Assembly: GCA_964187785.1 (NCBI GenBank) | Contig: OZ076420.1 | Coordinates: forward strand, 51,088,001-51,152,000 | Direction: 5' to 3' | DNA: 64,000 bases | Source of the DNA: Amphiscolops sp. MND2022 | Taxonomy: Eukaryota | Part shown: one piece after another, positions 1 through 64,000 of the stretch | Position numbering within the stretch: position 1 is the stretch's first letter | Layout of the letters: each line of letters starts with the position of its first letter | The notes under the pieces: generated by a model | The model's input: only the letters and a program-made list of their open reading frames with translations | Databases searched by the model: none | What the model was told of the DNA's origin: nothing | Translations under genes and position numbers: made by a program

Positions 1-59
1 GCAAAATACTTTTAACGTTTGGAATTATTCGCTTTTGGACTTCATAAAATAGACCGTAC

Positions 60-1788
60 AAAAACGCCTGAAACTGTCAACAAAAGAAATAGCAAAATTG
101 ACCGATCAAGGAAGTTGTGGGCATCGGCGCTAACACCTCAGAGAAAACTAGCTCAGTTTTTCAGATTTTCGAGGCTGCGGGTTGTTGTAGACTGGAGTTT
201 TGTGGGACTTGGAAATTTGACAAACTTCACACACACACACACACACATGTTTTTTCAAAACTTGAACCCTGGAGTTTCATCGCGTTGATGCCACAAAAGA
301 CTGTTCGTATTCTCCCCCCAAGTACCACAAAATTCAGGGAATTTAGCTTCCAAAAGAAAAAGGTTTTCGTTTTTGATAATTGGAAAAGTTATTCCATTAG
401 GAACTGCCATTTTTGACTCTTTTCCAATTTCAACTTTCATCCCTTTTTGGCTTAGTTTGCTCACGTTGATCAAGTTCTGAGCATGATCAGAAAGAAGAAG
501 CCAATTTGAAAACGTTACAAAATGTTCCTTTCCCTCAGTGTCCAAAAGGCAAGCGCAAACATTGCCAATCCTTTCGACTTTGGAAAAATGAATATTTGCA
601 TTTTTGGCCCAGCGTTCAACTGTGTCAGAAACGCCGGAAGAACGAACCCGATCAATGAACATATGTTATAAAGCCTGGAATCTACAACAAAAGTTCCATT
701 TTGAACTCCGTTTTCAAATCTGGAAAACAAACACTCTTCAGAAAAATTAGAATATCCCACAGTTGAGGTGTTTCCTTTTTGTTTAGATGAGGAAACTTTT
801 TGAAACAATGGTTTTCACCGTGACCAAAAAGTTTGTAAAAAGTGCACTGCGTAACCTTGCAGTCAGCTTGTTTATGTCCTGTTTTGCTACACCGCCTACA
901 TTTTCCCAAAAACGTTTCGCTGAAAAATTTTTTAACAAATGTTTTGCTTTTGCCACTGTTGGAAAACAATGCGACATTTCAGATGTGCTGGATGTCGATG
1001 CCCCAGAACAGTTTCTTGAGTTTTCGAAAATAAAACGCCTTTTTACTTCGTCGAACGTCGCCTAATCCTTCGAAAAGTCATAGTCATGGACGGTTTTAAA
1101 ACAGTCGTACTCTTGCGGCAAACCCTTCGGTACGATTGACGTTAACAAATTTTCGCTAACTTTCCCCCCGCTAACTCTAACTGCTTACTCACATACTCTG
1201 CTCGCGTCAGGTAGTCCACTATCCCCTCGCTAGGTTCCAGTCGCAGAGTGGTGAACTTCTCCAACAAGGCGTCTCCGTGCTGTTGAAGTGGTTGCGCAGC
1301 ATCTCCCACGCTTTCTGTCCGTCTCCCTTGCAGTCCTTGGTCAGCATCAGCACGCTTCGGCGATCCAGACACTGGACGAGGTAGGTCCAGAGTTTGTACT
1401 TCTCCTCGTTTGTCCCAGCCTCGCCTCCAGTCAGCATTTTGACCAGCTTGGCTATCCTCGTGAAGCAAAATCCTCGAAACGCTCCTGCCAGACTGCAGAT
1501 GTGACAGCGGGTTGTCCATCCGTCACAACTCGCAAAGAAAGCCCGAATCAGGCGCAAAGTAACTAAACAAAAGTGTAGAACGGCAGAAAGATTGAAAACT
1601 TTGAGCTGTTAGGAGTGCGAGTAAGCGCAAAATAAACGACTGGCAAAAAATTTTTCTCGGGCGCGCTTGTCGAATTTGCGAATTCAAAAAATTCGATCTT
1701 TCGAAGGACGAAGTGAATGGTAAAGACAAAAATTGGCAAAGTTTAGTTGGTTCTTGCAATCTCACCGAGTACTGAGTCCACAACCTAT
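60..1788 (-). mobile_element. Ty1/copia LTR retrotransposon, degenerate 5' internal region (gag, zinc knuckles, protease, GAG-pre-integrase)
   Basis: Broken minus-strand ORFs: copia Gag N-terminus (KYKLWTYLVQCLDRRSVLML..GDGQKAWEMLRNHF; LLEKFTTLRLEPSEGIVDYLTRAE), CCHC knuckles (CRRCSKTGHKQADC), copia protease-like segment (WLLLSDHAQNLINVSKLSQKG) and LLWHQR. Several frameshifts; a (CA)n tract at about 228-247. Confidence 0.85.
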
Positions 1789-1981
1789 TGTGAGGATCTG
1801 TGAAGTCGTCGTGAAGACGTCGTTAGTTGAAGAAAGTCTTGGCGGTAGGATTTAAATGAAACTATTCTTGGTTACATAGTGACTGATATTTAGTAACTTT
1901 TGCAGATACATACTCAGTTTATCTGAAGTTTGACTTTATGATGACGTAATGGTCTTCAGCGACCTCTAACTGTTGTTCACA
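1789..1981 (-). repeat. 5' LTR of the copia element (193 bp)
   Basis: TGTGA...TCACA terminal inverted repeat. On the minus strand it is followed by ATAGGTTGTGGACTCAG, which resembles the animal copia PBS (AGGTTATGGGCCCAG type). A partial related copy lies at 13465-13564. Confidence 0.75.
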
Positions 1982-3830
1982 AAATCAGACGTGAAAGATT
2001 GAACTCCCCCCTAAAGTTCAAAGTCTTAGGGTTGGAAGATGTATCCTTTGTCAGTCAAACAAACGTACTTAGACGTTTTCAATTCCTCTGCATCCTCCGC
2101 TGCTGTGCCTGGGTTGGCAACAGACCCGTTTTCTATTCTGCTGGGGGCGAGATCGACACCAGTAACAGCCCAAACTAAATGCTTGCCTTCCTCCCAGGGC
2201 GGTAGGGTACTTTCATCTGGGCGCTTTCCGTCTGTTCTCTTCAGACAATATGGTTATAAAATTTTGGAACCTTCGATCGAACTCAGCGCCTGTTTTACGA
2301 GAGTATTGAGTGTTGTGGTGCCTCGAGAATCGTTCCACGCTTCTGGCTCAGGAAAAACCATGAAGTCCGTTCTCTTCGACAAGTTTACCACAACGGCAAC
2401 TATGTTTCTCTCAAACTTTTGCACCAACGCGGAGGGATAACGAGATGCGCAGTTGCTGATATGTTAACATCAGACCAAAATGTTTGCTTGGTGTAATATT
2501 CAGCCAAGCTGAACCAAAAGTAGCATCTCTCAAAGGTGTCGTCCAATGTTTTTGGATGAAGTCGGACGGGGCTTCTGATAAGTTCGCCCTCGTCAGCCAC
2601 AAATTCAATGCCTTTTCAAACGATGAATCAACATAGTCTTATAGGAGGATACACAACAGAGCGCATTTAGCGCCTGTTGTTGAAGTTGAAAAAGCAGGTA
2701 GAGCAATCTGGGAAGCCGATACAATGCCTATATCCCCTTTGGATACTGGGCGAATCGCCTGAGTATAGCTGCTTCCATCGAAATTCACATTGCCGATTTT
2801 GAATAATGGAATCTGCGAATAATGGAATCAGACTGCTGAAGGAGGTCCAACTCTTCAAAGCAACGGCAGGTACGAAAAAAGTAAAGTAGTTTAGGTAGAC
2901 TGAAGCAGTTTGTCAACAGGTACAACCTATAGTGGGCGTTTAATTCCGAAATATTTCCAAGTTCTCACGATCCTCTACTTTAATAATCAGGTAACATTTA
3001 GTTTTTTTGAGTGGAAACACAGACTCGGCGCTAGCAATGATTCGTTTGAGGTTCTCAAGTACCGTCCGATAGTCATGCGAAATATTCCCGTCGTGGAGCA
3101 ACCAAGCGTTATACAGTGAAACCATATGGCCAATGAGGTCTTGAAAAGTGTCGGAGAAGAGAGCTGGGCCTTGGGGTTGCACTTGCTGACAGCCCTCTTG
3201 CGATTGAACATTTTTCTCTCCGAAGAAAAGACGAGAGGTTTCGCTATATGCAGAATGCGTATAATTGTAAACCTGGCGAAGTTTTCGACAAACGGTGTCT
3301 AAGATTTTGTCACGTTTCAGCGAGTTCAAACATTTTTGAAGTCTATCATCAGAATAACGTTTTCAGGATTCTGTTCGTTCTCAATGAGGTTTAGTAAAAC
3401 ATCTGCTGCGATTTCAGCTCCACGACTTGTTCGCACCCGAACTGCATACCATGGAAAGCGATTCGTCGTTGGTCAGTCGCAAAGGAGTTCGCCGAGTTCG
3501 AGCATATTCGACGCAGGGTACTTCTAACAGCATTTGGTCGAATTCCGCTATCTTTTTTCCGAAGAACGATATCTTTGGCACCAAAAAAAAGGGTCACAAA
3601 CCTACAGGGATTTTGCTCTCGAAGTCAATATCTAGTACGCTTGTTGGCTTCTGGGGGAACTCGTTACGTATGGACCCGTTGCTCTTCGCGATAAGGTCTT
3701 TGTACAACTGGGGCACAAGTATGCTTGGTCCACCCGATGTCCGAGAGAGGAAGGAGTTGATTGCCTTCGCTACTATGTGTTCAAACGTAACTAAGCTATC
3801 ATCGACAACTTGCTGGGCATAAATTGGAAA
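1982..3830 (-). mobile_element. CRE/R2-group non-LTR retrotransposon, decayed RT plus restriction-like endonuclease
   Basis: Minus-strand fragments match CRE-type RT order: AINSFLSRTSGGP, FFGAKDIVLRKKDSGIRPNAVRSTLRR, NSLKRDKIL..YNYTHSAYSETSRLFFG, QEGCQQVQPQGPALFS (QQGDPLGP), AWLLHDG (WYLDDG), LPKLLYFFRTC, GDIGIVSASQIALPAF. These are followed by GSAWLN..LRISLSLRVG, HSCRCG..GLHGFS..RFSRHH (CCHC) and an RLE remnant. Many stops and frameshifts. Confidence 0.8.
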
Positions 3831-3840
3831 CTCGAGGGGG

Positions 3841-4720
3841 ATGATTTGACTGAAGTTTTAGTAAGTGTTGTTGTCAGAGGAGGCTACTGTGTCGTCAGAC
3901 GTTATCTGAAGTAGTCGTAGTTGAGCAACTCCACCTAGACATAAAACGCAGGAGTGCGGTTATACATGCCTGGGTTATGATATCAGGGACGATCTCCAGA
4001 TGCACTGCCTTACTGACAAAGCAGGCAAATTGAGCTTAATATGCCTTAGTGAATTCTTCATAGAAACAAAACGAGTTGGAAGGCCTTGGAGTGAGTCATT
4101 ATTTTTGATTTAGCCAAATCCCCCATCAAGGGTTTTTCAGGGTTTGAATTAAATCTACAACAGTGAAACAATTCAAGGTAACTTTTTCGTACTTGGTTGC
4201 GACATGTTGGTATCGAGTACGAATATCGGCATAAGTTACGCCATGCGAGGTTTTCAAATGGGCTTCATGAATTACCAATCTTGCTAATTCTTTTTTTTCG
4301 GAGCTATCTGGGGACACAAGGCCTCGTCAGGCACTCCAGCATTAGCACATCGACCGCCTACATGCAATTTGTCATTATGGATTTATTTTTTACTTTTTGT
4401 TCGTAGATTTAATTCAAACCCTGAAAAACCCTCGATGGGGGATTTGGCTAAATCAAAAATAACGACTCAATCCAAGGCCTTCCAACTCGTTTTGTTTCTA
4501 TGAAGAATTCACTGAGGCATATTTAGCTCTATTTGTCTGCTTTGTCAGTAAGGCAGTGCATCTGGAGATCGTCACTGATATCATAACCCAGGCATGTATC
4601 GCCGCACTCCTGCGTTTTATGTCTAGGTGGAGTTGCTCCACTACGACTAATTCAGATAACGTCTGAAGACACAGTAGCCTCCTCTGACAACAACACTTAC
4701 AAAAAATTCAGTCAAAACAT
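3841..4720. repeat. Inverted duplication: arms 3841-4158 and 4403-4720 (318 bp each), 244-bp spacer
   Basis: The right arm is the reverse complement of the left arm, with scattered mismatches. Both carry BEL integrase core sequence. Confidence 0.9.
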
Positions 4721-7374
4721 TCTTCTGGTTTGAATGGAACGAATGATCCATAAACCATGAGCCAATTTGGAACAACCCACCAGAATGACCAATTCTCAAG
4801 TTACGTTGGATCTGTTCCTCTGCAGGCTGGATTCTAATAAGTTCGCGCGTTCAAATTTAGAACTGTAGTAGAGTCGATTCATTCCTATTGTGATTGGACA
4901 TTTGTTGAGGCGTTCGAGTATTGAATTAACTAAATGACATCTCAAAAGGGCTGCGCAAAGTGTAAGTCTGGGTATTAATTGTGTTTTTAGAGGTGCGATT
5001 TGGCTTCTGCTGAGAGAAGAGTCGCACTCCGCCTGTCTAGCTCATCCAGAGCTACGATGGAGATGCAAGCAGAGTACCCGATCTCGGAAGCATCACAAAA
5101 AAGATGATGCAAGAATTGGTATCTGCTTGATTTTTATCACTCGAAGAGCATGTAGTTTGAACTTGCCATAACACTATACGATTCTAAATTGTCAGAGGGT
5201 AATTTGTCATCGCAGCCGAAGTTAGTCTCCAAATTAATTTGCATGATATGCTCTAAGTTCAGCGTCACTGGCGAGAGCCAGTCGAGAAGGTCATAAACTT
5301 TGATGATGTCCCTAAGGACCTTCTGTTCGGTCAATTGAACATTGTCCAACTGTTGATCTAACTGCCGAATTCTGAAACTGAAGTAACATAGAATCTGAAG
5401 CGCACAAGAATATTGAAGAGGTCATTTTGTAACTTCTGACCATTTAGCAGATAGTCATTCAGAAAATGATCACATGTTGTCCTTGCATTCGCATTAAAAA
5501 AGACTCTCAATTGTTATGTTGTGCTTCTGGTTTATGAACACAATGCTGAGTGAGAAAAAAGCAATTAGGATTGTCTAATTCTTCTTCGGGAACCTGCTCC
5601 ATGTGGCCAAGAGCAATGAGCTTCTGTATGAATTCATTGTATACTTTTTTGGGTTCAGGATAGGCATTTAACTTAGGCTCGAGTCTAAAGAAACAATTCA
5701 AAGCCCCTGCTCTGCTGCTTAGTGTAATTTGGTATCAATTAACCGAAACAGAAGTTGGACAAAAAACCTGCCACCTGGCTTCGGAATGGTTGTGTCAATG
5801 AAGTATTTCTCTCACGCTGCTTCTTCTGCAGCCAAATTTGTCATGATTGATACGTTCCCAGATCCCAATACAAGGATAGGAGATCATCAGGGGTCTCCGA
5901 GGGAACTACGGAATTGTTGCTACTAATGGTATAGTACAACGGGTTGCTCACTTTTTGATGGCACTGTGTACTACCAACCCAAAAAGTGATCCTCGATTTA
6001 CAACTCCATTACCTCGGTATCAATTTTTGAAGAAAATCACTTCGAGGAGGTCAGCACAAAATTGAAGTTCATTTTACCCGGCTTGTTGAAAGTTGGATAT
6101 GCTAAAGTGTTTTTCATATTCATATTTCAATTGGGAAATGTCAATATGTTTCACTGGCAAAAAATCTGAATTTTTAGGAATCATGTGCGCTTCATCTTAC
6201 ATTTCGCGCATTTGGAACTTGAAGTGCATGCACCAACTTCACGACTTGAATGAAGACAGTGGAAACAAATTTGTTTATATCGTTCGTATTTCTGTCGATC
6301 CGTGGCAGTCATTTTGAGAAACAATGGGCAAGATGACAATTTACGATTTGATTGACAGATATCACCATATACACTGACAATGGTGTGAGAGTGAATGGCT
6401 TTTGAGAGTGGCTGTTGAATCGATTGGTTTTTCGCGGGAGTCATTTTTTTGTGGGTTCTTTAACAGCACCCTATTCAAGTCTACGACATCATGTTCCCCA
6501 AAATTTGGCAAATCTTCTCCTTTGAGTAAAAAGTTCCCAGATAAGCCAACTGCCATTGCTTTCGAGATTCACTATCAAGCCTTTCGATGATCCAAATGAG
6601 TAAATGGGTTCAATCAATTCGGCTAAAGCTCTCAAATGTTCGTTAGTGGTTTTCCAGAAGTTTCGGAAATCAACGGCACATTCACTTTGCATATGTCCAA
6701 AAGACTTTGAGATGGGCTTGGAATATGCAACGCTTGTTTTCATAGCGTTCATGAAGTATTTTGGTGTATCTTGCATAGCATCCGTTATTGTATCAAATCC
6801 CATCAGCTTGGCAGCATCGACACCAAAGCAGACGTTTAAATGGATCAACTTCTCAGTTTTCAGAACCACTCAAACGATTATTGTCATCAAATGATGCTTT
6901 GAACAGATCAAAGAATGACATCCATTCAATAACCAACTCAGTTAATTTGGGTTATTGAATTTTAGGCAATCTCAATTTGCTGGTAGAAATTGAGTTTAAA
7001 AAAGCAATCTTTTTAAAGTTGGCTAAAAATGTTTCGCAACAAGCGATAGCGGCGCTCACTTTTTCATCAAGCAACAAGTTGATTTCAAATTTGGCAGCTA
7101 ATTTTTTTGTTTCTCGCCACAATAAGCAATTCAGTTTCAGCATCATAGCGATGTACAATTTGCGATATATATTCAAGGTCGAGAGAAAGTCTTCAGCCTG
7201 AAAAGGGTGAACCTTATTAATGATAGGCCGGCCTAATGTGAGAATAATCTTTGGGTCTAACTTTGTGAAAGCACCATTGTGCGCAGCAATTATTCTAACT
7301 AATTTCCGCATATCCTGTCTGAGATCAATTTTGCGGGATGCTTCACTGAGAGTTAATGCAGTTTCATTGCTCAT
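3841..7374 (-). mobile_element. BEL/Pao LTR retrotransposon, decayed gag-pol
   Basis: Minus strand: Gag start (6952-7374), CX2C knuckles (CFHCLHSSREVGAC..CAKC), RT (YNEFIQKLIALGHMEQV..FLTQHCVHKP), Pao segment (QKVLRDIIKVYDLLDWLSPV), RNase H end (NPACRG..FWWVVPNWL), LHVGGRCANA, integrase HH (LVIHEAHLKTSHG) and core (LFVCFVSKAVHLEIVTD..RF.SR....SDN). Confidence 0.85.
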
Positions 7375-7629
7375 TTCAGAAACTACGGATTGAGATAAAA
7401 CTTTCAGTACCCAGAAACGTATCTCTACAGTAGTTTTGAAGAGCCTATTAGGGATAAACTAGCACCAATCGAGTGAATGGATACTCACGAAGACGCCTAA
7501 TAAAATCTGTCCTAGAAGTGAAAAGTATCCACCGTACCTCCAACTTTCAAAATAGACTGCAAATCTGATTTTTGAAACTACAGACAAGTATCACTCCTAA
7601 CAATTGCTTCAAAACTTCTCGAAAGATGT

Positions 7630-8898
7630 TTTTAATTGGATCTTTATAAACACTTCGAACCGATATTAAGTCATTTCCAATTCGGATTCAGAAAACAACG
7701 TTTTTGTGATCTCCAGTTTCAGGTTCCCCTCGAGACTATCTATAAATCACTGGAGGAAGGTAAACAAGTCAATATGGTATATACAGACTACGAGAAAGCA
7801 TTCGCTCATGTTGATCACGGCCTACTGTTGCGGAAACTCCACGAAAATGGTGTTCGAGGAAAACTGCTTAATCGTAATCCTGAAATCATATCTAACCAAT
7901 CGTAAACAACGTGTCAGAGTCAACAGTCACTATTCAGATTACGTCAACGTAACAACTGGTGTCCCCCAAGGCTCTATTCTCTCCAGTCTACCCTTCCTAA
8001 TATATATTCAAGATTTGCCTGGAAACTGTCACAATTTTATTCCTCTACTAAATGCCGACGATGCAAAACTTTTACACATTGGAGCACCTGGTCTTAAATT
8101 TCAACTTGATCTTTCTCGAAATACCAAATGGAGTGAAATCCAAAAATTATACTCTAACCTTGACAAGTGCTCACACATGTCAATCCCACCAGAGGATAAT
8201 CTTCTATACGTTCAGGTCAATAAATTAAAAGGAAATCGCTTCAGAAAGATCTTGGTGTAGTAATATCTGACTATCTTAAATGGTAAGAACACACTGAAAA
8301 AGCAGTTACTAAAGCAAAAAATGATCTCTGAATGGCCAATAGAAGCTCACCAATGTTATCTCCTACAACTAAGCTATTTATTCACAAATCCATGATAGTG
8401 CCCATTTTGATCTACGGCTGTAACGTATCGTACCCGAAGATTCAATTTTGCAAACCTCTTGAAAAAAAGCCAAAAAGAAAGTTTGAGATGGATCGATGGA
8501 GACTGAAATTATCTGAATATTTTGTAAATTTTCCCTCTTACACTTTACTTCCAACTCCAAGATCTACTGAGGGACTCACTCTGATCGATTGCTGAGATCG
8601 AATGACTGGTTTAGATGTGATAACAAGAAACCAAAGAAAAAAGTATGTCGCGACAGCTTCTTCTACAGGACTGGTGCACTCATAAACAGCCTTCCGAAAT
8701 CAGTCATTTCCAAAAAACCCTGAAGGACTAAAACAACGACTCCTGGGCTACTTTTGGTGTTATTGCAATGAATACAATGAGGTTGTGAGTAACATGTGGA
8801 GAATCTGACCAACTGCGACAAACATTGAAGGGGAGGAAAGCCCTGGCCGTGATGGCCGAGTTCATACTACCTACCTACCTACCTACCTACCTACCTAC
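7630..8898 (+). mobile_element. 5'-truncated CR1/L2-like LINE RT fragment with (CTAC)n tail
   Basis: QFGFRK, YTDYEKAFAHVDH, SYLTNRKQRVRVN, GVPQGSILS, LNADDAK; frameshifted; ends in about 8 CTAC units at 8867-8898. Confidence 0.85.
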
Positions 8899-9466
8899 TT
8901 ACCTTCCTAACAGATGAGACGCGCTACATTTCAAAGAGCTACTCTTTGGAAGCAAAATTTTCAAAAACGTCGAATCACAGTAGAAAGTTATTTCATAAAC
9001 AATTTTCGTCAGTTACTTTTGACACACAACCAGTCGTTTGAATCTGATGTCTCATCCGAACTTTGTAGAAGAATCGGTTTCAAGAAAATGTCTAAACAGT
9101 TTTCCCATGACAAGTGTCTTTTCCAATGTTTTCGCTTTTTTTCTTGAAGATTTGTATTGATCAGTTTTTCAATTTAGTACGTTGAAAACGGTTCGAAATT
9201 CTGAATGACGATAGAAACTCAATGGTACCGTTTAGTTGAAAATCAGCTCTGATGGGTAATAATTTTAACAGGTAAAAAGCCTAAACTTAATTAGCAAATT
9301 TTGTAAGACAAACTGGTAACGACTGAACTTTTTTTTCTTTTTCTGACCCCAACGTGTGGTTTGAAAGTCTCCGTAAATACATGTCAATTTCAGGACATTT
9401 GCTATTAATATTTCCAAAATTGAAGGTCTGTTAGTCATAGCCTCAGAAATTGTGAGTGTTCATGAC

Positions 9467-9628
9467 TGTCGTGGGGAAAACACTACTCGCAGGAAGTTTC
9501 TATTTGATAAACATTCATTTGAATCAAACATACAGAAATTAGGTTAATACAAATAACACAACGACCTTATATAATAGTATTAATATCTACATATATAAAA
9601 TATATGTAATATATGTACATTCATAACA
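9467..9628 (-). repeat. 3' LTR of an internally deleted Gypsy element
   Basis: Minus strand reads TGTTATGA...CACGACA and is preceded by the purine tract GCGGGAAGGAG (PPT). A diverged partial copy lies at 12918-12990. Confidence 0.75.
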
Positions 9629-10918
9629 CTCCTTCCCGCTTCGAAAGTCTCTAGTTATTAGCCAACACAAAGTAGCCCAGGTATGTAGGCGGTTTCCTGT
9701 TCCTTGCCGAGCGTCGCAAGGTTGGAGTAGGAGAGTCCGGACTGATTTGATATTCCTTTACTGGTTCCACCGATTTAGGTGGCTCATTTTCGGTTCCGAT
9801 TGGTCTCCTTGTCTTTGTATTTATTGACCACCAGGTTGCGAGATCGTTTCTTCATTGTCAACATCCGGCGGTTGTCGAGAGAGGTCACCGGTTGAAACCG
9901 TGTCAACTTGCCCATCGCCAAAGGAGACCCGTGCAAGGTGAGAGGAGATGACTTCGGATATCTGTACAGGCACAACTGGAGCTTGGTCTTTCGCCTTTAC
10001 AAATTTCCGGAGGTACGCGGTAGTGTCTGCTCTGAGCCAAAGCGCGCTACTGGAGGGACTTGTCGCGTTTGAAACAAAAGTAGCGATCATGGGGACTCTC
10101 CTTGGTGACCGTATTTATAAGTGTCCGAATTGATGAGAGCGCTGATGGTACGACACATTCCCAGTCGGGGAGTGGGTGGTTTGTGGAGTGTAGCATGCAC
10201 TGAACGACCTTCCACACAATTCCGTTTTAACGCTCGTTTCGGCCATTGCTCTGAGGGTGGTAGGCGCCACGAGGGTGGAGCGCGGACGAGGCTTGTTCGA
10301 AACCTGTTGGGCAGCGGAGATGCCAGTTCGATCAGGTTGCCGTCGAGTTGTCTGGGAGAACTGCTTGGTTGCGGATACAGTTGAAGATTCAACGCGTCTG
10401 AAAGGTTTGAAAAGGTCACTGGATAGTTCGATAGCACATGCAAGTGGTTTGCAGCTATCGATATCGACCTTGCAGTCTTCCAGTTCCAATAGTCTGGCCC
10501 GAATGTCGTCAGACCTGAGTCCCGATATTAGGGTGTCTCGTACTAGAAAATCTTTATGTGCTTGGACGGTCAAGCTCGTGCATTCGCAGTCGTCAACAAG
10601 ACGTTTCAGCCTTCCAGAAAATAGTACGATGGATTCGTCGTCCTTTTGACTGGCACTGAGGATTTGATGACGTGCGAAGAGCACCCTCGTGGGCTTCAGA
10701 AACTGAATGTCCAATGTACTCAGACTACCTGCAAACGTTGCAGAACTTTCGAGGAGTGTGAAATAGTGGGAGCCGACAATCGTCCGAAGAAACAAAAGTA
10801 CTTTGTCAGCATCTTCGGTTGTGCCAGTAATACGTAAACCGTCCTCGAAACAATTCTTCCACAATTTCATTTTCTCGGGAGAAGGATTTGAAGGCAAGTT
10901 CGGTGCTTTGAACTTCAT
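9629..10918 (-). mobile_element. gag: Gypsy gag plus integrase C-terminal remnant (PR/RT/RH/IN core deleted)
   Basis: ORF 10115-10918 has Gypsy Gag motifs (RVLFARHQILSASQKDDESIVLFSGRLKRLVDDC, LVRDTLISGLRSDDIRARLLE). 9821-10090 resembles an IN C-terminus (LARVSFGDGQVDTVSTGDLS). Confidence 0.75.
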
Positions 10919-10944
10919 GGGAGATAGAATAGGAAATACAGCGC

Positions 10945-11125
10945 ATAGACAATTGCTACGAAGAAACTAAGAAAGTACCGTTGTAGCAGAATAGACAATA
11001 GCTACGAGGAACCAAAGAAAGTACTGTAGTAGCGGAATGGTCGATAGCTACGAGGAACTCAAGGAAGTACCGTAGTAACAGAATAGACAAAAGCTACGAG
11101 GAACTTAAGTGAGTACCGTAGTACC
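10945..11125. repeat. 46-bp tandem repeat x4 in the leader upstream of gag
   Basis: Units start at 10945, 10991, 11037 and 11083 (ATAGACAATAGCTACGAGGAAC..AAGTACCGTAGTA). Confidence 0.9.
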
Positions 11126-11166
11126 TTGGACAGGGAAGTCGCTTACCTGAAGACAGCTTACGTGAC

Positions 11167-12898
11167 TTAGCGCGGGCAGATGCAATGACCCCGACGGCAC
11201 TCGTGTGTTGGGGAATGACCTTGTTTGTCAATCTGGGGCCAGAAGGCTTTCCGAAGCACTCGATTCTTCAAACTGGAGCGAATTCCACTGATGGCCTTAG
11301 GCTCTAGGTGGATGTCGTCTTGTGCTTTTCGACACTGTAGATGCTTCGAGATATGCCTCTGTAAAGCCGCCGGCGATCGTTGTTGCCTTCTAGGAGTCGA
11401 TTCACTGCCTTGGTCTGTTCAAGAATGTCTAGCCGAGGAGGAACCGCGATAAAGAAGACTCTGAGTGCAACTCCTGATGCTGCTACGGCAAGGTCAGAGG
11501 TGTTCCTGGCAACAGTTTGAGTGTTGGCGGTTGGTAAGTCGTTGCCTCGGATGAAGAGCACAATTAGATCGTACCGACTTTTAGCAGATAAGAAGGGTCT
11601 CATGTCTCCAACTCGTGCACCTGGTAGGACGAGAATATTGAAGTTAGGGAACGTCAGTTTCCTTTAGAGGAACGGAATAAGATTTACGTAATAACACCTG
11701 AATCGAAAACGGGAATAAGACCTAAAGTAAAATACATTTTTCAGGAATAAGACTTAAAAAAATAGGTCTTCTTCCTACATTTTGGAAGATTACTACCTAT
11801 TAGCAAAATTAGACATAAAAACGACAAACAAGACCTAAAAAAGTGGGAATTAGACCTAAAAACGGGAATAAGACCTAAATGCGGAATGAGACCCAAGGGG
11901 AGAAGAGAACAGAATAGTCTATTCTGAAGAAGGAATAATACTGAAGTTTTTCAAAGTCTGAAACGTGATTCTGATATTTGGGAACAGGACGTTTCGGCAA
12001 AGAGGTTTCGGCAGAAAAAACTCGAGACGTTTCGGCAAATTTTTTCATGCCGAAACGTCTCATATTATCTTGGTTTTGTTTTTGGTTTTCTACAAACTGG
12101 TTAGATCCAGTTTGTAGAATCCCAGTTTGTAGAATTCTGGAATTGAAGAAAAACGATAAGATCATTAATGAAGGAATGATGCAAAGCATAAAACGTGCCT
12201 CGGATATGTCACCATTTAATCTAGTGCCCCGCGGAGCCTTGGGGACGCTTATATTCCCATCTTGCTACGCGAGGTCGAACCGGAGAAACGACGGGAACCG
12301 AGATCGCGAAGCCACCGTAGTGGGAGCTGGTCTTTGCGACGGTGAGGGCGAGCGTGCATACACCGGATATGCCCCACATTAGAAGGAGAAAGTACTAAAA
12401 ATTTGTGAGACATTTACGAAAGGTGACCTTTTTTTCTTGAATAAAACGATTTGAGATTTGACTATTTTATAAAATCAATGGGAAAAAATAATGATGAAAA
12501 ATTTGTTAATTAATGGTTTTTTTTGTGTTGATTGCCTCAATTTCATCTGCTGGAACTTTTTTTTTCACGATTTGCAATATTTTTTTATGCCTAATGGTTA
12601 TCTGTGTTGATTGCATTGATCCTCAGATTTGGAAAAAGTTTTAGCTCGAAAAGTTTTTTTCAAAATAGTTTTTTGAGTCTAATTCCGCATTTTAAGCCGT
12701 AGTTCTGTTTTTTAGGTCTTGTTCCGCATTTTAAGCTTTATTCTTGTTTTTTTTTAAGGTCCTTTTCCACTACTTTTGAGTCTTAGGTCTTATTCTTTTT
12801 GAACTTTTCGGTCTTATTCCCGGTCACCGGTTCCTTCTTTGTGAATCAGTAAAGTTCAGGTTACGAGTGGGCGAAGTCTTGAAGAGCTGATAACGCAT
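11167..12898 (-). pseudogene. SGNH/GDSL-hydrolase-like ORF split by a foldback insertion
   Basis: Joining 12898-12836 with 11667-11167 gives MRYQLFKTSPTRNLNFTDSQ-RKLTFPNFNILVLPGARVGD..DLIVLFIRGNDL..(1-nt shift)DDIHLEP. These correspond to SGNH blocks I (TDS), II (PGA), III (GND) and V (DxxH). Confidence 0.7.
11668..12835. mobile_element. Foldback/MULE-like non-autonomous element with modular TIRs
   Basis: Left arm has tandem GGAATAAGACCTAAA motifs and the right arm their inverse. Termini are AGGAACGG / CCGGTTCCT. It interrupts the SGNH ORF. Confidence 0.7.
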
Positions 12899-12917
12899 GA
12901 GGAATATCAAAGGGAAT

Positions 12918-12990
12918 TGTCGTGAGGAAAACACTACTTCCAGGAAGTTTTTCTCTGATAAGCATCCATCTGAAGCATACATACAACAAT
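12918..12990 (-). repeat. Partial LTR related to 9467-9628 (candidate 5' LTR)
   Basis: TGTCGTGAGGAAAACACTACTTCCAGGAAGTTT versus TGTCGTGGGGAAAACACTACTCGCAGGAAGTTT; diverged, and no TGG PBS follows it. Confidence 0.55.
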
Positions 12991-13464
12991 AAGGTTAACA
13001 AGGACATTTGCTAGTTTTGCGGTCGATGCCGAACAAGGTCAATGTTCAGCTATCAACATTCCGCTTGTATCTTGTGATAGCTTTTCAAGATGGGCCTACG
13101 TCAACTCGAAAGGTTATCACCACAAAATACTAAAATCATGGTTTCTTGCACCTCTGAAATTGTTTTCGATTCTATTCTGTCCTTAGGTGATTAAATCTAG
13201 GTCAGGTAACGTTGTCACTTGGCCTAATTTTTTAAGCTAAGTGTCTCGGGTATTGGTAACTTGGCTTGGGTGGCTGTAAATAAGTCAATTTTTCTTGTCG
13301 AAAGGACAGAGGTCGAACCTTTTGATCGAATTGCAGGGATCGAATGGAATGCGGTCGAATTTGATTGAAGCTTTCGAGTCGAAAACGTTCTTTGTTTGCC
13401 TCAAGTCGATTGACTATCATAAGCCCCTGGTTGCACACGCACAATTTTTTACAGAGATTGTTAT

Positions 13465-13564
13465 TGTAGGGATCTGTGAAGTCGTCGTGAAGACATCGTG
13501 AGTTGAAGAATTTAATGGCGGTATGATAGATTTAAATGAAACTATTCTTGGTTACATAGTGACA
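13465..13564. repeat. Partial solo LTR of the copia family at 1789-1981
   Basis: Shares GGATCTGTGAAGTCGTCGTGAAGAC..GATTTAAATGAAACTATTCTTGGTTACATAGTGAC. Confidence 0.8.
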
Positions 13565-14082
13565 TGTAACAATCACCACTTGCGAACCAAAAATTTTGCT
13601 GAAAAAATCGTTCAACAATGGGACTATACTGAAATTTGCAACTTTAGGTGCCTAAAAAAGCATACGGTGCTTGCGTCCCCCAGCCAAATGTCACAAGTTA
13701 GTCAATTTGTACTGTAATTCATCCGATTGATGTAAAGTATAGCTCGTGAGCAACTATTTTGCAATTCCCTGTACTCTAAAGAATTTCACCTTCGGAATCC
13801 TTTTTTTTCCGTACGTTTTTCAAGGTTGTCTAAGCGGTAGTTTCGAAAAAAAGACGTAATTCACGTTTCTGGCAGCAATTAGAGACTGGACCAGCCGTAT
13901 AACTAGCGTCGAAGTACCATCGTCGACGGACTTATGTCGAAGTAATTGCGTCGGATTCCGGACGTTTCGGCAAAGACGTTTCGGCAAAAACATGGTGGTG
14001 GTCATTTCGGCAAAAAAAGTATGCGGAAATGTCTCAGGCTAATTCGATGATTCGATGATTGCAAATTCGATGCCGAAACGAT

Positions 14083-15908
14083 TCGTATGTTATGTGGAGC
14101 ATATCCGGTGTATGCACGCTCGCCCTCATTGTCGCAAAGACCAGCTCCCACTACGATGCCATCGCGATCTCCGTTCCCGCTAGGTCTTTGCTCCTGTTCG
14201 ACCTCGCGTAGCAATATGAGATCATAGGCGTCCCCAAGGCTCCGCGGGGCACTAGAGGTAATGGGGACATTTCCGAGACACGTTTTATACTTTTCTAGAA
14301 AATTCTATCTGCGGCAATTCGATTTGTTTCCCAAAAATCAAAATTTCGATCGGTGAGGGCGAGCGTGCATACACCGCATTAGCCCCACATTATGATATTT
14401 GCGGGAGTTGACATATAGGGGTGGGAATAACGTCTAAGGAATAACGTCCAAAGGAATAACGTCTAAATTTTACTCATTTTTCAGGAATGGGTGGCTGTAA
14501 ACAGGTTAAATTTTTCTGGTCGAAAGGACAGAGGTCGAAACTTTTGATCGAATTGCAGGGATCGAATGGAATGCGGTTGAATTTTATCGTATTTGTTGTA
14601 TAGCTCGGTCGCTTCGCTCCCTTCGCCAAGTAGCAACATTGAGGCATGACCATATGGCACGTCGCTCCGCTTCGCTTCGCTCCTGCATTCAGGGCACCAG
14701 GGGTATGTGAACATATCTGACTACGTTATAAAAAATTCGATCCGAGTTGTTTCGATCCCATTCAAAAATTTGGCATGTCGACCTGAGGACCAACTCTGAT
14801 TTTCAATCCCGTTCCTTCGACCTGTTTCCGCCCGGTGGGGTATTTTTGGATCGAATTTTTGTGTGATCGAAAAGCGAGATCGAAAATGGATCGAAGGTTT
14901 TGAGATCGAATTTTTCCGTTTTGGCTAGGTTTTTGCTCCTGCAAAGCGTTTAAAATATTTTAGGGAACTTTTCTCCACCTAATATGGGGTCATATACGGT
15001 GTATGCACGCTCGCCCTCACCGTCGCAAAGACCAGCTCCCACTACGATCGCTTCGCGATCTCCGTTCCCGTCGTTTCTCCTGTTCGACCTCGCTTAGCAA
15101 GATGGGAAGAAAAGCGGCCCCAAGGGTCCGCGGGGCACTAGAGGAAATTGGGGCATATCCGACAGCCAAAAACATTGTTATTTAAAAACACTAGGTATTT
15201 GAAAACGTAGATTCGATCTGATTTTCTTTGACAATTTTACTTTGATCCCAATTACAGGCTGCATATTCGCGCAAATTCATTCGATCCAAACGCCCACCGG
15301 CCTTCCGCCCACCCTTCAGGAATATCGTCTGAAAATTTAGACGTTATTCCCGTTTTTTTAGATGTTATTCCCGATTCTAAAATAGTGTTTCTTGTGCTGA
15401 AAAGTTCTTCCTTTGCTCTAGTTTTCTGGAATGAACTATGAAATAATCGAAGGCCACGGAATACGAGCAAAAATCCATGTATCTGATGGGTATTTGTACC
15501 TAAATTGAACAAAAAACGTCCAAATTATCAAGAAAACTATGCAAATACGTTCGAAAAAAGGAATAACGTATAAAATTCAATAAAAAACGCCCAAAATATC
15601 CGAAAGTCATCGAAATACGACTGAGAAACGGGAAAAAAAAACAAATTAATTTGGAAAAAAATAAATCGTTTAAGATCTAAAACTAAAAAGTGATATAAAA
15701 TATGAAACGTGCCTCGAATATGTCCCCATTCCTTCTAGTGCCCCGCGGCCCCTTGGGGCCACTTATGTTCCCATCTTGCTGAGCGAGGTCGAACAGGAGG
15801 GAAGATCTAGCGGGAACGGAGATCGCGAAGCGATCGTAGTGGGAGCTATTCTTTGCGACGGTGAGGGCGAGCGTGCATACACCACATATGCCCCACAATA
15901 TGATATTT
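14083..15908. repeat. Cluster of a ~200-bp GC-rich module, probably the long TIR of a MITE family
   Basis: Copies at about 12190-12382(+), 14083-14290(-), 14352-14395(+, partial), 14985-15165(-) and 15705-15900(+), with core GGTGAGGGCGAGCGTGCATACACC..GCCCCACA. Opposite-strand pairs face each other. Confidence 0.7.
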
Positions 15909-16264
15909 CCCAACTTTAATATTTTATTACATGTATCTAATTGGTATGTTTGTAAATTGAGTCAATATATTGTTGACAATATAAGTCTTTAAGTCAATAA
16001 ATTGATTGTCCGGTCTCTATATAGTGCATTTTGATCTTTCGCTTTAATTGTTGTGATAAACTTATTAAATAGAGAAGTTATTGATTGGATTGATTGTTCA
16101 CCTTCCATTGGACTCAGCTCTGGACAATTGTCACACTCTGGTCTCTGGGACTGTTCTGGTGGTTTTTCGTGCCAATTCGGCCTCTATCAAAAATCGTTAG
16201 TTCGTTCCTTTTTTCTTCTCATTTAGCACATTTAGCACGCTTTCATTATTTCATTACTAATTAC

Positions 16265-16867
16265 ATGGTTGTCATTATTGGCGCTAGTTCATTGTGCCGA
16301 ACTCTTGATTCTATCCCTTACAAAACTAAAAAACTATTTGTTCGCAGCTGCTTTTCGGTACCAGGGCTTAGCTTTAACGATAAAGCCATTAACCGTCATA
16401 AAATTCTTCAAAACCTTCTTACTCGAGGATCTCTTAGTAAAGTTAACAATATTATTATTTGGCACGACGTTATTAACAATTCAATTTCGCCCCATAGAAG
16501 CAACAACTATCAGCCAAGTTCGATTTACCAGCTTATAGAAAATCTCTTGCTGTTCAAGGACAGAATTAAAGCAATAGTTTACTGTCGCCGTCTGGGCACT
16601 GGGAACATCAAAAGGCGGTTGTTCAGTTCACAGATCATCATCATCGACGCTGTTAGAAAATTAATTTCTCATAAGAAAAGCAAAGACAGCACGATCTTGT
16701 CCGACTTGCGACAGGTGCATCCGTCAGCAGCGCTAGAATTCAAGCTCCTATCTGTAGTCTGGAATCACCGTAATCACGTACAGAGGTTCAAACCAGATAA
16801 AAAGATTAGGAAGAAACCGAATCAGAGGATAAGAAGGAAGCTCCGACAACTGAAAGTGTCTCAGTAG
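16265..16867 (+). CDS. SGNH-fold-like ORF0 immediately upstream of LINE ORF1 (200 aa from the ATG at 16265)
   Basis: Open frame with VVIIGASSL, SVPGLSF, IIIWHDVINNS and QVHPS in SGNH block order, and a basic C-terminal tail. It ends about 80 bp before ORF1 on the same strand. Confidence 0.6.
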   Translation: MVVIIGASSLCRTLDSIPYKTKKLFVRSCFSVPGLSFNDKAINRHKILQNLLTRGSLSKVNNIIIWHDVINNSISPHRSNNYQPSSIYQLIENLLLFKDRIKAIVYCRRLGTGNIKRRLFSSQIIIIDAVRKLISHKKSKDSTILSDLRQVHPSAALEFKLLSVVWNHRNHVQRFKPDKKIRKKPNQRIRRKLRQLKVSQ

Positions 16868-16949
16868 GTTAGTGATCTGTTTTTTTTTCTTGGTCTTCGA
16901 AAACCTTAGTTGGTTGGGAGAACTTGAGATTTGGCAGTGATCTGACATA

Positions 16950-18166
16950 ATGGGACCGAAAAACAGGAATCAGTCAGTCTCGGATGACTGTTGCCCTAAA
17001 TGTAAAAGTATTGTTGAGGAAACTGAAAAGAATTCAATATGTTGCAACGGATGTGAGTCATGGTGGCATGGATCTTGTGGGGGCCTTGATGTAAAGGACC
17101 TTCCAATACTTTCAAAATATGCCTCTGTTCATTGGTATTGCTCCAAATGCGAAGACAAGCATCTACAGGGCCGTTCTTCTAACGTCTGGAAATCCTTGAA
17201 TGCCATAAATCAACAACAAAAAAAGAGACTGAATTGCGAAAAACGGAGTTACAAATTATGGAATCCATGAAAAAGGACCTATTAACTATCAAACTCAAGC
17301 TTGACAACCCAACATCAACTCAGCCTCTCGAGAACTATGAGGATAAAGTAAAAACTAATCGTAACGAAACTCAAACGAAATGTACAACTGACATCAGAAG
17401 TGGAACAAGACAAAATCGTGATCCTCGCAACATATTGCTCATCAAGACAAATCAGAAACTCCGGGATAGTATCGAAATCAAAAGAGCGTTCGCTTCCATT
17501 TATCCAAACAAAAAATTACTAAACGCTTTTATTACAGCAATTGGTAGTATACATCTAGAGTTTACAACACCAGAGGAGGCTGACTGTCTTATGCAGGGTT
17601 GGAGGGCTGAATTTTTTGGCGGCGACTCGTCAGCTCGGAGAGCTAGTGACAGGAATGAACAACACAGCGCAATAATACGGGGAGTTCCATTAGAAGTGTC
17701 CGACTCGGACTTGACTTCAGCTCTTACGGATAATTTTCCAGGTGTCAGAATCAGACGCTTCGTCAAAAGCGATGGAAAAACACTGCAAACTGTCAAGCTG
17801 ACGTTTCCCTCAAAAGCACAGTTTGACAAGGCAACAACCGACAGGATTTTCATTGACCATTTGTACTATCAACCAGTCGAATTCATACAGCAAGGAATAC
17901 GAATAATCCGTTGCTACCGATGTCAGAAGTTCGGACACGTCAGTTCCAATTGCCATTCGAAAGTCTCATGCAAACATTGTTCCGGCGAGCACTCTATCGA
18001 CAACTGCAGCGGTAATCAGCCTGCCAGGTGTACCAATTGCAGCGGAAGCCACGAAGCTGATTCTCTTGACTGCCCAACTTATATTAAACAGGTGCAAAGA
18101 GTTCATGAGGCACGAGGTAAACAAGCGCCGACTTTGAGAAACCCTGTGTCGAAAAATGATGGCTAA
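16950..18166 (+). CDS. LINE ORF1: PHD finger plus three CCHC knuckles (one frameshift in an A-run near 17220)
   Basis: CPKC..SICCNGCESWWHGSC..WYCSKC (C4HC3); CYRCQKFGHVSSNC, CKHCSGEHSIDNC, CTNCSGSHEADSLDC. Confidence 0.85.
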
Positions 18167-21100
18167 CCCTGGTTTCACCTTCTTGCAGATAAATATATGC
18201 GGCCTGAGTGATCATAGTAAAATAGCATTGAATCAATACTTACAACAAACCAAAGCTGATATCGTTTTTCTTAATGAAACCAAGACACAAATTAGCGCAA
18301 ATCTATTCGACAATTACACAACAATCAGTTCTATGGTTGGAAATTCTGGGGGCGTCGCAGTTTTATTGAAACATCACATCCCTTACTCAAAACTTAATCA
18401 ACTCGAAGACACCTCTGTTGATAATGTAGTTTTGACTGTTGGGCTGAGCGGAATTAAGTTAATTGTGTCTACTGCATATGTCAGACCCGATGACTTTGAA
18501 GGATTGAGAAGTGCAATAAAATTTATACAGAGTTGCAAAACGTATGTTGACAAAAATTGCCTGAATGGAGCTCTTTTCTTTGGTGATCTCAATGCAAGAC
18601 ATACCTATTGGGGAGACAAATCGTGTAACTTGTTAGGTGAGGAACTAGTTCAAATAGCTGACCACTTCAGCATTCTCAATGATGGTGAGCCTACGTTTCT
18701 GGCAGCAAATGGCTACAGTGTTATCGATCTCTGCATTTGTTATGGGCCTCTGTTTGATAGATGTATACACTCTCTGTCTACGGATGAATTTGCTGAGCTG
18801 TTCACCGGTGCTCCACAGAGGGGTCATGTCCCTGTTATTATGAGATTGGAGCGTAGTAGCACCACTGAGAAAAACCCCAAGAAATTATGGATTGAAAAAG
18901 CTGATTGGGTGGGTTGGACTTCTTTGGTTGAGGGCCGAATAGATGATCTCATGTTTGTTGGGGACGACCCTGTTTTTCTTTGGAACGAGTTCAAGAATCT
19001 GCTGCACGAAGCTTCCCTTAGTCATATACCCCTCAAATGTGTTTCAGATCATAGTAAACCGTTTTGGAACTCTGACTTGACAGACGCAAGCAATGAACTC
19101 CGGTTTTTACGCAAAAAACTCAAATACAAATCATATTTTGAAAATGGACAAAAGCTAAAGGCAGCGAAGGAACGTTTCAAAATTCTACTCAACAAAAGTG
19201 CAACTGAATGGATGGAAAACTACCTGTCATGGCTTGGGCATAAAAGAGGAAGAGAATTTTGGACTTCTTACAAAGCCTTACTCAACAGTAATCATGAAGA
19301 AGTGGGTCTATACGCAGTAAGGAAGGGAGACTCTTATATGCTCCAGAGGAAATTAGCAAAGAATTTGAAACCACTTTCTTCGGAGGAGAACATCTGAAAC
19401 AGCAAATTTTCAACGATGCAACACAACTACAAGTAGAAGTCAAAATAAATCAACCACATGATGGTCCTGAACATGATATTGAATTATTTCATGATGAAAT
19501 AACTTTCGATGAATTGAAGAATGCAATTTTGAAATCAAGTAACACTAAATCTTTCGATATTGATGGTCTTCATTTGACAATGATAAAGAATTTGGGAACT
19601 AAAGCACTCCTTTTTCTGCTGAATCTTTTCAATGCTTGCTGGGAATATCATGTGTGGCCATGGACGGACTCACGAGTCGTATTCATACGCAAGCCAAACA
19701 AAGAGAGATATTGATGAATGCTCTTCATATCGACCACACTCAATCTCCAGTCATATCGGCAAAACGTTGGAAAGAATACTTGCAACCAGAATCAAATCGT
19801 ATCTCGATGTGAATGGACTGTTTGGTGACGAACAGGAGGGTTTCAGATCGAAAAGAAACACCACTCGATCGCTCTACAGACTACATCTCATGCAGGAAAA
19901 TGCCAAACGTTCACGTTTACCGACGGCTCTGCTTAACATTGACCTCGAAAAGGCTTTCGATAGCGTGTGGGTGGACGGCCTTCTCTTTAAACTGTTGGAA
20001 CACAATACTTCTGGCAAAATGTATCAGATAATAAAATCGTTCTTAAAAACCAGAGTCGCTTCAATTGAACTGAACGGATACAAATCGCCGAAGTTCCAGA
20101 TTGACACTGGCGTTCCACAGGGAAGTGTGTTGTCACCATTATTCTTCATCATCTTCCTAAACGACTTCCTCAGTAATCAAACTCAAACTCAAAAGTTCAA
20201 GTTTGCAGACGATAGTTCTCTCATTGCGACTGGCAAGGATCCGTCAGAATTATCGGCCATCCTTCGAAAAACTTGTTCTGACATCGAGAAGTGGTGTGCA
20301 GATTGGAGGATGTTAGTGAACGGAGGAAAAACAGAATTAATCCTTTTCAATTGCGAAGAGAATGACTTCGAACTCCCGTGCCTCAATGGTGATATATGTC
20401 AAGTTAAAAAAAACAACAAAGTCTCTCGGAGTAATTATCGATAGCAAGCTCAACTACCGGGATCATTCTACTAAATCTATCGAGACAGCAAAGCGAAACT
20501 GGAATATAATCAAGTCGTTATGCAATAGAAAATGGAGTCTTGCAGTCCCAACGCTAGTTCTGTTGTACAAAACCACAATCTTACCCTCACTTTCTTATGC
20601 AGCACCAATTTGGCTTGAGAAAAACCTCAAATACGTCACAGCAGTACAGAACAATTTCATAAGGACAGTTTTTAGACACGGATTTTCGCCGAATATCGAT
20701 TCTTGTCAAGTTCTGCTTGGAACGCCGCCTCTTGATCTTCTGAGTACAGCCATCAACGTCAAATTTCTCCTGAAGCTCAAACTAGAAGACGATTTACTAC
20801 ATTGGACCCATGATGCATCTTCTTCTTTTCCGGACAGTGTTGCTAACCTCCTCGATAGTCATGTTACCAGATTCGGAAAGTTTTTGATTATTCATAATTG
20901 TACGAGATACAAACAGCAAGATATCAACCTTTTCATTAACCATCTTTGGAACCTCAGGTGGAAAAATAATGACAACAGGTCATTTCTGAAATGTTACAGC
21001 AGAACCCCACCAACTTGTAACACTATATCGCCCCTTTTCAACATTCAAAGGTATGAAGCCATCAAAATTTGTGAAATGCTGATCGGCAATTCTTTCTCTT

Positions 21101-21315
21101 TAGTCGATTTCGCTTGGAAAAATTGGCAGACGGAATCTCCGATGTGTCATTGTGGCAAAAGTGAAGAGACTACAGAACATTTCTTTCTGGCATGTGGACT
21201 ATACCAAGACATCAGACCTGAAGACATTGACTCACTGAATCTCCTTGACCCTGAAGATTGCAATACCATTGCCAACTACATCTCGCATTCAACGAAGTTA
21301 AAAGGAATCGTATAA
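18156..21315 (+). CDS. LINE ORF2 (APE endonuclease, RT, C-terminal zinc motif), I/Jockey-group-like, about 3 frameshifts
   Basis: LQINICGL, FLNETK, GDLNA, LNDGEPTF, SVIDL; QEGFR, IDLEKAFDSVW, GVPQGSVLSP, KFADD; CHCGKSEETTEHFFLAC. Confidence 0.9.
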
Positions 21316-21424
21316 CTCTCATCATTAAATCCTAACTTAACTTTATCCAACTCTCAATGCTCTCTTTGTACTATTTATATACGATGAACACCCTCCCGCA
21401 AATTGGGGATATTAGAAAATATAT

Positions 21425-21671
21425 CAGAAGAAACTCCCTATCACTTCTTTTTCGAGTGTATCCTGCATAAAAGACCAGACTGTGTTGAAATGAAGGACGT
21501 CTACAATGAGGACGATGTTGAAGACCTGAAGTCATTCATTTATAACACAACAGCCTGGACGGACTGAAACTGTATGGACATAAAATCCAAGTTCTACTAA
21601 ATTGTAAATTAAATTAACTGCTATATGTTTATTGATGAAAGCCTGCCCGCAAATCGGGGCGTATTAGAATT

Positions 21672-21702
<31 letters not shown>
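21425..21702 (+). mobile_element. Second, 5'-truncated LINE 3' end stacked on the first, with (TA)n tail
   Basis: Encodes SEETPYHFFFEC..DLKSFIYNTT, homologous to the ORF2 C-terminus, and repeats the 3' motif CCCGCAAAT(T/C)GGGG..TATTAGAA. Confidence 0.7.
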
Positions 21703-21704
<2 letters not shown>

Positions 21705-22414
21705 TCGCTTTAAGGAAGCCTCTTTCGAAACAGGAATGACGTCTAAAACTTTAGACGCTAGTCTCAAAAAATGATTTATTTTAGACGTTATTCCCGTTTT
21801 GTATTTAGATGTTATTCCTCAGAAGTTCTTCCCGCTGCCACGTTTTTCAGACGTTTTTTGATAGTTTTTTGATATTTTAAACGTATATCAGTTTTAGACG
21901 TTATTCCCGTTTTTTTCAGACGTTATTCCCGTTCATTTCAGATTTAGATGTTATTCCTTTAGACGTTATTCCCGGTGGACTTTTAGACGTTATTCCTTAG
22001 ACGTTATTCCTGTTCCCCGTTGACATATTTATTCCTTGAGTTGGAATGGAGTTGGCTTAATTTTGTGGTCACTTGGCTTAAAATTTTTAAGCCAAATGAC
22101 TCGACGAAAAAATTAAGCCAAATGGTATTGTAACCTACCCTCACTGGATATCGGAAAATGCTTCCCCATAAGCAGTGCATCCGTCCAAAAGGAAAGGTAC
22201 CGTCCAAAAGGAACGGCCAAAAGGAAAGGTACCGTCCAAAAGGAACGGCCAAAAGGAAAGGTTTGATAGTGCCGTTTAGAATGTAATCCTGCCCTTTGGG
22301 ACAATGATTTGGTATAAATAGAGTTGATTTCTTATCATTTATTCATTATTAATTTAACCTTCATTCGAATCAGTCGTCTTTTGTTATTCGACCCCACAAA
22401 TTGGTGACCCCGAC

Positions 22415-23248
22415 GTGATGGAAGATCCGACACAATTGGAAGACTCTACCATTGCTTATAATCACACATCTAACGGAGGTAGCGGTGATCGCACAAACAA
22501 TGCTCAAGTGGGGAGAATAACAATCAAACCTCCAACTTTTTATAGAAGCAACCCGCAAGTCTGGTTCAGACAACTCGAGTCCCAATTTGCACTCGCAAAT
22601 ATCACCAGTTCCCAAACAAAGTTTCACCACGTCATGGGCGCATTACCAGAGGACGTCGCAATCAACCTCCCACTGGACGTTACTTCTTACGAATCTCTAA
22701 AGGAGCAGATAATTGGAATCTATCAAAAAAGTCGACAGGAGTTATTGGAGGAGGCCTTAGGTTCAATTTCCCTTGACGGCCAAAAACCGTCAGTCTGTTT
22801 CCTACGCATAAAACGCAAATTAGAAGATTGCCATTTAACCGTCGATGACCAATTTTTACGCCACAAATTCCTCCAAGCGTTACCCCCAACGACACGTGTT
22901 GCCCTGTCCGCACATCATAATTTGGCCTTGGACGATTTCGCTAAACTTGCAGATACGATATACCAGTATTCAACGTTCGATTACCACGTAGCAGCAGTAA
23001 GACCCGATCCTAAGCCCGAACATGATTCTGTTTCCCCGAACAGAAACTTTCAACACGATCCTAGACAGCAAAAGGGAGGGATGTTTCCTTTCAGTGCGGG
23101 GCAAAAACCAAAAATTTGCCGATTTCACGTCTTCTACGCAAATAATGCCAAGCGGTGTAAACCCTGGTGTAAGTGGCCTGGTCAGAAACCACAGTTGATT
23201 GATGCTTCATCACGACCAGCAACCCCAAACAACCCAGCGTCAAACTAG
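22415..23248 (+). CDS. gag: Gag with CHCC motif
   Basis: [28 protein letters not shown]; C-terminal [12 protein letters not shown] typical of the CsRN1 clade. pol overlaps in the -1 frame at ...TCAAACTAG. Confidence 0.9.
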
Positions 23249-23262
23249 GAACCCCTAGCGTA

Positions 23263-26200
23263 GTGGCAGCTTGCACTGGGGGTGATTTATTCATTGAGAT
23301 CGCTGCCTGTATCAATTCTAGCCAGCAAAAGTTTCTTATAGACACAGGATCAATGGTGTCCATTGTTAAACCCAATTTAATCCATCCAGTTACTATCCTG
23401 CCTTCCAACGCAGTTCTATCCACCATTAAAGGTGACGCGTTGAACGTTTACGGAAAAGTTACTATACCAATTGAAATCCCTTCCTTACGACGGTGCATCA
23501 GCCATACCTTTTTCGTCGCTGACGTGTCGTGTAATATTCTTGGTATTGATTTCTTGTCCACGAACAATTTCTCAATTGATTGCAAGAATGGCCGCCTCAA
23601 GGATAACACAACATTGTTGTCTACTGCAACTCAATTTAAAAAATGCAACCACGTCTCTGTGAACAAAGTTGAGACAGTGATACCTGATATCGGAAACGAC
23701 GAGCTGAAATCAATAATGACCAAAAATGCAGAAGTTTTCGGTGATGTTGATTTCAACAGCACAGCTCAACACCAAACGCTACATCGTATTGAACTGACGG
23801 GTAAGGGCCCGTATGGCAGCCCGAGGCGTTTGTGCCCCGAGAAATACAGGATCGCCAAACAGTGTTTCGATTCCATGATAGCAACAGGGATATGTCGTCC
23901 ATCATGCAGCCAATATGCCTCCCCATTGCATATGGTACCTAAAAAGGAACCTAACGATTGGAGGCCTTGTGGAGATTACCGACGATTAAATTCAGTCACT
24001 AAAAGGGATTGCTACCCCCTTCCACAACTATCGGATTTCAATCTTTATGGCAAAAAAGTTTTTAGTAAGTTGGACTTAGTAAAAGCATACCATCAGATAC
24101 CAGTACATCCCGATGATATAGAGAAAACTGCTGTGACAACACCGTTTGGTCTTTTTGAATTTCTACGAATGCCATTTGGTCTCCGAAATGCAGGACAAAC
24201 ATTCCAACGCTTCATGAACACAGTTTTCCAAGGATTAGATATGGTTTTCACCTTCGTGGACGACGTCCTAATTGCATCAGACGATGAAACGACTCACTTG
24301 AAAGACATCGAAACGGTATTGGAACGCCTGAAGCAATACGGACTGCGCTGCTCTATAAAGAAATGCGAATGGATGAAAAATGAGATCGAATTCCTCGGAT
24401 TTTTGATCACTGCTGAAGGTTTACAACCCAAAGCGGACAAAGTCGAAGCTATTCAACGATGGCCGCGTCCCACGAGTTACAAAAGTTTGCGAAGCATGAT
24501 GGGAATGTTCTCTTTTTATCGACAACATGTTCCCCAGTATGCAGAAATAGTCGAACCTCTCCAAACGTTACTCAATGATAGTCAGCCATCCCGTACTTCA
24601 AATTCGACTATCGACACACCATTGCGTTGGGAACCCTTCCACGATGACGCTTTGATATTATTGAAGAACAAACTTTCTGAACGTACCATGTTGCACTATT
24701 TGTCTCCAGATGGTACTCTCACTCTCACTACTGATGCTTCTGACAAAGCAATAGGCGGAGTTTTACACGACAACAGAACGGACGGGACAAACGTGCCACT
24801 AGCCTTCTTTTCACGAAAATTATCTGTCGCAGAACGCAATTATTCTGTGTTTGATAAAGAACTTTTAGCAATTTTTGCCGCAACACAGAAATTTCGACGA
24901 TTTATTGAAGGTCGTTACTGTGTCGTTTTTACCGACCACAAACCCATTGTTGCTTCCTTTCGAAAAACAACCGACCACTCCCCTCGACAATCCCGGCAGT
25001 TTTCGTTTTTGTCGGAATTTATTGACGATATTGTTCACATTGCTGGTGACAGCAATGTGGTAGCTGATTGTCTATCACGACCCGAAGAAGAAGAGAGTTG
25101 CGTACAACAACCGAAACTTATATCTGCTGTAACTTGTGACCCTTTCGATTTACAGGCAATCGCTGAAGCGCAAACACAGGAGTTTCAGGAGGAAATGTGC
25201 CAGGTGTACAGTCAAGGCACCAAAATTGTTACTATTCCACCAGACATAAAATTACTCTGCGATAAAACTCTCATTCCCCGTCCAATAGTTCCACCAGAGT
25301 TACGGAGAAAATTGTTCCTCAATTTTCACAACATGTCACATCCGAACTGGAAGGCAACTAATAAACTAATTTCAGCACGTTTCACCTGGCCGCATTTGGC
25401 TTCGGACGTGAAGGGTTGGTGCAAGGAATGTTTACATTGTCAGAAAAGCAAAGTTACACGACACACAATAACGCCTCCTGCACCAACCGCAGGTTATCCA
25501 GCCCGTTTCCAGCATTTACATTTGGACATAGTAGGTCCTCTGCCTGCAGTGTCGAATTGCCCGAATAGATATATTCTTTCCTTCATCGATCGATCAACAA
25601 ACTGGATAGAAGCTACTCCCATTAGTTCTATCACCGCAGAAGTCGTGGCTGAAACATTTATTTCTACTTGGTTTTCGCGGTTCGGAGTCCCACTCTACAT
25701 TACTACCGATCAAGGACGCCAGTTCGAATCTGATTTGTTCGCCGAATTATCCAAATTGCTTGGTTTTGCACGTCTTCGTACTACACCTTATCATCCCCAA
25801 GCCAATGGTAAAATCGAAAGGTACCATCGAACTTTAAAAGCTTCTTTAGCAGCCTCACCTTTACCGTGGACTCAAGCTTTACCGGTCGTTTTATTCAGTC
25901 ATCGAATTCTGCCCAATTCCATGGGAATATCCCCTTTTCAACTGGTAACCGGATCAGATGCTTTTGTTCCCACTATTTTTAAAGAAAAACAACGACAAAC
26001 ATTCACTCGTGATTACGTCTCTAAACTGGCCACGCATTTGCAGTTATTACAATTTACAACACCTTCATTGACTTCTCATTCCGGTTCCAAGCAATATGTT
26101 CCTCGGGACCTTCAGGAGTGCAGTCATGTTTGGCTACGAGTTGATCGTACCAGGCGTCCCTTGGAGGCGCCCTATAGTGGTCCCTTTCCTGTTCTGGAAC

Positions 26201-26511
26201 GCAATGATAAAACAATGTTGATACAATGCACGAACGGACCTACCCGAGTGAGTTTAACCAGAGTTAAACCTTGCTACCTTCCATCAGAGACACATTTCAA
26301 ACCAACTGTGCCAAAATTGTCAGAGGACAATGGGTCCTTTTGTTCTTGTGGGGGACCTTTTAACACCGATATGATCGGCTGCGACGGTCCTAATTGTGTC
26401 ATACAATGGTTTCATTTTTCGTGTGTAGGAGTTGACAAACCTCCTCAAGGCAAGTGGTTTTGCCCTACTTGCAGGGAACAACGAGTACAGAAAACCGTTT
26501 CATTCGCATGA
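23263..26511 (+). CDS. pol: Pol (PR-RT-RH-IN) ending in a PHD finger
   Basis: [49 protein letters not shown], then [45 protein letters not shown] (26338-26478). Confidence 0.95.
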
Positions 26512-26840
26512 TTTTTGTCAACACTCCGTTATTTTATGGGGGACCTCTGTAACCTACCCTCACTGGATATCGGAAAAAATATTTCAATTCCAATTTTAGT
26601 CACCTATTCTTTATTTGTTTTGGACAACACATTATGTTAAACGTATAATTCAAGCCGTTATATTGATGGGCGACAATGCATTGAGACAACTTATCATGAT
26701 TACGTAATTACGTAGTAGTATGATGACTCATATGAGTCATTGCAGAAGTCACGTGACCACACTTCAAAACGACACAAAGGATCGTTTTCAACCCATAGAA
26801 TCACTTCTCTTCAAAAAACAGCACCAAACAGTCGGCAGAA

Positions 26841-27770
26841 ATGCAAATCAGCTCAGACGAAATGTCCCTTCTGCAACTCTACAGGACCACCAAAATGCAG
26901 CTCGGAGGAATGTTACCAAACCTCGCCAATTTGACATTGATGTCTATTACGCCGCAGAATGGAATGATTGCTATTACACAGTCAACTGAGTTGTTCTCTC
27001 AAGTGCCAGTGGACAACGAGCAAATTGTTACCAATCCTGCACCTAGAACACTTCCCCGCAATCCGACACCACAGAAACAGCGTGAACACCACTTATCCAG
27101 CTCTTCGGATTCGAGCAGCAGTTCGTCCGAGACCGATGATGAACCACCACCTAAAAGGCCGCAGAAGAAAAAAGACGGCAAGAAAGAACGGTCCTCGACA
27201 GCCAAAGAATTGGCACGACCCCCAGCTAACGAGTGGCACAACAACCTGGTACCGCTGAATAAGCTGGCCAGCCTGTCCACATCGCAGATAAGCAAATTAG
27301 ACGATGTCAACGAGGTCGACGATCAAATCCGTGACCTCACGCCGGAGATTGATGACATCAACCTTCCCTTTCAAGGTGAAGGTTTAGCCAAAAAAGTGCC
27401 TCCAGGAGCCAAATTTGGTGATTGGGTTATTTCACGAAAGAGTGGCATGACAGGTTTTGAGATCAACAATATGTGCCGAGCCATGGGACGTTTCGCTGGT
27501 TTGAAGTACGACCGGATTGAAGCAAACGACAAGCCAAATTACATGACCCGAGCTACTTATGCTACAGTGTTGGTTCACCGTCCGTGGTTGGTGGCGCAAA
27601 TAATGGACATCCCGAGGTCAACATTGCGGAAAAGAGTCAAGGTTTTTGCGAAAAAAGTGATGGACCTGGCCAAGCAGACAACACTTGCTAATTTGATGCT
27701 TCGGTTGCGACTAACTGTAAACGACACCGATTACTTAGCTTCACTGATATCGGAAAATGCTTCCCCATAA
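26841..27770 (+). CDS. Orphan 309-aa ORF inserted in the 3' LTR
   Basis: Open frame with a Ser/Asp tract, an NLS-like PPPKRPQKKK and a globular-looking C-terminal half. The stop codon is supplied by LTR sequence. No family recognised. Confidence 0.6.
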   Translation: MQISSDEMSLLQLYRTTKMQLGGMLPNLANLTLMSITPQNGMIAITQSTELFSQVPVDNEQIVTNPAPRTLPRNPTPQKQREHHLSSSSDSSSSSSETDDEPPPKRPQKKKDGKKERSSTAKELARPPANEWHNNLVPLNKLASLSTSQISKLDDVNEVDDQIRDLTPEIDDINLPFQGEGLAKKVPPGAKFGDWVISRKSGMTGFEINNMCRAMGRFAGLKYDRIEANDKPNYMTRATYATVLVHRPWLVAQIMDIPRSTLRKRVKVFAKKVMDLAKQTTLANLMLRLRLTVNDTDYLASLISENASP

Positions 27771-28789
27771 GCAGTGCATCCGTCCAAAAGGAAAGGTACC
27801 GTCCAAAAGGAACGGCCAAAAGGAAAGGTACCGTCCAAAAGGAACGGCCAAAAGGAAAGGTTTGATAGTGCCGTTTAGAATGTAATCCTGCCCTTTGGGA
27901 CAATGATTTGGTATAAATAGAGTTGATTTCTTATCATTTATTCATTATTAATTTAACCTTCATTCGAATCAGTCGTCTTTTGTTATTCGACCCCACAGTA
28001 TTAAGCCAAGTGACTGGTAACCCTACTAAAGACGCAGAAGCTCTGAGGTTATGACTAACAGACTTTCTACTTTTATTTTATTTACACAGAACTGATAAAA
28101 CGTGCCTAAAACATATTTGTTAGATTAACCCGCATTTTAGGGGTTGTTCGGATTCTATATAATTTATTTTTCGTTTCGGAAAAATCAACTCAGTTATCTA
28201 CTTTTTGAAAACAGTGTCGACTCCGATTGTCAGTAAAAAACTACAAAGCGTTTGTAGACCCACAGTCTGTGGGCATGTCGAGGCATGTCCATCGTCGACG
28301 TATGCCCAATCAGGAACGTCGCACGCACTCAAGTTTTGGATTTTACATCGTGGAAGTTCGGCCCATTTGAAGAAGTGTTAAAAAACGGTAAACAACGCCA
28401 GCAATAATCGATAGTTTCCACTGACCGGGACAGTTAGCATGAAAACAGGTTTACCACAGTATCGGTTGTTTTTCTATTTTAGGATGTTTCTCTGGAGGCA
28501 CCGGGTCGACTGATTTTATATTTGTATCGGTTACCGGCCAACACAACAGGTATCGGTTACCGGATATGACACAACAATCGTCTTTAATAGATGAAATTTA
28601 AACAAACCGGGAACGGCATAAGTCGGCGCCTCGCTTGAGGCTCAAAAGTTCTGCAAAGTATTGTCTTCCACAGTAACCGAAAGCCCGAAAGGGACCGAAC
28701 TGGTGCGCCAAAATGGGGGCTTCAGGCTTTTTCAATATGCATTCTGTTGCAAAATATTTGAAAAAATTGAAAGGCGGCACTTTGGAGAC

Positions 28790-29010
28790 TCAAAAATGAA
28801 AATTTTTGAGCAGTCTCATAGGGCCAAAAAATATTAAAAGGAGAACCCTTTGGGATTTTTCAACATCAATTCTGTTTGAAAACAGTCTCACAGGGCCAAA
28901 AAAATATGAAAGGGAGAACAATTGGGAATTTTTTAACATCGAATTCTGCAAAATTCTCGTAAAATAGTCTCAGTAACGAAAAATTTTAAAGGAGGATCCT
29001 TTAGTCTCGT
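28790..29010. repeat. Degenerate ~65-bp minisatellite
   Basis: Three related units of the form CAGTCTCA.AGGGCCAAAAAATAT.AAAGG. Confidence 0.55.
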
Positions 29011-29637
29011 CCAGTTTTGTATTCACTCTTTTGTGGTGACTAGAATCAGTTCAGTCTTTAAAAAATGGTTATTTTTAGTCGTATACAGCTACAAAGCTGT
29101 AACCAAAAAATTGTATGAATGAACTCGTTTTTTGTAAATTTTCGTGCAGATTAGAACATTTAAAAAATGTCTGCAATTTTTTTGTGAGCTCTATCTTTGA
29201 CATGTCACATTTTTATCCGGATGAACAGCTACCTTTAACAAACTTTTGGATCATATTTATTTTTATATTGCTTGGTTGTTGTTGAAAGTTAATTTGCTTT
29301 GTCTTCAGCATGTGTCCACATTTCCTTCCTGTCAAATACTGACCTGGTTTCATTATCGGTCTGATGTTGCATACTGTACCTCATTTTCTGGAGACTTCCT
29401 AACATAGTAACTGAGTACATCTGCGATGTTTCTCGTTTTACTTTAGGTAGACTTTGAATCATTAATGAGTTATCCATGGGCAGCTTGCGTGCTCCAGTTT
29501 CTGTACGAAAATTCGTTGGTCGTTCACAAGATTTTTAATTTCAGCTGTCCAATATCAACGTAATGCATTTGGAAGAGGTAATCAATATTTAATCATTTCT
29601 GCAGGTGCTAGCCACTTTTTCCATAAACACGTGGAAA

Positions 29638-32600
29638 ATGGTTATTCCAACGGCGAATCAAGCAAATAAACCGGTTTCAGACCAGAATGTTAATCCTGAG
29701 AAACAAACCTTTTCTTCAGTCTACGTTGCAGCGGGTGATAATGAAAACCTGAATGCTGCAAATGTACATCATGACGAAAACTACGGCAACACCAGAGCTG
29801 GAGATGCAAACGTGCCCCACCGCCTGTGTATGTTCCGGTCAAAGCGGCGAATGGGAGGAAGAAACGAAGCGGATGGTGTCTCGCTGGTACTTTTGGAGCT
29901 GGTATGCTCGTTGCCCTGATTATCGTAGCCCTCACGGTGGTGTTAGTCCAAGTTTTCTGCGGCAACAAGAAGAGTAAGTTGCGTTTTCTTTTGGCCCGAT
30001 AATTCGAGTTCTCATTTTAAAAGCAGATTGAAACGTTGTTTCTGAATCTCATGGATTTCCCATCCGTTTAGCCAACTTTTTAGCCCCACTATTACAGCAG
30101 CCAGGCCTAGTTACAAAAGCTGGACACCTACTCCAGCATTGTTCGATCTATAATCACTCAACTCAATTAATTCAAGTTTTTTTTACTTTTTGACTATCTT
30201 CTTTTTGACTTAGGGTTGAAAAATCATCCTGTTATGAGTTTGTTACCTTATTGACCTTCCATAGGTCTCATATTCTGAAATAATCATGGCAGAATTCATT
30301 TAAACTGCATTGCATAATTGGGTTCGACTGGTTTTTACGGGATGAAGCTACTATTGTCTCTCTTAAGAGAAGGGATAAATTCGTCTAATATCATGTTACG
30401 TTAAGTTTAATAGTTTTTAGTGTTTTCTACCAAATATTTTAATGTCAAAAGCTTCGGAGTATCGTCATGTCTTAGTTTTATTGTGACTTAGGTTGTCTTT
30501 TATTGTGACTTAGGTTGTCTTTCGTTAAAAGTTTAGGTTGTCTTTCGTTCTTCGTTAAAAGTTGAAGCCAAGTATTTTTTTCTGTAAAACTTTCAAAATT
30601 GAACATGATTATCAGATAATGACCGCTGATTGAAAATGATACTTGTAACATAGCTGAAACATTCCGTTGTTGAGGACAAATGAACTGATTGAAAGAACTC
30701 TTAAATATTTGACCTTAAAACTATTTTACCTATGACAGAACTTTAACCTTTTAACTATTTAATCAGCATCTATCTTTAAACAAATAACTATAATAATATC
30801 TATTAATACAAAAACATCAGTGCTGACAATAACTAGAGAATTGCATGGTTGTGTTTTCAAATAAGAAGATTGAGAACTAATCTGAGGATTGTGATCCATG
30901 TTCCGAAGACTTGGCTGCTCTCCATTCCTGCATCCAGCCGCCAGCCATAAATACTCATCTTAAAAGTAGAGATATAAGTTGGTTACAGGAGCAAAACAAT
31001 CCTCACTATGCAATACAGAGAAGAACTCTCCTTTTTGTGTTGAAAAGCTCACACGAGACCCCCGACCAACCACCCGCGGTGTTCCAGCCACATCATCCAC
31101 GACCAGCACCAGATCCACGAGGCTGTAATAACTGAAACAAACACGGCACGGCAGAAACTGGAAACTACAGAAATCAAAGATGAATTTTGGTGACTTTCTC
31201 CACTTGGGCGAATTTTGATGCTCCGATATCTGTATTCAATTTCATGATGACTTCAAAGTGCCAGTACGAATACAGTCGGTGAGTTTGATTCAATTCTGAA
31301 GCAGTAAAGTGATATAGTGTAAATTTCGAATTTCATGAGTGCTTCAACTGTTTTCATTTTCAATTGAACTGTGTCTCACAGCTGTTAATCTTTTAGAAAC
31401 TCAACTGTGAAATTCTGCAAACTTTTTACTTTTTTCCAAAGGCAAATTTCCTTTTTTCACTGCAAATTGTAGTTGTTGCAAAAACGCTTTAAATTTGATC
31501 TCAAATCTTTCTTGTTTCGCCTTGAAAGTTTCATATTCGTTGTTCAGTTTTCGAAGTTCAAACTACACGTCAGTGTTCGACTGCATTTTACAAACTTTAA
31601 TCGACAAATTTTTAATTTTTTCTTCACTACAATCTCAGTTTTTATTCGTCACTCTCTATTTTACACTTAACTTTAAAATCATGGCTGCTTTACCTCAACT
31701 CTCGCTAACACCGTACTCGGGTTTAGAAAAGGAAAACTTTCGTGAATTTGAACATTTGTTACGAAGTATCTTAGCAGTAGCTGCGGTACCGCAGGCACAA
31801 CAAGCCAACTTTTTACAACTTCATCTTAGAGACGCTGCGCTCCGCTATTTTCAAACACTACCGGTAGCAACACGTGCGGACTTAGATCTCTCTTTGACAG
31901 CTCTTCGTGATCACTTTTGTAATCCAAGACTTCAGGAATTGCATGTTCTTAAATTGGAAAACTTAAAATTCGATCCGAAAACAGACAATCCAGAGAATTT
32001 TTTAGTCACGTTACAAACGAAAGCACTTAAAGCTTATCCCGATCCAAATCCACCTGCTGTAGCACCAATTGACGGTGCCGCGCCGGACGCAGCAGTCGAA
32101 CAAACACGATTTGATTCTGAAACCGCCAGAGGAGCGGAAATAATTCATTCAGCGCAACAAACGCGCTCCGCTCAGATTCGGAGACAATTTATAAAAAATA
32201 TGCCGGGCTGGCTTCGAGCGAAACTTTTGGAACAACCGGAAAATACAACGGTTGAAGATTTGTGTATATTCGCTCGGAAACAACTTTCGATCTATAACCT
32301 TTGTAAGGTTGAAGATTCGGTTATGGATGCTTTCAGTGAAGTGCGCCCTTCAGTATCTGATACTTTAGTTACAGCTCTTACAAAATTGAGCCATAGTCAA
32401 GAAACTATGGACAATCGACTGAACGAAATGTCCAAAAAACTAGAAGAGCAAGCTACGAATTTTACCACTCAGTTACAAAATCAGCAAAACCAAAATAATT
32501 CGCAACGCGGCTCTCAAAACTATCGTGGCCAAGGCTATCGCGGAAATCGAGGAAATTACCGTGGTCGGTATCGCGGCAATAACCGTGGAAACCGAGGTCG

Positions 32601-35600
32601 AGGTTACCAAGGTCGAGGACGACCTTGGCAGAACAATTACGGCAGAAATTACAATCAGTCAAATCAAAATTACCAAAATTCAAATTTTAATCAGAATCAA
32701 AATAGTCAGCAACAATGGTCAAATCATAATCAGGAAAACTTTCAACAAGGAAATTCCAATCAAGGTTCATCGCAAACTACATTTGAAGTTTTTACTCCGG
32801 ATCCGCATTACATGCCTTATACACAACAATCAACACATACTTGCTATAATTGCGGATATCCGAATCATCTAGCAAAAGATTGTACTGCGCAAGGTAACCC
32901 GCCACAACGAGGAGCTCAAATGCCGTTCAATCAAAATCAAAAAAACTAAAAACGCAGCACAAGATTCCACCGCCTAATTCTCTACATGAAAACCAGTCGA
33001 ATGAGCCACACACATGTAACATAGAATTAAAAGAGCCAGATATATGCGCTGTTTTGCCTCTTGAAGGTGAAAATCTTTCCTACGTTAAATGAAATTTTCT
33101 CCGAACATTCGCCGAAGAGCCCTCATTGATACAGGCGCCTGCGCTAATGCAATGCCTCAAAATTTATACGACGAATTATGTTTGAATCATCCCGAATTAA
33201 TTAAAAATGAAATCCCAAATTTTACGTCAGTTCGCATGGCTTCAGGACAACGTGTGTCAGTTGACAATCAGGTGAATCTCCCATTCTGTATCGGAATTCA
33301 TTCCTTTACGGATAGTTTTCTCGTGCTACCAAAAATGAATAGTGTAATTTTGGGGAATTCATTCTTCAAAAAACAAAATATTACAATCGACCCAAAAAAC
33401 AACTTACTGAAACTGCCTGATTTTACGGTTCAACTCAATGAAATGAAACCGGACGCTGGAACAAAACGACAATTTGTAAAAAAAATGAAAAATATCCCTA
33501 TTCTATTGAGCAAAAAAGTCAATATTGGACCGCAGCAACAAGTCCTCCTTGAATGCTATTTGGATGAATACACTGACCAGTTAGCTAACTGTACAGGACT
33601 AGTAATTCCCAATAAAGATTTGGAGGAAAAGGCCAATATCGCATTAACTTCGTCTCTGAGCAAGATGGATAATGACAATAAAATTTACACATCAGCGATC
33701 AATTTGAGTGATTCCCAGATTACGCTAAATAGCAAAAAACAAATTGCACATTTCGAAATTTTGAGCGAGTCACAGGCTGATTATCTCCTTGAAATAGATC
33801 CACAATTATTGGCACTCGCAAAAATGAGAAAACCTGACGATTTTGAAAATGAACTCAATCAGCTAATTCAAGATATACACTTTCAAAAATTTGACACGGA
33901 CAATGGTCGACCGTCCCCAGATTACTCAAAACTTTGGTTTCCGACTCCCGAAACATGTACAGATCTTTCAAATTTGTCACCGTTGCAACGTGAAATTTAC
34001 GACCAATTTTGCAACTTCAACGTTTTGAAAAAATAAATCCAAAATCTAACTCACACGATAGACAAGAATTTTTGAAAAAATTTACGTGGGATACATGTGT
34101 TTTGAGCGCTGATGAAAAGTCAAAATTGGAGGATTTCCTTGTTGAATATCATGACGTGTTTGCAAAACATCGCTTTGATGTTGGGTATAACACAGAATTG
34201 AAGATCAAATTAACGCCTGCTCATCAACTTCCGGTATACGTTCAAGGTCCACCAGCACCGATTCCTTTGCGTGATGAAATTTTAGTTGAATTGGAGTTAT
34301 TACAATATTTTAACATCATAACTACGTTGTCACACTCCAAATATTCTAGTCCGATATTTGTACATCGCAAACCATCTGGCAAGCTTCGCATACTTATCGA
34401 TCTCAGAAGAGTCAATCACCTCCTACGCCATGATTACTTAAATAGCAATTTCCCCATTTCAAATATGACAGATGCGACAAACCATTTTGCGGGAAAGAAG
34501 TTATTTTGTAAACTTGATTGTTCGCAAGCATACCATTGCGTTCAAATGGCAGATGACCTTTCGGTACAATTGCTGGCATTTAATTTCGCTTCGCGTACAT
34601 TTGCTTATAATTGTTTAGCCCAAGGCCTGAACAAATCCGTCACCGGATTTAGTTCGTTCGTTAAACACTACTTAGATAAATGTCTTGCTGCCAATGTTTG
34701 TACTCAATGCATGGACGACATTGCCATGGGAGTAAACAATTTTGATGAGATGATTCCTGCTTTAACAAAAATTTTTGATTGCCTGCGTGCATCAGGATTA
34801 AAATTGTCTGCTCATAAATGTGAATTTGGGACGACCAAGATTGATTATTTGGGAAGCACCATAACACCTAAAGGAATCTCACCAGAAGCTGACAAAATAA
34901 ACAAATTTCTCGAAAAAATCAGAATGCCAGAAACTGTTAAACAAGTGAAAAGATTGATTGGATTTGTCCAATTTTTTCGTTCGTTCATGCCCAACTTGGG
35001 CCAAAAATTGCTACCATTTTACAAACTTTTGCGAAAAGATGTAGAATTTAAAACCACGAAAGAACATAGCGAAGCACTAGATTCATTGAAAACCGATTTA
35101 CGAAATGCTACCAACTCTACTTTGCGATTGGCAAAACCTGGTCTCCAATACGTACTTCTTTGTGACGCTAGTTACCATGGCACAGGCTTTGTTCTCATGA
35201 TTGAGGACTACTTGTTAGATCAACAAGGCAAAGAGAAGAAAGTTTACGCGCCGGTCTCCTTTGGATCTCGATCGTTTGGTCCGACGCAATTGAAATTTTC
35301 GGTTTACTATAAAGAATTTCTTGCTCTCTATTTCGCCTTAGATCATTTTGCACATTTTATATGGGGCGCAACTAAACCTGTGCTAGTCTTAACCGATAAC
35401 CGTAGTCTCACGCAATTTTTCCAATCTAAAAGTATTCATCCATCGTTATGGAACTGTTTGGATAGAGTTTTGTCTTTCAACATTCTCCTTGCTCATATTC
35501 CTGGTAAAGCGAATTCGGCCGCAGATTTTTTATCACGAATGCAAACAGACCCTACTCTAACTCTGTCTCTCAAATTAACTGATCGGATACCTATTAAAGA

Positions 35601-38600
35601 GATCGAAATAGAAACCGAAGCGAAATCTCCTGATGTCGCTTTATCTAATATTTCGGATAGAGCACATTTTCCGGAATCTGTTGACCATCAGGCAGACGAT
35701 CGCCTCATTTCACAATTGAAAGAATTTGGCCTCTACGAAGTTTTTACAGAGAACAACCGAAGCGCAGACTATCCCGTCTCTTGACATCACTGGCTTTTAC
35801 TCCTTTTGTCAAATAAATCAAATAAACTTAGTCTCGTCAGGAGAATTCAGCGACATTCTTGATGATTTGCCCAATCGGTCAGAGCCAATAGACCTCGCTC
35901 TAGTACAAAATCAAGACGAGATCATTCGTGAAGTACTGCAATGGAAAGACCGAGGCTCGCCGGATGTGTCGCCAAATTTACCGATAGCTTTGCGAAAATA
36001 TCGTAAACAATTTCCACGCCTAATCATTGAGGACAAAGTTCTTTATCGACTTTATTATGACGATCAAGGAAAAGTCCAACACAAACAGTTCTGTGTCCCT
36101 AAATCCCTATGGCGCGAAGTAATTTACCGTTTGCATAACTCGCCGACGGCAGGCCATATGGGAATCAATAAAACGGTTGAAGAATTTAGAAAACGTTTTT
36201 ATTTTCCGAATTTCACAGAATACCTAACATCAACAATTCAAAATTGTTTGCAATGCTTGCAACTGAAACGTGTACCAAGCAAAAATCTGAAAACTCCGTT
36301 GCAACCGCTCTCCTCGTTAAAATCCTACCCGGGTGAAATGCTTCAAGTTGACCTTGTCGGTCCATTACAGTCTCCGCTCTACCGTTATGTACTTACGGGA
36401 ATTGATGTCTTTACAAAATATCTTTTCGCAGTCCCACTTACTAATGGGAGATCAGAAACTGTTGCACGAGAACTTGCGTCGATATTTTTCCGTCATAGTT
36501 ATCTTCCCAAAACAATTTTATCGGACTTGGGTACTACTTTTGTGAGTGACTTAATGCATGAACTAACTAAACTTTTGGAAATAAAATTGGAACATGCCAG
36601 TCTAAAACACCCTCAACCTGTAGGTGTTGTGGAGCGCTCGCATAGCGCCCTCAAACGAATTTTGAAGTTGAACACCACAGAGCAGTGGAATGACTGGTAC
36701 AAATACGTGCAACTTGCTGCATTTATTCATGATACTTTTTATCATTTTGCAATTGGAACAAGCCCAACCGCATTGTTTCATGGTCGCGAACCTTTGAAAC
36801 CCTTAGATCTTAGGTTTAATAACAATTCGCTTGAACGTACGCAACCGACTACAGAATATGTGCTTGCATTGCAGGATGCCATGCTACAAAAATTTTCCGC
36901 TACAAAAAGTAAAATGACTGAAATGTATAACAGATACCGAGCTTATTATGATTACAAGGCTGAGGCACAACCTCTCAAGCAGTTCTCGTTTTGCCTTCTT
37001 TTAAATCCAAAGCTCATGACGCAGTCTGATTTTTCGAGTAAGTTCCTTCCTATTTGGTTACCATTGTATCGAGTCGAGCAAGTTTTAACGAATTCAAATT
37101 ACATCATTCGAAAGGTAGGTACAAACTACACTCAATGCGTACATCGCATTCGTCTCCGACCGGTTGTACCGCAATATCAAGTTGACGACTTACCGCAAAT
37201 TGACCCGGATAAATTTCAACGCGATCCTATGCTTGGGCGATTCCGTGGAGAACCAGCTATTTTCGATGAAAGCATTCCAACTCTTCTGTTACCTCCCTCA
37301 GAGGAAACTAGTGTCGCTCACAACGAAGAAAAGCCTCCACCGGTTACGGTTTCGCTTAGTTTTCCTATTGCACCAGCCGTTATCCCGATGGGACCAGCTC
37401 CAGGGCCAGCAGTTCCACCCCTACCAGCTGCAGCAGCAGCTCCAGCAATTCCCGCACTGCCAGCCCAGGACGAAGAACAACAACCATCGCTTGTGCCATA
37501 TCTTGACGATGAATCCACAGATTCTCCGTCCTCTCCACGAGCGACTTCAGATGACGACCAGGCACGCTACGCAGGTCCATCTACACCCACCTCGGCCGAG
37601 CAAGCATCACGTACCGTCCGTCCGAAACTTCCGACTACCTCATCTCGCACTAATCGCACTTTGAATTTCGATGAGAATCGTGAAACAGTACCAGTCTTTA
37701 TTGGACGTGGACCTAAATCATATGGACAACCGTCATCTAGATCAGCGCTGACTCAGGTTCCAGGTACAAGCTTCCTGAAGGCAGATAAGCGCACACTCTT
37801 GCTAGACTCTTGTCAACGAACTCGACCTCCTTCTGATGCAAGTCCACGGGTCAACCCAACTACCACGCAACAGCTGACACCGCAATCTCCTCAGGAGTAT
37901 CTACAGCACCAAAAGGAAGTAAAAGCACGCTATAATTTCCGTAATTTGAAGAAAAGACTATCCTTATCCAATGTTTTAAACTCTATTTCCTCTGACAGTC
38001 ATCCGAACTTTTGCTTTTCTTCTTCGAATATCCTAGACTCTACAGAGTCTATAGCTCACTGTGTTTCCGCTGACTTTCATATGAAACGCGGTCTAGCATC
38101 TGCCATCGCTTACCGCCACCCTGCGCTTCGCCAACTCGAATTTAATACTCCAAAACGTTTACCACCGGGATCACTTGTCTCTTTTTTCGACCGCTTGAAT
38201 CAACGTTATATCTATAATTTAGTGACCAAAAAACGATTCTTTCATAAACCTCACTACGAAACACTTCAATTGAGTTTGATGGCCCTTCGTCAGCATTTAG
38301 AGCGCCATAAAATTCGGGCACTTAGCATCCCGAGACTCGGAAGTGGTCTTGACAAATTACATTGGCCAACTGTTTTTTCGATTTTATATCGTATTTTTTC
38401 AAAGTCTCCTATTACAATTATAATCATTCAGCCCCCCCGTTAACAGTGGAGTTTTCTTGGGATTCTGCGGTAACTTACAGCCCGCTTGACGGTGATCGTG
38501 ACTATTCTTTACAGTACCATATCAAAAAAATCATTAAAAATTCGAAAATTGACCTCTTCACAGGTAAAATTTCCAACATCAAAAAGTCGGATTGACCCTG

Positions 38601-41600
38601 GATTTGCGGTAACCAGGAATTTTTTACCTTGCTCTTTCTAGTTTTGACCCTACTTTTGACAAATAAAGAAAAATTTTTTTGGACCCTCAATGGCGCCACT
38701 TTTGCCATAGCCCTATTTCTGAACATTTCTATGATAGTAAGTTCCAAAAAACTACAGTCTTTGCATACTCTTTGATGCCTTTGCTTGGTTTGGCTTTTAA
38801 ACACTTTTATTGATTCCATACTTCTTTGCCTATTCAAATTTCCATGATGATTCATGATTACATTAGTGTAATGATTGAGTTATGAAATATTCAATGCCAG
38901 TATTTTCTGGCTCGCTTTGAGGGAACACCATCCTTTTCCTCACCCCCCTCATACATTCGATCATTGCTAAAAGAATTCTGCTTCAATTCTTAACTCCAGT
39001 TACTACCTTCCAGTGAAAATCCACAAGTTGCTAATTACTTACCTTTCGATTGGCCACTCAATCAACGGTTCACAATGAAATTTGCGATCTTTTTCACTGT
39101 GAATAATGTGTAATAAGAACACCGCCCGATTCCCAGGGGTTTTGTTGCAGGCGGGATATCGTATCCACCCTTTCCCCCCTTGATACCGCCAATAGATCAA
39201 TACGTCCCATCCGAGAAATTGAGCAGTTCCCAGAATCTGGCAAGACAAACATCAAAATAAGCATCCCACAACAAAAAAAAACAAAAAAAAGAAAGTACAA
39301 AAACATTTTAGAGCATCTCTGGCTCGTGTCTCACTTACCCAGGGCTCGCTGATATCCGCATTCGACTTGCACATTTTATCTAGTTCCCATATGTTTGGAT
39401 CATACCCCAGGCATTCTATGGACGTTTTTTCGAACTCCTCCGATTTCATATGCATCCCAATACTTGTGCGGATTCGTTTCAGAGCGGCACCGTCCTTTTT
39501 CTTATCTGCAATGTATGCACTTTGCCAACGTTTCTGGGATAGTTTCAAAAAAAAACTCAATGTTACCACTTTTCCGTCCGGTTAACAGCAAGAAGACACT
39601 TGATACCCAACATTCCCCCCCTTGGGCAAGAATGGCTCTACAAGAGGCCTCTTCTGGCTCGCCCAGACCCACCATTCGCAATCCGCTGTAATCATCCCGG
39701 ATTGTCGTGAACTTTATTGCCAGCTTTGCACACATTTGCTTTCTGGCACTTTCACTTACGCTGGTAGCTCTTTCCCAACGATGTCTTTCTTGCATTGCCC
39801 AGAAACATTCTGGACAATCGTGCAAGTACCTACAGCAATCATTATGTCATCATTTTTCCCGTAGTAATAGTTTTTTAGACATCTGACTCTTACATATTTA
39901 TGGCTCGGTCACATCCGCCTGTAAAAGGTGGTAATACGTAACCAGCCTCCAATAATGCCTGTCTCAACAATTTTATGCCCCGTGCATGCTTTTCTTTTCT
40001 TTTATGTACAGGCTCCAATACAGTGTACATGTCGGGAATTGTAGGTACTTTTTGCCCATTCCACAACAGTCCATTTCCGTCAATGGTAAAGAATTTTAGT
40101 CTCTATCCCCATGTATCCCTCAGTGCTTTTGTGCGCAATATTGTCTCATCAAATTTTTCAGTTGCTTTCATTTCCATAATAGCATCAAACATTGTTTGTT
40201 CCATCTTGATCTCTGAAAAAAATTCTTTGCTTGCAAATTTTACTCTGCCCTTAGATATTTTCCATTTATCTTTTGGCTTTTTTCGACAGCTTCCTTACTT
40301 ATTTTTCTTTTCAATTGCGTTTGTCTTGTCCAAAACTGGAGTTCAAGTTGCGATATTTGACACGATTTCCTTCTTTTACTATCTTTGCCTTCGATCCTAG
40401 ATTGTTTCATGTCTGGTAATTTATTCACAATTAAAGCTCTTTTTTCTCTTAACGTTTTATTGGCCTAGACTTCCTTCTGACTAATGGTGGTTGACTAATT
40501 CGGGGCGACTGCTCAAATTCAATTATAACTGCAAATTGTTAACACAGTGAAATTTAAACAAGCACATTCCTAGCAGTAAACGAAACCTAGCAAATTCTAT
40601 CAGTAACTGCAATTTTGTCTTTCGGTACAGTATTGTCATTTCACTGTAATGCTGTTTAGAATGACTGACTTTTCGGCACTTTTTTTACTTTCAATTGCCC
40701 TCCGCCTTGCTCTTGATCTTCTTCTTCTTCCGCTGCTTCTCTTTTACAACAGCGTAGTATCACAAGCCGGATTTTTTGAGCAGGAAACTTCCACCAGCAG
40801 CACAGGGCACTGGCCACTATGATAAAAGCAAAAATTATGACTTTTAACACACTTGTTTCCGAATTAGCCGTTTCGTTCACTGACTCATTGCAAATTAAAG
40901 GCTTTTGTGACACCCACACTTTCCCCCACTTGCACTTTCGATGGCTGTTCCATTCGTACAACAGTGAATTTTGTGGCCTCGCCACACTTGAATTTCACAC
41001 GCCTGCGCCACAGTATAACACAACCACACAGTGGCAATGATGAGCAATTTCATTTTACTAAAAAACTCGGACAAACGCTTGACAACTGAATAAACATTCC
41101 GCTCATTTCAGGGTCATTTTCAATAGTCCGAAATCGAACATCTGAGCTTTCACTCGCAGGTCGAACAACCAGTACCGTAAACATGACTTGACAATACAAA
41201 CTTTAACATCTCGAATTTTGTAAATATCAAAAGGGCACCGGATGTTGACAAAAATTTCGAATAACAAATCTTGTGATCTCTCAACTATTCACAGCTCCGC
41301 CCCCAAAATACCCAATGTGCCATTCTTGCATTTGCGATCCTTTGAACTAGTCGATAGTATTCTTTCGACAATTTTCTCTTTTACGCTACCTTTCAAAAAA
41401 AACAAAAGGGAAAAACAGCCCACGAAGAAAAACGGATCGATGTTGGTTTTGTTCCTACTGGTTTTCTTCACCCCTGCTTCAGTTCGAATTGAGTGTCTTT
41501 CTAATTTAGAAGCCTCCAATAACCCGAACGAAATCCAAGAAAAGGGCGTTCTGTTCCATGAACGCAGTAAAATCTTGCTTGCGGAGAAATTTATAAAAAT

Positions 41601-44600
41601 TGAATTTTTAGTTCCCTTCCCGACTTACGTCTTCGCACTTAGACCGGATATTGTGGCCTTAATGGCCAAACTCGCGTCGATGTGGGAACTTCCATCTATC
41701 TGTTTTTTGTCCCTTGGATTTTTCAAGTCACTTTTCAACAAATTCAACGCCGTTCAATGTCACCTGGATGTTACAACAAATAGAAACTGAAATCCACACT
41801 GCGGAGCTCGAAGTTGCCCTCCTACGTAATGAAACAGCAATGTTTCTCTCCCCTCCTCAACAGCAGCGGAATACTCGCCACCGACGTGGATCCCAAGTGG
41901 GACTAGCGGCTCTTGCTGCAGTCGGCCTTTTTGGAGGAGGAGTGGCTCTTGGTAGTTCTGACTCTTGTGGACTACAAGGCATTTTTGGTTCCTGTCAGGA
42001 CGATGCGAAGGCAAATGCCGAAAATATTCGCAAAGTATCAGACTTCCAGGACGTTTTAACCCAGTATGTAACCGAATTTACAACATCTACGGACAAAAAA
42101 TTTTTATGGTTGAAAATGAATTGGCGGCCCTTCACGACATCCAAAGGGAACTTGTTGATACGCAGAACAAAAACTGGGCACTTATTCAACAACAGTTTGA
42201 TGTTTTTGAGCATAATTTTCACGTACTTCGGGACTGCAACCAGTTACTATTTTCAAATCAGCAGTTGAACTTTAACTTCGACACTCTTTCGTCACTTCTA
42301 GCCATGATACATGCAAGTGTTAAGAGCTATCGCGCGGCCTTATTTGCATTCCGCATGAACATCTTGAATTCGATTCCCGTTATACTTAGAGGTCATTTGC
42401 CTATGTCCTTAGTACCAACGGAATCGTTATTGGCAATCCTTAGAAGTGTTGCGATACAACAGACGACGGCTGAGGATAGACTATCTCTCGCTATCCCAAT
42501 GTCAGATCTGCTGTCTTACTTTGACTCTAAGCTTTTAGCAGATGCTATAACTGTTACCGATGGTCTTTTGATGACCCTCAACATCCCGCTAGCATCTAAG
42601 CAAACCGTTTTCACTGTCTATGAAGCAAAATTAGTTCCGATGCCGTATCCAGACGATCCCCAGTCGGCTCTTACATGGAACATCGAAGCTCCATATTTAG
42701 CTTTGTCGGAGGATCACATGGAGTCATCTGTCCTCTCTGCAGAACAGTTTGAGCATTGTCTCGGCTCATCTCGTTACCGAATCTGTTCAGAATCTGTTCC
42801 AACAGAGATAGGACACTCGTCTTGTTTAGCCACCTTGTATTTCAGTACAGCATCGGAGGCTCTTGCAGTATGTGATACTACCATTGTACAACTGCCTACC
42901 ATAGAACAAGCAACAAACTTAGGCTATGGCATTTGGTTAATTCAATCCGCTCACGCAGTTACCCTTCGTGAAGTTTCATCTTCATCTGTTCAGGGCTCTT
43001 CTTTTCGCGGATGCCGCATATGTCTCATCACTTTAGCATGTGGAATGCAAATCATGACTGACAACATCAAAATCCGATCTGATCTATCAAGTTGCGCTCA
43101 CATTCCGCCAATAAAATTGCAAGTTTCTCTGCCTAATCCTATCGCTTCATTGGTTATGGAAGTCCCCCCTTTGGACGAATTACCGTTCTACACATCGAAA
43201 GCTGAAGCAGGAGTGAAGTTATTGAAGGAGGTAAAGCTACAGTTAGCAAAAGGACCAAAGAATCGTGAAGTCAAACATATGATCGACATTGCCAGACCAT
43301 ATGCATCAGAAATGAAACTCTTGAAACCAGCCTTAACGAAAGAATTTAATCAATATGTTCCGTTCCGAATTTCATTCATGCTGACATTAACTGTGTTCAT
43401 TGTATCGACAGCTTTGCACTTGATCTTTATGTACATTTATCATCGCTACAATCTGGCATCGAAATTGTTTCCATCCCTACTTGATAAAAATAAAAAAAGA
43501 GTGCGAGCTAAACCCATGATGAAATTGGAAACAACTGATTCTCATGCTGAGGATAAATTTCACAAAAAATTTGGACGAATATATCATCTTTCACGTTCAC
43601 AATCGAAAAGAAATCTAAACGAACCATCTACATCTGCTAATTGCGATCAAGTGCTCATGCAAAGTCCACTAGACCCCAGAATGGCCAGTTCAATGTTTGA
43701 ATACGAGACGACTGCATTCAAACAATGCCAACCCATTCAAAATCTTCAATCATCAATCAAAAAACATCCGAGTAACTGTCAAGTTACAATTAACCAAAAG
43801 GTTCCCGATACCGGAGACTTTGAAGCAGACCAAGCCGACACCATTGCTTGACTTCACGAACCTTCGGTTCAATCATTCATTCATCATTGAGATTGATCAA
43901 AACAAATCCTTTCATAAATTTTCGTCTGCAGTAATATGTAAACTATAAATGCAGTAATCTTTGGCTCTACAATATTCAACTGGACTGGATGAAATATACA
44001 ACTTTATCACAACATGAATCTGGGACTTGTGCTGCTCTCCAAAACACTTCTCTTTGGGCTCTTTCAATGGAATTATTGGAAGTAGACTACTCAACTTGGC
44101 AATTTCAGCTTCTAATCATCACTACACTACTCCTCAGACTGTATGATGGCTCTTTTTCAGACGCCGGAAGTTTTTCGATGAGAGGAAGTGTAACATAGCT
44201 GAAACATTCCGTTGTTGAGGACAAATGAACTGATTGAAAGAACTCTTAAATATTTGACCTTAAAACTATTTTACCTATGACAGAACGTTAACCTTTTAAC
44301 TATTTAATCAGCATCTATCTTTAAACAAATAACTATAATAATATCTATTAATACAAAAACATCAGTGCTGACAATAACTAGAGAATTGCATGGTTGTGTT
44401 TTCAAATAAGAAGATTGAGAACTAATCTGAGGATTGTGATCCATGTTCCGAAGACTTGGCTGCTCTCCATTCCTGCATCCAGCCGCCAGCCATAAATACT
44501 CATCTTAAAAGTAGAGATATAAGTATACTCAAACTTTATTTCATGCTTTGACGTTGATACAATATTCGTTTATATCAAATTGTTTTCTTGAACTCCTTCA

Positions 44601-47600
44601 TTTAAATACGTTTGGCCGCGTAGAATTTTTCAGCGATTCAAATTAGCGGCAACTAATAGATAGTCCAAATTCAAAAGGAGTTTCGAACAATTCTAACTCT
44701 TCATCTGTAAACTCCACACAGGTAAAAAAAATCTTGCAAAAATTGAATCAAGTTATCGCTTATATTTCAAACATTCTTTAATTTACACAATTTATAGCTT
44801 GCAGAAATAAAATTTCAGCGAACTATCGATTTTCAAATTAGCAATTAGCGGGAAAAAATTAGCGATGTCAAAACTCTGCTCCATACAAGAGCCCCCCCCC
44901 ACTGCTGTTTTCAGGTGGCTGGGTCTCAGTGGATGACGAACACAAGTGTCACGAGCACAAACGCAGCGATGATGATGATTATAACCTGAGGAACCTCATG
45001 CGGGGAAAGCGACCGTACATGGAGCCGGGAATTTACGTCTTGGAGTGGATGGAGATCGAGAATGGCATCTGGGGAATAGATGTTCCCAACTTCGGCCATG
45101 ATGCCTCCGGCAGTGTTAGCTACCACTACTCCATCGTGGTGGACTTCCACAAACAGTTGGCTGCTATCAAAGTCGGCGATTCCACCAATTCCTGTAAGTT
45201 ACCAAGTTACCGCGTAATCATTTTACGATTTGTTGAGATTGTCGTTCAAATGCAACGTATTCTGTCGGGAAGTTCAATTATTTAATGTTCCTCTGATGAA
45301 ACTGAACAGCAGAAGATCCCCATTTGCTCTATTGGCGCTCATCAAAAAACACTCAATTTATCAACTTTCACTATCCTTGACAATCCTACGAACTTCAAAC
45401 GTACAACAATGCCATTGAGAAAAAGAAAGTTTTGCGTTGATATAGCGTGTATGTACAGTTGAATCCGCTTAATTCGTATCGCTAGGGATCGAGTAAAATA
45501 GTACGAATAGTTAGAAATAGGAATTAACTGGATGCTATCACTTTGGCCGTCTCAGATACATAAGAATTGAACGAATTTTGGGGATACGAATTAACCGGAG
45601 TTTATGGTGTATGAAAATAGTTTTACCCATGATACGAAGGTGAGCGTTTTGGAAGTTTCTTGTGGGGTTACATTACATTGCAAGTACCTCCTTACAATTT
45701 CAATGGCCTTTCCATTGACAAAAAAAGTCATCTGAAGCCGAGTCGGGCTCTTGTCTGAATACCACCTCTTCCACTGTCATTTTTTTTGGAAAATAGTAAA
45801 AATGTTATAGCAAAAAGACTTGAATACAAACCAGAATCCTTCAATTTTCCATGGGGACAGTTTTGAATTGGGATACAAACTTTGTTCACGCTATTTTCGC
45901 CCATGAAGTCACACATTCTTGATACAGGAATCAACAGCTTCCTGTTTTGAGTCACAAAAAAAAACAGTAAAAACGAACATAATCACAGTCGAAATTTGAA
46001 AAATTGTATTCAAACAAAAAACTATTCTAATAGACGTTAACTTCCTGTTGTGAAAGAAGCTTTTACTTTTAATAAGGCCAGTCTGAAATTTATAACTGAA
46101 TTTATTTTCAAAAATTTTGGCGGGTGGATTTAGAAAAGAGCCTCGAGTTGCGACCCATACTCTTCTACAGCCGCCAAGATGTAACATGTTTCTGATTTGT
46201 TATTTTCCGCCCACATATAATGGGGCAGGAAAATCATAATCTGTTGCGTTTTTTTCCAAATTTTGCCAAATCTCCCAGTTTATCAACCTCACTTATTTTT
46301 GACACTCATAGTTACTTGACTATTTTAGTTACTTGACTATTTTAGTTACTTGTATTCAAAGTATATTGTGTTTTACTAGGAAGAAGAGGAGGTTCAAAAA
46401 TAATGCGCAAAATCCGAATTTTGAGGTTATATCCGAAGGAAATTGCGTTTTACCAAGGGAGGTAAATTTTCGATTAGGCGTCTATTAAACTAGCCAATTT
46501 AAGGCGGAAAATATCCGGTTCATAGCGGGCGTCTTGTTTGTCTTAGTCTCTCCCGAGTGTTTCGTGGGGCACACGTACGACCTGGGCATGCCGGAGCAGC
46601 AGGTGGTGGAGGACTTTCTGGGCGAGGTGCTGTTGCAGTCAGCTGTCGATGCACGTGGATAAGATGCAGTACTACTACTTCGAGCCCGTGCCCCTCCAGG
46701 CGGGCAGGAGGGTGGGCAGTGCCATAGAGCAGTTCTGCAGCGATGCACCCATCTTGGCCCTGGAGCCAGTCGTGGCTGAGATCAAGGAGCAGGTAGAGGT
46801 ATGTATGCACTGCATAGATAGAGATTCGAGAGAGATACCAATACTTTACCAATACTCAGGTTTTGTTGTTGGGTGCTTCATGAAATATAGACCGCTGACT
46901 ATGTGTGCCCTTTTGTCAGTTTTTTGTCAGTCCGACTGAAGAGATCAAAATGTTTAAACTTGAGTTTAGAAATTTTCTTGACGTTTTGCCGCTTTGACTT
47001 TTAGTTTTTGCCACTGTTTTTGTGCTATCAAGTCAACTTCTCTCAAAGATATTTTGTGAAACAATATTTTTTTTAATTTTTAAAGAAAAAAATTTAGAAT
47101 CCTGATATACTCTTTGTTCAGACTATTTCGTCTGATGAAGTCACGCATTGTTGATAAAGAAATCAACAGCTTCAATTTTTAAATGACAAAAAACGGTTGA
47201 TTCGAACATAATCACAATGTGAGAAAAATGTTTTGTTCTAACTAAAAAACCATTCCAATGAAAGTTAACTCACTGTTATGGAAAGATTTCACTTTTATTC
47301 ATGCTAGCTCAAAACACTTCAAAATTTCATTGAAAGATTCGATGGTGGAGGAAGGTAGAAAAAAGCCTGAAAACTCATTTTTTGTCCTAATCGTCCGGTA
47401 CATTGCTAATACGTCCTTTTTCACGTGCCACTAATGGTTGTGTTCTGCCCAGAGTTTTGACATCGCTAATTTTTCTCGCTAAACCGCTAATTACAAAATC
47501 GCTATTTCGCTGGAAAACTTTCTCTTCAAACTATTAAATGTTTGAATTCAAGTATATTTGAAAATTCAGTGATAACTGAATTCAATATTTGCCAAAAAAA

Positions 47601-50600
47601 ACGTCTGCCTGAGTTTTAAAAGTGTACGATTTCAGTCGTTTTTCTGGCAAAAATTGAATTCAGTTATTGAATTTTGAAATATACTTGAATAGAATCGCTG
47701 AACAACATTCTGAGCGGCCGCTAAATCGCTAATTAGTGGTGTCAAAACTCTGGTTCTACCTGATGACGACCTTGACAAGTAAGTGTTTGTTGTTTCTGTG
47801 CCGCCGCCTCGAAAATGGCATTACTTTTTTCGAAAAACTAAGTCATCGTCCCAGCGAATCACTTGATGTTTTCGTTTTTTTCCTTTTTCTCGTTGTACCA
47901 AAGTACTCCATATAAGGGCTCATTGCCTGTTGAAGAATCCCTCTGATGCAATGTATTCTATGATTTCTGCGATAGTAGGAATAATATTGAAATCTGAATT
48001 ATTCAACTTTTTCAGTTCAATTTTCGTCTGATTCCGAGTACCTACTAAAAAATTCAGATATTTTCGCCAGTGACTAAAAGCGTGAGATTCAAATTTCTCA
48101 AGCTGCCGACAATTCGTTTCTCGTGCGATGGAACGAGCGAGTGATAATTATGCTTTCGTACGCCGAGTTATTGAGATGAAGCTTACGAGTGTTAATTATT
48201 CGTTGGCCGAGAGCTTCGCCTGCATTTAAATGCGAATGTGAAACTTCGTCTACGCTTAGTAGTTATATTTTCTTTAGTCCTAGAATAGTTAAAGGCAGTG
48301 TAAACTTGTAGAGATTAATTTTGTGCTATATAAATGATTAAGATATGCTTCTATTATTGAACATGAAAGCCTAAAGCAGAAATATACTGTGCCCCGCAGG
48401 GGCCTATTTTGAAATTATGATCCTATTGTGTTCTTATGAACTTTGAAACGCTATAGAATTTAATTTTGAAATGAATATGAACTTTGAAATTCCTATAGAA
48501 ATAGGAGGTTAATATTGAATTGTACTTTGGCCATATACGTTCGCAATTGAATCAAATAATGTATATAGAAGTATGAAACGACTGGCAAAAGATCAAATAA
48601 CATTAGTCAACAAAAATAACAACAGGAAACATAAATAAGGCCTTTTTCCAAGGTTATTTTAACGAAATCCAAGAAATATCTCCAAAATATGAAAGGTTTT
48701 GATACGTCCGGGATTCGAACACAGATTCGAACGCCGTTTGTGTAATCCGATGCGATCGGAATATCCACTTAGTTATCGCGCCGCTGAAACAAATCAAATA
48801 AATCTTTTTTTTAGGAGTCAGAATAAATTTTTGACTACTTATGCAATTGTACGTTTTTTTTCTCCCGACCTTTCAACAAAAATTTCAAATATCTCAACAA
48901 CTGTCTATGCGATTTTCTATAAGATATGCTTCTATTATTGAACATGAAAGACTAAAAGCAGAAACAAAATTGTGCCCCGCAGGGTCCTATTTTATAAAAT
49001 TCATTTTGTTATAAGCTGCATTCTTATATGAATATATCTATTTCTGTTGTGTGGCAGGAGATTCTGGAGTTGTATGGGTCGAGCTACGAGGACATGGGCG
49101 AGCTGGTGGATGATCTGGTGGAGTCCAGTGTGGAGTTGCTGGCCGGGGACAGGGACAAGATCAAGAGTGTGTTGTTCAACACAGAGGAGATACTCTCTTA
49201 CGTGCCCCATCTGCCTTCCGGTACGCACACCCCCTCCTGTTCATAACCTAATTTTATCATATTTACTTGGATACTCGTTTCCACGTTAAATGAAGCATGT
49301 CAGATGAAATGAACGACCAATAGAAATTGATTAGCTTGCTACCGCAAATCTCAACTAATGTGAACGAAATGGTAGCTTGAATGAACGGAGACCGCATACT
49401 ATTTTGTGTACATGTAGCATTCTTTGGTCAGCGTTAGTTAAGTTTTAAAGCGTTGTTGGTGATTCTTATTTGCCAACTCACTTGGATGCGGATATTGTCC
49501 ACTTGACTTCTGATTTTCACTTGACTTCTGATTTTAAAGCTTCTGAAGCCGAGGCAATTTACTTAACATCTGATATGCTTCACTCAACGCGGAAACAGTG
49601 TAATATAATGAGGAAGCGGTAAATATAGATTATTACATTTGGTCTACACCCAGTTTATTTTATAAGCAATTAGGTGGCGCTAATAGAATACGTTGCTTAA
49701 CAATTGCTTAACAATTTACCAATTTGAGGCCTATACGTTGCTTAACTATTGCTTAGCATTAGTCATTAAACAGGGAATTGCTACGCTTTATGCGCATACA
49801 TAATTAATTGTGTTTCAGTTGCAATGTATTATTAAACATTATGAGCCAGAAATCATTGGGCGCTTTTGGATTTAAGAAATCTATTTTACATAGAGGAATT
49901 CGTGAAGATATCGCCCTTAGTGGTGATGCAAATGAAAATCCATTCCCATGCACGTTCCCAAATTGTCCACAGAGATTCAAATCTAAAAAAGGAAGAACAC
50001 AGCATGCAATTGCAAAACATGGTTCAACTTCAAGTGCAATTTTACAACCAAGCCAGGTGGATGAAGATGTTATTGAAGAAATTTCAGATGATGATATTCA
50101 AGAAATCAAGCCAAAATTGAAGAGAAAAAAGTATGATTGCATGTTTAAACTGGATGTTTTGGATTTTATTGAGTTAAATCCAAGTGAAACAGACAATGAT
50201 ATTGCGGCCTATTTTCACATAAATCCAACTCAAGTTTGCAGGTGGAAGAAGCAGAAACAATTAATTCAGGAAAATGCTGCCAATTTTCGAAGGATTCATA
50301 AATTTAGATAATAATGTAAATTTATAATGGGTCGGTAAAGTTTCACCAGAAGGACTCAAAGATTACAAGGTTCCAAAACCAGTTGAATTCATAGAACCCC
50401 CTAAAGATCCTGTTCTAGATGATCCACCACAGGCAGAGTCTAACGAGAGTGTTCAAAGTACAGAAATTTATGACGAAGAAGAGGTGGAAGAAAGAATTGA
50501 TGATGAAAATTCAAGATTATTTGACTATGAAAATGTTGGGAGAAAGATTAAAGCATTGTATGATTCTGGATGGCATATTGGAGAAATCAAGTATTACAAT

Positions 50601-51288
50601 GTGACATTGGCAGAATACAAAATTGATTTTGAAGATGGCAGTGTTGATTACATATCTTTAGATGAAATTGATGGCATTGAAATTTTACTCATTTAATTTT
50701 TAAATTTAGATTACAAATTGCTTAAAAATTGCTTAACAATTTACAAATTCCAGAGTTTTCAAATTGCTTAATTATTGCTTAAGTTTTAGTGTTTTCTAGC
50801 CTACGTTGCTTATAAGCGATTGCTTATAAAATAAACTGGGTGTATTGCCATCACAGAGGCTAAGAATGATTAGTCCTGAATTGATTGAACAAAAGTTTCA
50901 CTTGTCTTTGACCCAAAACGGAAAAATAATTTTGGAATTTTTATTATCGACGAAGAACATTTTTCTTCAGCATCACAACACAGAAAATTTCCTACTGTTA
51001 AAAACTGGTTTTCCTCAGAAAATTTGTACTTTTCTGGTTTTCAACCAAGGTTTTGCTGTGTGAAGCCAACCGGTTATCGTGTTCACCACCAAATGTGGCA
51101 AAGAGGCAGGCACAGCTGTTGTGAATTTAGGCAAATACTCGTTCGAGGGCAAGTACGGAGTGGCTGTCTCACTCAACATTCGCCGCTCCAAGAGGGAAGA
51201 GATGGAACTGCGCAAGAATCTCTGGGCTCGATTGGAAGCAGACGAGGAGTATGATGATGATGATGACGACAAAAAACGCCAAAAGTGA
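29638..51288 (+). CDS. Host gene: BRICHOS-domain type II membrane protein; exons 29638-29973, 44915-45193, 46547-46798, 49058-49220, 51050-51288; apparently disrupted
   Basis: Canonical GT..AG junctions with matching phases (1,1,0,1). Exon 1 has RKKRSG plus a TM helix (WCLAGTFGAGMLVALIIVALTVVLVQVFC). Exons 2-3 carry BRICHOS-like SIVVDFHKQLAAIKV..ECFV and VGSAIEQFCSDAPILAL; the last exon has RRSKR. A -1 indel near 29815, a +1 indel near 46635 and an in-frame TGA at 51061 break the frame. Confidence 0.7.
31681..32949 (+). CDS. gag: Gag with RG/NQ-rich region and CCHC knuckle
   Basis: QANFLQLHLRDAALRYFQTL; CYNCGYPNHLAKDC; ends at the slippery heptamer A AAA AAC (32940-32946) before TAA. Confidence 0.9.
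   Translation: MAALPQLSLTPYSGLEKENFREFEHLLRSILAVAAVPQAQQANFLQLHLRDAALRYFQTLPVATRADLDLSLTALRDHFCNPRLQELHVLKLENLKFDPKTDNPENFLVTLQTKALKAYPDPNPPAVAPIDGAAPDAAVEQTRFDSETARGAEIIHSAQQTRSAQIRRQFIKNMPGWLRAKLLEQPENTTVEDLCIFARKQLSIYNLCKVEDSVMDAFSEVRPSVSDTLVTALTKLSHSQETMDNRLNEMSKKLEEQATNFTTQLQNQQNQNNSQRGSQNYRGQGYRGNRGNYRGRYRGNNRGNRGRGYQGRGRPWQNNYGRNYNQSNQNYQNSNFNQNQNSQQQWSNHNQENFQQGNSNQGSSQTTFEVFTPDPHYMPYTQQSTHTCYNCGYPNHLAKDCTAQGNPPQRGAQMPFNQNQKN
32947..38443 (+). CDS. pol: Pol (PR-RT-RH-IN-Pro-rich linker-macrodomain), frameshifted near 33085, 34015 and 35770
   Basis: ALIDTGAC, RILIDLRRVN, CMDD in place of YMDD, CDAS, TDN, HHCC, DLVGP/SDLG/VERS, and a C-terminal macrodomain at 38027-38440. Confidence 0.9.
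39043..39700 (-). CDS. Antisense OTU-like cysteine protease domain, spliced (intron 39237-39338)
   Basis: RAILAQGGECWVSSVFLLLTG (Cys 39612-39610), LKRIRTSIGMHM, and EPW|ILGTAQFLGWDVLIY joined in frame by a GTAAGT..polyY-CAG intron, then FLLHII..KFHCEPL (His 39077-39075). One frameshift in a T-run near 39550. Confidence 0.6.
40656..41053 (-). CDS. Antisense small type I membrane glycoprotein (reconstructed across one frameshift)
   Basis: Signal peptide MKLLIIATVWLCYTVAQA; Cys-rich ectodomain with NGT, NES and NET sequons; TM VLKVIIFAFIIVASALCCWW; acidic tail. Confidence 0.6.
41440..43851 (+). CDS. env: Env, class I fusion glycoprotein (two frameshifts near 41700 and 42105)
   Basis: Signal MLVLFLLVFFTPASV; furin site RHRR (41876-41887) followed by the hydrophobic GSQVGLAALAAVGLFGGGVALG; heptad-rich region, Cys-rich ectodomain and TM ISFMLTLTVFIVSTALHLIFMYIY. 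Confidence 0.85.
45456..45609. mobile_element. Tc1/mariner (Tigger-like) MITE
   Basis: TA flanks; imperfect TIRs CAGTTGAATCCGCTTAATTCGTATC / GATACGAATTAACCGGAGTTTATGGTG. Confidence 0.6.
47450..47752. mobile_element. hAT MITE
   Basis: TIR CAGAGTTTTGACA / TGTCAAAACTCTG; 8-bp TSD GTTCTGCC / GTTCTACC. A related partial copy ends near 44878. Confidence 0.8.
48700..48785 (-). other. tRNA-derived SINE head or tRNA pseudogene
   Basis: Minus strand has an A-box-like TAACTAAGTGG and B-box GTTCGAATC(C), duplicated; no clean cloverleaf. Confidence 0.45.
49647..50842 (+). mobile_element. pogo-like (Tc1/mariner) internally deleted DNA transposon
   Basis: TIR CACCCAGTTTATTTTATAAGCAAT at both ends, TA TSD. 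The ORF from 49841 has a C2H2-like finger and a Brinker/CENP-B-type HTH (KRKKYDCMFKLDVL..IAAYFHINPTQVCRWKKQK). No DDD core; the C-terminal frame is Tudor-like. Confidence 0.8.
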
Positions 51289-51622
51289 GGACGCTTAGAG
51301 GGCTGCAAAACCAAAGACATTCAACTCATACCAAAATTGCCGAGTTTGCTATAATGTAGTTTCTCTCCTCATTTAGTGATAGTTAGAGCCCGGACGAGTT
51401 AACCGATAAACTGGATAATCAATTCTTGAGCGAGTAAAAATTTGAATCAATGAAAGCAAGAAGTCGTTGACAGTTGGACCCTAGCCCAATTGGCGAACGG
51501 ATGGATGCTCGCTACAATGGTCTGAAAATCAAACTGAAAAACGAATGAAGGCGTGTCGCGTTATGACTAACGCTTAATCAATAATACTAATGCAACTACA
51601 ACAATAAAGTGCTCAACAAAAA

Positions 51623-51886
51623 ACACCTGATTTAATAAAAAGCTCTACAAACATCCCAGGGATACTCTCCCGTTTCTAATCAAAAATTCCCCTGCAAAAA
51701 TACAAAGCTAATCAATTCCCTTTGTGCTACCGCGCAGTTTATGATTAAAAACACCTGATTTAATAAAAGGTTCAACTATCATCCCAGGGCTTCGGAGCCG
51801 TTTCTAATCAAAAATTCCCCTGCAAAAATACAAAGCTAATCAATTCCCTTTGAGCTACAGAGCAGTTTATGATTAAAAACACCTGC
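51623..51886. repeat. 128-bp tandem duplication in the putative U3
   Basis: ACACCTG recurs at 51623, 51751 and 51879 with near-identical intervening sequence. Confidence 0.85.
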
Positions 51887-52507
51887 ATAAACAAAGCACA
51901 AAATTGAACTAACCTGGAGACGGAGGGAGATGAAGATGAAAAATTAATAAAGTAGGGCGGCTGGCAAAAGAAAGGGAGGCCGCAGAATAATAAAGTAAAT
52001 TCTCGGGGGACGCAAATACCGCGGGATTGCACAAATGAAAAAATTCTATTATTCACCGCGGAGATCCGAAATCTAAAGCTAAGCTCTGATTGGCTGAACG
52101 AAAACCAGACCAATCAGGCTCTTCGGCAGAAGTGCTGAGCTGTTCTTATACGGCGCGCGCAGGCTGGAGCCTCATTCTTCCCTCCAACCGGCAGAGCTTC
52201 AACACCTAAAAAGCTCTCTCCCACTTTCTCTTCTCCTCAGCTTCTCTCCACTTTACTCAAAAACTCATTCCCCACTTTTCTTTTCCCTCGGTCTTATTTC
52301 TTCAAGACCAAAAAATTTCTATCTTTCATTCTCCTCTTCCCCTTCCTTTGGTCTTAAAATATTTCAATCTTGTGCTAAGTCCCACAGCACCAGCAGAATT
52401 TTCTATCTTAGAAAATTCTCCTCAACTCAATTTGGACTCCGTTTTGGTGAGTGAAAAATAACTTAGTTTCTTTTTGTGGAGATTTCTGATTCTCCCTTTT
52501 CTAACTA

Positions 52508-52836
52508 AATTTTATCTTAATAAAATTCCGCGGATTTCATTCAGCGATTGCTTAAATTTTATCTTAGTAAAATTTCACTGATTCTACTCAGTGGTTATCT
52601 GAATTTTATCTTAGTAAAATTTCACTGATTCTACTCAGTGGTTATTTAAATTTTATCTTAGTAAAATTCCACTGATTCTACTCAGTGGTTATTTGAATTT
52701 TATCCTAATAAAATTCCGCTGATTTCATTCAGCGATTGTTTAAATTTTATCTTAGCAAAATTTCACTGATTCTACTCAGTGGTTATTTGAATTTTATCTT
52801 AGTAAAATTCCGCTGATTTCATTCTGCGGTTATCTC
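52508..52836. repeat. 47-bp tandem array x7 of double-hairpin units
   Basis: Unit AATTTTATCTTAGTAAAATT(T/C)C(A/G)CTGATT..TCAG(T/C)G.TT.TT. Confidence 0.9.
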
Positions 52837-54647
52837 ATTTCTAATTACAAAAATACTAAATAAATGGTTGGCGTTACACTAGTATTTACAAAATCATTTC
52901 ACCGTGTTTACCTAGTTAGTTTGTTCCTTATAAAAAGTCCTAATACTGTCTCTCCACCCAACAGAGCAGTGACTTCAAAAAACTAAAAATTGCTGGTTTA
53001 AATTATCACCGGCTAAAATCATTTTTCATTTGCGGCAGATCTAAAGCATTTTCAATATGAAAGTGTAAAAGCTTGCATTTTAGTCTGTATATTTTAATAC
53101 TAATTTTCTGATGTACATAAATGCTCTCTGATATATTTTGTGAAGCTACTTTGCTCAAAATTGGAACAAATCTTTCAAATTAACTGAAGTGAAGTAAGTA
53201 GTTGTTTTGCTGCTGTATTTAACAAAAGATGGAATAGATACTGAGATGCCTAAAAAATTTTACTTAGTACTATTGTATGTTCACGTGATATAATTCAACA
53301 TATTTCCTTTCAATACTTTTCCCCTTTTCAGATAACTCATTTACATACACTGCCTTGCACTACTCACGCAACTCCCTTTGTTCGCACGTACACGCAAGGC
53401 ATTTCCTTTCTAGTATTACACGGAGTAAGCTTTGAGACTTTCTTACTCATTTACCATCAATAATAGAACAGCCACCTGAAAGTACTTTGCAAAATGCTAC
53501 ATAAGCTGAACTGACTAATACTGATAACAACTGAACAGTCACTTGAAAGGGAAAGTGATGCAAACAGGAAAAAGTAAATAGTAAAATTCATCCATGCGTG
53601 CAACAAACTGGTGCGACCAGTGAGGCACCCTTTCTCTCTCTTAGTAGAGAAGTAAATGAGTTATCTGTTAGAATCCCTACTCTCAGAAGTTAGGGTTAAC
53701 TACCTATTTCTCTTAACATTACTTATGATCCTCTTTTTTCTCCTATTGCCCCAGTATGTGGCTTCTTTGGTCTATATAAATCATAGAACTGCTAGAAAAT
53801 ACTCCAATAGAATCTCTCCAGCTTAATAGCCTTCAAAGAGACTGTGCACTACTCAACTTAGTCCTCTTAATCCCCAAAAACGGTTAGAGTTAATCTACTT
53901 CTTCGGAAATGCAAGACTACATTCGGTCCCAAAACAAGAATGAAAATGTTTTCTAACACGGAACTTAAACCTACAGTTGGGAAATTCACTCTTGTCCAGA
54001 CGGACACATATTAAGTAAAAGCCCGCCTAGGTCTCCTCGGAGGCTGATTGAAGGCCGTGAGCCCAGTGGGTGTCCCGGAACCTGTGTAGCATCCCAAGAG
54101 GGAAACCTAGTATTCTAGTGATAGTACCCAAGTGCTTGCATGATAGTGATCTTGGCCCCGCGCACTTAATCCTGAGGACGAGAGTGACTCCCTCTATTTG
54201 TTTATTGTATTACCTCTACAAAGGCCATTGTAAGGCTAGACTAGCGAACTGAGTACCTTTTGGGACCGACTGTACTCTCCACATATATATATATATATAT
54301 ATTTTGGGTTAAATCGGAGGAGTGGTATACCCCGAACTGCCCTTTCCTTTACTCATATAAATTTAGCGGGATTTGTAAGTATCCCCTAAAAATTTGGGAT
54401 TTGAGTATTAAACCCGGAGGACTAACGTAAGCTGAGAGGAGAGATCAAAAAATTTTTTTTTGCATACTATTGAGTATATGCAAAGCCAGACCTGCCTAGC
54501 GCTCATCATCTTTAGAACTCTTGCAAGAGCGTGTTTTACCTTAGTCATTTGCGGTCATTTACAGAGACCTGGAGTATCCTACCTAATCGAATCTTTAATT
54601 TATTATTCGTTGCTAAAATTTCTCTCTCTAATAATTTCAACAGCTCA

Positions 54648-56105
54648 ATGGCTGCGCAAAATTACTTGGCATATCCAGACCTCGGCCGAGACCAATTCAC
54701 AGGAACAGACCCAGATCAAGATCCTGAACAATTTATACAGCTCATTGAAAAGAAGTTCCGGTTTTCTCATGGTGATACCCCAGCCAACGGACCAGCACTT
54801 GACGACTACAACTTCAGAAGAAAATCCTATTTTGCTACACTATTAAGAGGACCCGCAGCAGAGTGGTTCGAGACCAGCATCACAGACGCTAACACTTGGG
54901 CAGAAATCAGAGAGAGGTTCATCACACGATTCGCAGATGGCAGAAACAAGTTTAGACACAGGATGGAAGCCGAACATGTCATCAGACGAGATGGAGAAGA
55001 AATAAAGAACTTCCTACACAGAATCAAAATAGTAGTGGGAAAAGGATGGCCAGATGACCTAGCCGGAGTTGCACAGAACAATAGAGACGCCGAAAGGGCA
55101 GCTCAAGACAGACAAAGAAGACAGAGATGCATTGACTACTCCCTAAGAGGCCTTAGACCTCCAAAGCTGAGGGAAAAGGCACACGAATATCTAATGGACC
55201 ACCCGAACGCAACCTGGGAGCAATTTTCACAAGCAGTAATAAATAAAGACCTTTCCTATACTGTAACTACCGCCCTAACTGGCGGAGAGTCACACGCAGA
55301 CCCACTCATACAAGAAATGCGAGACGATCTGAAGGGAATTAAACTACAAATAAAAGAACAAATGAATAACACGGTCAACGCGGTGGAGAAAACGGTAGAC
55401 CCTAATGCTACAGGAAGAAGAATGGCCACACGATTTTGCGGCTATTGCCGAACAAACGGGCATACACCTAACTGGTACAGAAAGAAAATGAGAGATGAGG
55501 AGGTCAAGAAGGTTCAAAACGAAGCTAACGCAGAGAGAAGAATAACATTCACCAACGATTACAATAAAAGAACTGGACCTGAGCACGGCTCAAGATTTCA
55601 GACAAGACTACCCGGTTCAGAGATCCGAAAAAATATGGCGGTTGCACATCAACTGGCACTTGCGGGAGCCATGCAAGCACCCCCCTCATGGAACCGATTT
55701 GATAGATCGCAGAACAGAAACTTTAACCCAGAACGCAGATCTACAAATACTAGATTTAGCTCCGGTAACCAGAGATTTTCGCAAGAGGTTAGAAGACCTT
55801 TTTCCAATAATTCTAACAGTTCCAGAAGCATTTCCCCAGGACCACAGAGAGTTAGATCTCCTTTTAACTTCAACAGAGACCAGCCTAACTCTTTTAATCG
55901 CAACATACAACCTCTCCCACCAAGGAATAACTCAGGTTTCCAGAGACAACAACAAAACAGAAACGAAAGATCCAATACTCCTACTCAGTTTTACGAGCAA
56001 AGATTCCCGAAAACTACCGACATGGGAAGATCTAACACAGTACAATTTTTAGAGACTGACTACTCAGTGAACTCAGTAGCCGATTTTCGTCCTTTAAACT
56101 ACTAA
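54648..56105 (+). CDS. gag: Gag
   Basis: FATLLRGPAAEWF, IKNFLHRIK, FCGYCRTNGHTPNWY (degenerate knuckle), R/N/Q-rich tail; ends T TTA AAC TAC TAA. Confidence 0.9.
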   Translation: MAAQNYLAYPDLGRDQFTGTDPDQDPEQFIQLIEKKFRFSHGDTPANGPALDDYNFRRKSYFATLLRGPAAEWFETSITDANTWAEIRERFITRFADGRNKFRHRMEAEHVIRRDGEEIKNFLHRIKIVVGKGWPDDLAGVAQNNRDAERAAQDRQRRQRCIDYSLRGLRPPKLREKAHEYLMDHPNATWEQFSQAVINKDLSYTVTTALTGGESHADPLIQEMRDDLKGIKLQIKEQMNNTVNAVEKTVDPNATGRRMATRFCGYCRTNGHTPNWYRKKMRDEEVKKVQNEANAERRITFTNDYNKRTGPEHGSRFQTRLPGSEIRKNMAVAHQLALAGAMQAPPSWNRFDRSQNRNFNPERRSTNTRFSSGNQRFSQEVRRPFSNNSNSSRSISPGPQRVRSPFNFNRDQPNSFNRNIQPLPPRNNSGFQRQQQNRNERSNTPTQFYEQRFPKTTDMGRSNTVQFLETDYSVNSVADFRPLNY

Positions 56106-59100
56106 GGTCTCCGAAAAATAAAAGTAGCAGCAGTGCCCCACTAAAATTTAGTCTTAATCTTTATTATTTTGCTGCCGGAGACTCACAAAAAGATAGTGGC
56201 TTGGAAATTGATTTTCTACTGGACACTGGGGCAACATCTTCAATCATCAACTATAGAACATTTAGAGAACTTTGTCAATTTCAACAAGATCTTGAACTCA
56301 GTAGGAGCAACAACACAACACGGAACTACTCTGGTCAAATCATCCCTATGATGGGATACATTTCGCTAAGACTCTACTATGACTCCGACGGCCAACATAA
56401 CTTCCCTCTGACAATCTGGATCACCGAAATGAAGACACAGAACCTTCTTGGAATGAACTTTTGCCAAGAACAAGTCAACAAAATACACTTCGATCTTCCC
56501 GGCATAGAACTCAAGAAACCGACTAATACCTTCTGTTACGGCAGTCTTCAACTCAACAAAAGTTACCCTTATGTATCGCAAATCTTCTCTGTCCGGATTC
56601 CTTACTCAATGTATATCGAGCCAAAAACGACAAGGTGTTACAAATTTGCACCGGAGAAGACTAAGAACTCTTTTCCTCCTGGATCTACGTTCCTACCCAA
56701 CAGAAAGGCAGTCTCTACAGGACTCAACTTCATAAATGTCCTTTGTACACGGTTTGAGAAGACTTTGCCAATCGTTATGGAAAACAACAAGAACCATACA
56801 ATCACGCTAGTAAAAGGAACAATAGGATACTCCATGCTAGACGTCATAGACAAAGAAATCCCAAAATATCAGATTAGAAATCCTACCGAACTCGCTTACA
56901 CCATTTTAAGCGAAAACGAAGAATACAATGATTGCTTCTTACTACACTCTACTATCCCTTCACAAGATATGAACGATTGCCTCAGAATAGAAGGAGGAAA
57001 TTCCACAACAATACTCAGCAGACCAGATTCTATCATCATCTTTGTCCCGGCTGATCTAAAGCCAGCCAAAGGCTTCTCTAAAGAAATTTTAACAAAAATA
57101 CCTTCACTAAAAGACTCTTGTGCAAAACAGAGGCCACAAAAAGGCGACACAGTACCATACTGGGATACAACTCTAAAGCGATTTATATACGTCCTAATAA
57201 CTAAAGCTAAATCGAAAGACAAAATCGACCCACAAATCTTAGCCCAATCGCTGGAAACACTAAAAGCCCACGCTAAAATGAATAACATCAAGACTGTTTC
57301 TATGTTACGAGAAGCATCAGAACTAGAGGACTTCCAATGGCAAGACGTTACACAAATTATTCAAGACATTTTTGCCTACTCAGAAATACAACTCCGAATT
57401 TATACAAGAAACGAGCTAGATGTCTACGCCATGACTACCAGAGGAGACCCCGAATATGGACTAGAAGATGAAATACAACAATATTCAGAAGAATTCCACT
57501 TGAAGCACAGAGAACTGGAAACTGACTTTACTAGAGACGCAAAGTCCTGTCAACCACCTTGTGAAGAACAATTCAAGATATTTAGGCCCAAAGAAGACAA
57601 CGATTGTCTCATTGAATACTACCTACAATATCAGAACAAGGAAGCAGTTCAATACATCAAGGAATTTGACTTTCGCTACTCAGACCTCACAGACGAAGAA
57701 CTTGTTCTTCTAATAGACCTACTAATGGATGCTAGAGATGTATACTCACAACACAAGTTCGACGTTGGAAAGACTAGACAGAAATTTAACATCAAGCTGG
57801 AACAGGGAGCAATTCTGAAGAGACAGAGACCTAGCAAAGTACCACTACACCTACGTGAGAAGTTAGAGAAACTACTAACACAACTCAAAGAGGCTGGCAT
57901 AATAAGAGAAATGGGAGATGACGACGAAATGGGATCCCTATTCGTAAACCCCATCATCCTACAACCAAAGCACGATTATGTTAAGCTGATCATAGACGCA
58001 AGATACCTGAGTTCAGTAACTGATCTAACAAACTACTCCCGGCCCTTGGAACCAATCCAAACCATAATGACGCTCATCAACGGGAAGATATTCTCAGTAA
58101 GCGATCTCTCTTGCGCTTTTCACCAAGTCCCACTAGATGAGCCCACACAGAAGTTAACTAGCTTCATAATTGGCGGTAAACAATACACATTCACCAGAGG
58201 ATTCTACGGACTTAAAGGATTACCCAGCTTCTTCAGCCGTATGATGACAATCCATTTTGAACCCCTCATCAAGAAGAAACAAGCAATAACCTACATAGAC
58301 GACACGTTAATGCAGGCCAAAAACAAACAAGAGATGTTCACAGTGATCCAAGAATACCATGACCTACTACGGAAAGCAGGACTCAAGGCAGCGCCCGACA
58401 AAACACTATTCTTCTTGCGAAAAGTTAAGTTCCTGGGACATGTGATTGCAGCAGACGGAATACAACCTGTAGCTAAGCGAGTCAGGGATCTTCACAATCT
58501 CAAATCGCCAAAAACAAAAACTGAGGTAAAGAGCTTCCTAGGGGCTCTGGGATTCTATAGCTGTTACATCAAGAATCTACATGTCGATAGCCGGCCTTTC
58601 TACGAGCTGACCAAGAAAGATACAAACTTTTGTTGGAAACAAGAACATGAAGACCTCTTCCAAGAAATAAAGAAGAGAATCAGCGAAGACACAGTTCTTG
58701 CAGTACCTTCAACAAAACACCCGTTTCATATACACGTAGACTCGTCCAATGTGGGGACAGGATGTATACTCATACAACAATTTCCAGAGGGGAAACGGAT
58801 CATCTCTTTCAATTCCAGAATTTTCGCAAAAGAAGAACAAAAGATGTCCACACTACATAGAGAACTATGTGGAATAGTCTCAGCACTACAAACATATGAG
58901 CACTATATCATTGGATCTCCCTTCTCGATCTATCTATATTGTGACCATAAACCAATTCTTTATCTCTGGGGACGAAAAGGACAGGTTTCACCACGATTCT
59001 TCAGGTACCAAGTGATTATTTCCAAGTTCCCAAATCTAAAGATAATATGGACGCCGGGAAGCAACTTGGCCTTCCCCGATATACTCAGCCGAAATGTCTC

Positions 59101-61600
59101 AATCAAAGAACATAAGAAACACCAACTTAGCCACAAGATCCTACCCAACGACATACACTTCTTCGACGAGCATGGGACCCAAGTTCATTACAAAATCAAA
59201 CACGAGGAAAACGACGAGACTTCAAAGAATGACTTCTACCCGATATTGTACGAAAAGGGGGATGAACGGAAAATCCTTCACCTACAAAATGACGGTAATA
59301 ACTTCACAGTTAACAATGTCTACGAGGAACCTAACCTGCCGAAGATAGAGTCGGCACAAAGTTGTTTTGACGCCGGAAAAGAAATTAGAAGTTACGAAGA
59401 GCTACGAATCAGATCTGGCACGCGAGAAAGCACTTCCGATATATCACAAAATACTTACAGCTCGGTTAACAGCGACGCCGGTGACGAAGCCCCTGCAGAT
59501 GATGAACGTCAAGAAGTGAACGAAACAAATTATGAGCCTAATACGAGTTCCCCGACACTCAAAGAACGTACCCCTGAAAATGATAAGGCAGTCGACAATT
59601 ACGAGCTCCTTAAAACCACAATAGGAAAACAAAAGACATCAACACGAGAACTCATAGGCCAACTCGATAAGATTTCCAAAGAAGCGGAGCTAAACGTCAC
59701 AACAATTTTACAAGAACAAATTAATGACCCAGTCCTCAGTGTGGTTCGACAATGGATGAAGACAGGAAACAAGCCTACGCCAAAGTCACCAGAGTTACAA
59801 CATTCGAAAGGCCTCATGCGCTACTTTCAGGAATTTGACCGACTAACTATAGAAGAACAGGGAAATCTCCTCTGCTACAACGAGCCAACTGACGACCCGG
59901 CCGACGAAAACCTGAGAATCTGCCTACCTCTCTCTCTATTTCTAACTTGCTTCCGTATGGGACATTACAACGACCTGGGCGGCCATATGGGGGCTGAGAA
60001 AACTTACCTAAACGCTAAAAGATTCTACTACTGGCCCGGAATGCACGACTGGATCTGTGCCCTCACACAAGATTGCGTTAGTTGCCAATCTAACAAATCC
60101 AAACAAAGAAGAAATAACGAAGTCCCCCTGGAAGACTGTGAAACAGAGACCCAAGTATTCAGAACAGTTCATATCGATCATAAAGGACCACTCAACCCTC
60201 CCAGTCGTGGAAATTCACACTGCCATCTCATCATTGACGCATTCTCGCGCTATTTGATGGCATACCCGGTCCGAGACACAGGGGCGCAATCAACAATCAA
60301 CGCTATGGAAAAATGGATAATGCACTACGGGATACCACAATCTATAATACATGATAGAGGAACAGCTTTTGTAAACACTGAGTTCGTCAACTGGACAAAA
60401 GAGTTTGGCATTACTCTTCGACCAAGAACTGCACACTCACCCTGGACAAATGGCAAAGTCGAGACGCAAAACCAACACATCGCAAGATACTGGAGAAACT
60501 TCCTAAATGAATCAGGAAATAACTGGGCCCAACTAGCCGCTAATTTTGCATTCGCCCACAACACAAGCGTCAACTACACAACAGGAAAGACACCCTACGA
60601 GATAGTGTTCTGCAACAAACCACAAATACCTATGAGTCTGAAGCTGGGACTTTATAGGAATAAAAACAAGAACTGTAAATCACAATTCTGTCACGGACTA
60701 CCTCCACACCGCCATAGTGAAAACCACGTAAAAAACGAACTATTAAATGGACTATTACGACCACAACTATCCCAAAACTTGCTGGAAAGAGAAACAGCCT
60801 TCAAAAAGATCTACTCATCCACATACGAAAAGTGCAGACAACAAACAGCTCGATCACACGCCTACAGAAACAGATTTAAACTCGGAAACCACCTCAACAT
60901 AGGACAAAAGGTCCTGCTAGAAAACCATCGAAAAGATCTTTCTAAAAGCCAAAAACTTCAGCAACTACGGTTAGGACCCTTTACAGTCACCAAGAGAATC
61001 ACCAACACAACTTACCAAATAACCGAAGATCGAAATCCAGAGAACCTCCGAACTGTACATAGAAATCACCTAATAGAATATATTCCCAAAGAGGAAACAC
61101 TCCCCCCTCTAATCGAAGAATACACAACTCCCCACCGTGGAGACACGGATTTTTATAACAATCTCGTCAAGGAAAGAATTGAACAACTTAATGTTTCAGA
61201 ACCACAAACACTGGAAGATCTCTGCATATTGCCAGTTCGGACCCAACAAGATCAAATACTTGCCCGCAAAAGAGAACAAACCCCACAGAGCACAGACTCT
61301 GGTATCATCTCTCCGGAAACCCAGTTGTTGGCAACCCCACAGACTCCCGATCAGCCTTCGATCTCACATCCTCGCGACACCGCAACCCCTATCCTAACGT
61401 TGACTCAACGTCAACTAACTCCAGCACGACCAACTAACAACCAGGCGTCTTCAAATAAATCACCGACCCCTTTGCAAGAATTACGAAGAGCTGTAGCCCG
61501 CCACATAGAAAGAAATCCACGATATCAACGAGCACAGCCCAATCAACCAGCACAACAGTCCGTCCTTCGCGAAAGGACTCGAATTGGTTACAAAGAATAA
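56093..61600 (+). CDS. pol: Pol via -1 frameshift (PR-macrodomain-RT-RH-IN)
   Basis: The -1 frame is open from the heptamer into the 1799-aa ORF. LLDTGA, macro-like 57002-57403, YIDD, VDSS, CDH, HHCC, DHKGP/HDRG/KVET, GPF. Confidence 0.95.
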   Translation, partial: FKLLRSPKNKSSSSAPLKFSLNLYYFAAGDSQKDSGLEIDFLLDTGATSSIINYRTFRELCQFQQDLELSRSNNTTRNYSGQIIPMMGYISLRLYYDSDGQHNFPLTIWITEMKTQNLLGMNFCQEQVNKIHFDLPGIELKKPTNTFCYGSLQLNKSYPYVSQIFSVRIPYSMYIEPKTTRCYKFAPEKTKNSFPPGSTFLPNRKAVSTGLNFINVLCTRFEKTLPIVMENNKNHTITLVKGTIGYSMLDVIDKEIPKYQIRNPTELAYTILSENEEYNDCFLLHSTIPSQDMNDCLRIEGGNSTTILSRPDSIIIFVPADLKPAKGFSKEILTKIPSLKDSCAKQRPQKGDTVPYWDTTLKRFIYVLITKAKSKDKIDPQILAQSLETLKAHAKMNNIKTVSMLREASELEDFQWQDVTQIIQDIFAYSEIQLRIYTRNELDVYAMTTRGDPEYGLEDEIQQYSEEFHLKHRELETDFTRDAKSCQPPCEEQFKIFRPKEDNDCLIEYYLQYQNKEAVQYIKEFDFRYSDLTDEELVLLIDLLMDARDVYSQHKFDVGKTRQKFNIKLEQGAILKRQRPSKVPLHLREKLEKLLTQLKEAGIIREMGDDDEMGSLFVNPIILQPKHDYVKLIIDARYLSSVTDLTNYSRPLEPIQTIMTLINGKIFSVSDLSCAFHQVPLDEPTQKLTSFIIGGKQYTFTRGFYGLKGLPSFFSRMMTIHFEPLIKKKQAITYIDDTLMQAKNKQEMFTVIQEYHDLLRKAGLKAAPDKTLFFLRKVKFLGHVIAADGIQPVAKRVRDLHNLKSPKTKTEVKSFLGALGFYSCYIKNLHVDSRPFYELTKKDTNFCWKQEHEDLFQEIKKRISEDTVLAVPSTKHPFHIHVDSSNVGTGCILIQQFPEGKRIISFNSRIFAKEEQKMSTLHRELCGIVSALQTYEHYIIGSPFSIYLYCDHKPILYLWGRKGQVSPRFFRYQVIISKFPNLKIIWTPGSNLAFPDILSRNVSIKEHKKHQLSHKILPNDIHFFDEHGTQVHYKIKHEENDETSKNDFYPILYEKGDERKILHLQNDGNNFTVNNVYEEPNLPKIESAQSCFDAGKEIRSYEELRIRSGTRESTSDISQNTYSSVNSDAGDEAPADDERQEVNETNYEPNTSSPTLKERTPENDKAVDNYELLKTTIGKQKTSTRELIGQLDKISKEAELNVTTILQEQINDPVLSVVRQWMKTGNKPTPKSPELQHSKGLMRYFQEFDRLTIEEQGNLLCYNEPTDDPADENLRICLPLSLFLTCFRMGHYNDLGGHMGAEKTYLNAKRFYYWPGMHDWICALTQDCVSCQSNKSKQRRNNEVPLEDCETETQVFRTVHIDHKGPLNPPSRGNSHCHLIIDAFSRYLMAYPVRDTGAQSTINAMEKWIMHYGIPQSIIHDRGTAFVNTEFVNWTKEFGITLRPRTAHSPWTNGKVETQNQHIARYWRNFLNESGNNWAQLAANFAFAHNTSVNYTTGKTPYEIVFCNKPQIPMSLKLGLYRNKNKNCKSQFCHGLPPHRHSENHVKNELLNGLLRPQLSQNLLERETAFKKIYSSTYEKCRQQTARSHAYRNRFKLGNHLNIGQKVLLENHRKDLSKSQKLQQLRLGPFTVTKRITNTTYQITEDRNPENLRTVHRNHLIEYIPKEETLPPLIEEYTTPHRGDTDFYNNLVKERIEQLNVSEPQTLEDLCILPVRTQQDQILARKREQTPQSTDSGIISPETQLLATPQTPDQPSISHPRDTATPILTLTQRQLTPARPTNNQASSNKSPTPLQELRRAVARHIERNPRYQRAQPNQPAQQSVLRERTRIGYKE

Positions 61601-61607
61601 CCTTATC

Positions 61608-61994
61608 ATGCCATGCCATAAAGTATATCTACAATTGCCCTGGCAAGTTCCACGAGAACTTCAGTCCTTAGGTGTTCTCAATGTAACAATTACAAAAATC
61701 TACTGGACCTACACCAACAAGCTAGTTAGAATCTGCTTCTACTCCAAAGACCCAGACCCGAGCCATAATAAACAAACAACGCCCCGAAAATCAAACATAC
61801 CTATACGCCCAGAATCTAAGACCTTTGCTCTTCTATATCAACACCTCGCATACTATGCAGTCACACACCACGACCCTATCCTAGAAGAACTCCTATCCTA
61901 CATGCCTACCCTAATACCTGACCTACAACCTTCCCTACCTAATACTAAAATGGACCTATTCTGCTGCTCTACTATCTCCTCACCTAGCTCCTAG
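61608..61994 (+). CDS. Accessory ORF 1 (paralog family), unknown function
   Basis: Starts 7 nt after the pol stop; shares the IPIRPESKTFALLYQHLAYY..LEELLSYMP motif with the ORFs at 63066 and 63454. Confidence 0.6.
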   Translation: MPCHKVYLQLPWQVPRELQSLGVLNVTITKIYWTYTNKLVRICFYSKDPDPSHNKQTTPRKSNIPIRPESKTFALLYQHLAYYAVTHHDPILEELLSYMPTLIPDLQPSLPNTKMDLFCCSTISSPSS

Positions 61995-62847
61995 CCTGCC
62001 ACGAATAGTAAAAAGGTTTTCTTATCATTTTTACTATTGTTTGCTTTGGTTTACCGATACTGTTATATTATTTGTGCAATCCCGAAAGAGCCATACAAAA
62101 GGCCACAAAAGACTGAAGCATATAGAAAAATAGGGAAGTTTAAGAGTGGAGAGACTTCAGAGCCTACTCCAGCTCTAAATAGCCCCCCATCTCCGCCAGT
62201 TTCTTCAATTGCTGGACCCGCTCAGAATTTGTCCATGCGGGCCATAACCGACGAAACTGACCCCGCTGAAACGAGGTTAATCGGGAATAGCCCAAGATAT
62301 GACTCCTGAGCTGGAACAGGAGCACTTACGTTTCTCTGTCCGGGTTACTAATGAGCCCTGGTATTAATCTAACCAGCGGACGACTAACACGGGGCGCGGG
62401 GAAGAACCAACAGGAACCGAATTGTCCGGGCGACTAGGCCCGGCCACAGACATTGCTGAGGAAGCAACAACAGCAGCAGACGAAGAAGAGACGACGACAG
62501 TAGACGTAGTCGGGGCCGTAACGCCCGACGACCCACTAGGGGCAAGATTATTGGTATTATTGCTGCTCATTACTAAATGCAAAGTAGCTATTGATAGTCA
62601 TGTAAACCTAAATGAATAAATATATTGATTTAATACTATTACGTCTTTATTTGTTTACCCTAGTATTCATAAATTCAATATATTATCTGCTCTTTATTCC
62701 TCGGTAATTAAACACGAAATCATCTGAAGTCGTGTTAATAATTTTTACCGTAAGACTGTTCTCAAACGCAATGAAAATAACTGATGATTACATTCTCAGA
62801 TTTGCTATGTTTGATGAACACAAACCACGAGGCAAAACACCCCACAG

Positions 62848-63066
62848 ATGATCATAATATTCAAAATCGACAATAGACTTTCACAGATCACGGACATTCA
62901 GAAGGAGCCCTCAACACAGAACATCATCATACAAGCCTACGCAATAGCAGAAGAAAGTGAAACCTACACTTGTGTGCCAGCATCACCCATCTACCCACTA
63001 CTGGAGAGCTTGCTATATAACAACACCCCTACTGAAGTCTTCACCAGAGCCAAATCAGTCATTTAA
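62848..63066 (+). CDS. Accessory ORF 2 (shorter, weaker paralog)
   Basis: QITDIQKE..IIIQAY..VPASPIYPLLESLLY; TAATG stop-start overlap with the next ORF. Confidence 0.45.
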   Translation: MIIIFKIDNRLSQITDIQKEPSTQNIIIQAYAIAEESETYTCVPASPIYPLLESLLYNNTPTEVFTRAKSVI

Positions 63067-63461
63067 TGTCCTCTCCCGCAGTAGCTGTCTTCCGCGGAAA
63101 TAATTACTACTTCCACACCCAATTTCAACCTCCTGTTCCTTGGACGCCCATACAACTCAAGGGCCAATACGAAATACAGTCAATTTTCCACGAGATCACT
63201 ACTTCTGCGATTCAAGTCCGTATTCTCACGCCAGAGGACAAAGAAGCTCTAGTCCTCTTCCCTATTCACTTCGGGTCCAAGGAATACGCCTACTTATTTC
63301 TTTCGTTCAAGCAATACATACTCCAACACCCCACCGTCCTCAAAGACAAGGCCTTCGACGACTTGGTTTATTTTATGGACATCACTCTCACCTCCAACCC
63401 CTTTGAAGAAGAAGTCCGAACCAAATACCTTCATAGCCTAGTCGACACCTACGATGTTTAA
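63066..63461 (+). CDS. Accessory ORF 3 (paralog family)
   Basis: EIQSIFHE..IQVRIL..FPIHFGSKEYAYLFLSFKQY..FDDLVYFMD. Confidence 0.65.
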   Translation: MSSPAVAVFRGNNYYFHTQFQPPVPWTPIQLKGQYEIQSIFHEITTSAIQVRILTPEDKEALVLFPIHFGSKEYAYLFLSFKQYILQHPTVLKDKAFDDLVYFMDITLTSNPFEEEVRTKYLHSLVDTYDV

Positions 63462-63795
63462 GATTCAACTCAAATTTCTCTGGCGGCATCCAGAAACAAA
63501 CACCCTCCTAGAAATCCTCTCTATCGCTTGGAAAGACAGCGCTCCAGTGATCCAAATAGAAATCCATAGTCTTCGACCGCACCAGCCAGGCCACTGGCTC
63601 ATCCCGGTAGAAACCGACTCACAAGAAGCTGCCGCTCTCGCACAATCCCTCAAGGAATACAGACAGATAGCATACTTAAATCACATTCACCCTCTTACAC
63701 TCTTCCTCCTCAACAAACTCATCGACTTCATCGACTCGAGAAGAAAAAACAAACCCTCTCCCAGTCTGCAATTCATCAGTGACAATTACAGCTAA
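63454..63795 (+). CDS. Accessory ORF 4 (paralog family)
   Basis: EILSIAWK..IQIEIHS..IPVETDSQEAAALAQSLKEY..LNKLIDFID; overlaps ORF 3 by 8 nt. Confidence 0.65.
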   Translation: MFKIQLKFLWRHPETNTLLEILSIAWKDSAPVIQIEIHSLRPHQPGHWLIPVETDSQEAAALAQSLKEYRQIAYLNHIHPLTLFLLNKLIDFIDSRRKNKPSPSLQFISDNYS

Positions 63796-64000
63796 ATCTT
63801 CACAAATGGTTGAAGTTAGTCTCTTTCAAATACTCTTCATAGGCACTCTTTTTCTAACAGTAGTGAGGTTACTACTATAAAATTTTAGCCTCCGCTTAGC
63901 GCAGTGCCCGCTAAGCTGCCGGTTTGATATTACGGCTTGCCTTTTTACGGTCTTACTCCTGGATCCATTACCTTAACTACAACTAAAAGAATAACAGACT

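Follow-up and report, generated by a model that had tools for sequence, protein, structure and literature searches.

The pol–env gap of a Ty3/gypsy provirus with an F-type env, located at 30644–44524 of the window (the whole 64,000-nt stretch of Amphiscolops sp. MND2022 DNA analysed), appears to constitute an exchangeable antisense island, in which a small membrane protein gene is accompanied by an enzyme gene: an HHCC-OTU gene here and a JmjC gene in sister families. On balance, we favor the reading that the island, together with a TARG1 macrodomain borne by the integrase, serves to erase host marks at the chromatin or integration complex of the element, whereby silencing and degradation would be avoided. 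Animal LTR retrotransposons are usually regarded as being without complex accessory genes. The present env-bearing gypsy lineage has an accessory region reminiscent of retroviruses, in which one antisense gene is spliced, the enzyme type is exchangeable, and many alleles exist; a homolog of one of its genes is found in BEL/Pao elements.

Table 1. Features of the provirus, with positions in the window
Feature	Position	Strand	Basis
5-bp TSD ATACT, left	30639..30643	+	sequence
5′ LTR, 336 bp	30644..30979	+	99.7% identity with 3′ LTR
Primer-binding site (PBS)	30980..30991	+	sequence
gag with CCHC zinc knuckle (zf-CCHC)	31681..32949	+	ORFs, domain match
pol: PR, dUTPase-like stretch, RT, RNase H, integrase, Pro/Ser-rich linker, macrodomain	32950..38443	+	ORFs, domain matches
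TARG1/OARD1-class macrodomain at pol C-terminus	37994..38443	+	match to human OARD1/TARG1, E 2e-22
HHCC-OTU exon 4: OTU strands, His in HCEP, stop	39039..39236	-	HCEP 39/41
HHCC-OTU exon 3: OTU helices	39339..39505	-	splice sites
HHCC-OTU exon 2: CxxC, linker, OTU catalytic Cys loop	39567..39829	-	Cys 42/45, CxxC 42/45
HHCC-OTU exon 1: N-terminal helices and two His	39894..40204	-	splice sites; His pair 32/33
Small type I membrane protein gene, ~130 aa	40656..41053	-	ORFs and predictions; frameshifted near 40.9 kb in this copy
F-type class I env: signal peptide, fusion peptide, heptads, TM	41440..43851	+	ORFs, fold of sibling, homologs
Polypurine tract (PPT)	44177..44188	+	sequence
3′ LTR, 336 bp	44189..44524	+	LTR comparison
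5-bp TSD ATACT, right	44525..44529	+	sequence

The provirus and its copies

The element, whose env is of the F type (class I), is a young, multi-copy Ty3/gypsy (Metaviridae) provirus; the copy in the window is broken. It displays the hallmarks of its class, namely LTRs, a TSD, a PBS, a PPT, and the pol order PR-RT-RH-IN. A matching 5-bp TSD flanks 14 of the 15 two-LTR copies of the family, and the LTR pairs are 96.7–100% identical (14 copies). The first-pass annotation had proposed an LTR-bounded, TSD-flanked element containing gag, pol with a C-terminal macrodomain, and a class I env, which is borne out by the LTR identity and TSD in Table 1, the domain matches, and the env fold. When sibling copies were collected, the cassette and the overall layout were found to recur, and the dN/dS values of the exons, the macrodomain, and env were all below 1; the siblings and these values support the further claim of an env-bearing gypsy lineage with conserved, selected macrodomain and OTU genes. 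A tRNA T-arm/acceptor motif complementary to the PBS occurs 947 times in the genome (control, 0), and ARAGORN called no tRNA gene at any of three loci; the primer may have a Leu-like tRNA 3′ end.

The 3′ end of gag forms a slippery-type site (A-AAA-AAC), at which a −1 frameshift into pol is presumed to occur. The dUTPase-like stretch in pol (~33506–33751) is a weak match under the cut-off (E 0.0024). In this copy, breaks near 33.1, 34.0, and 35.7 kb split pol into several frames, env lies in three frames (breaks near 41.7 and 42.1 kb), and exon 1 of the HHCC-OTU gene contains an in-frame stop at 40105–40103. Five of the 14 private indels of this copy are located at runs of at least five identical bases, compared to a background of 8%, and thus some of the breaks may be sequencing errors. 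A sibling copy retains a single 1838-aa pol frame, and 14 of 150 macrodomain matches terminate frames of at least 1800 aa.

The env carries a furin-type site (RHRR, 41876–41887). A model of env from an open-frame sibling (pLDDT 76) matched paramyxo/pneumovirus F and baculovirus F, and PF12259 was matched on env homologs. Env is open in 5 of 21 copies, with a dN/dS of 0.06. A signal peptide, furin site, fusion peptide, TM, F fold, and multiple recent copies with open frames, all found here, characterize an F-type errantivirus-like element. The gag-pol-env order, LTR/PBS, many near-identical copies, and an F-type env with a signal peptide, furin site, fusion peptide, and TM are likewise described for the "ancient errantiviruses" of Chary and Hayashi (PMC13524379). 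The present elements differ from those in the ~2.9–3.6 kb pol–env gap with antisense genes, TARG1 on the integrase, and the ~14 kb length, and the main text of that paper makes no mention of macrodomains, OTU, antisense genes, or dUTPase. The first filter described there rejects elements with more than 1 kb between pol and env or more than 10 kb in total, so that such elements could be missed, as they could be in any survey limiting this gap to 1 kb.

Antisense genes between pol and env

The cassette is antisense to pol and env in all 32 sampled loci, down to an RT identity of ~50%. It is neither absent from the siblings nor bounded by a TIR of its own: only short, chance-like pairs were seen at the edges of the three gypsy cassettes searched for TIRs. 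Internal deletions affect the cassette in 2 of 20 siblings. At least six cassette alleles, 47–76% identical, are found on near-identical backbones, and the DNA identity falls as a block, from ~38.45–38.65 kb to ~40.57–40.94 kb. Most exon comparisons are saturated at synonymous sites (pS 0.72–1.0), with an integrase pS of 0.00–0.39 in the same copies. The alleles may have been shuffled via recombination between co-packaged RNAs. Codon comparisons indicate that the cassette is under purifying selection; the medians of exon dN/dS are 0.03–0.12, as calculated from few, non-independent unsaturated pairs (15–38 of 528–990 per exon).

The HHCC-like segment and the spliced OTU-like domain annotated earlier in the cassette are both present, but not as separate items: they form one four-exon gene, in which an HHCC-type N-terminus is joined to a Helitron/Ginger-type OTU. 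Its introns are GT-AG in 36 of the 37 located. Their persistence is probably due to their orientation: on the strand opposite to the genomic RNA, they would remain unspliced before reverse transcription. Antisense AATAAA signals are not conserved (4/18 and 8/17 stops).

The product is a predicted OTU cysteine protease, an identity that is based on profile searches and not on single-exon Pfam matches. The Pfam scan of single cassette exons (19 proteins) gave no OTU or H2C2 match; the profile search found OTU proteins at E 2e-6 to 9e-4 in 1.8 billion, and HHalign gave 94% for homology to Pfam OTU. Seven of the 11 scanned distant matches are Helitron/Ginger1 DNA transposon proteins. PDB profile searches with A3, A4, and A7 yielded chance-level matches only (no OTU match with A3), and no usable match was obtained from the ESM Atlas with the OTU read-through piece as the query. 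No natural single frame spans the OTU domain cleanly; a search for longer homologs with A1 recovered four read-through pieces of genomic origin, none of them a spliced full-length protein, and with A4 it recovered nothing, which is weak evidence. The acidic residue at His+2 is Glu, as in P0228 and P0215. In the Cys loop, G-G-x-C stands in place of D-G-N-C, and the Trp-Gly loop departs from its usual form; the OTU activity could therefore be weak or different.

The H, H, C, and C of the N-terminus are in register with those of the integrase N-terminal domain, but the HHalign values are low (26% and 8%). Because of this weak match, we infer a Ginger origin from the domain order, the HHCC passing into the OTU after a ~60-aa linker. 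The gene may have been derived from a Ginger1-type transposase after loss of the DDE core; neither a DDE integrase core nor GPY/F is present in it. The Ginger1 transposase (YPYY + H2C2 + DDE + GPY/F + OTU, with introns; PMC2836005), as described there, resembles the present gene in having an HHCC-type N-terminus, a C-terminal OTU of the same subfamily, and GT-AG introns, whereas the present gene is without the DDE core, GPY/F, and TIRs and forms a constant antisense component of LTR elements. A Y-P motif was seen in the BEL homologs and not in the gypsy alleles, and one BEL homolog matched Integrase_H2C2 under the cut-off (E 0.0012).

The small membrane protein is predicted to comprise a signal peptide, a four-Cys beta ectodomain with an N-G-T sequon, a TM helix, and a Cys-rich basic tail, in agreement with its earlier description as a small antisense signal-peptide/TM glycoprotein. 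No family or fold match emerged from the searches done: the ESM Atlas gave leads of at most 0.80, and fold searches of the model matched long helices only. The gene is head-to-head with env, is common to all island types, and is the most variable gene of the island (dN/dS 0.37, 10 of 171 pairs); its alleles differ while the env ectodomain stays 90–98% identical. The protein most likely would act together with env, either on the particle or at the surface of the cell, e.g., in receptor interference.

The macrodomain and related islands

The pol macrodomain is assigned by its sequence to the TARG1/OARD1 class, not the nidovirus class, and is a predicted ADP-ribose hydrolase. The catalytic Lys and Asp positions are retained and align with the K84/D125 pair of human TARG1/OARD1 (C6orf130), and the TARG1 pattern TKx(30,35)Px[IL]GxGxD, as given in PMC6397177, is found in 24 of 29 open copies. 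The six PDB matches at E ≤ 0.001 are five of human TARG1 and one Appr-1-p processing protein; no viral macrodomain name is among these six, and no affinity to viral Mac1 (corona/toga/hepe) was found, the TARG1 clade being separate from viral Mac1 (PMC6397177). Unlike human TARG1, which has a role in DNA damage (PMC4695847), the predicted enzyme here is fused to a retroelement integrase. It may occupy the chromodomain position of chromoviruses, travel with the integrase, and remove ADP-ribose at the integration gap. The median dN/dS of the macrodomain is 0.18. It is missing in 12 of 32 OTU loci, and one OTU subfamily lacks it; it is also found in gag-PR ORFs that have neither RT nor env (L078 and L079).

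In the sister env+macro families, a related small membrane gene is followed by a JmjC gene in place of OTU; HHalign gave 67% for the relation between the membrane genes of the two island types. The JmjC profile and the H-x-D/E...H motif were both found (L074 over the Pfam cut-off; L073 and L081 just under), and the closest relatives are PHF2/PHF8. The JmjC-like ORF of L076/L077 had no Pfam match and matched L074 weakly (E 0.001). Within the genome, a quick integrase tree of 42 rows grouped JmjC with OTU+macro (support 85), and a careful tree of 14 rows did not separate the order of OTU and JmjC acquisition (AU p 0.30).

BEL/Pao elements of the same genome carry an intronless antisense homolog of the HHCC-OTU gene after pol (6/6 in one set and 2/4 in another; HHalign 95.8% with the gypsy gene over 173 columns). 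Two env queries found no env near these homologs in six fetched stretches, and thus the gene does not appear to be tied to cell entry. The alleles, the alternation of OTU and JmjC, and the BEL/Pao homolog together argue for an accessory island of modular build, whose enzymes are predicted to erase ubiquitin, ADP-ribose, and methyl marks.

Predicted roles and rival explanations

All three enzyme types (TARG1, PHF2/PHF8-like JmjC, and Helitron/Ginger1-type OTU) are predicted erasers with nuclear relatives, which favors the chromatin reading. We consider it more likely that they act on chromatin or integration than on innate signaling, although sequence alone does not separate the substrates; the OTU, for instance, may take ubiquitin off histones or element proteins. 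A wider proposal, which we put forward only tentatively, is that LTR elements of two superfamilies in this animal have in common a recombining stock of antisense genes for chromatin erasers (deubiquitinase and demethylase, plus the integrase-borne ADP-ribose hydrolase), forming an anti-silencing island like phage anti-defence islands, with the alleles kept by an arms race.

Nidovirus nsp3 pairs Mac1 with a deubiquitinating protease, and the first-pass annotation had interpreted the macrodomain and OTU as a counter-defence kit of this style in a putatively infectious lineage. A de-ADP-ribosylase-type and a deubiquitinase-type domain indeed occur in one genome here. The analogy is not supported in that form, however, since the macrodomain is of another clade, the OTU belongs with those of Helitron/Ginger transposons, and the two are separate genes on opposite strands; their pairing is not obligatory, in view of the OTU loci without a macrodomain, the JmjC replacement, and the BEL/Pao homologs. 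That the two enzymes counter innate antiviral signaling (PARP, ubiquitin) in cell-to-cell infection, as in nidoviruses, is unlikely on the same grounds, to which the BEL/Pao elements with no env found and the macrodomains of L078 and L079 are added, despite the conserved F-type env with open copies, the six divergent alleles, which fit an arms race, and the countering of ADP-ribosylation by viral macrodomains (PMC6397177).

Slightly less probable still is a self-regulation or exclusion module, in which the membrane protein would block related particles, the HHCC-OTU would temper integration of its own or competing families, and the alleles would be compatibility types. An HHCC-type domain without a DDE core suits a dominant-negative role, and the position and variability of the membrane gene and the many alleles maintained on one backbone are consistent with such a module; it leaves the retained OTU Cys/His and the JmjC swap unexplained, and the membrane alleles vary against a nearly constant env ectodomain. 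The idea that the cassette is a passenger, left over from a nested Ginger or Helitron insertion and of no benefit to its carrier, would accord with its closest distant OTU relatives, the introns of Ginger1 genes (PMC2836005), and the internal deletions, but is highly improbable and largely refuted by the purifying selection; the retained splice sites and catalytic residues, the fixed position and orientation, and the lack of edge TIRs and a DDE core also speak against it.

Partial parallels exist in other retroelements. The teleost epsilon-like ERVs with macro-domain ORFs (PMC4977317, citing Basta et al. 2009) are likewise env-bearing retroelements with a captured macrodomain, but belong to Retroviridae; the account given there mentions no OTU/JmjC island. 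Accessory ORFs between pol and env are described for other LTR elements (PMC6431247), and captured enzymes acting on epigenetic marks include cytosine methylases (PMC6338049) and AlkB in orchid gypsy (PMC9289625). What sets the present island apart from these, as described in those sources, is the antisense orientation of its genes, the splicing of one of them, the exchange of both alleles and enzyme types at a single site, and the homolog in BEL/Pao. The combination was not encountered in our literature search, which did not extend to Repbase/Dfam or to most subscription journals; the supplements of PMC13524379 and bioRxiv 2021.11.30.470311 may list such fusions. Should the enzymes indeed remove ubiquitin, ADP-ribose, and methyl marks, they would be candidates for anti-silencing factors encoded by animal transposons; the predicted erasers are all small proteins, and a standard assay exists for each.

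Element, family and antisense cassette

The env-bearing Ty3/gypsy element has the gypsy-type coding order (gag, PR, a weak dUTPase-like stretch, RT, RNase H, integrase), and two antisense genes occupy the cassette between pol and env. The window copy is damaged: pol and env are each spread across several frames, the small antisense membrane gene has a frameshift, and a stop interrupts exon 1 of the second antisense gene. Five of its 14 private indels fall at base runs, so assembly error may account for some. A cassette-region DNA query found 46 matches in the assembly, 20 of which were fetched as siblings (21 copies with that of the window). Both LTRs lay inside the stretch in 15 of the 21 copies, 14 of these with matching TSDs, and LTR pairs were 96.7–100% identical; the family is recently mobile. 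A pattern-based count of open frames among the 21 copies gave 5 for env, 11 for the membrane gene and 7 for all four exons of the second gene. Three loci (L041, L046, L071) carry tandem duplications of the macro/cassette region within copies. Across the assembly, tRNA-like 3' ends whose sequence is complementary to that of the PBS gave 947 matches.

The first-pass annotation had allowed that the cassette might be a nested insertion, absent from siblings or bounded by TIRs. This was rejected: the second antisense gene was retained at least partly in 20/20 siblings (two with internal deletions), its exons were antisense to pol or env in 32/32 sampled loci, with env adjoining in 30, and no TIR was found at the cassette borders. 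An exon 2 query gave at least 150 matches. The macrodomain is missing from 12 of the 32 loci (RT about 50% identical), where pol, in those read, ends in a Pro/Ser tail.

Coordinates of the element, its neighbours and related loci in the assembly
Feature	Location	Details
LTR retroelement	window 30644-44524	LTRs 336 bp, 99.7% identical; 5-bp TSD, PBS, PPT
dUTPase-like stretch	window 33506-33751	between PR and RT; Pfam E 0.0024, below cut-off
Second gypsy element	window 22147-27997	252-bp repeats; 323-aa ORF (26799-27770) after pol
Third gypsy element	window 54516-61600	pol open over 1846 aa
LINE remnant	window 16094-21315	broken; APE endonuclease, RT
JmjC-type ORFs	L073:6845-7744(-); L074:2131-3000(+); L081; L076:6813-7958(-); L077	pol-env slot of sister env+TARG1 gypsy families
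Antisense HHCC-OTU ORFs	L084, L086, L090-L095	BEL/Pao; intronless, directly after pol
Helitron-like OTU ORFs	L083:1-3948(-); L085	L085 on short contig
Gag-protease-TARG1 ORFs	L078:4067-6574(-); L079	836-845 aa; no RT nearby
tRNA-like 3' ends	C8, about 35.59-35.64 Mb	dense array, ~300 bp spacing

Identity of the encoded proteins

The second antisense gene has four coding exons, with introns at fixed positions and phases (61–104 nt, one 599 nt) and GT-AG borders in 36 of the 37 introns with both ends located. Exons 1-2 encode a His-His-Cys-Cys set that lines up with the integrase zinc finger, a weak match (HHalign 26%), and exons 2-4 a profile-predicted OTU domain. Pfam scanning of single cassette exons returned no match. 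A profile built from natural rows found 105 proteins among 1.8 billion; of 11 distant matches scanned, four had no match and seven contained Pfam OTU, among them Helitron proteins and an integrase-OTU protein resembling Ginger1. HHalign of this profile with four of the distant matches gave 94%. The OTU Cys (42/45) and HCEP, the exon 4 motif with the OTU His (39/41), are kept in open exons. Median dN/dS was 0.10, 0.12, 0.10 and 0.03 for exons 1 to 4 (15–38 unsaturated pairs out of 528–990) and 0.18 for the macrodomain, all below the dN/dS of 1 that the first-pass annotation had named as its test.

A Pfam OTU search of the assembly gave nine matches; the four fetched were two Helitron-like and two BEL/Pao. 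Both BEL/Pao elements carry an intronless antisense ORF after pol, tail-to-tail with it, which had 82 matches in the assembly; 6/6 further loci showed the same layout, and no env match was found in their stretches. Its profile aligned with exons 1-2 (HHalign 95.8% over 173 columns) and less well with the OTU part (39%), its best PDB matches being OTUD5, OTUD1 and OTUD3 (E 0.04–0.1). These alignments led us to read the gene as HHCC-linker-OTU without DDE. Ginger1 (PMC2836005) has the same arrangement plus the catalytic core, absent here; the gene is probably of Ginger origin, judging from its domain order.

The predicted product of the first antisense gene is a type I membrane protein of ~130 aa (dN/dS 0.37, resting on 10/171 pairs); its beta ectodomain has four Cys, and an N-G-T sequon is nearly invariant. 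Family and fold searches returned no match. In a distant subfamily, its sequon is absent and no obvious signal peptide was seen.

The pol-borne macrodomain matched human TARG1/OARD1 (E 2e-22), with catalytic Lys and Asp positions aligned, and the TARG1 pattern (from PMC6397177) was present in 24 of 29 open copies. The viral Mac1 class was rejected on this match and pattern, against the nidovirus parallel first drawn. A macrodomain query gave 150 scored matches among 997 candidates; 14 terminate frames of at least 1800 aa. Ten distant macro loci were sampled: five env families with a JmjC-type ORF, three RNase H-macro-integrase and two gag-PR-macro. The three (L075, L080, L082) represent an F-env gypsy family that is distantly related, its RT being about 27% identical; TARG1 lies there between RNase H and integrase, env is present and the antisense island absent. 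The two gag-protease-TARG1 ORFs are possibly non-autonomous LTR elements.

A sibling env ectodomain model (78 homologues, pLDDT 75.7) matched RSV, Nipah and Hendra F (best E 1.5e-7) and further viral glycoproteins, baculovirus F among them.

Exchange within the island and its possible role

Exon 2 occurs as six alleles, 47–76% identical, among 13 copies with integrase cores 92–100% identical. In the same pairs, the cassette shows synonymous saturation and integrase and env do not, and DNA identity falls as one block bounded by the pol stop and the membrane gene's 5' part. Old cassette alleles thus sit on young backbones, from which we infer exchange by recombination. In the five env families, a related small membrane gene (that of L073 aligned with ours at HHalign 67%) is followed by an antisense JmjC-type ORF in place of OTU. 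The JmjC identity is backed by Pfam and PHF2/PHF8 matches in three families and is weak in two; the ORFs are of two distinct types. The integrase tree gives no order between OTU and JmjC. The assembly holds 140 JmjC-like matches, many of them ORFs of about 293 aa, paired about 7 kb apart.

For each of TARG1, OTU and JmjC, relatives are nuclear or belong to transposons, and none of the three appears to be linked to env. We lean towards the three enzymes being erasers that target the chromatin or the integration complex of the element itself. TARG1 would travel with integrase, and an antisense transcript would give rise to OTU or JmjC; its introns would be retained, since the strand that serves as genomic RNA is the opposite one. 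Innate counter-defence, the role first proposed for macrodomain plus OTU, is unlikely, and self-regulation or exclusion slightly more so. A passenger cassette, set against the low dN/dS of its exons, is very improbable.

In the literature, Repbase aside, we found no gypsy element reported to fuse TARG1 to integrase, to carry an OTU gene that is antisense and spliced, or to swap OTU and JmjC in one slot. Each single part has precedent: gypsy elements are already known to carry F-type env widely (PMC13524379), OTU occurs in Ginger and Helitron, and macrodomain capture is reported in fish ERVs (PMC4977317). Precedents are also described for additional ORFs in the pol-env interval (PMC6431247) and for chromatin-domain capture (bioRxiv 2021.11.30.470311, PMC6338049).

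Follow-up and report, generated by a model that had tools for sequence, protein, structure and literature searches.

Small conserved genes, three of them probably related by ancient duplication, lie between pol and env of a large Gypsy element in Amphiscolops sp.

Four small open reading frames, A, B, C and D, located immediately downstream of pol in the analysed 64,000-nucleotide stretch of Amphiscolops sp. DNA (hereafter the window), are, judged by sequence conservation, real genes of an env-carrying Gypsy element of about 18 kb, in which they occupy the region between pol and env. It is likely that three of the four arose by ancient duplication: profile comparisons give good support to C and D as paralogues, and the C–A profile match, together with the matching predicted order of strands and helices, makes A a likely third member. 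The internally amplified gene family proposed in the initial annotation is therefore retained for C, D and probably A, while the kinship of B with the other three is unproven by the same profile comparisons.

The element is organised in the order LTR, gag, pol, A, antisense E, B-C-D, a repeat of about 100 nt, env, a gene encoding a MATH domain, and LTR. The 5′ LTR (TG...CA) lies at positions 51554–53605 of the forward strand of the window, and its 3′ partner, 96.7% identical, at about 71808–73906 in window numbering, past the window end; a 4-bp target-site duplication, GGCG, flanks the two LTRs. Tandem repeats of 128 bp (51619–51895) and 47 bp (52461–52890) are present inside the 5′ LTR. The gag gene (54648–56105, +; 485 aa, PF03732) and the pol frame (56060–61600, +) are located on the same strand, and the latter encodes protease, macrodomain, RT, RNase H and integrase, the protease-RT-RNase H-integrase order being of the Gypsy type according to Pfam. 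The macrodomain (approximately 57030–57410, +) is TARG1/OARD1-like (phmmer against PDB, E 3.8e-11). Reading past position 64,000, where the initial annotation had suggested looking for env, did reveal this gene: it matches the class III fusion family PF24664 in two pieces (E 1.6e-8 and 5.2e-15) in the window copy, where it is split over two frames, and it forms one ORF of 715–716 aa in the families F2–F4. This domain content identifies the element as a gB-type Gypsy with env. In its last gene, a MATH domain was recognised at E 5.5e-12, and PAM2 was matched weakly, below the cut-off, at E 0.014. In the copy at L032:712-1761, this gene 3′ of env combines the PAM2-like motif, a likely coiled coil and the MATH domain, and the motif is kept as LNPxAxPFxP in four families.

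The window copy is rearranged, with positions 60361–64057 repeated in tandem just past the window end (99.5–99.8% identical), which may be a real duplication or an effect of assembly; the first tandem unit is without 184 nt of E. Two sibling copies are 17.8 kb long and carry LTR pairs that are 99.5% and 99.6% identical, so these copies are recent and the small genes are open to study under ongoing selection.

All four ORFs were recovered where the initial annotation had placed them, on the forward strand: A at 61608–61994 (128 aa), B, which constitutes a gene family of its own, at 62848–63066 (72 aa), C at 63066–63461 (131 aa) and D at 63454–63795 (113 aa). The start of A does lie 7 nt past the pol stop at 61600. 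The stop-start chain that had been drawn through the whole array holds for its distal part, where B and C share TAATG and C and D overlap by 8 nt (ATGTTTAA). A stands outside this chain, being kept apart from B by 853 nt (61995–62847) that hold the antisense ORF at 62364–62570. In-frame read-through from pol into A was rejected because the pol–A spacing varies across the families (7, 8, 7 and 11 nt).

Conservation in sibling elements was found as well. Four element families, F1–F4, were compared. Among 13 sibling stretches, those of F2–F4 had readable ORFs, the remainder being degraded or partial, and F2–F4 all retain A, E, B, C, D, env and the MATH gene in this sequence, with an additional gene, X, before B in F4. 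Both junctions, TAATG at B/C and the C/D overlap, are present in all four families. Of the 30 best genome matches to C, which over-represent intact copies, 26 retain TAATG and 29 the C/D overlap, and B, C and D are each intact in 28. The 1.07-Gb assembly yielded 102 matches to C, 158 to D (many of them partial) and at least 150 to A (150 of 150 scored, out of 519 candidates); these are numbers of matches and not of copies.

Pairwise dN/dS, from pairs with unsaturated dS, was 0.06–0.16 for A, 0.01–0.15 for B, 0.03–0.13 for C and 0.07–0.30 for D, against 0.22–0.54 for E, 0.04 for env and 0.08–0.10 for the integrase tail, and these ratios indicate that A–D are under purifying selection. Identity of C among the four families ranges from 48 to 98%, and identity to F4, the most distant family, is 58% for A, 72% for B, 48% for C and 53% for D. 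The earlier description of the genes as fast-diverging is thus apt relative to RT-RNase H, which is 83% identical to that of F4, but not in the sense of relaxed sequence, since dN/dS of 0.01–0.30 denotes constraint.

The paralogy rests mainly on profile comparisons. With shallow profiles, hhalign P values were 0.0022 for C–D, 0.014 for A–C and 0.085 for A–D, with a single register in all three pairs, and the scores were reached by 3–19 of 1000 column shuffles (the shuffle controls used profile Smith-Waterman). An HMM scan for C returned 15 proteins, 13 of which were remote C homologues; the three that were tested have a best identity of only 28–37% in the Amphiscolops genome. Addition of five remote sequences to the C profile gave P 1.4e-5 (probability 80%) for C–D and P 2.4e-4 (probability 44%) for C–A. 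The C–D value comes from an alignment cleaned of rows extending into a D homologue; an earlier C–D match, in which two alignment rows continued into it, was discarded. In a scan of 2078 distinct ORFs from the retrieved loci with the deepened C HMM, copies of D and then of A took each of the first 22 non-self places (best E 3e-6 and 2e-3, respectively), and the D and A profiles in turn placed C first, weakly (E 0.05 and 0.11). In the deepened comparison, the C–D score was equalled by 3 of 1000 shuffles and the C–A scores by 2 and 42 of 1000, while the A–D similarity taken alone was not significant (93 of 1000). The aligned pattern pointed out in the initial annotation is therefore above chance for C–D and C–A and not for A–D alone or for B against shuffles; the outcome that would have counted against it, scores no better than those of shuffled controls, did not occur for A, C and D.

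These same data bear on the view that the genes are real but unrelated and that their pattern reflects convergent amphipathic strand-helix periodicity. Identities among A, C and D are only 20–30%, B fails against the shuffles, and reversing the D profile hardly changes its score against C (28.5 reversed versus 27.9 forward with the shallow profile and 20.2 versus 21.6 with the deepened one), as such convergence would have it. However, the signal grows when independent homologues are added, D and A occupy the highest ranks in the ORF scan, the D HMM puts C first, and one register is common to all three pairs, which makes convergence quite improbable, and common descent of C, D and likely A is preferred.

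For B, the profile scores against C, A and D were no better than those of shuffles (353, 65 and 473 of 1000, respectively). The match of B to the C profile had P 0.015 over 27 columns, while shuffles were not beaten; C ORFs fill the 15 best non-self places of the B HMM (E 0.008–0.07), and B resembles the A/C/D pattern by eye. A relative of this region was detected in the metagenome contig L078 (1059 nt), the one confirmed among 381 candidates, which carries three tandem B-like ORFs joined stop-to-start, one of them cut by the contig end, and then a C homologue. The second B-like ORF matches the B profile at P 5.6e-5 and is 39% identical to the third. This tandem arrangement shows that amplification took place again elsewhere; L078 is short and without pol or env, so that the element around these genes is presumed. 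Two database proteins of the C family of L078, both frameshifted, continue into D-like sequence.

Structure prediction covered A and C singly, and the models were compared by the order of their elements. The AlphaFold pLDDT was 84.8 for C and 74.2 for A; the C model has strands at residues 13–26, 35–43, 49–54 and 63–67 and helices at 72–87 and 95–108, and the A model has strands at 3–13, 25–34, 39–46 and 60–66 and helices at 71–87 and 90–98. The two models, although predicted separately, have a common strand-helix order in register with the profile alignment. Pfam gave no match for A, B, C and D and none at useful scores for E and X; the protein database returned, among proteins of near lengths only, 40, 18 and 14 unnamed ENA matches for A, C and D, respectively; ESM Atlas contained no match at 0.9 or above, nothing significant was found in PDB by sequence, and the viral contigs searched contained no relative of C or RT. 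Fold searches with the A and C models, viral structural folds included, gave no significant match, only noise-level ones to PH-like, SH3-like and PUR/PC4/Whirly chains; those of A to PH-like chains (Z 4.4–4.6, rmsd 3.8–5.0, about 80 aligned) are likewise insignificant. No transmembrane segment was found in A–D (maximum 19-residue hydropathy 0.55–1.05), and the proteins are predicted to be soluble. FAST-like small membrane fusogens carry a transmembrane segment, and a reading of A–D as such fusogens was rejected on these hydropathy values.

Next to D lies a conserved repeat of about 100 nt with three predicted hairpins (63859–63958, +), of which sibling elements carry 2–3 copies in the interval from D to env. 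Two-sided changes occur at 7 of its 18 pairs, a value reached by none of 500 shuffles, though the 14 copies compared are related, which inflates this count; the structure was chosen from single-copy folds, and RNAalifold picked a different first helix. Rfam had no match for the repeat in four loci. Such an RNA could be a target if A–D were PC4/PUR/Whirly-like single-strand binders acting on the element's own RNA, with Rev/RRE-like control of export or translation, and the two-sided changes beside D would suit this reading. The PUR/Whirly unit consists of four strands plus a helix, which the predicted four strands and helix of A and C resemble; weak matches of A to MRP1/2, a T5 PC4 homologue and Borrelia Pur-alpha (Z 3.9, rmsd 5.7, 64 aligned) recur, and C weakly matches plant Whirly. 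At the same time, these matches are insignificant (E 0.38 or more, TM 0.14–0.24), PH-like and SH3-like chains equal or outscore them (Z 4.0–5.0), B and C are acidic (pI 4.6 and 5.4), and A homologues survive in repeats without the element. We consider single-strand binding doubtful, though it is the strongest of the competing functions.

The antisense ORF E (62364–62570, −) encodes 68 aa in the window after the 184-nt deletion and 196–235 aa in other copies. E, also read at L033:1846-2490 (−), has a low-complexity acidic or Ser-rich start and a conserved C-terminal domain of about 110 aa. An AT-rich spacer (62571–62847) separates the divergent starts of E and B and has a putative role in expression: it contains the acceptor-like TTCTCAG, with its AG at 62798–62799, and the start of a short upstream ORF at 62807. 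TTCTCAG/ATTTGC followed by an ATG 40–60 nt before B is kept in all four families, the motif being present in 29 of 30 copies, and by eye the upstream ATG opens an ORF of 5–14 codons ending on or before the B start. The TTCTCAG region would suit either a splice acceptor or an internal promoter like that of Tor elements. Coupled translation by reinitiation agrees with the conserved junctions at B/C and C/D. UGGGA, the motif of calicivirus-type (TURBS) reinitiation, was missing within 100 nt upstream of all nine junctions, which do not qualify as this type. Internal ATGs are few and start contexts weak, which would also suit leaky scanning. The lack of UGGGA at nine of nine junctions and of an internal ATG in B in three of the four families leaves leaky scanning as an alternative.

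The coupling of B, C and D directly before env would also suit structural or assembly factors of the particle produced in a fixed ratio, for example env chaperones or a layer of matrix type. In F1–F3, the conservation of B and C is close to that of env, and a long hairpin, modelled with confidence in C, might serve as an oligomer arm. Against this, B, C and D have no membrane segment, viral structural folds are unmatched, the second env-carrying element of the window is without B, C and D, and A occurs free of the element; a particle function is accordingly unlikely, with only convergence less probable.

Homologues of A (about 50%) were found at seven loci without pol or env of the Gypsy element. 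Six loci, read over 20 kb each, belong to two large repeat families that are 99% identical within a family over 13–17 kb, and gag, pol, B, C, D, E, X, env and the MATH gene were absent in all six. Two of the six contain a second A homologue, head to head. One such pair lies at L065:5393-5695 (−) and L066:1-381 (+), within a repeat that spans 16.7 kb or more, and DUF3504/QRICH1-like ORFs come next at L066:7194-8253. The stand-alone A homologues are constrained (dN/dS 0.26–0.39). Since A homologues are kept in repeats without gag, pol and env, the benefit of A seems to be independent of the retroviral cycle.

The explanation to which we give the most weight, at about even chances as a whole, is that A–D are conserved genes, that C, D and likely A come from one domain, that B, C and D are co-translated, and that the proteins are adaptors directed at host defence or silencing. 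C, D and likely A would descend from a single small domain of four strands and two helices. A B-C-D mRNA, subgenomic, would start at the AT-rich spacer or be spliced to the conserved acceptor-like site, and ribosomes that have read the short upstream ORF would go on to B, C and D by stop-start reinitiation, with falling amounts of product, while A would be produced separately, after the pol stop. The soluble products may act as adaptors that blunt host defence or silencing, which is the least supported step. Host-modulating adaptors are favoured because the element already carries macro and MATH modules, along with the weak PAM2 match, and because A persists without retroviral genes. Against the host-antagonist view, no fold or family match points to a function, and A–D show no sign of gene-wide positive selection; antagonists engaged in an arms race often show such selection.

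Env-carrying Gypsy elements with extra genes are known already, as the available parts of the reports on Burro (PMC6431247) and on rotifer elements (PMC5408684) make clear. The gB-type "ancient errantiviruses", as far as the available text of PMC13524379 describes them, share Gypsy pol, gag-pol-env order, a PF24664 env and many near-identical copies with the present element, which differs from them in having about 2.8–3.0 kb that hold five additional genes in the pol–env interval, with a MATH gene beyond env. In its available part, that survey, the largest one, states a prefilter that accepted POL-ENV gaps no longer than 1000 nt and regions no longer than 10 kb; given the 2.8–3.0 kb found here, such elements were likely missed by it, and the words "accessory" and "TRAF" have no occurrences in the main text as available. 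Planarian Burro/GYPSM1 is likewise giant and has env, MATH/TRAF and accessory ORFs proposed to meddle with the host; in the available account (PMC6431247), BIR, BCL2, ankyrin and SUMO-like domains were captured into one polyprotein and env lies between gag and pol, whereas the extras here are orphan paralogues, each a small gene of its own, with stop-start junctions. Oikopleura Tor3b/4b set an earlier example of an internal promoter located between pol and env; env expression, and no accessory gene cassette, is described in the available text (PMC4402516). Extra ORF3 types of bdelloid rotifer LTR elements are, like A, common to unrelated mobile elements, but are single recognisable enzymes or env according to the available part of PMC5408684, whereas the extras here are several in number, orphan and paralogous. 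Complex retroviruses and foamy-like fish ERVs, whose small genes near env enlarge the genome (touched on in the available part of PMC6431247), offer an analogy of operation. They are Retroviridae and not Gypsy, and a sequence or fold link to A–D was not found. A coupled pol-env cassette of orphan paralogues was not encountered in the literature searched, outside which lie most subscription papers and the repeat databases.

The usual picture of Gypsy elements is gag-pol(-env), and the gene count and expression signals of the present one resemble those of a complex virus. It is possible, though clearly short of even chances, that it represents an overlooked "complex" Gypsy virus lineage, with a self-amplified orphan family of a fold without solved relatives that re-expanded in the element of another host, an antisense gene, macro/MATH effectors and a repeated structured RNA, the proteins forming a counter-defence or Rev-like module and one member having become cargo of a non-retroviral repeat. 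In any case, the element supplies four unassigned protein families and a conserved structured RNA, as well as a case of one accessory gene, A, common to a retroelement and a different high-copy repeat, and it illustrates that pol-env distance filters can conceal such elements from surveys.

Several other elements and ORFs were noticed. ORF X encodes 176–182 aa (L053:4214-4762, L054:4213-4761, L055:4215-4763 and L038:1931-2461), and a MATH-like identity considered for it was not borne out. X is the sole long ORF of short derivatives with a period of about 4.8 kb that also keep the D end and are likely non-autonomous elements. The second env-carrying Gypsy of the window (30644–44524) has 336-bp LTRs that are 99.7% identical and a macrodomain at the pol end (Pfam E 0.007). 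Its pol is separated from a frameshifted env-like gene of different build by about 2.8 kb with small ORFs, some of them antisense; none of the 51 frames of this element is a relative of A–D. In a further Gypsy at 22133–27997 (266-bp LTRs, 98.5%), the pol end is PHD-finger-like, and a third ORF of 323 aa (26799–27770) is unassigned. A non-LTR retrotransposon in pieces (zinc-knuckle ORF, endonuclease, RT) lies at 16094–21315, preceded by a 257-aa frame without a Pfam match. Finally, a 1.2-kb element at 49645–50844 carries a zinc-finger/Brinker-like ORF as well as perfect terminal inverted repeats of 26 bp and is likely a non-autonomous DNA transposon.
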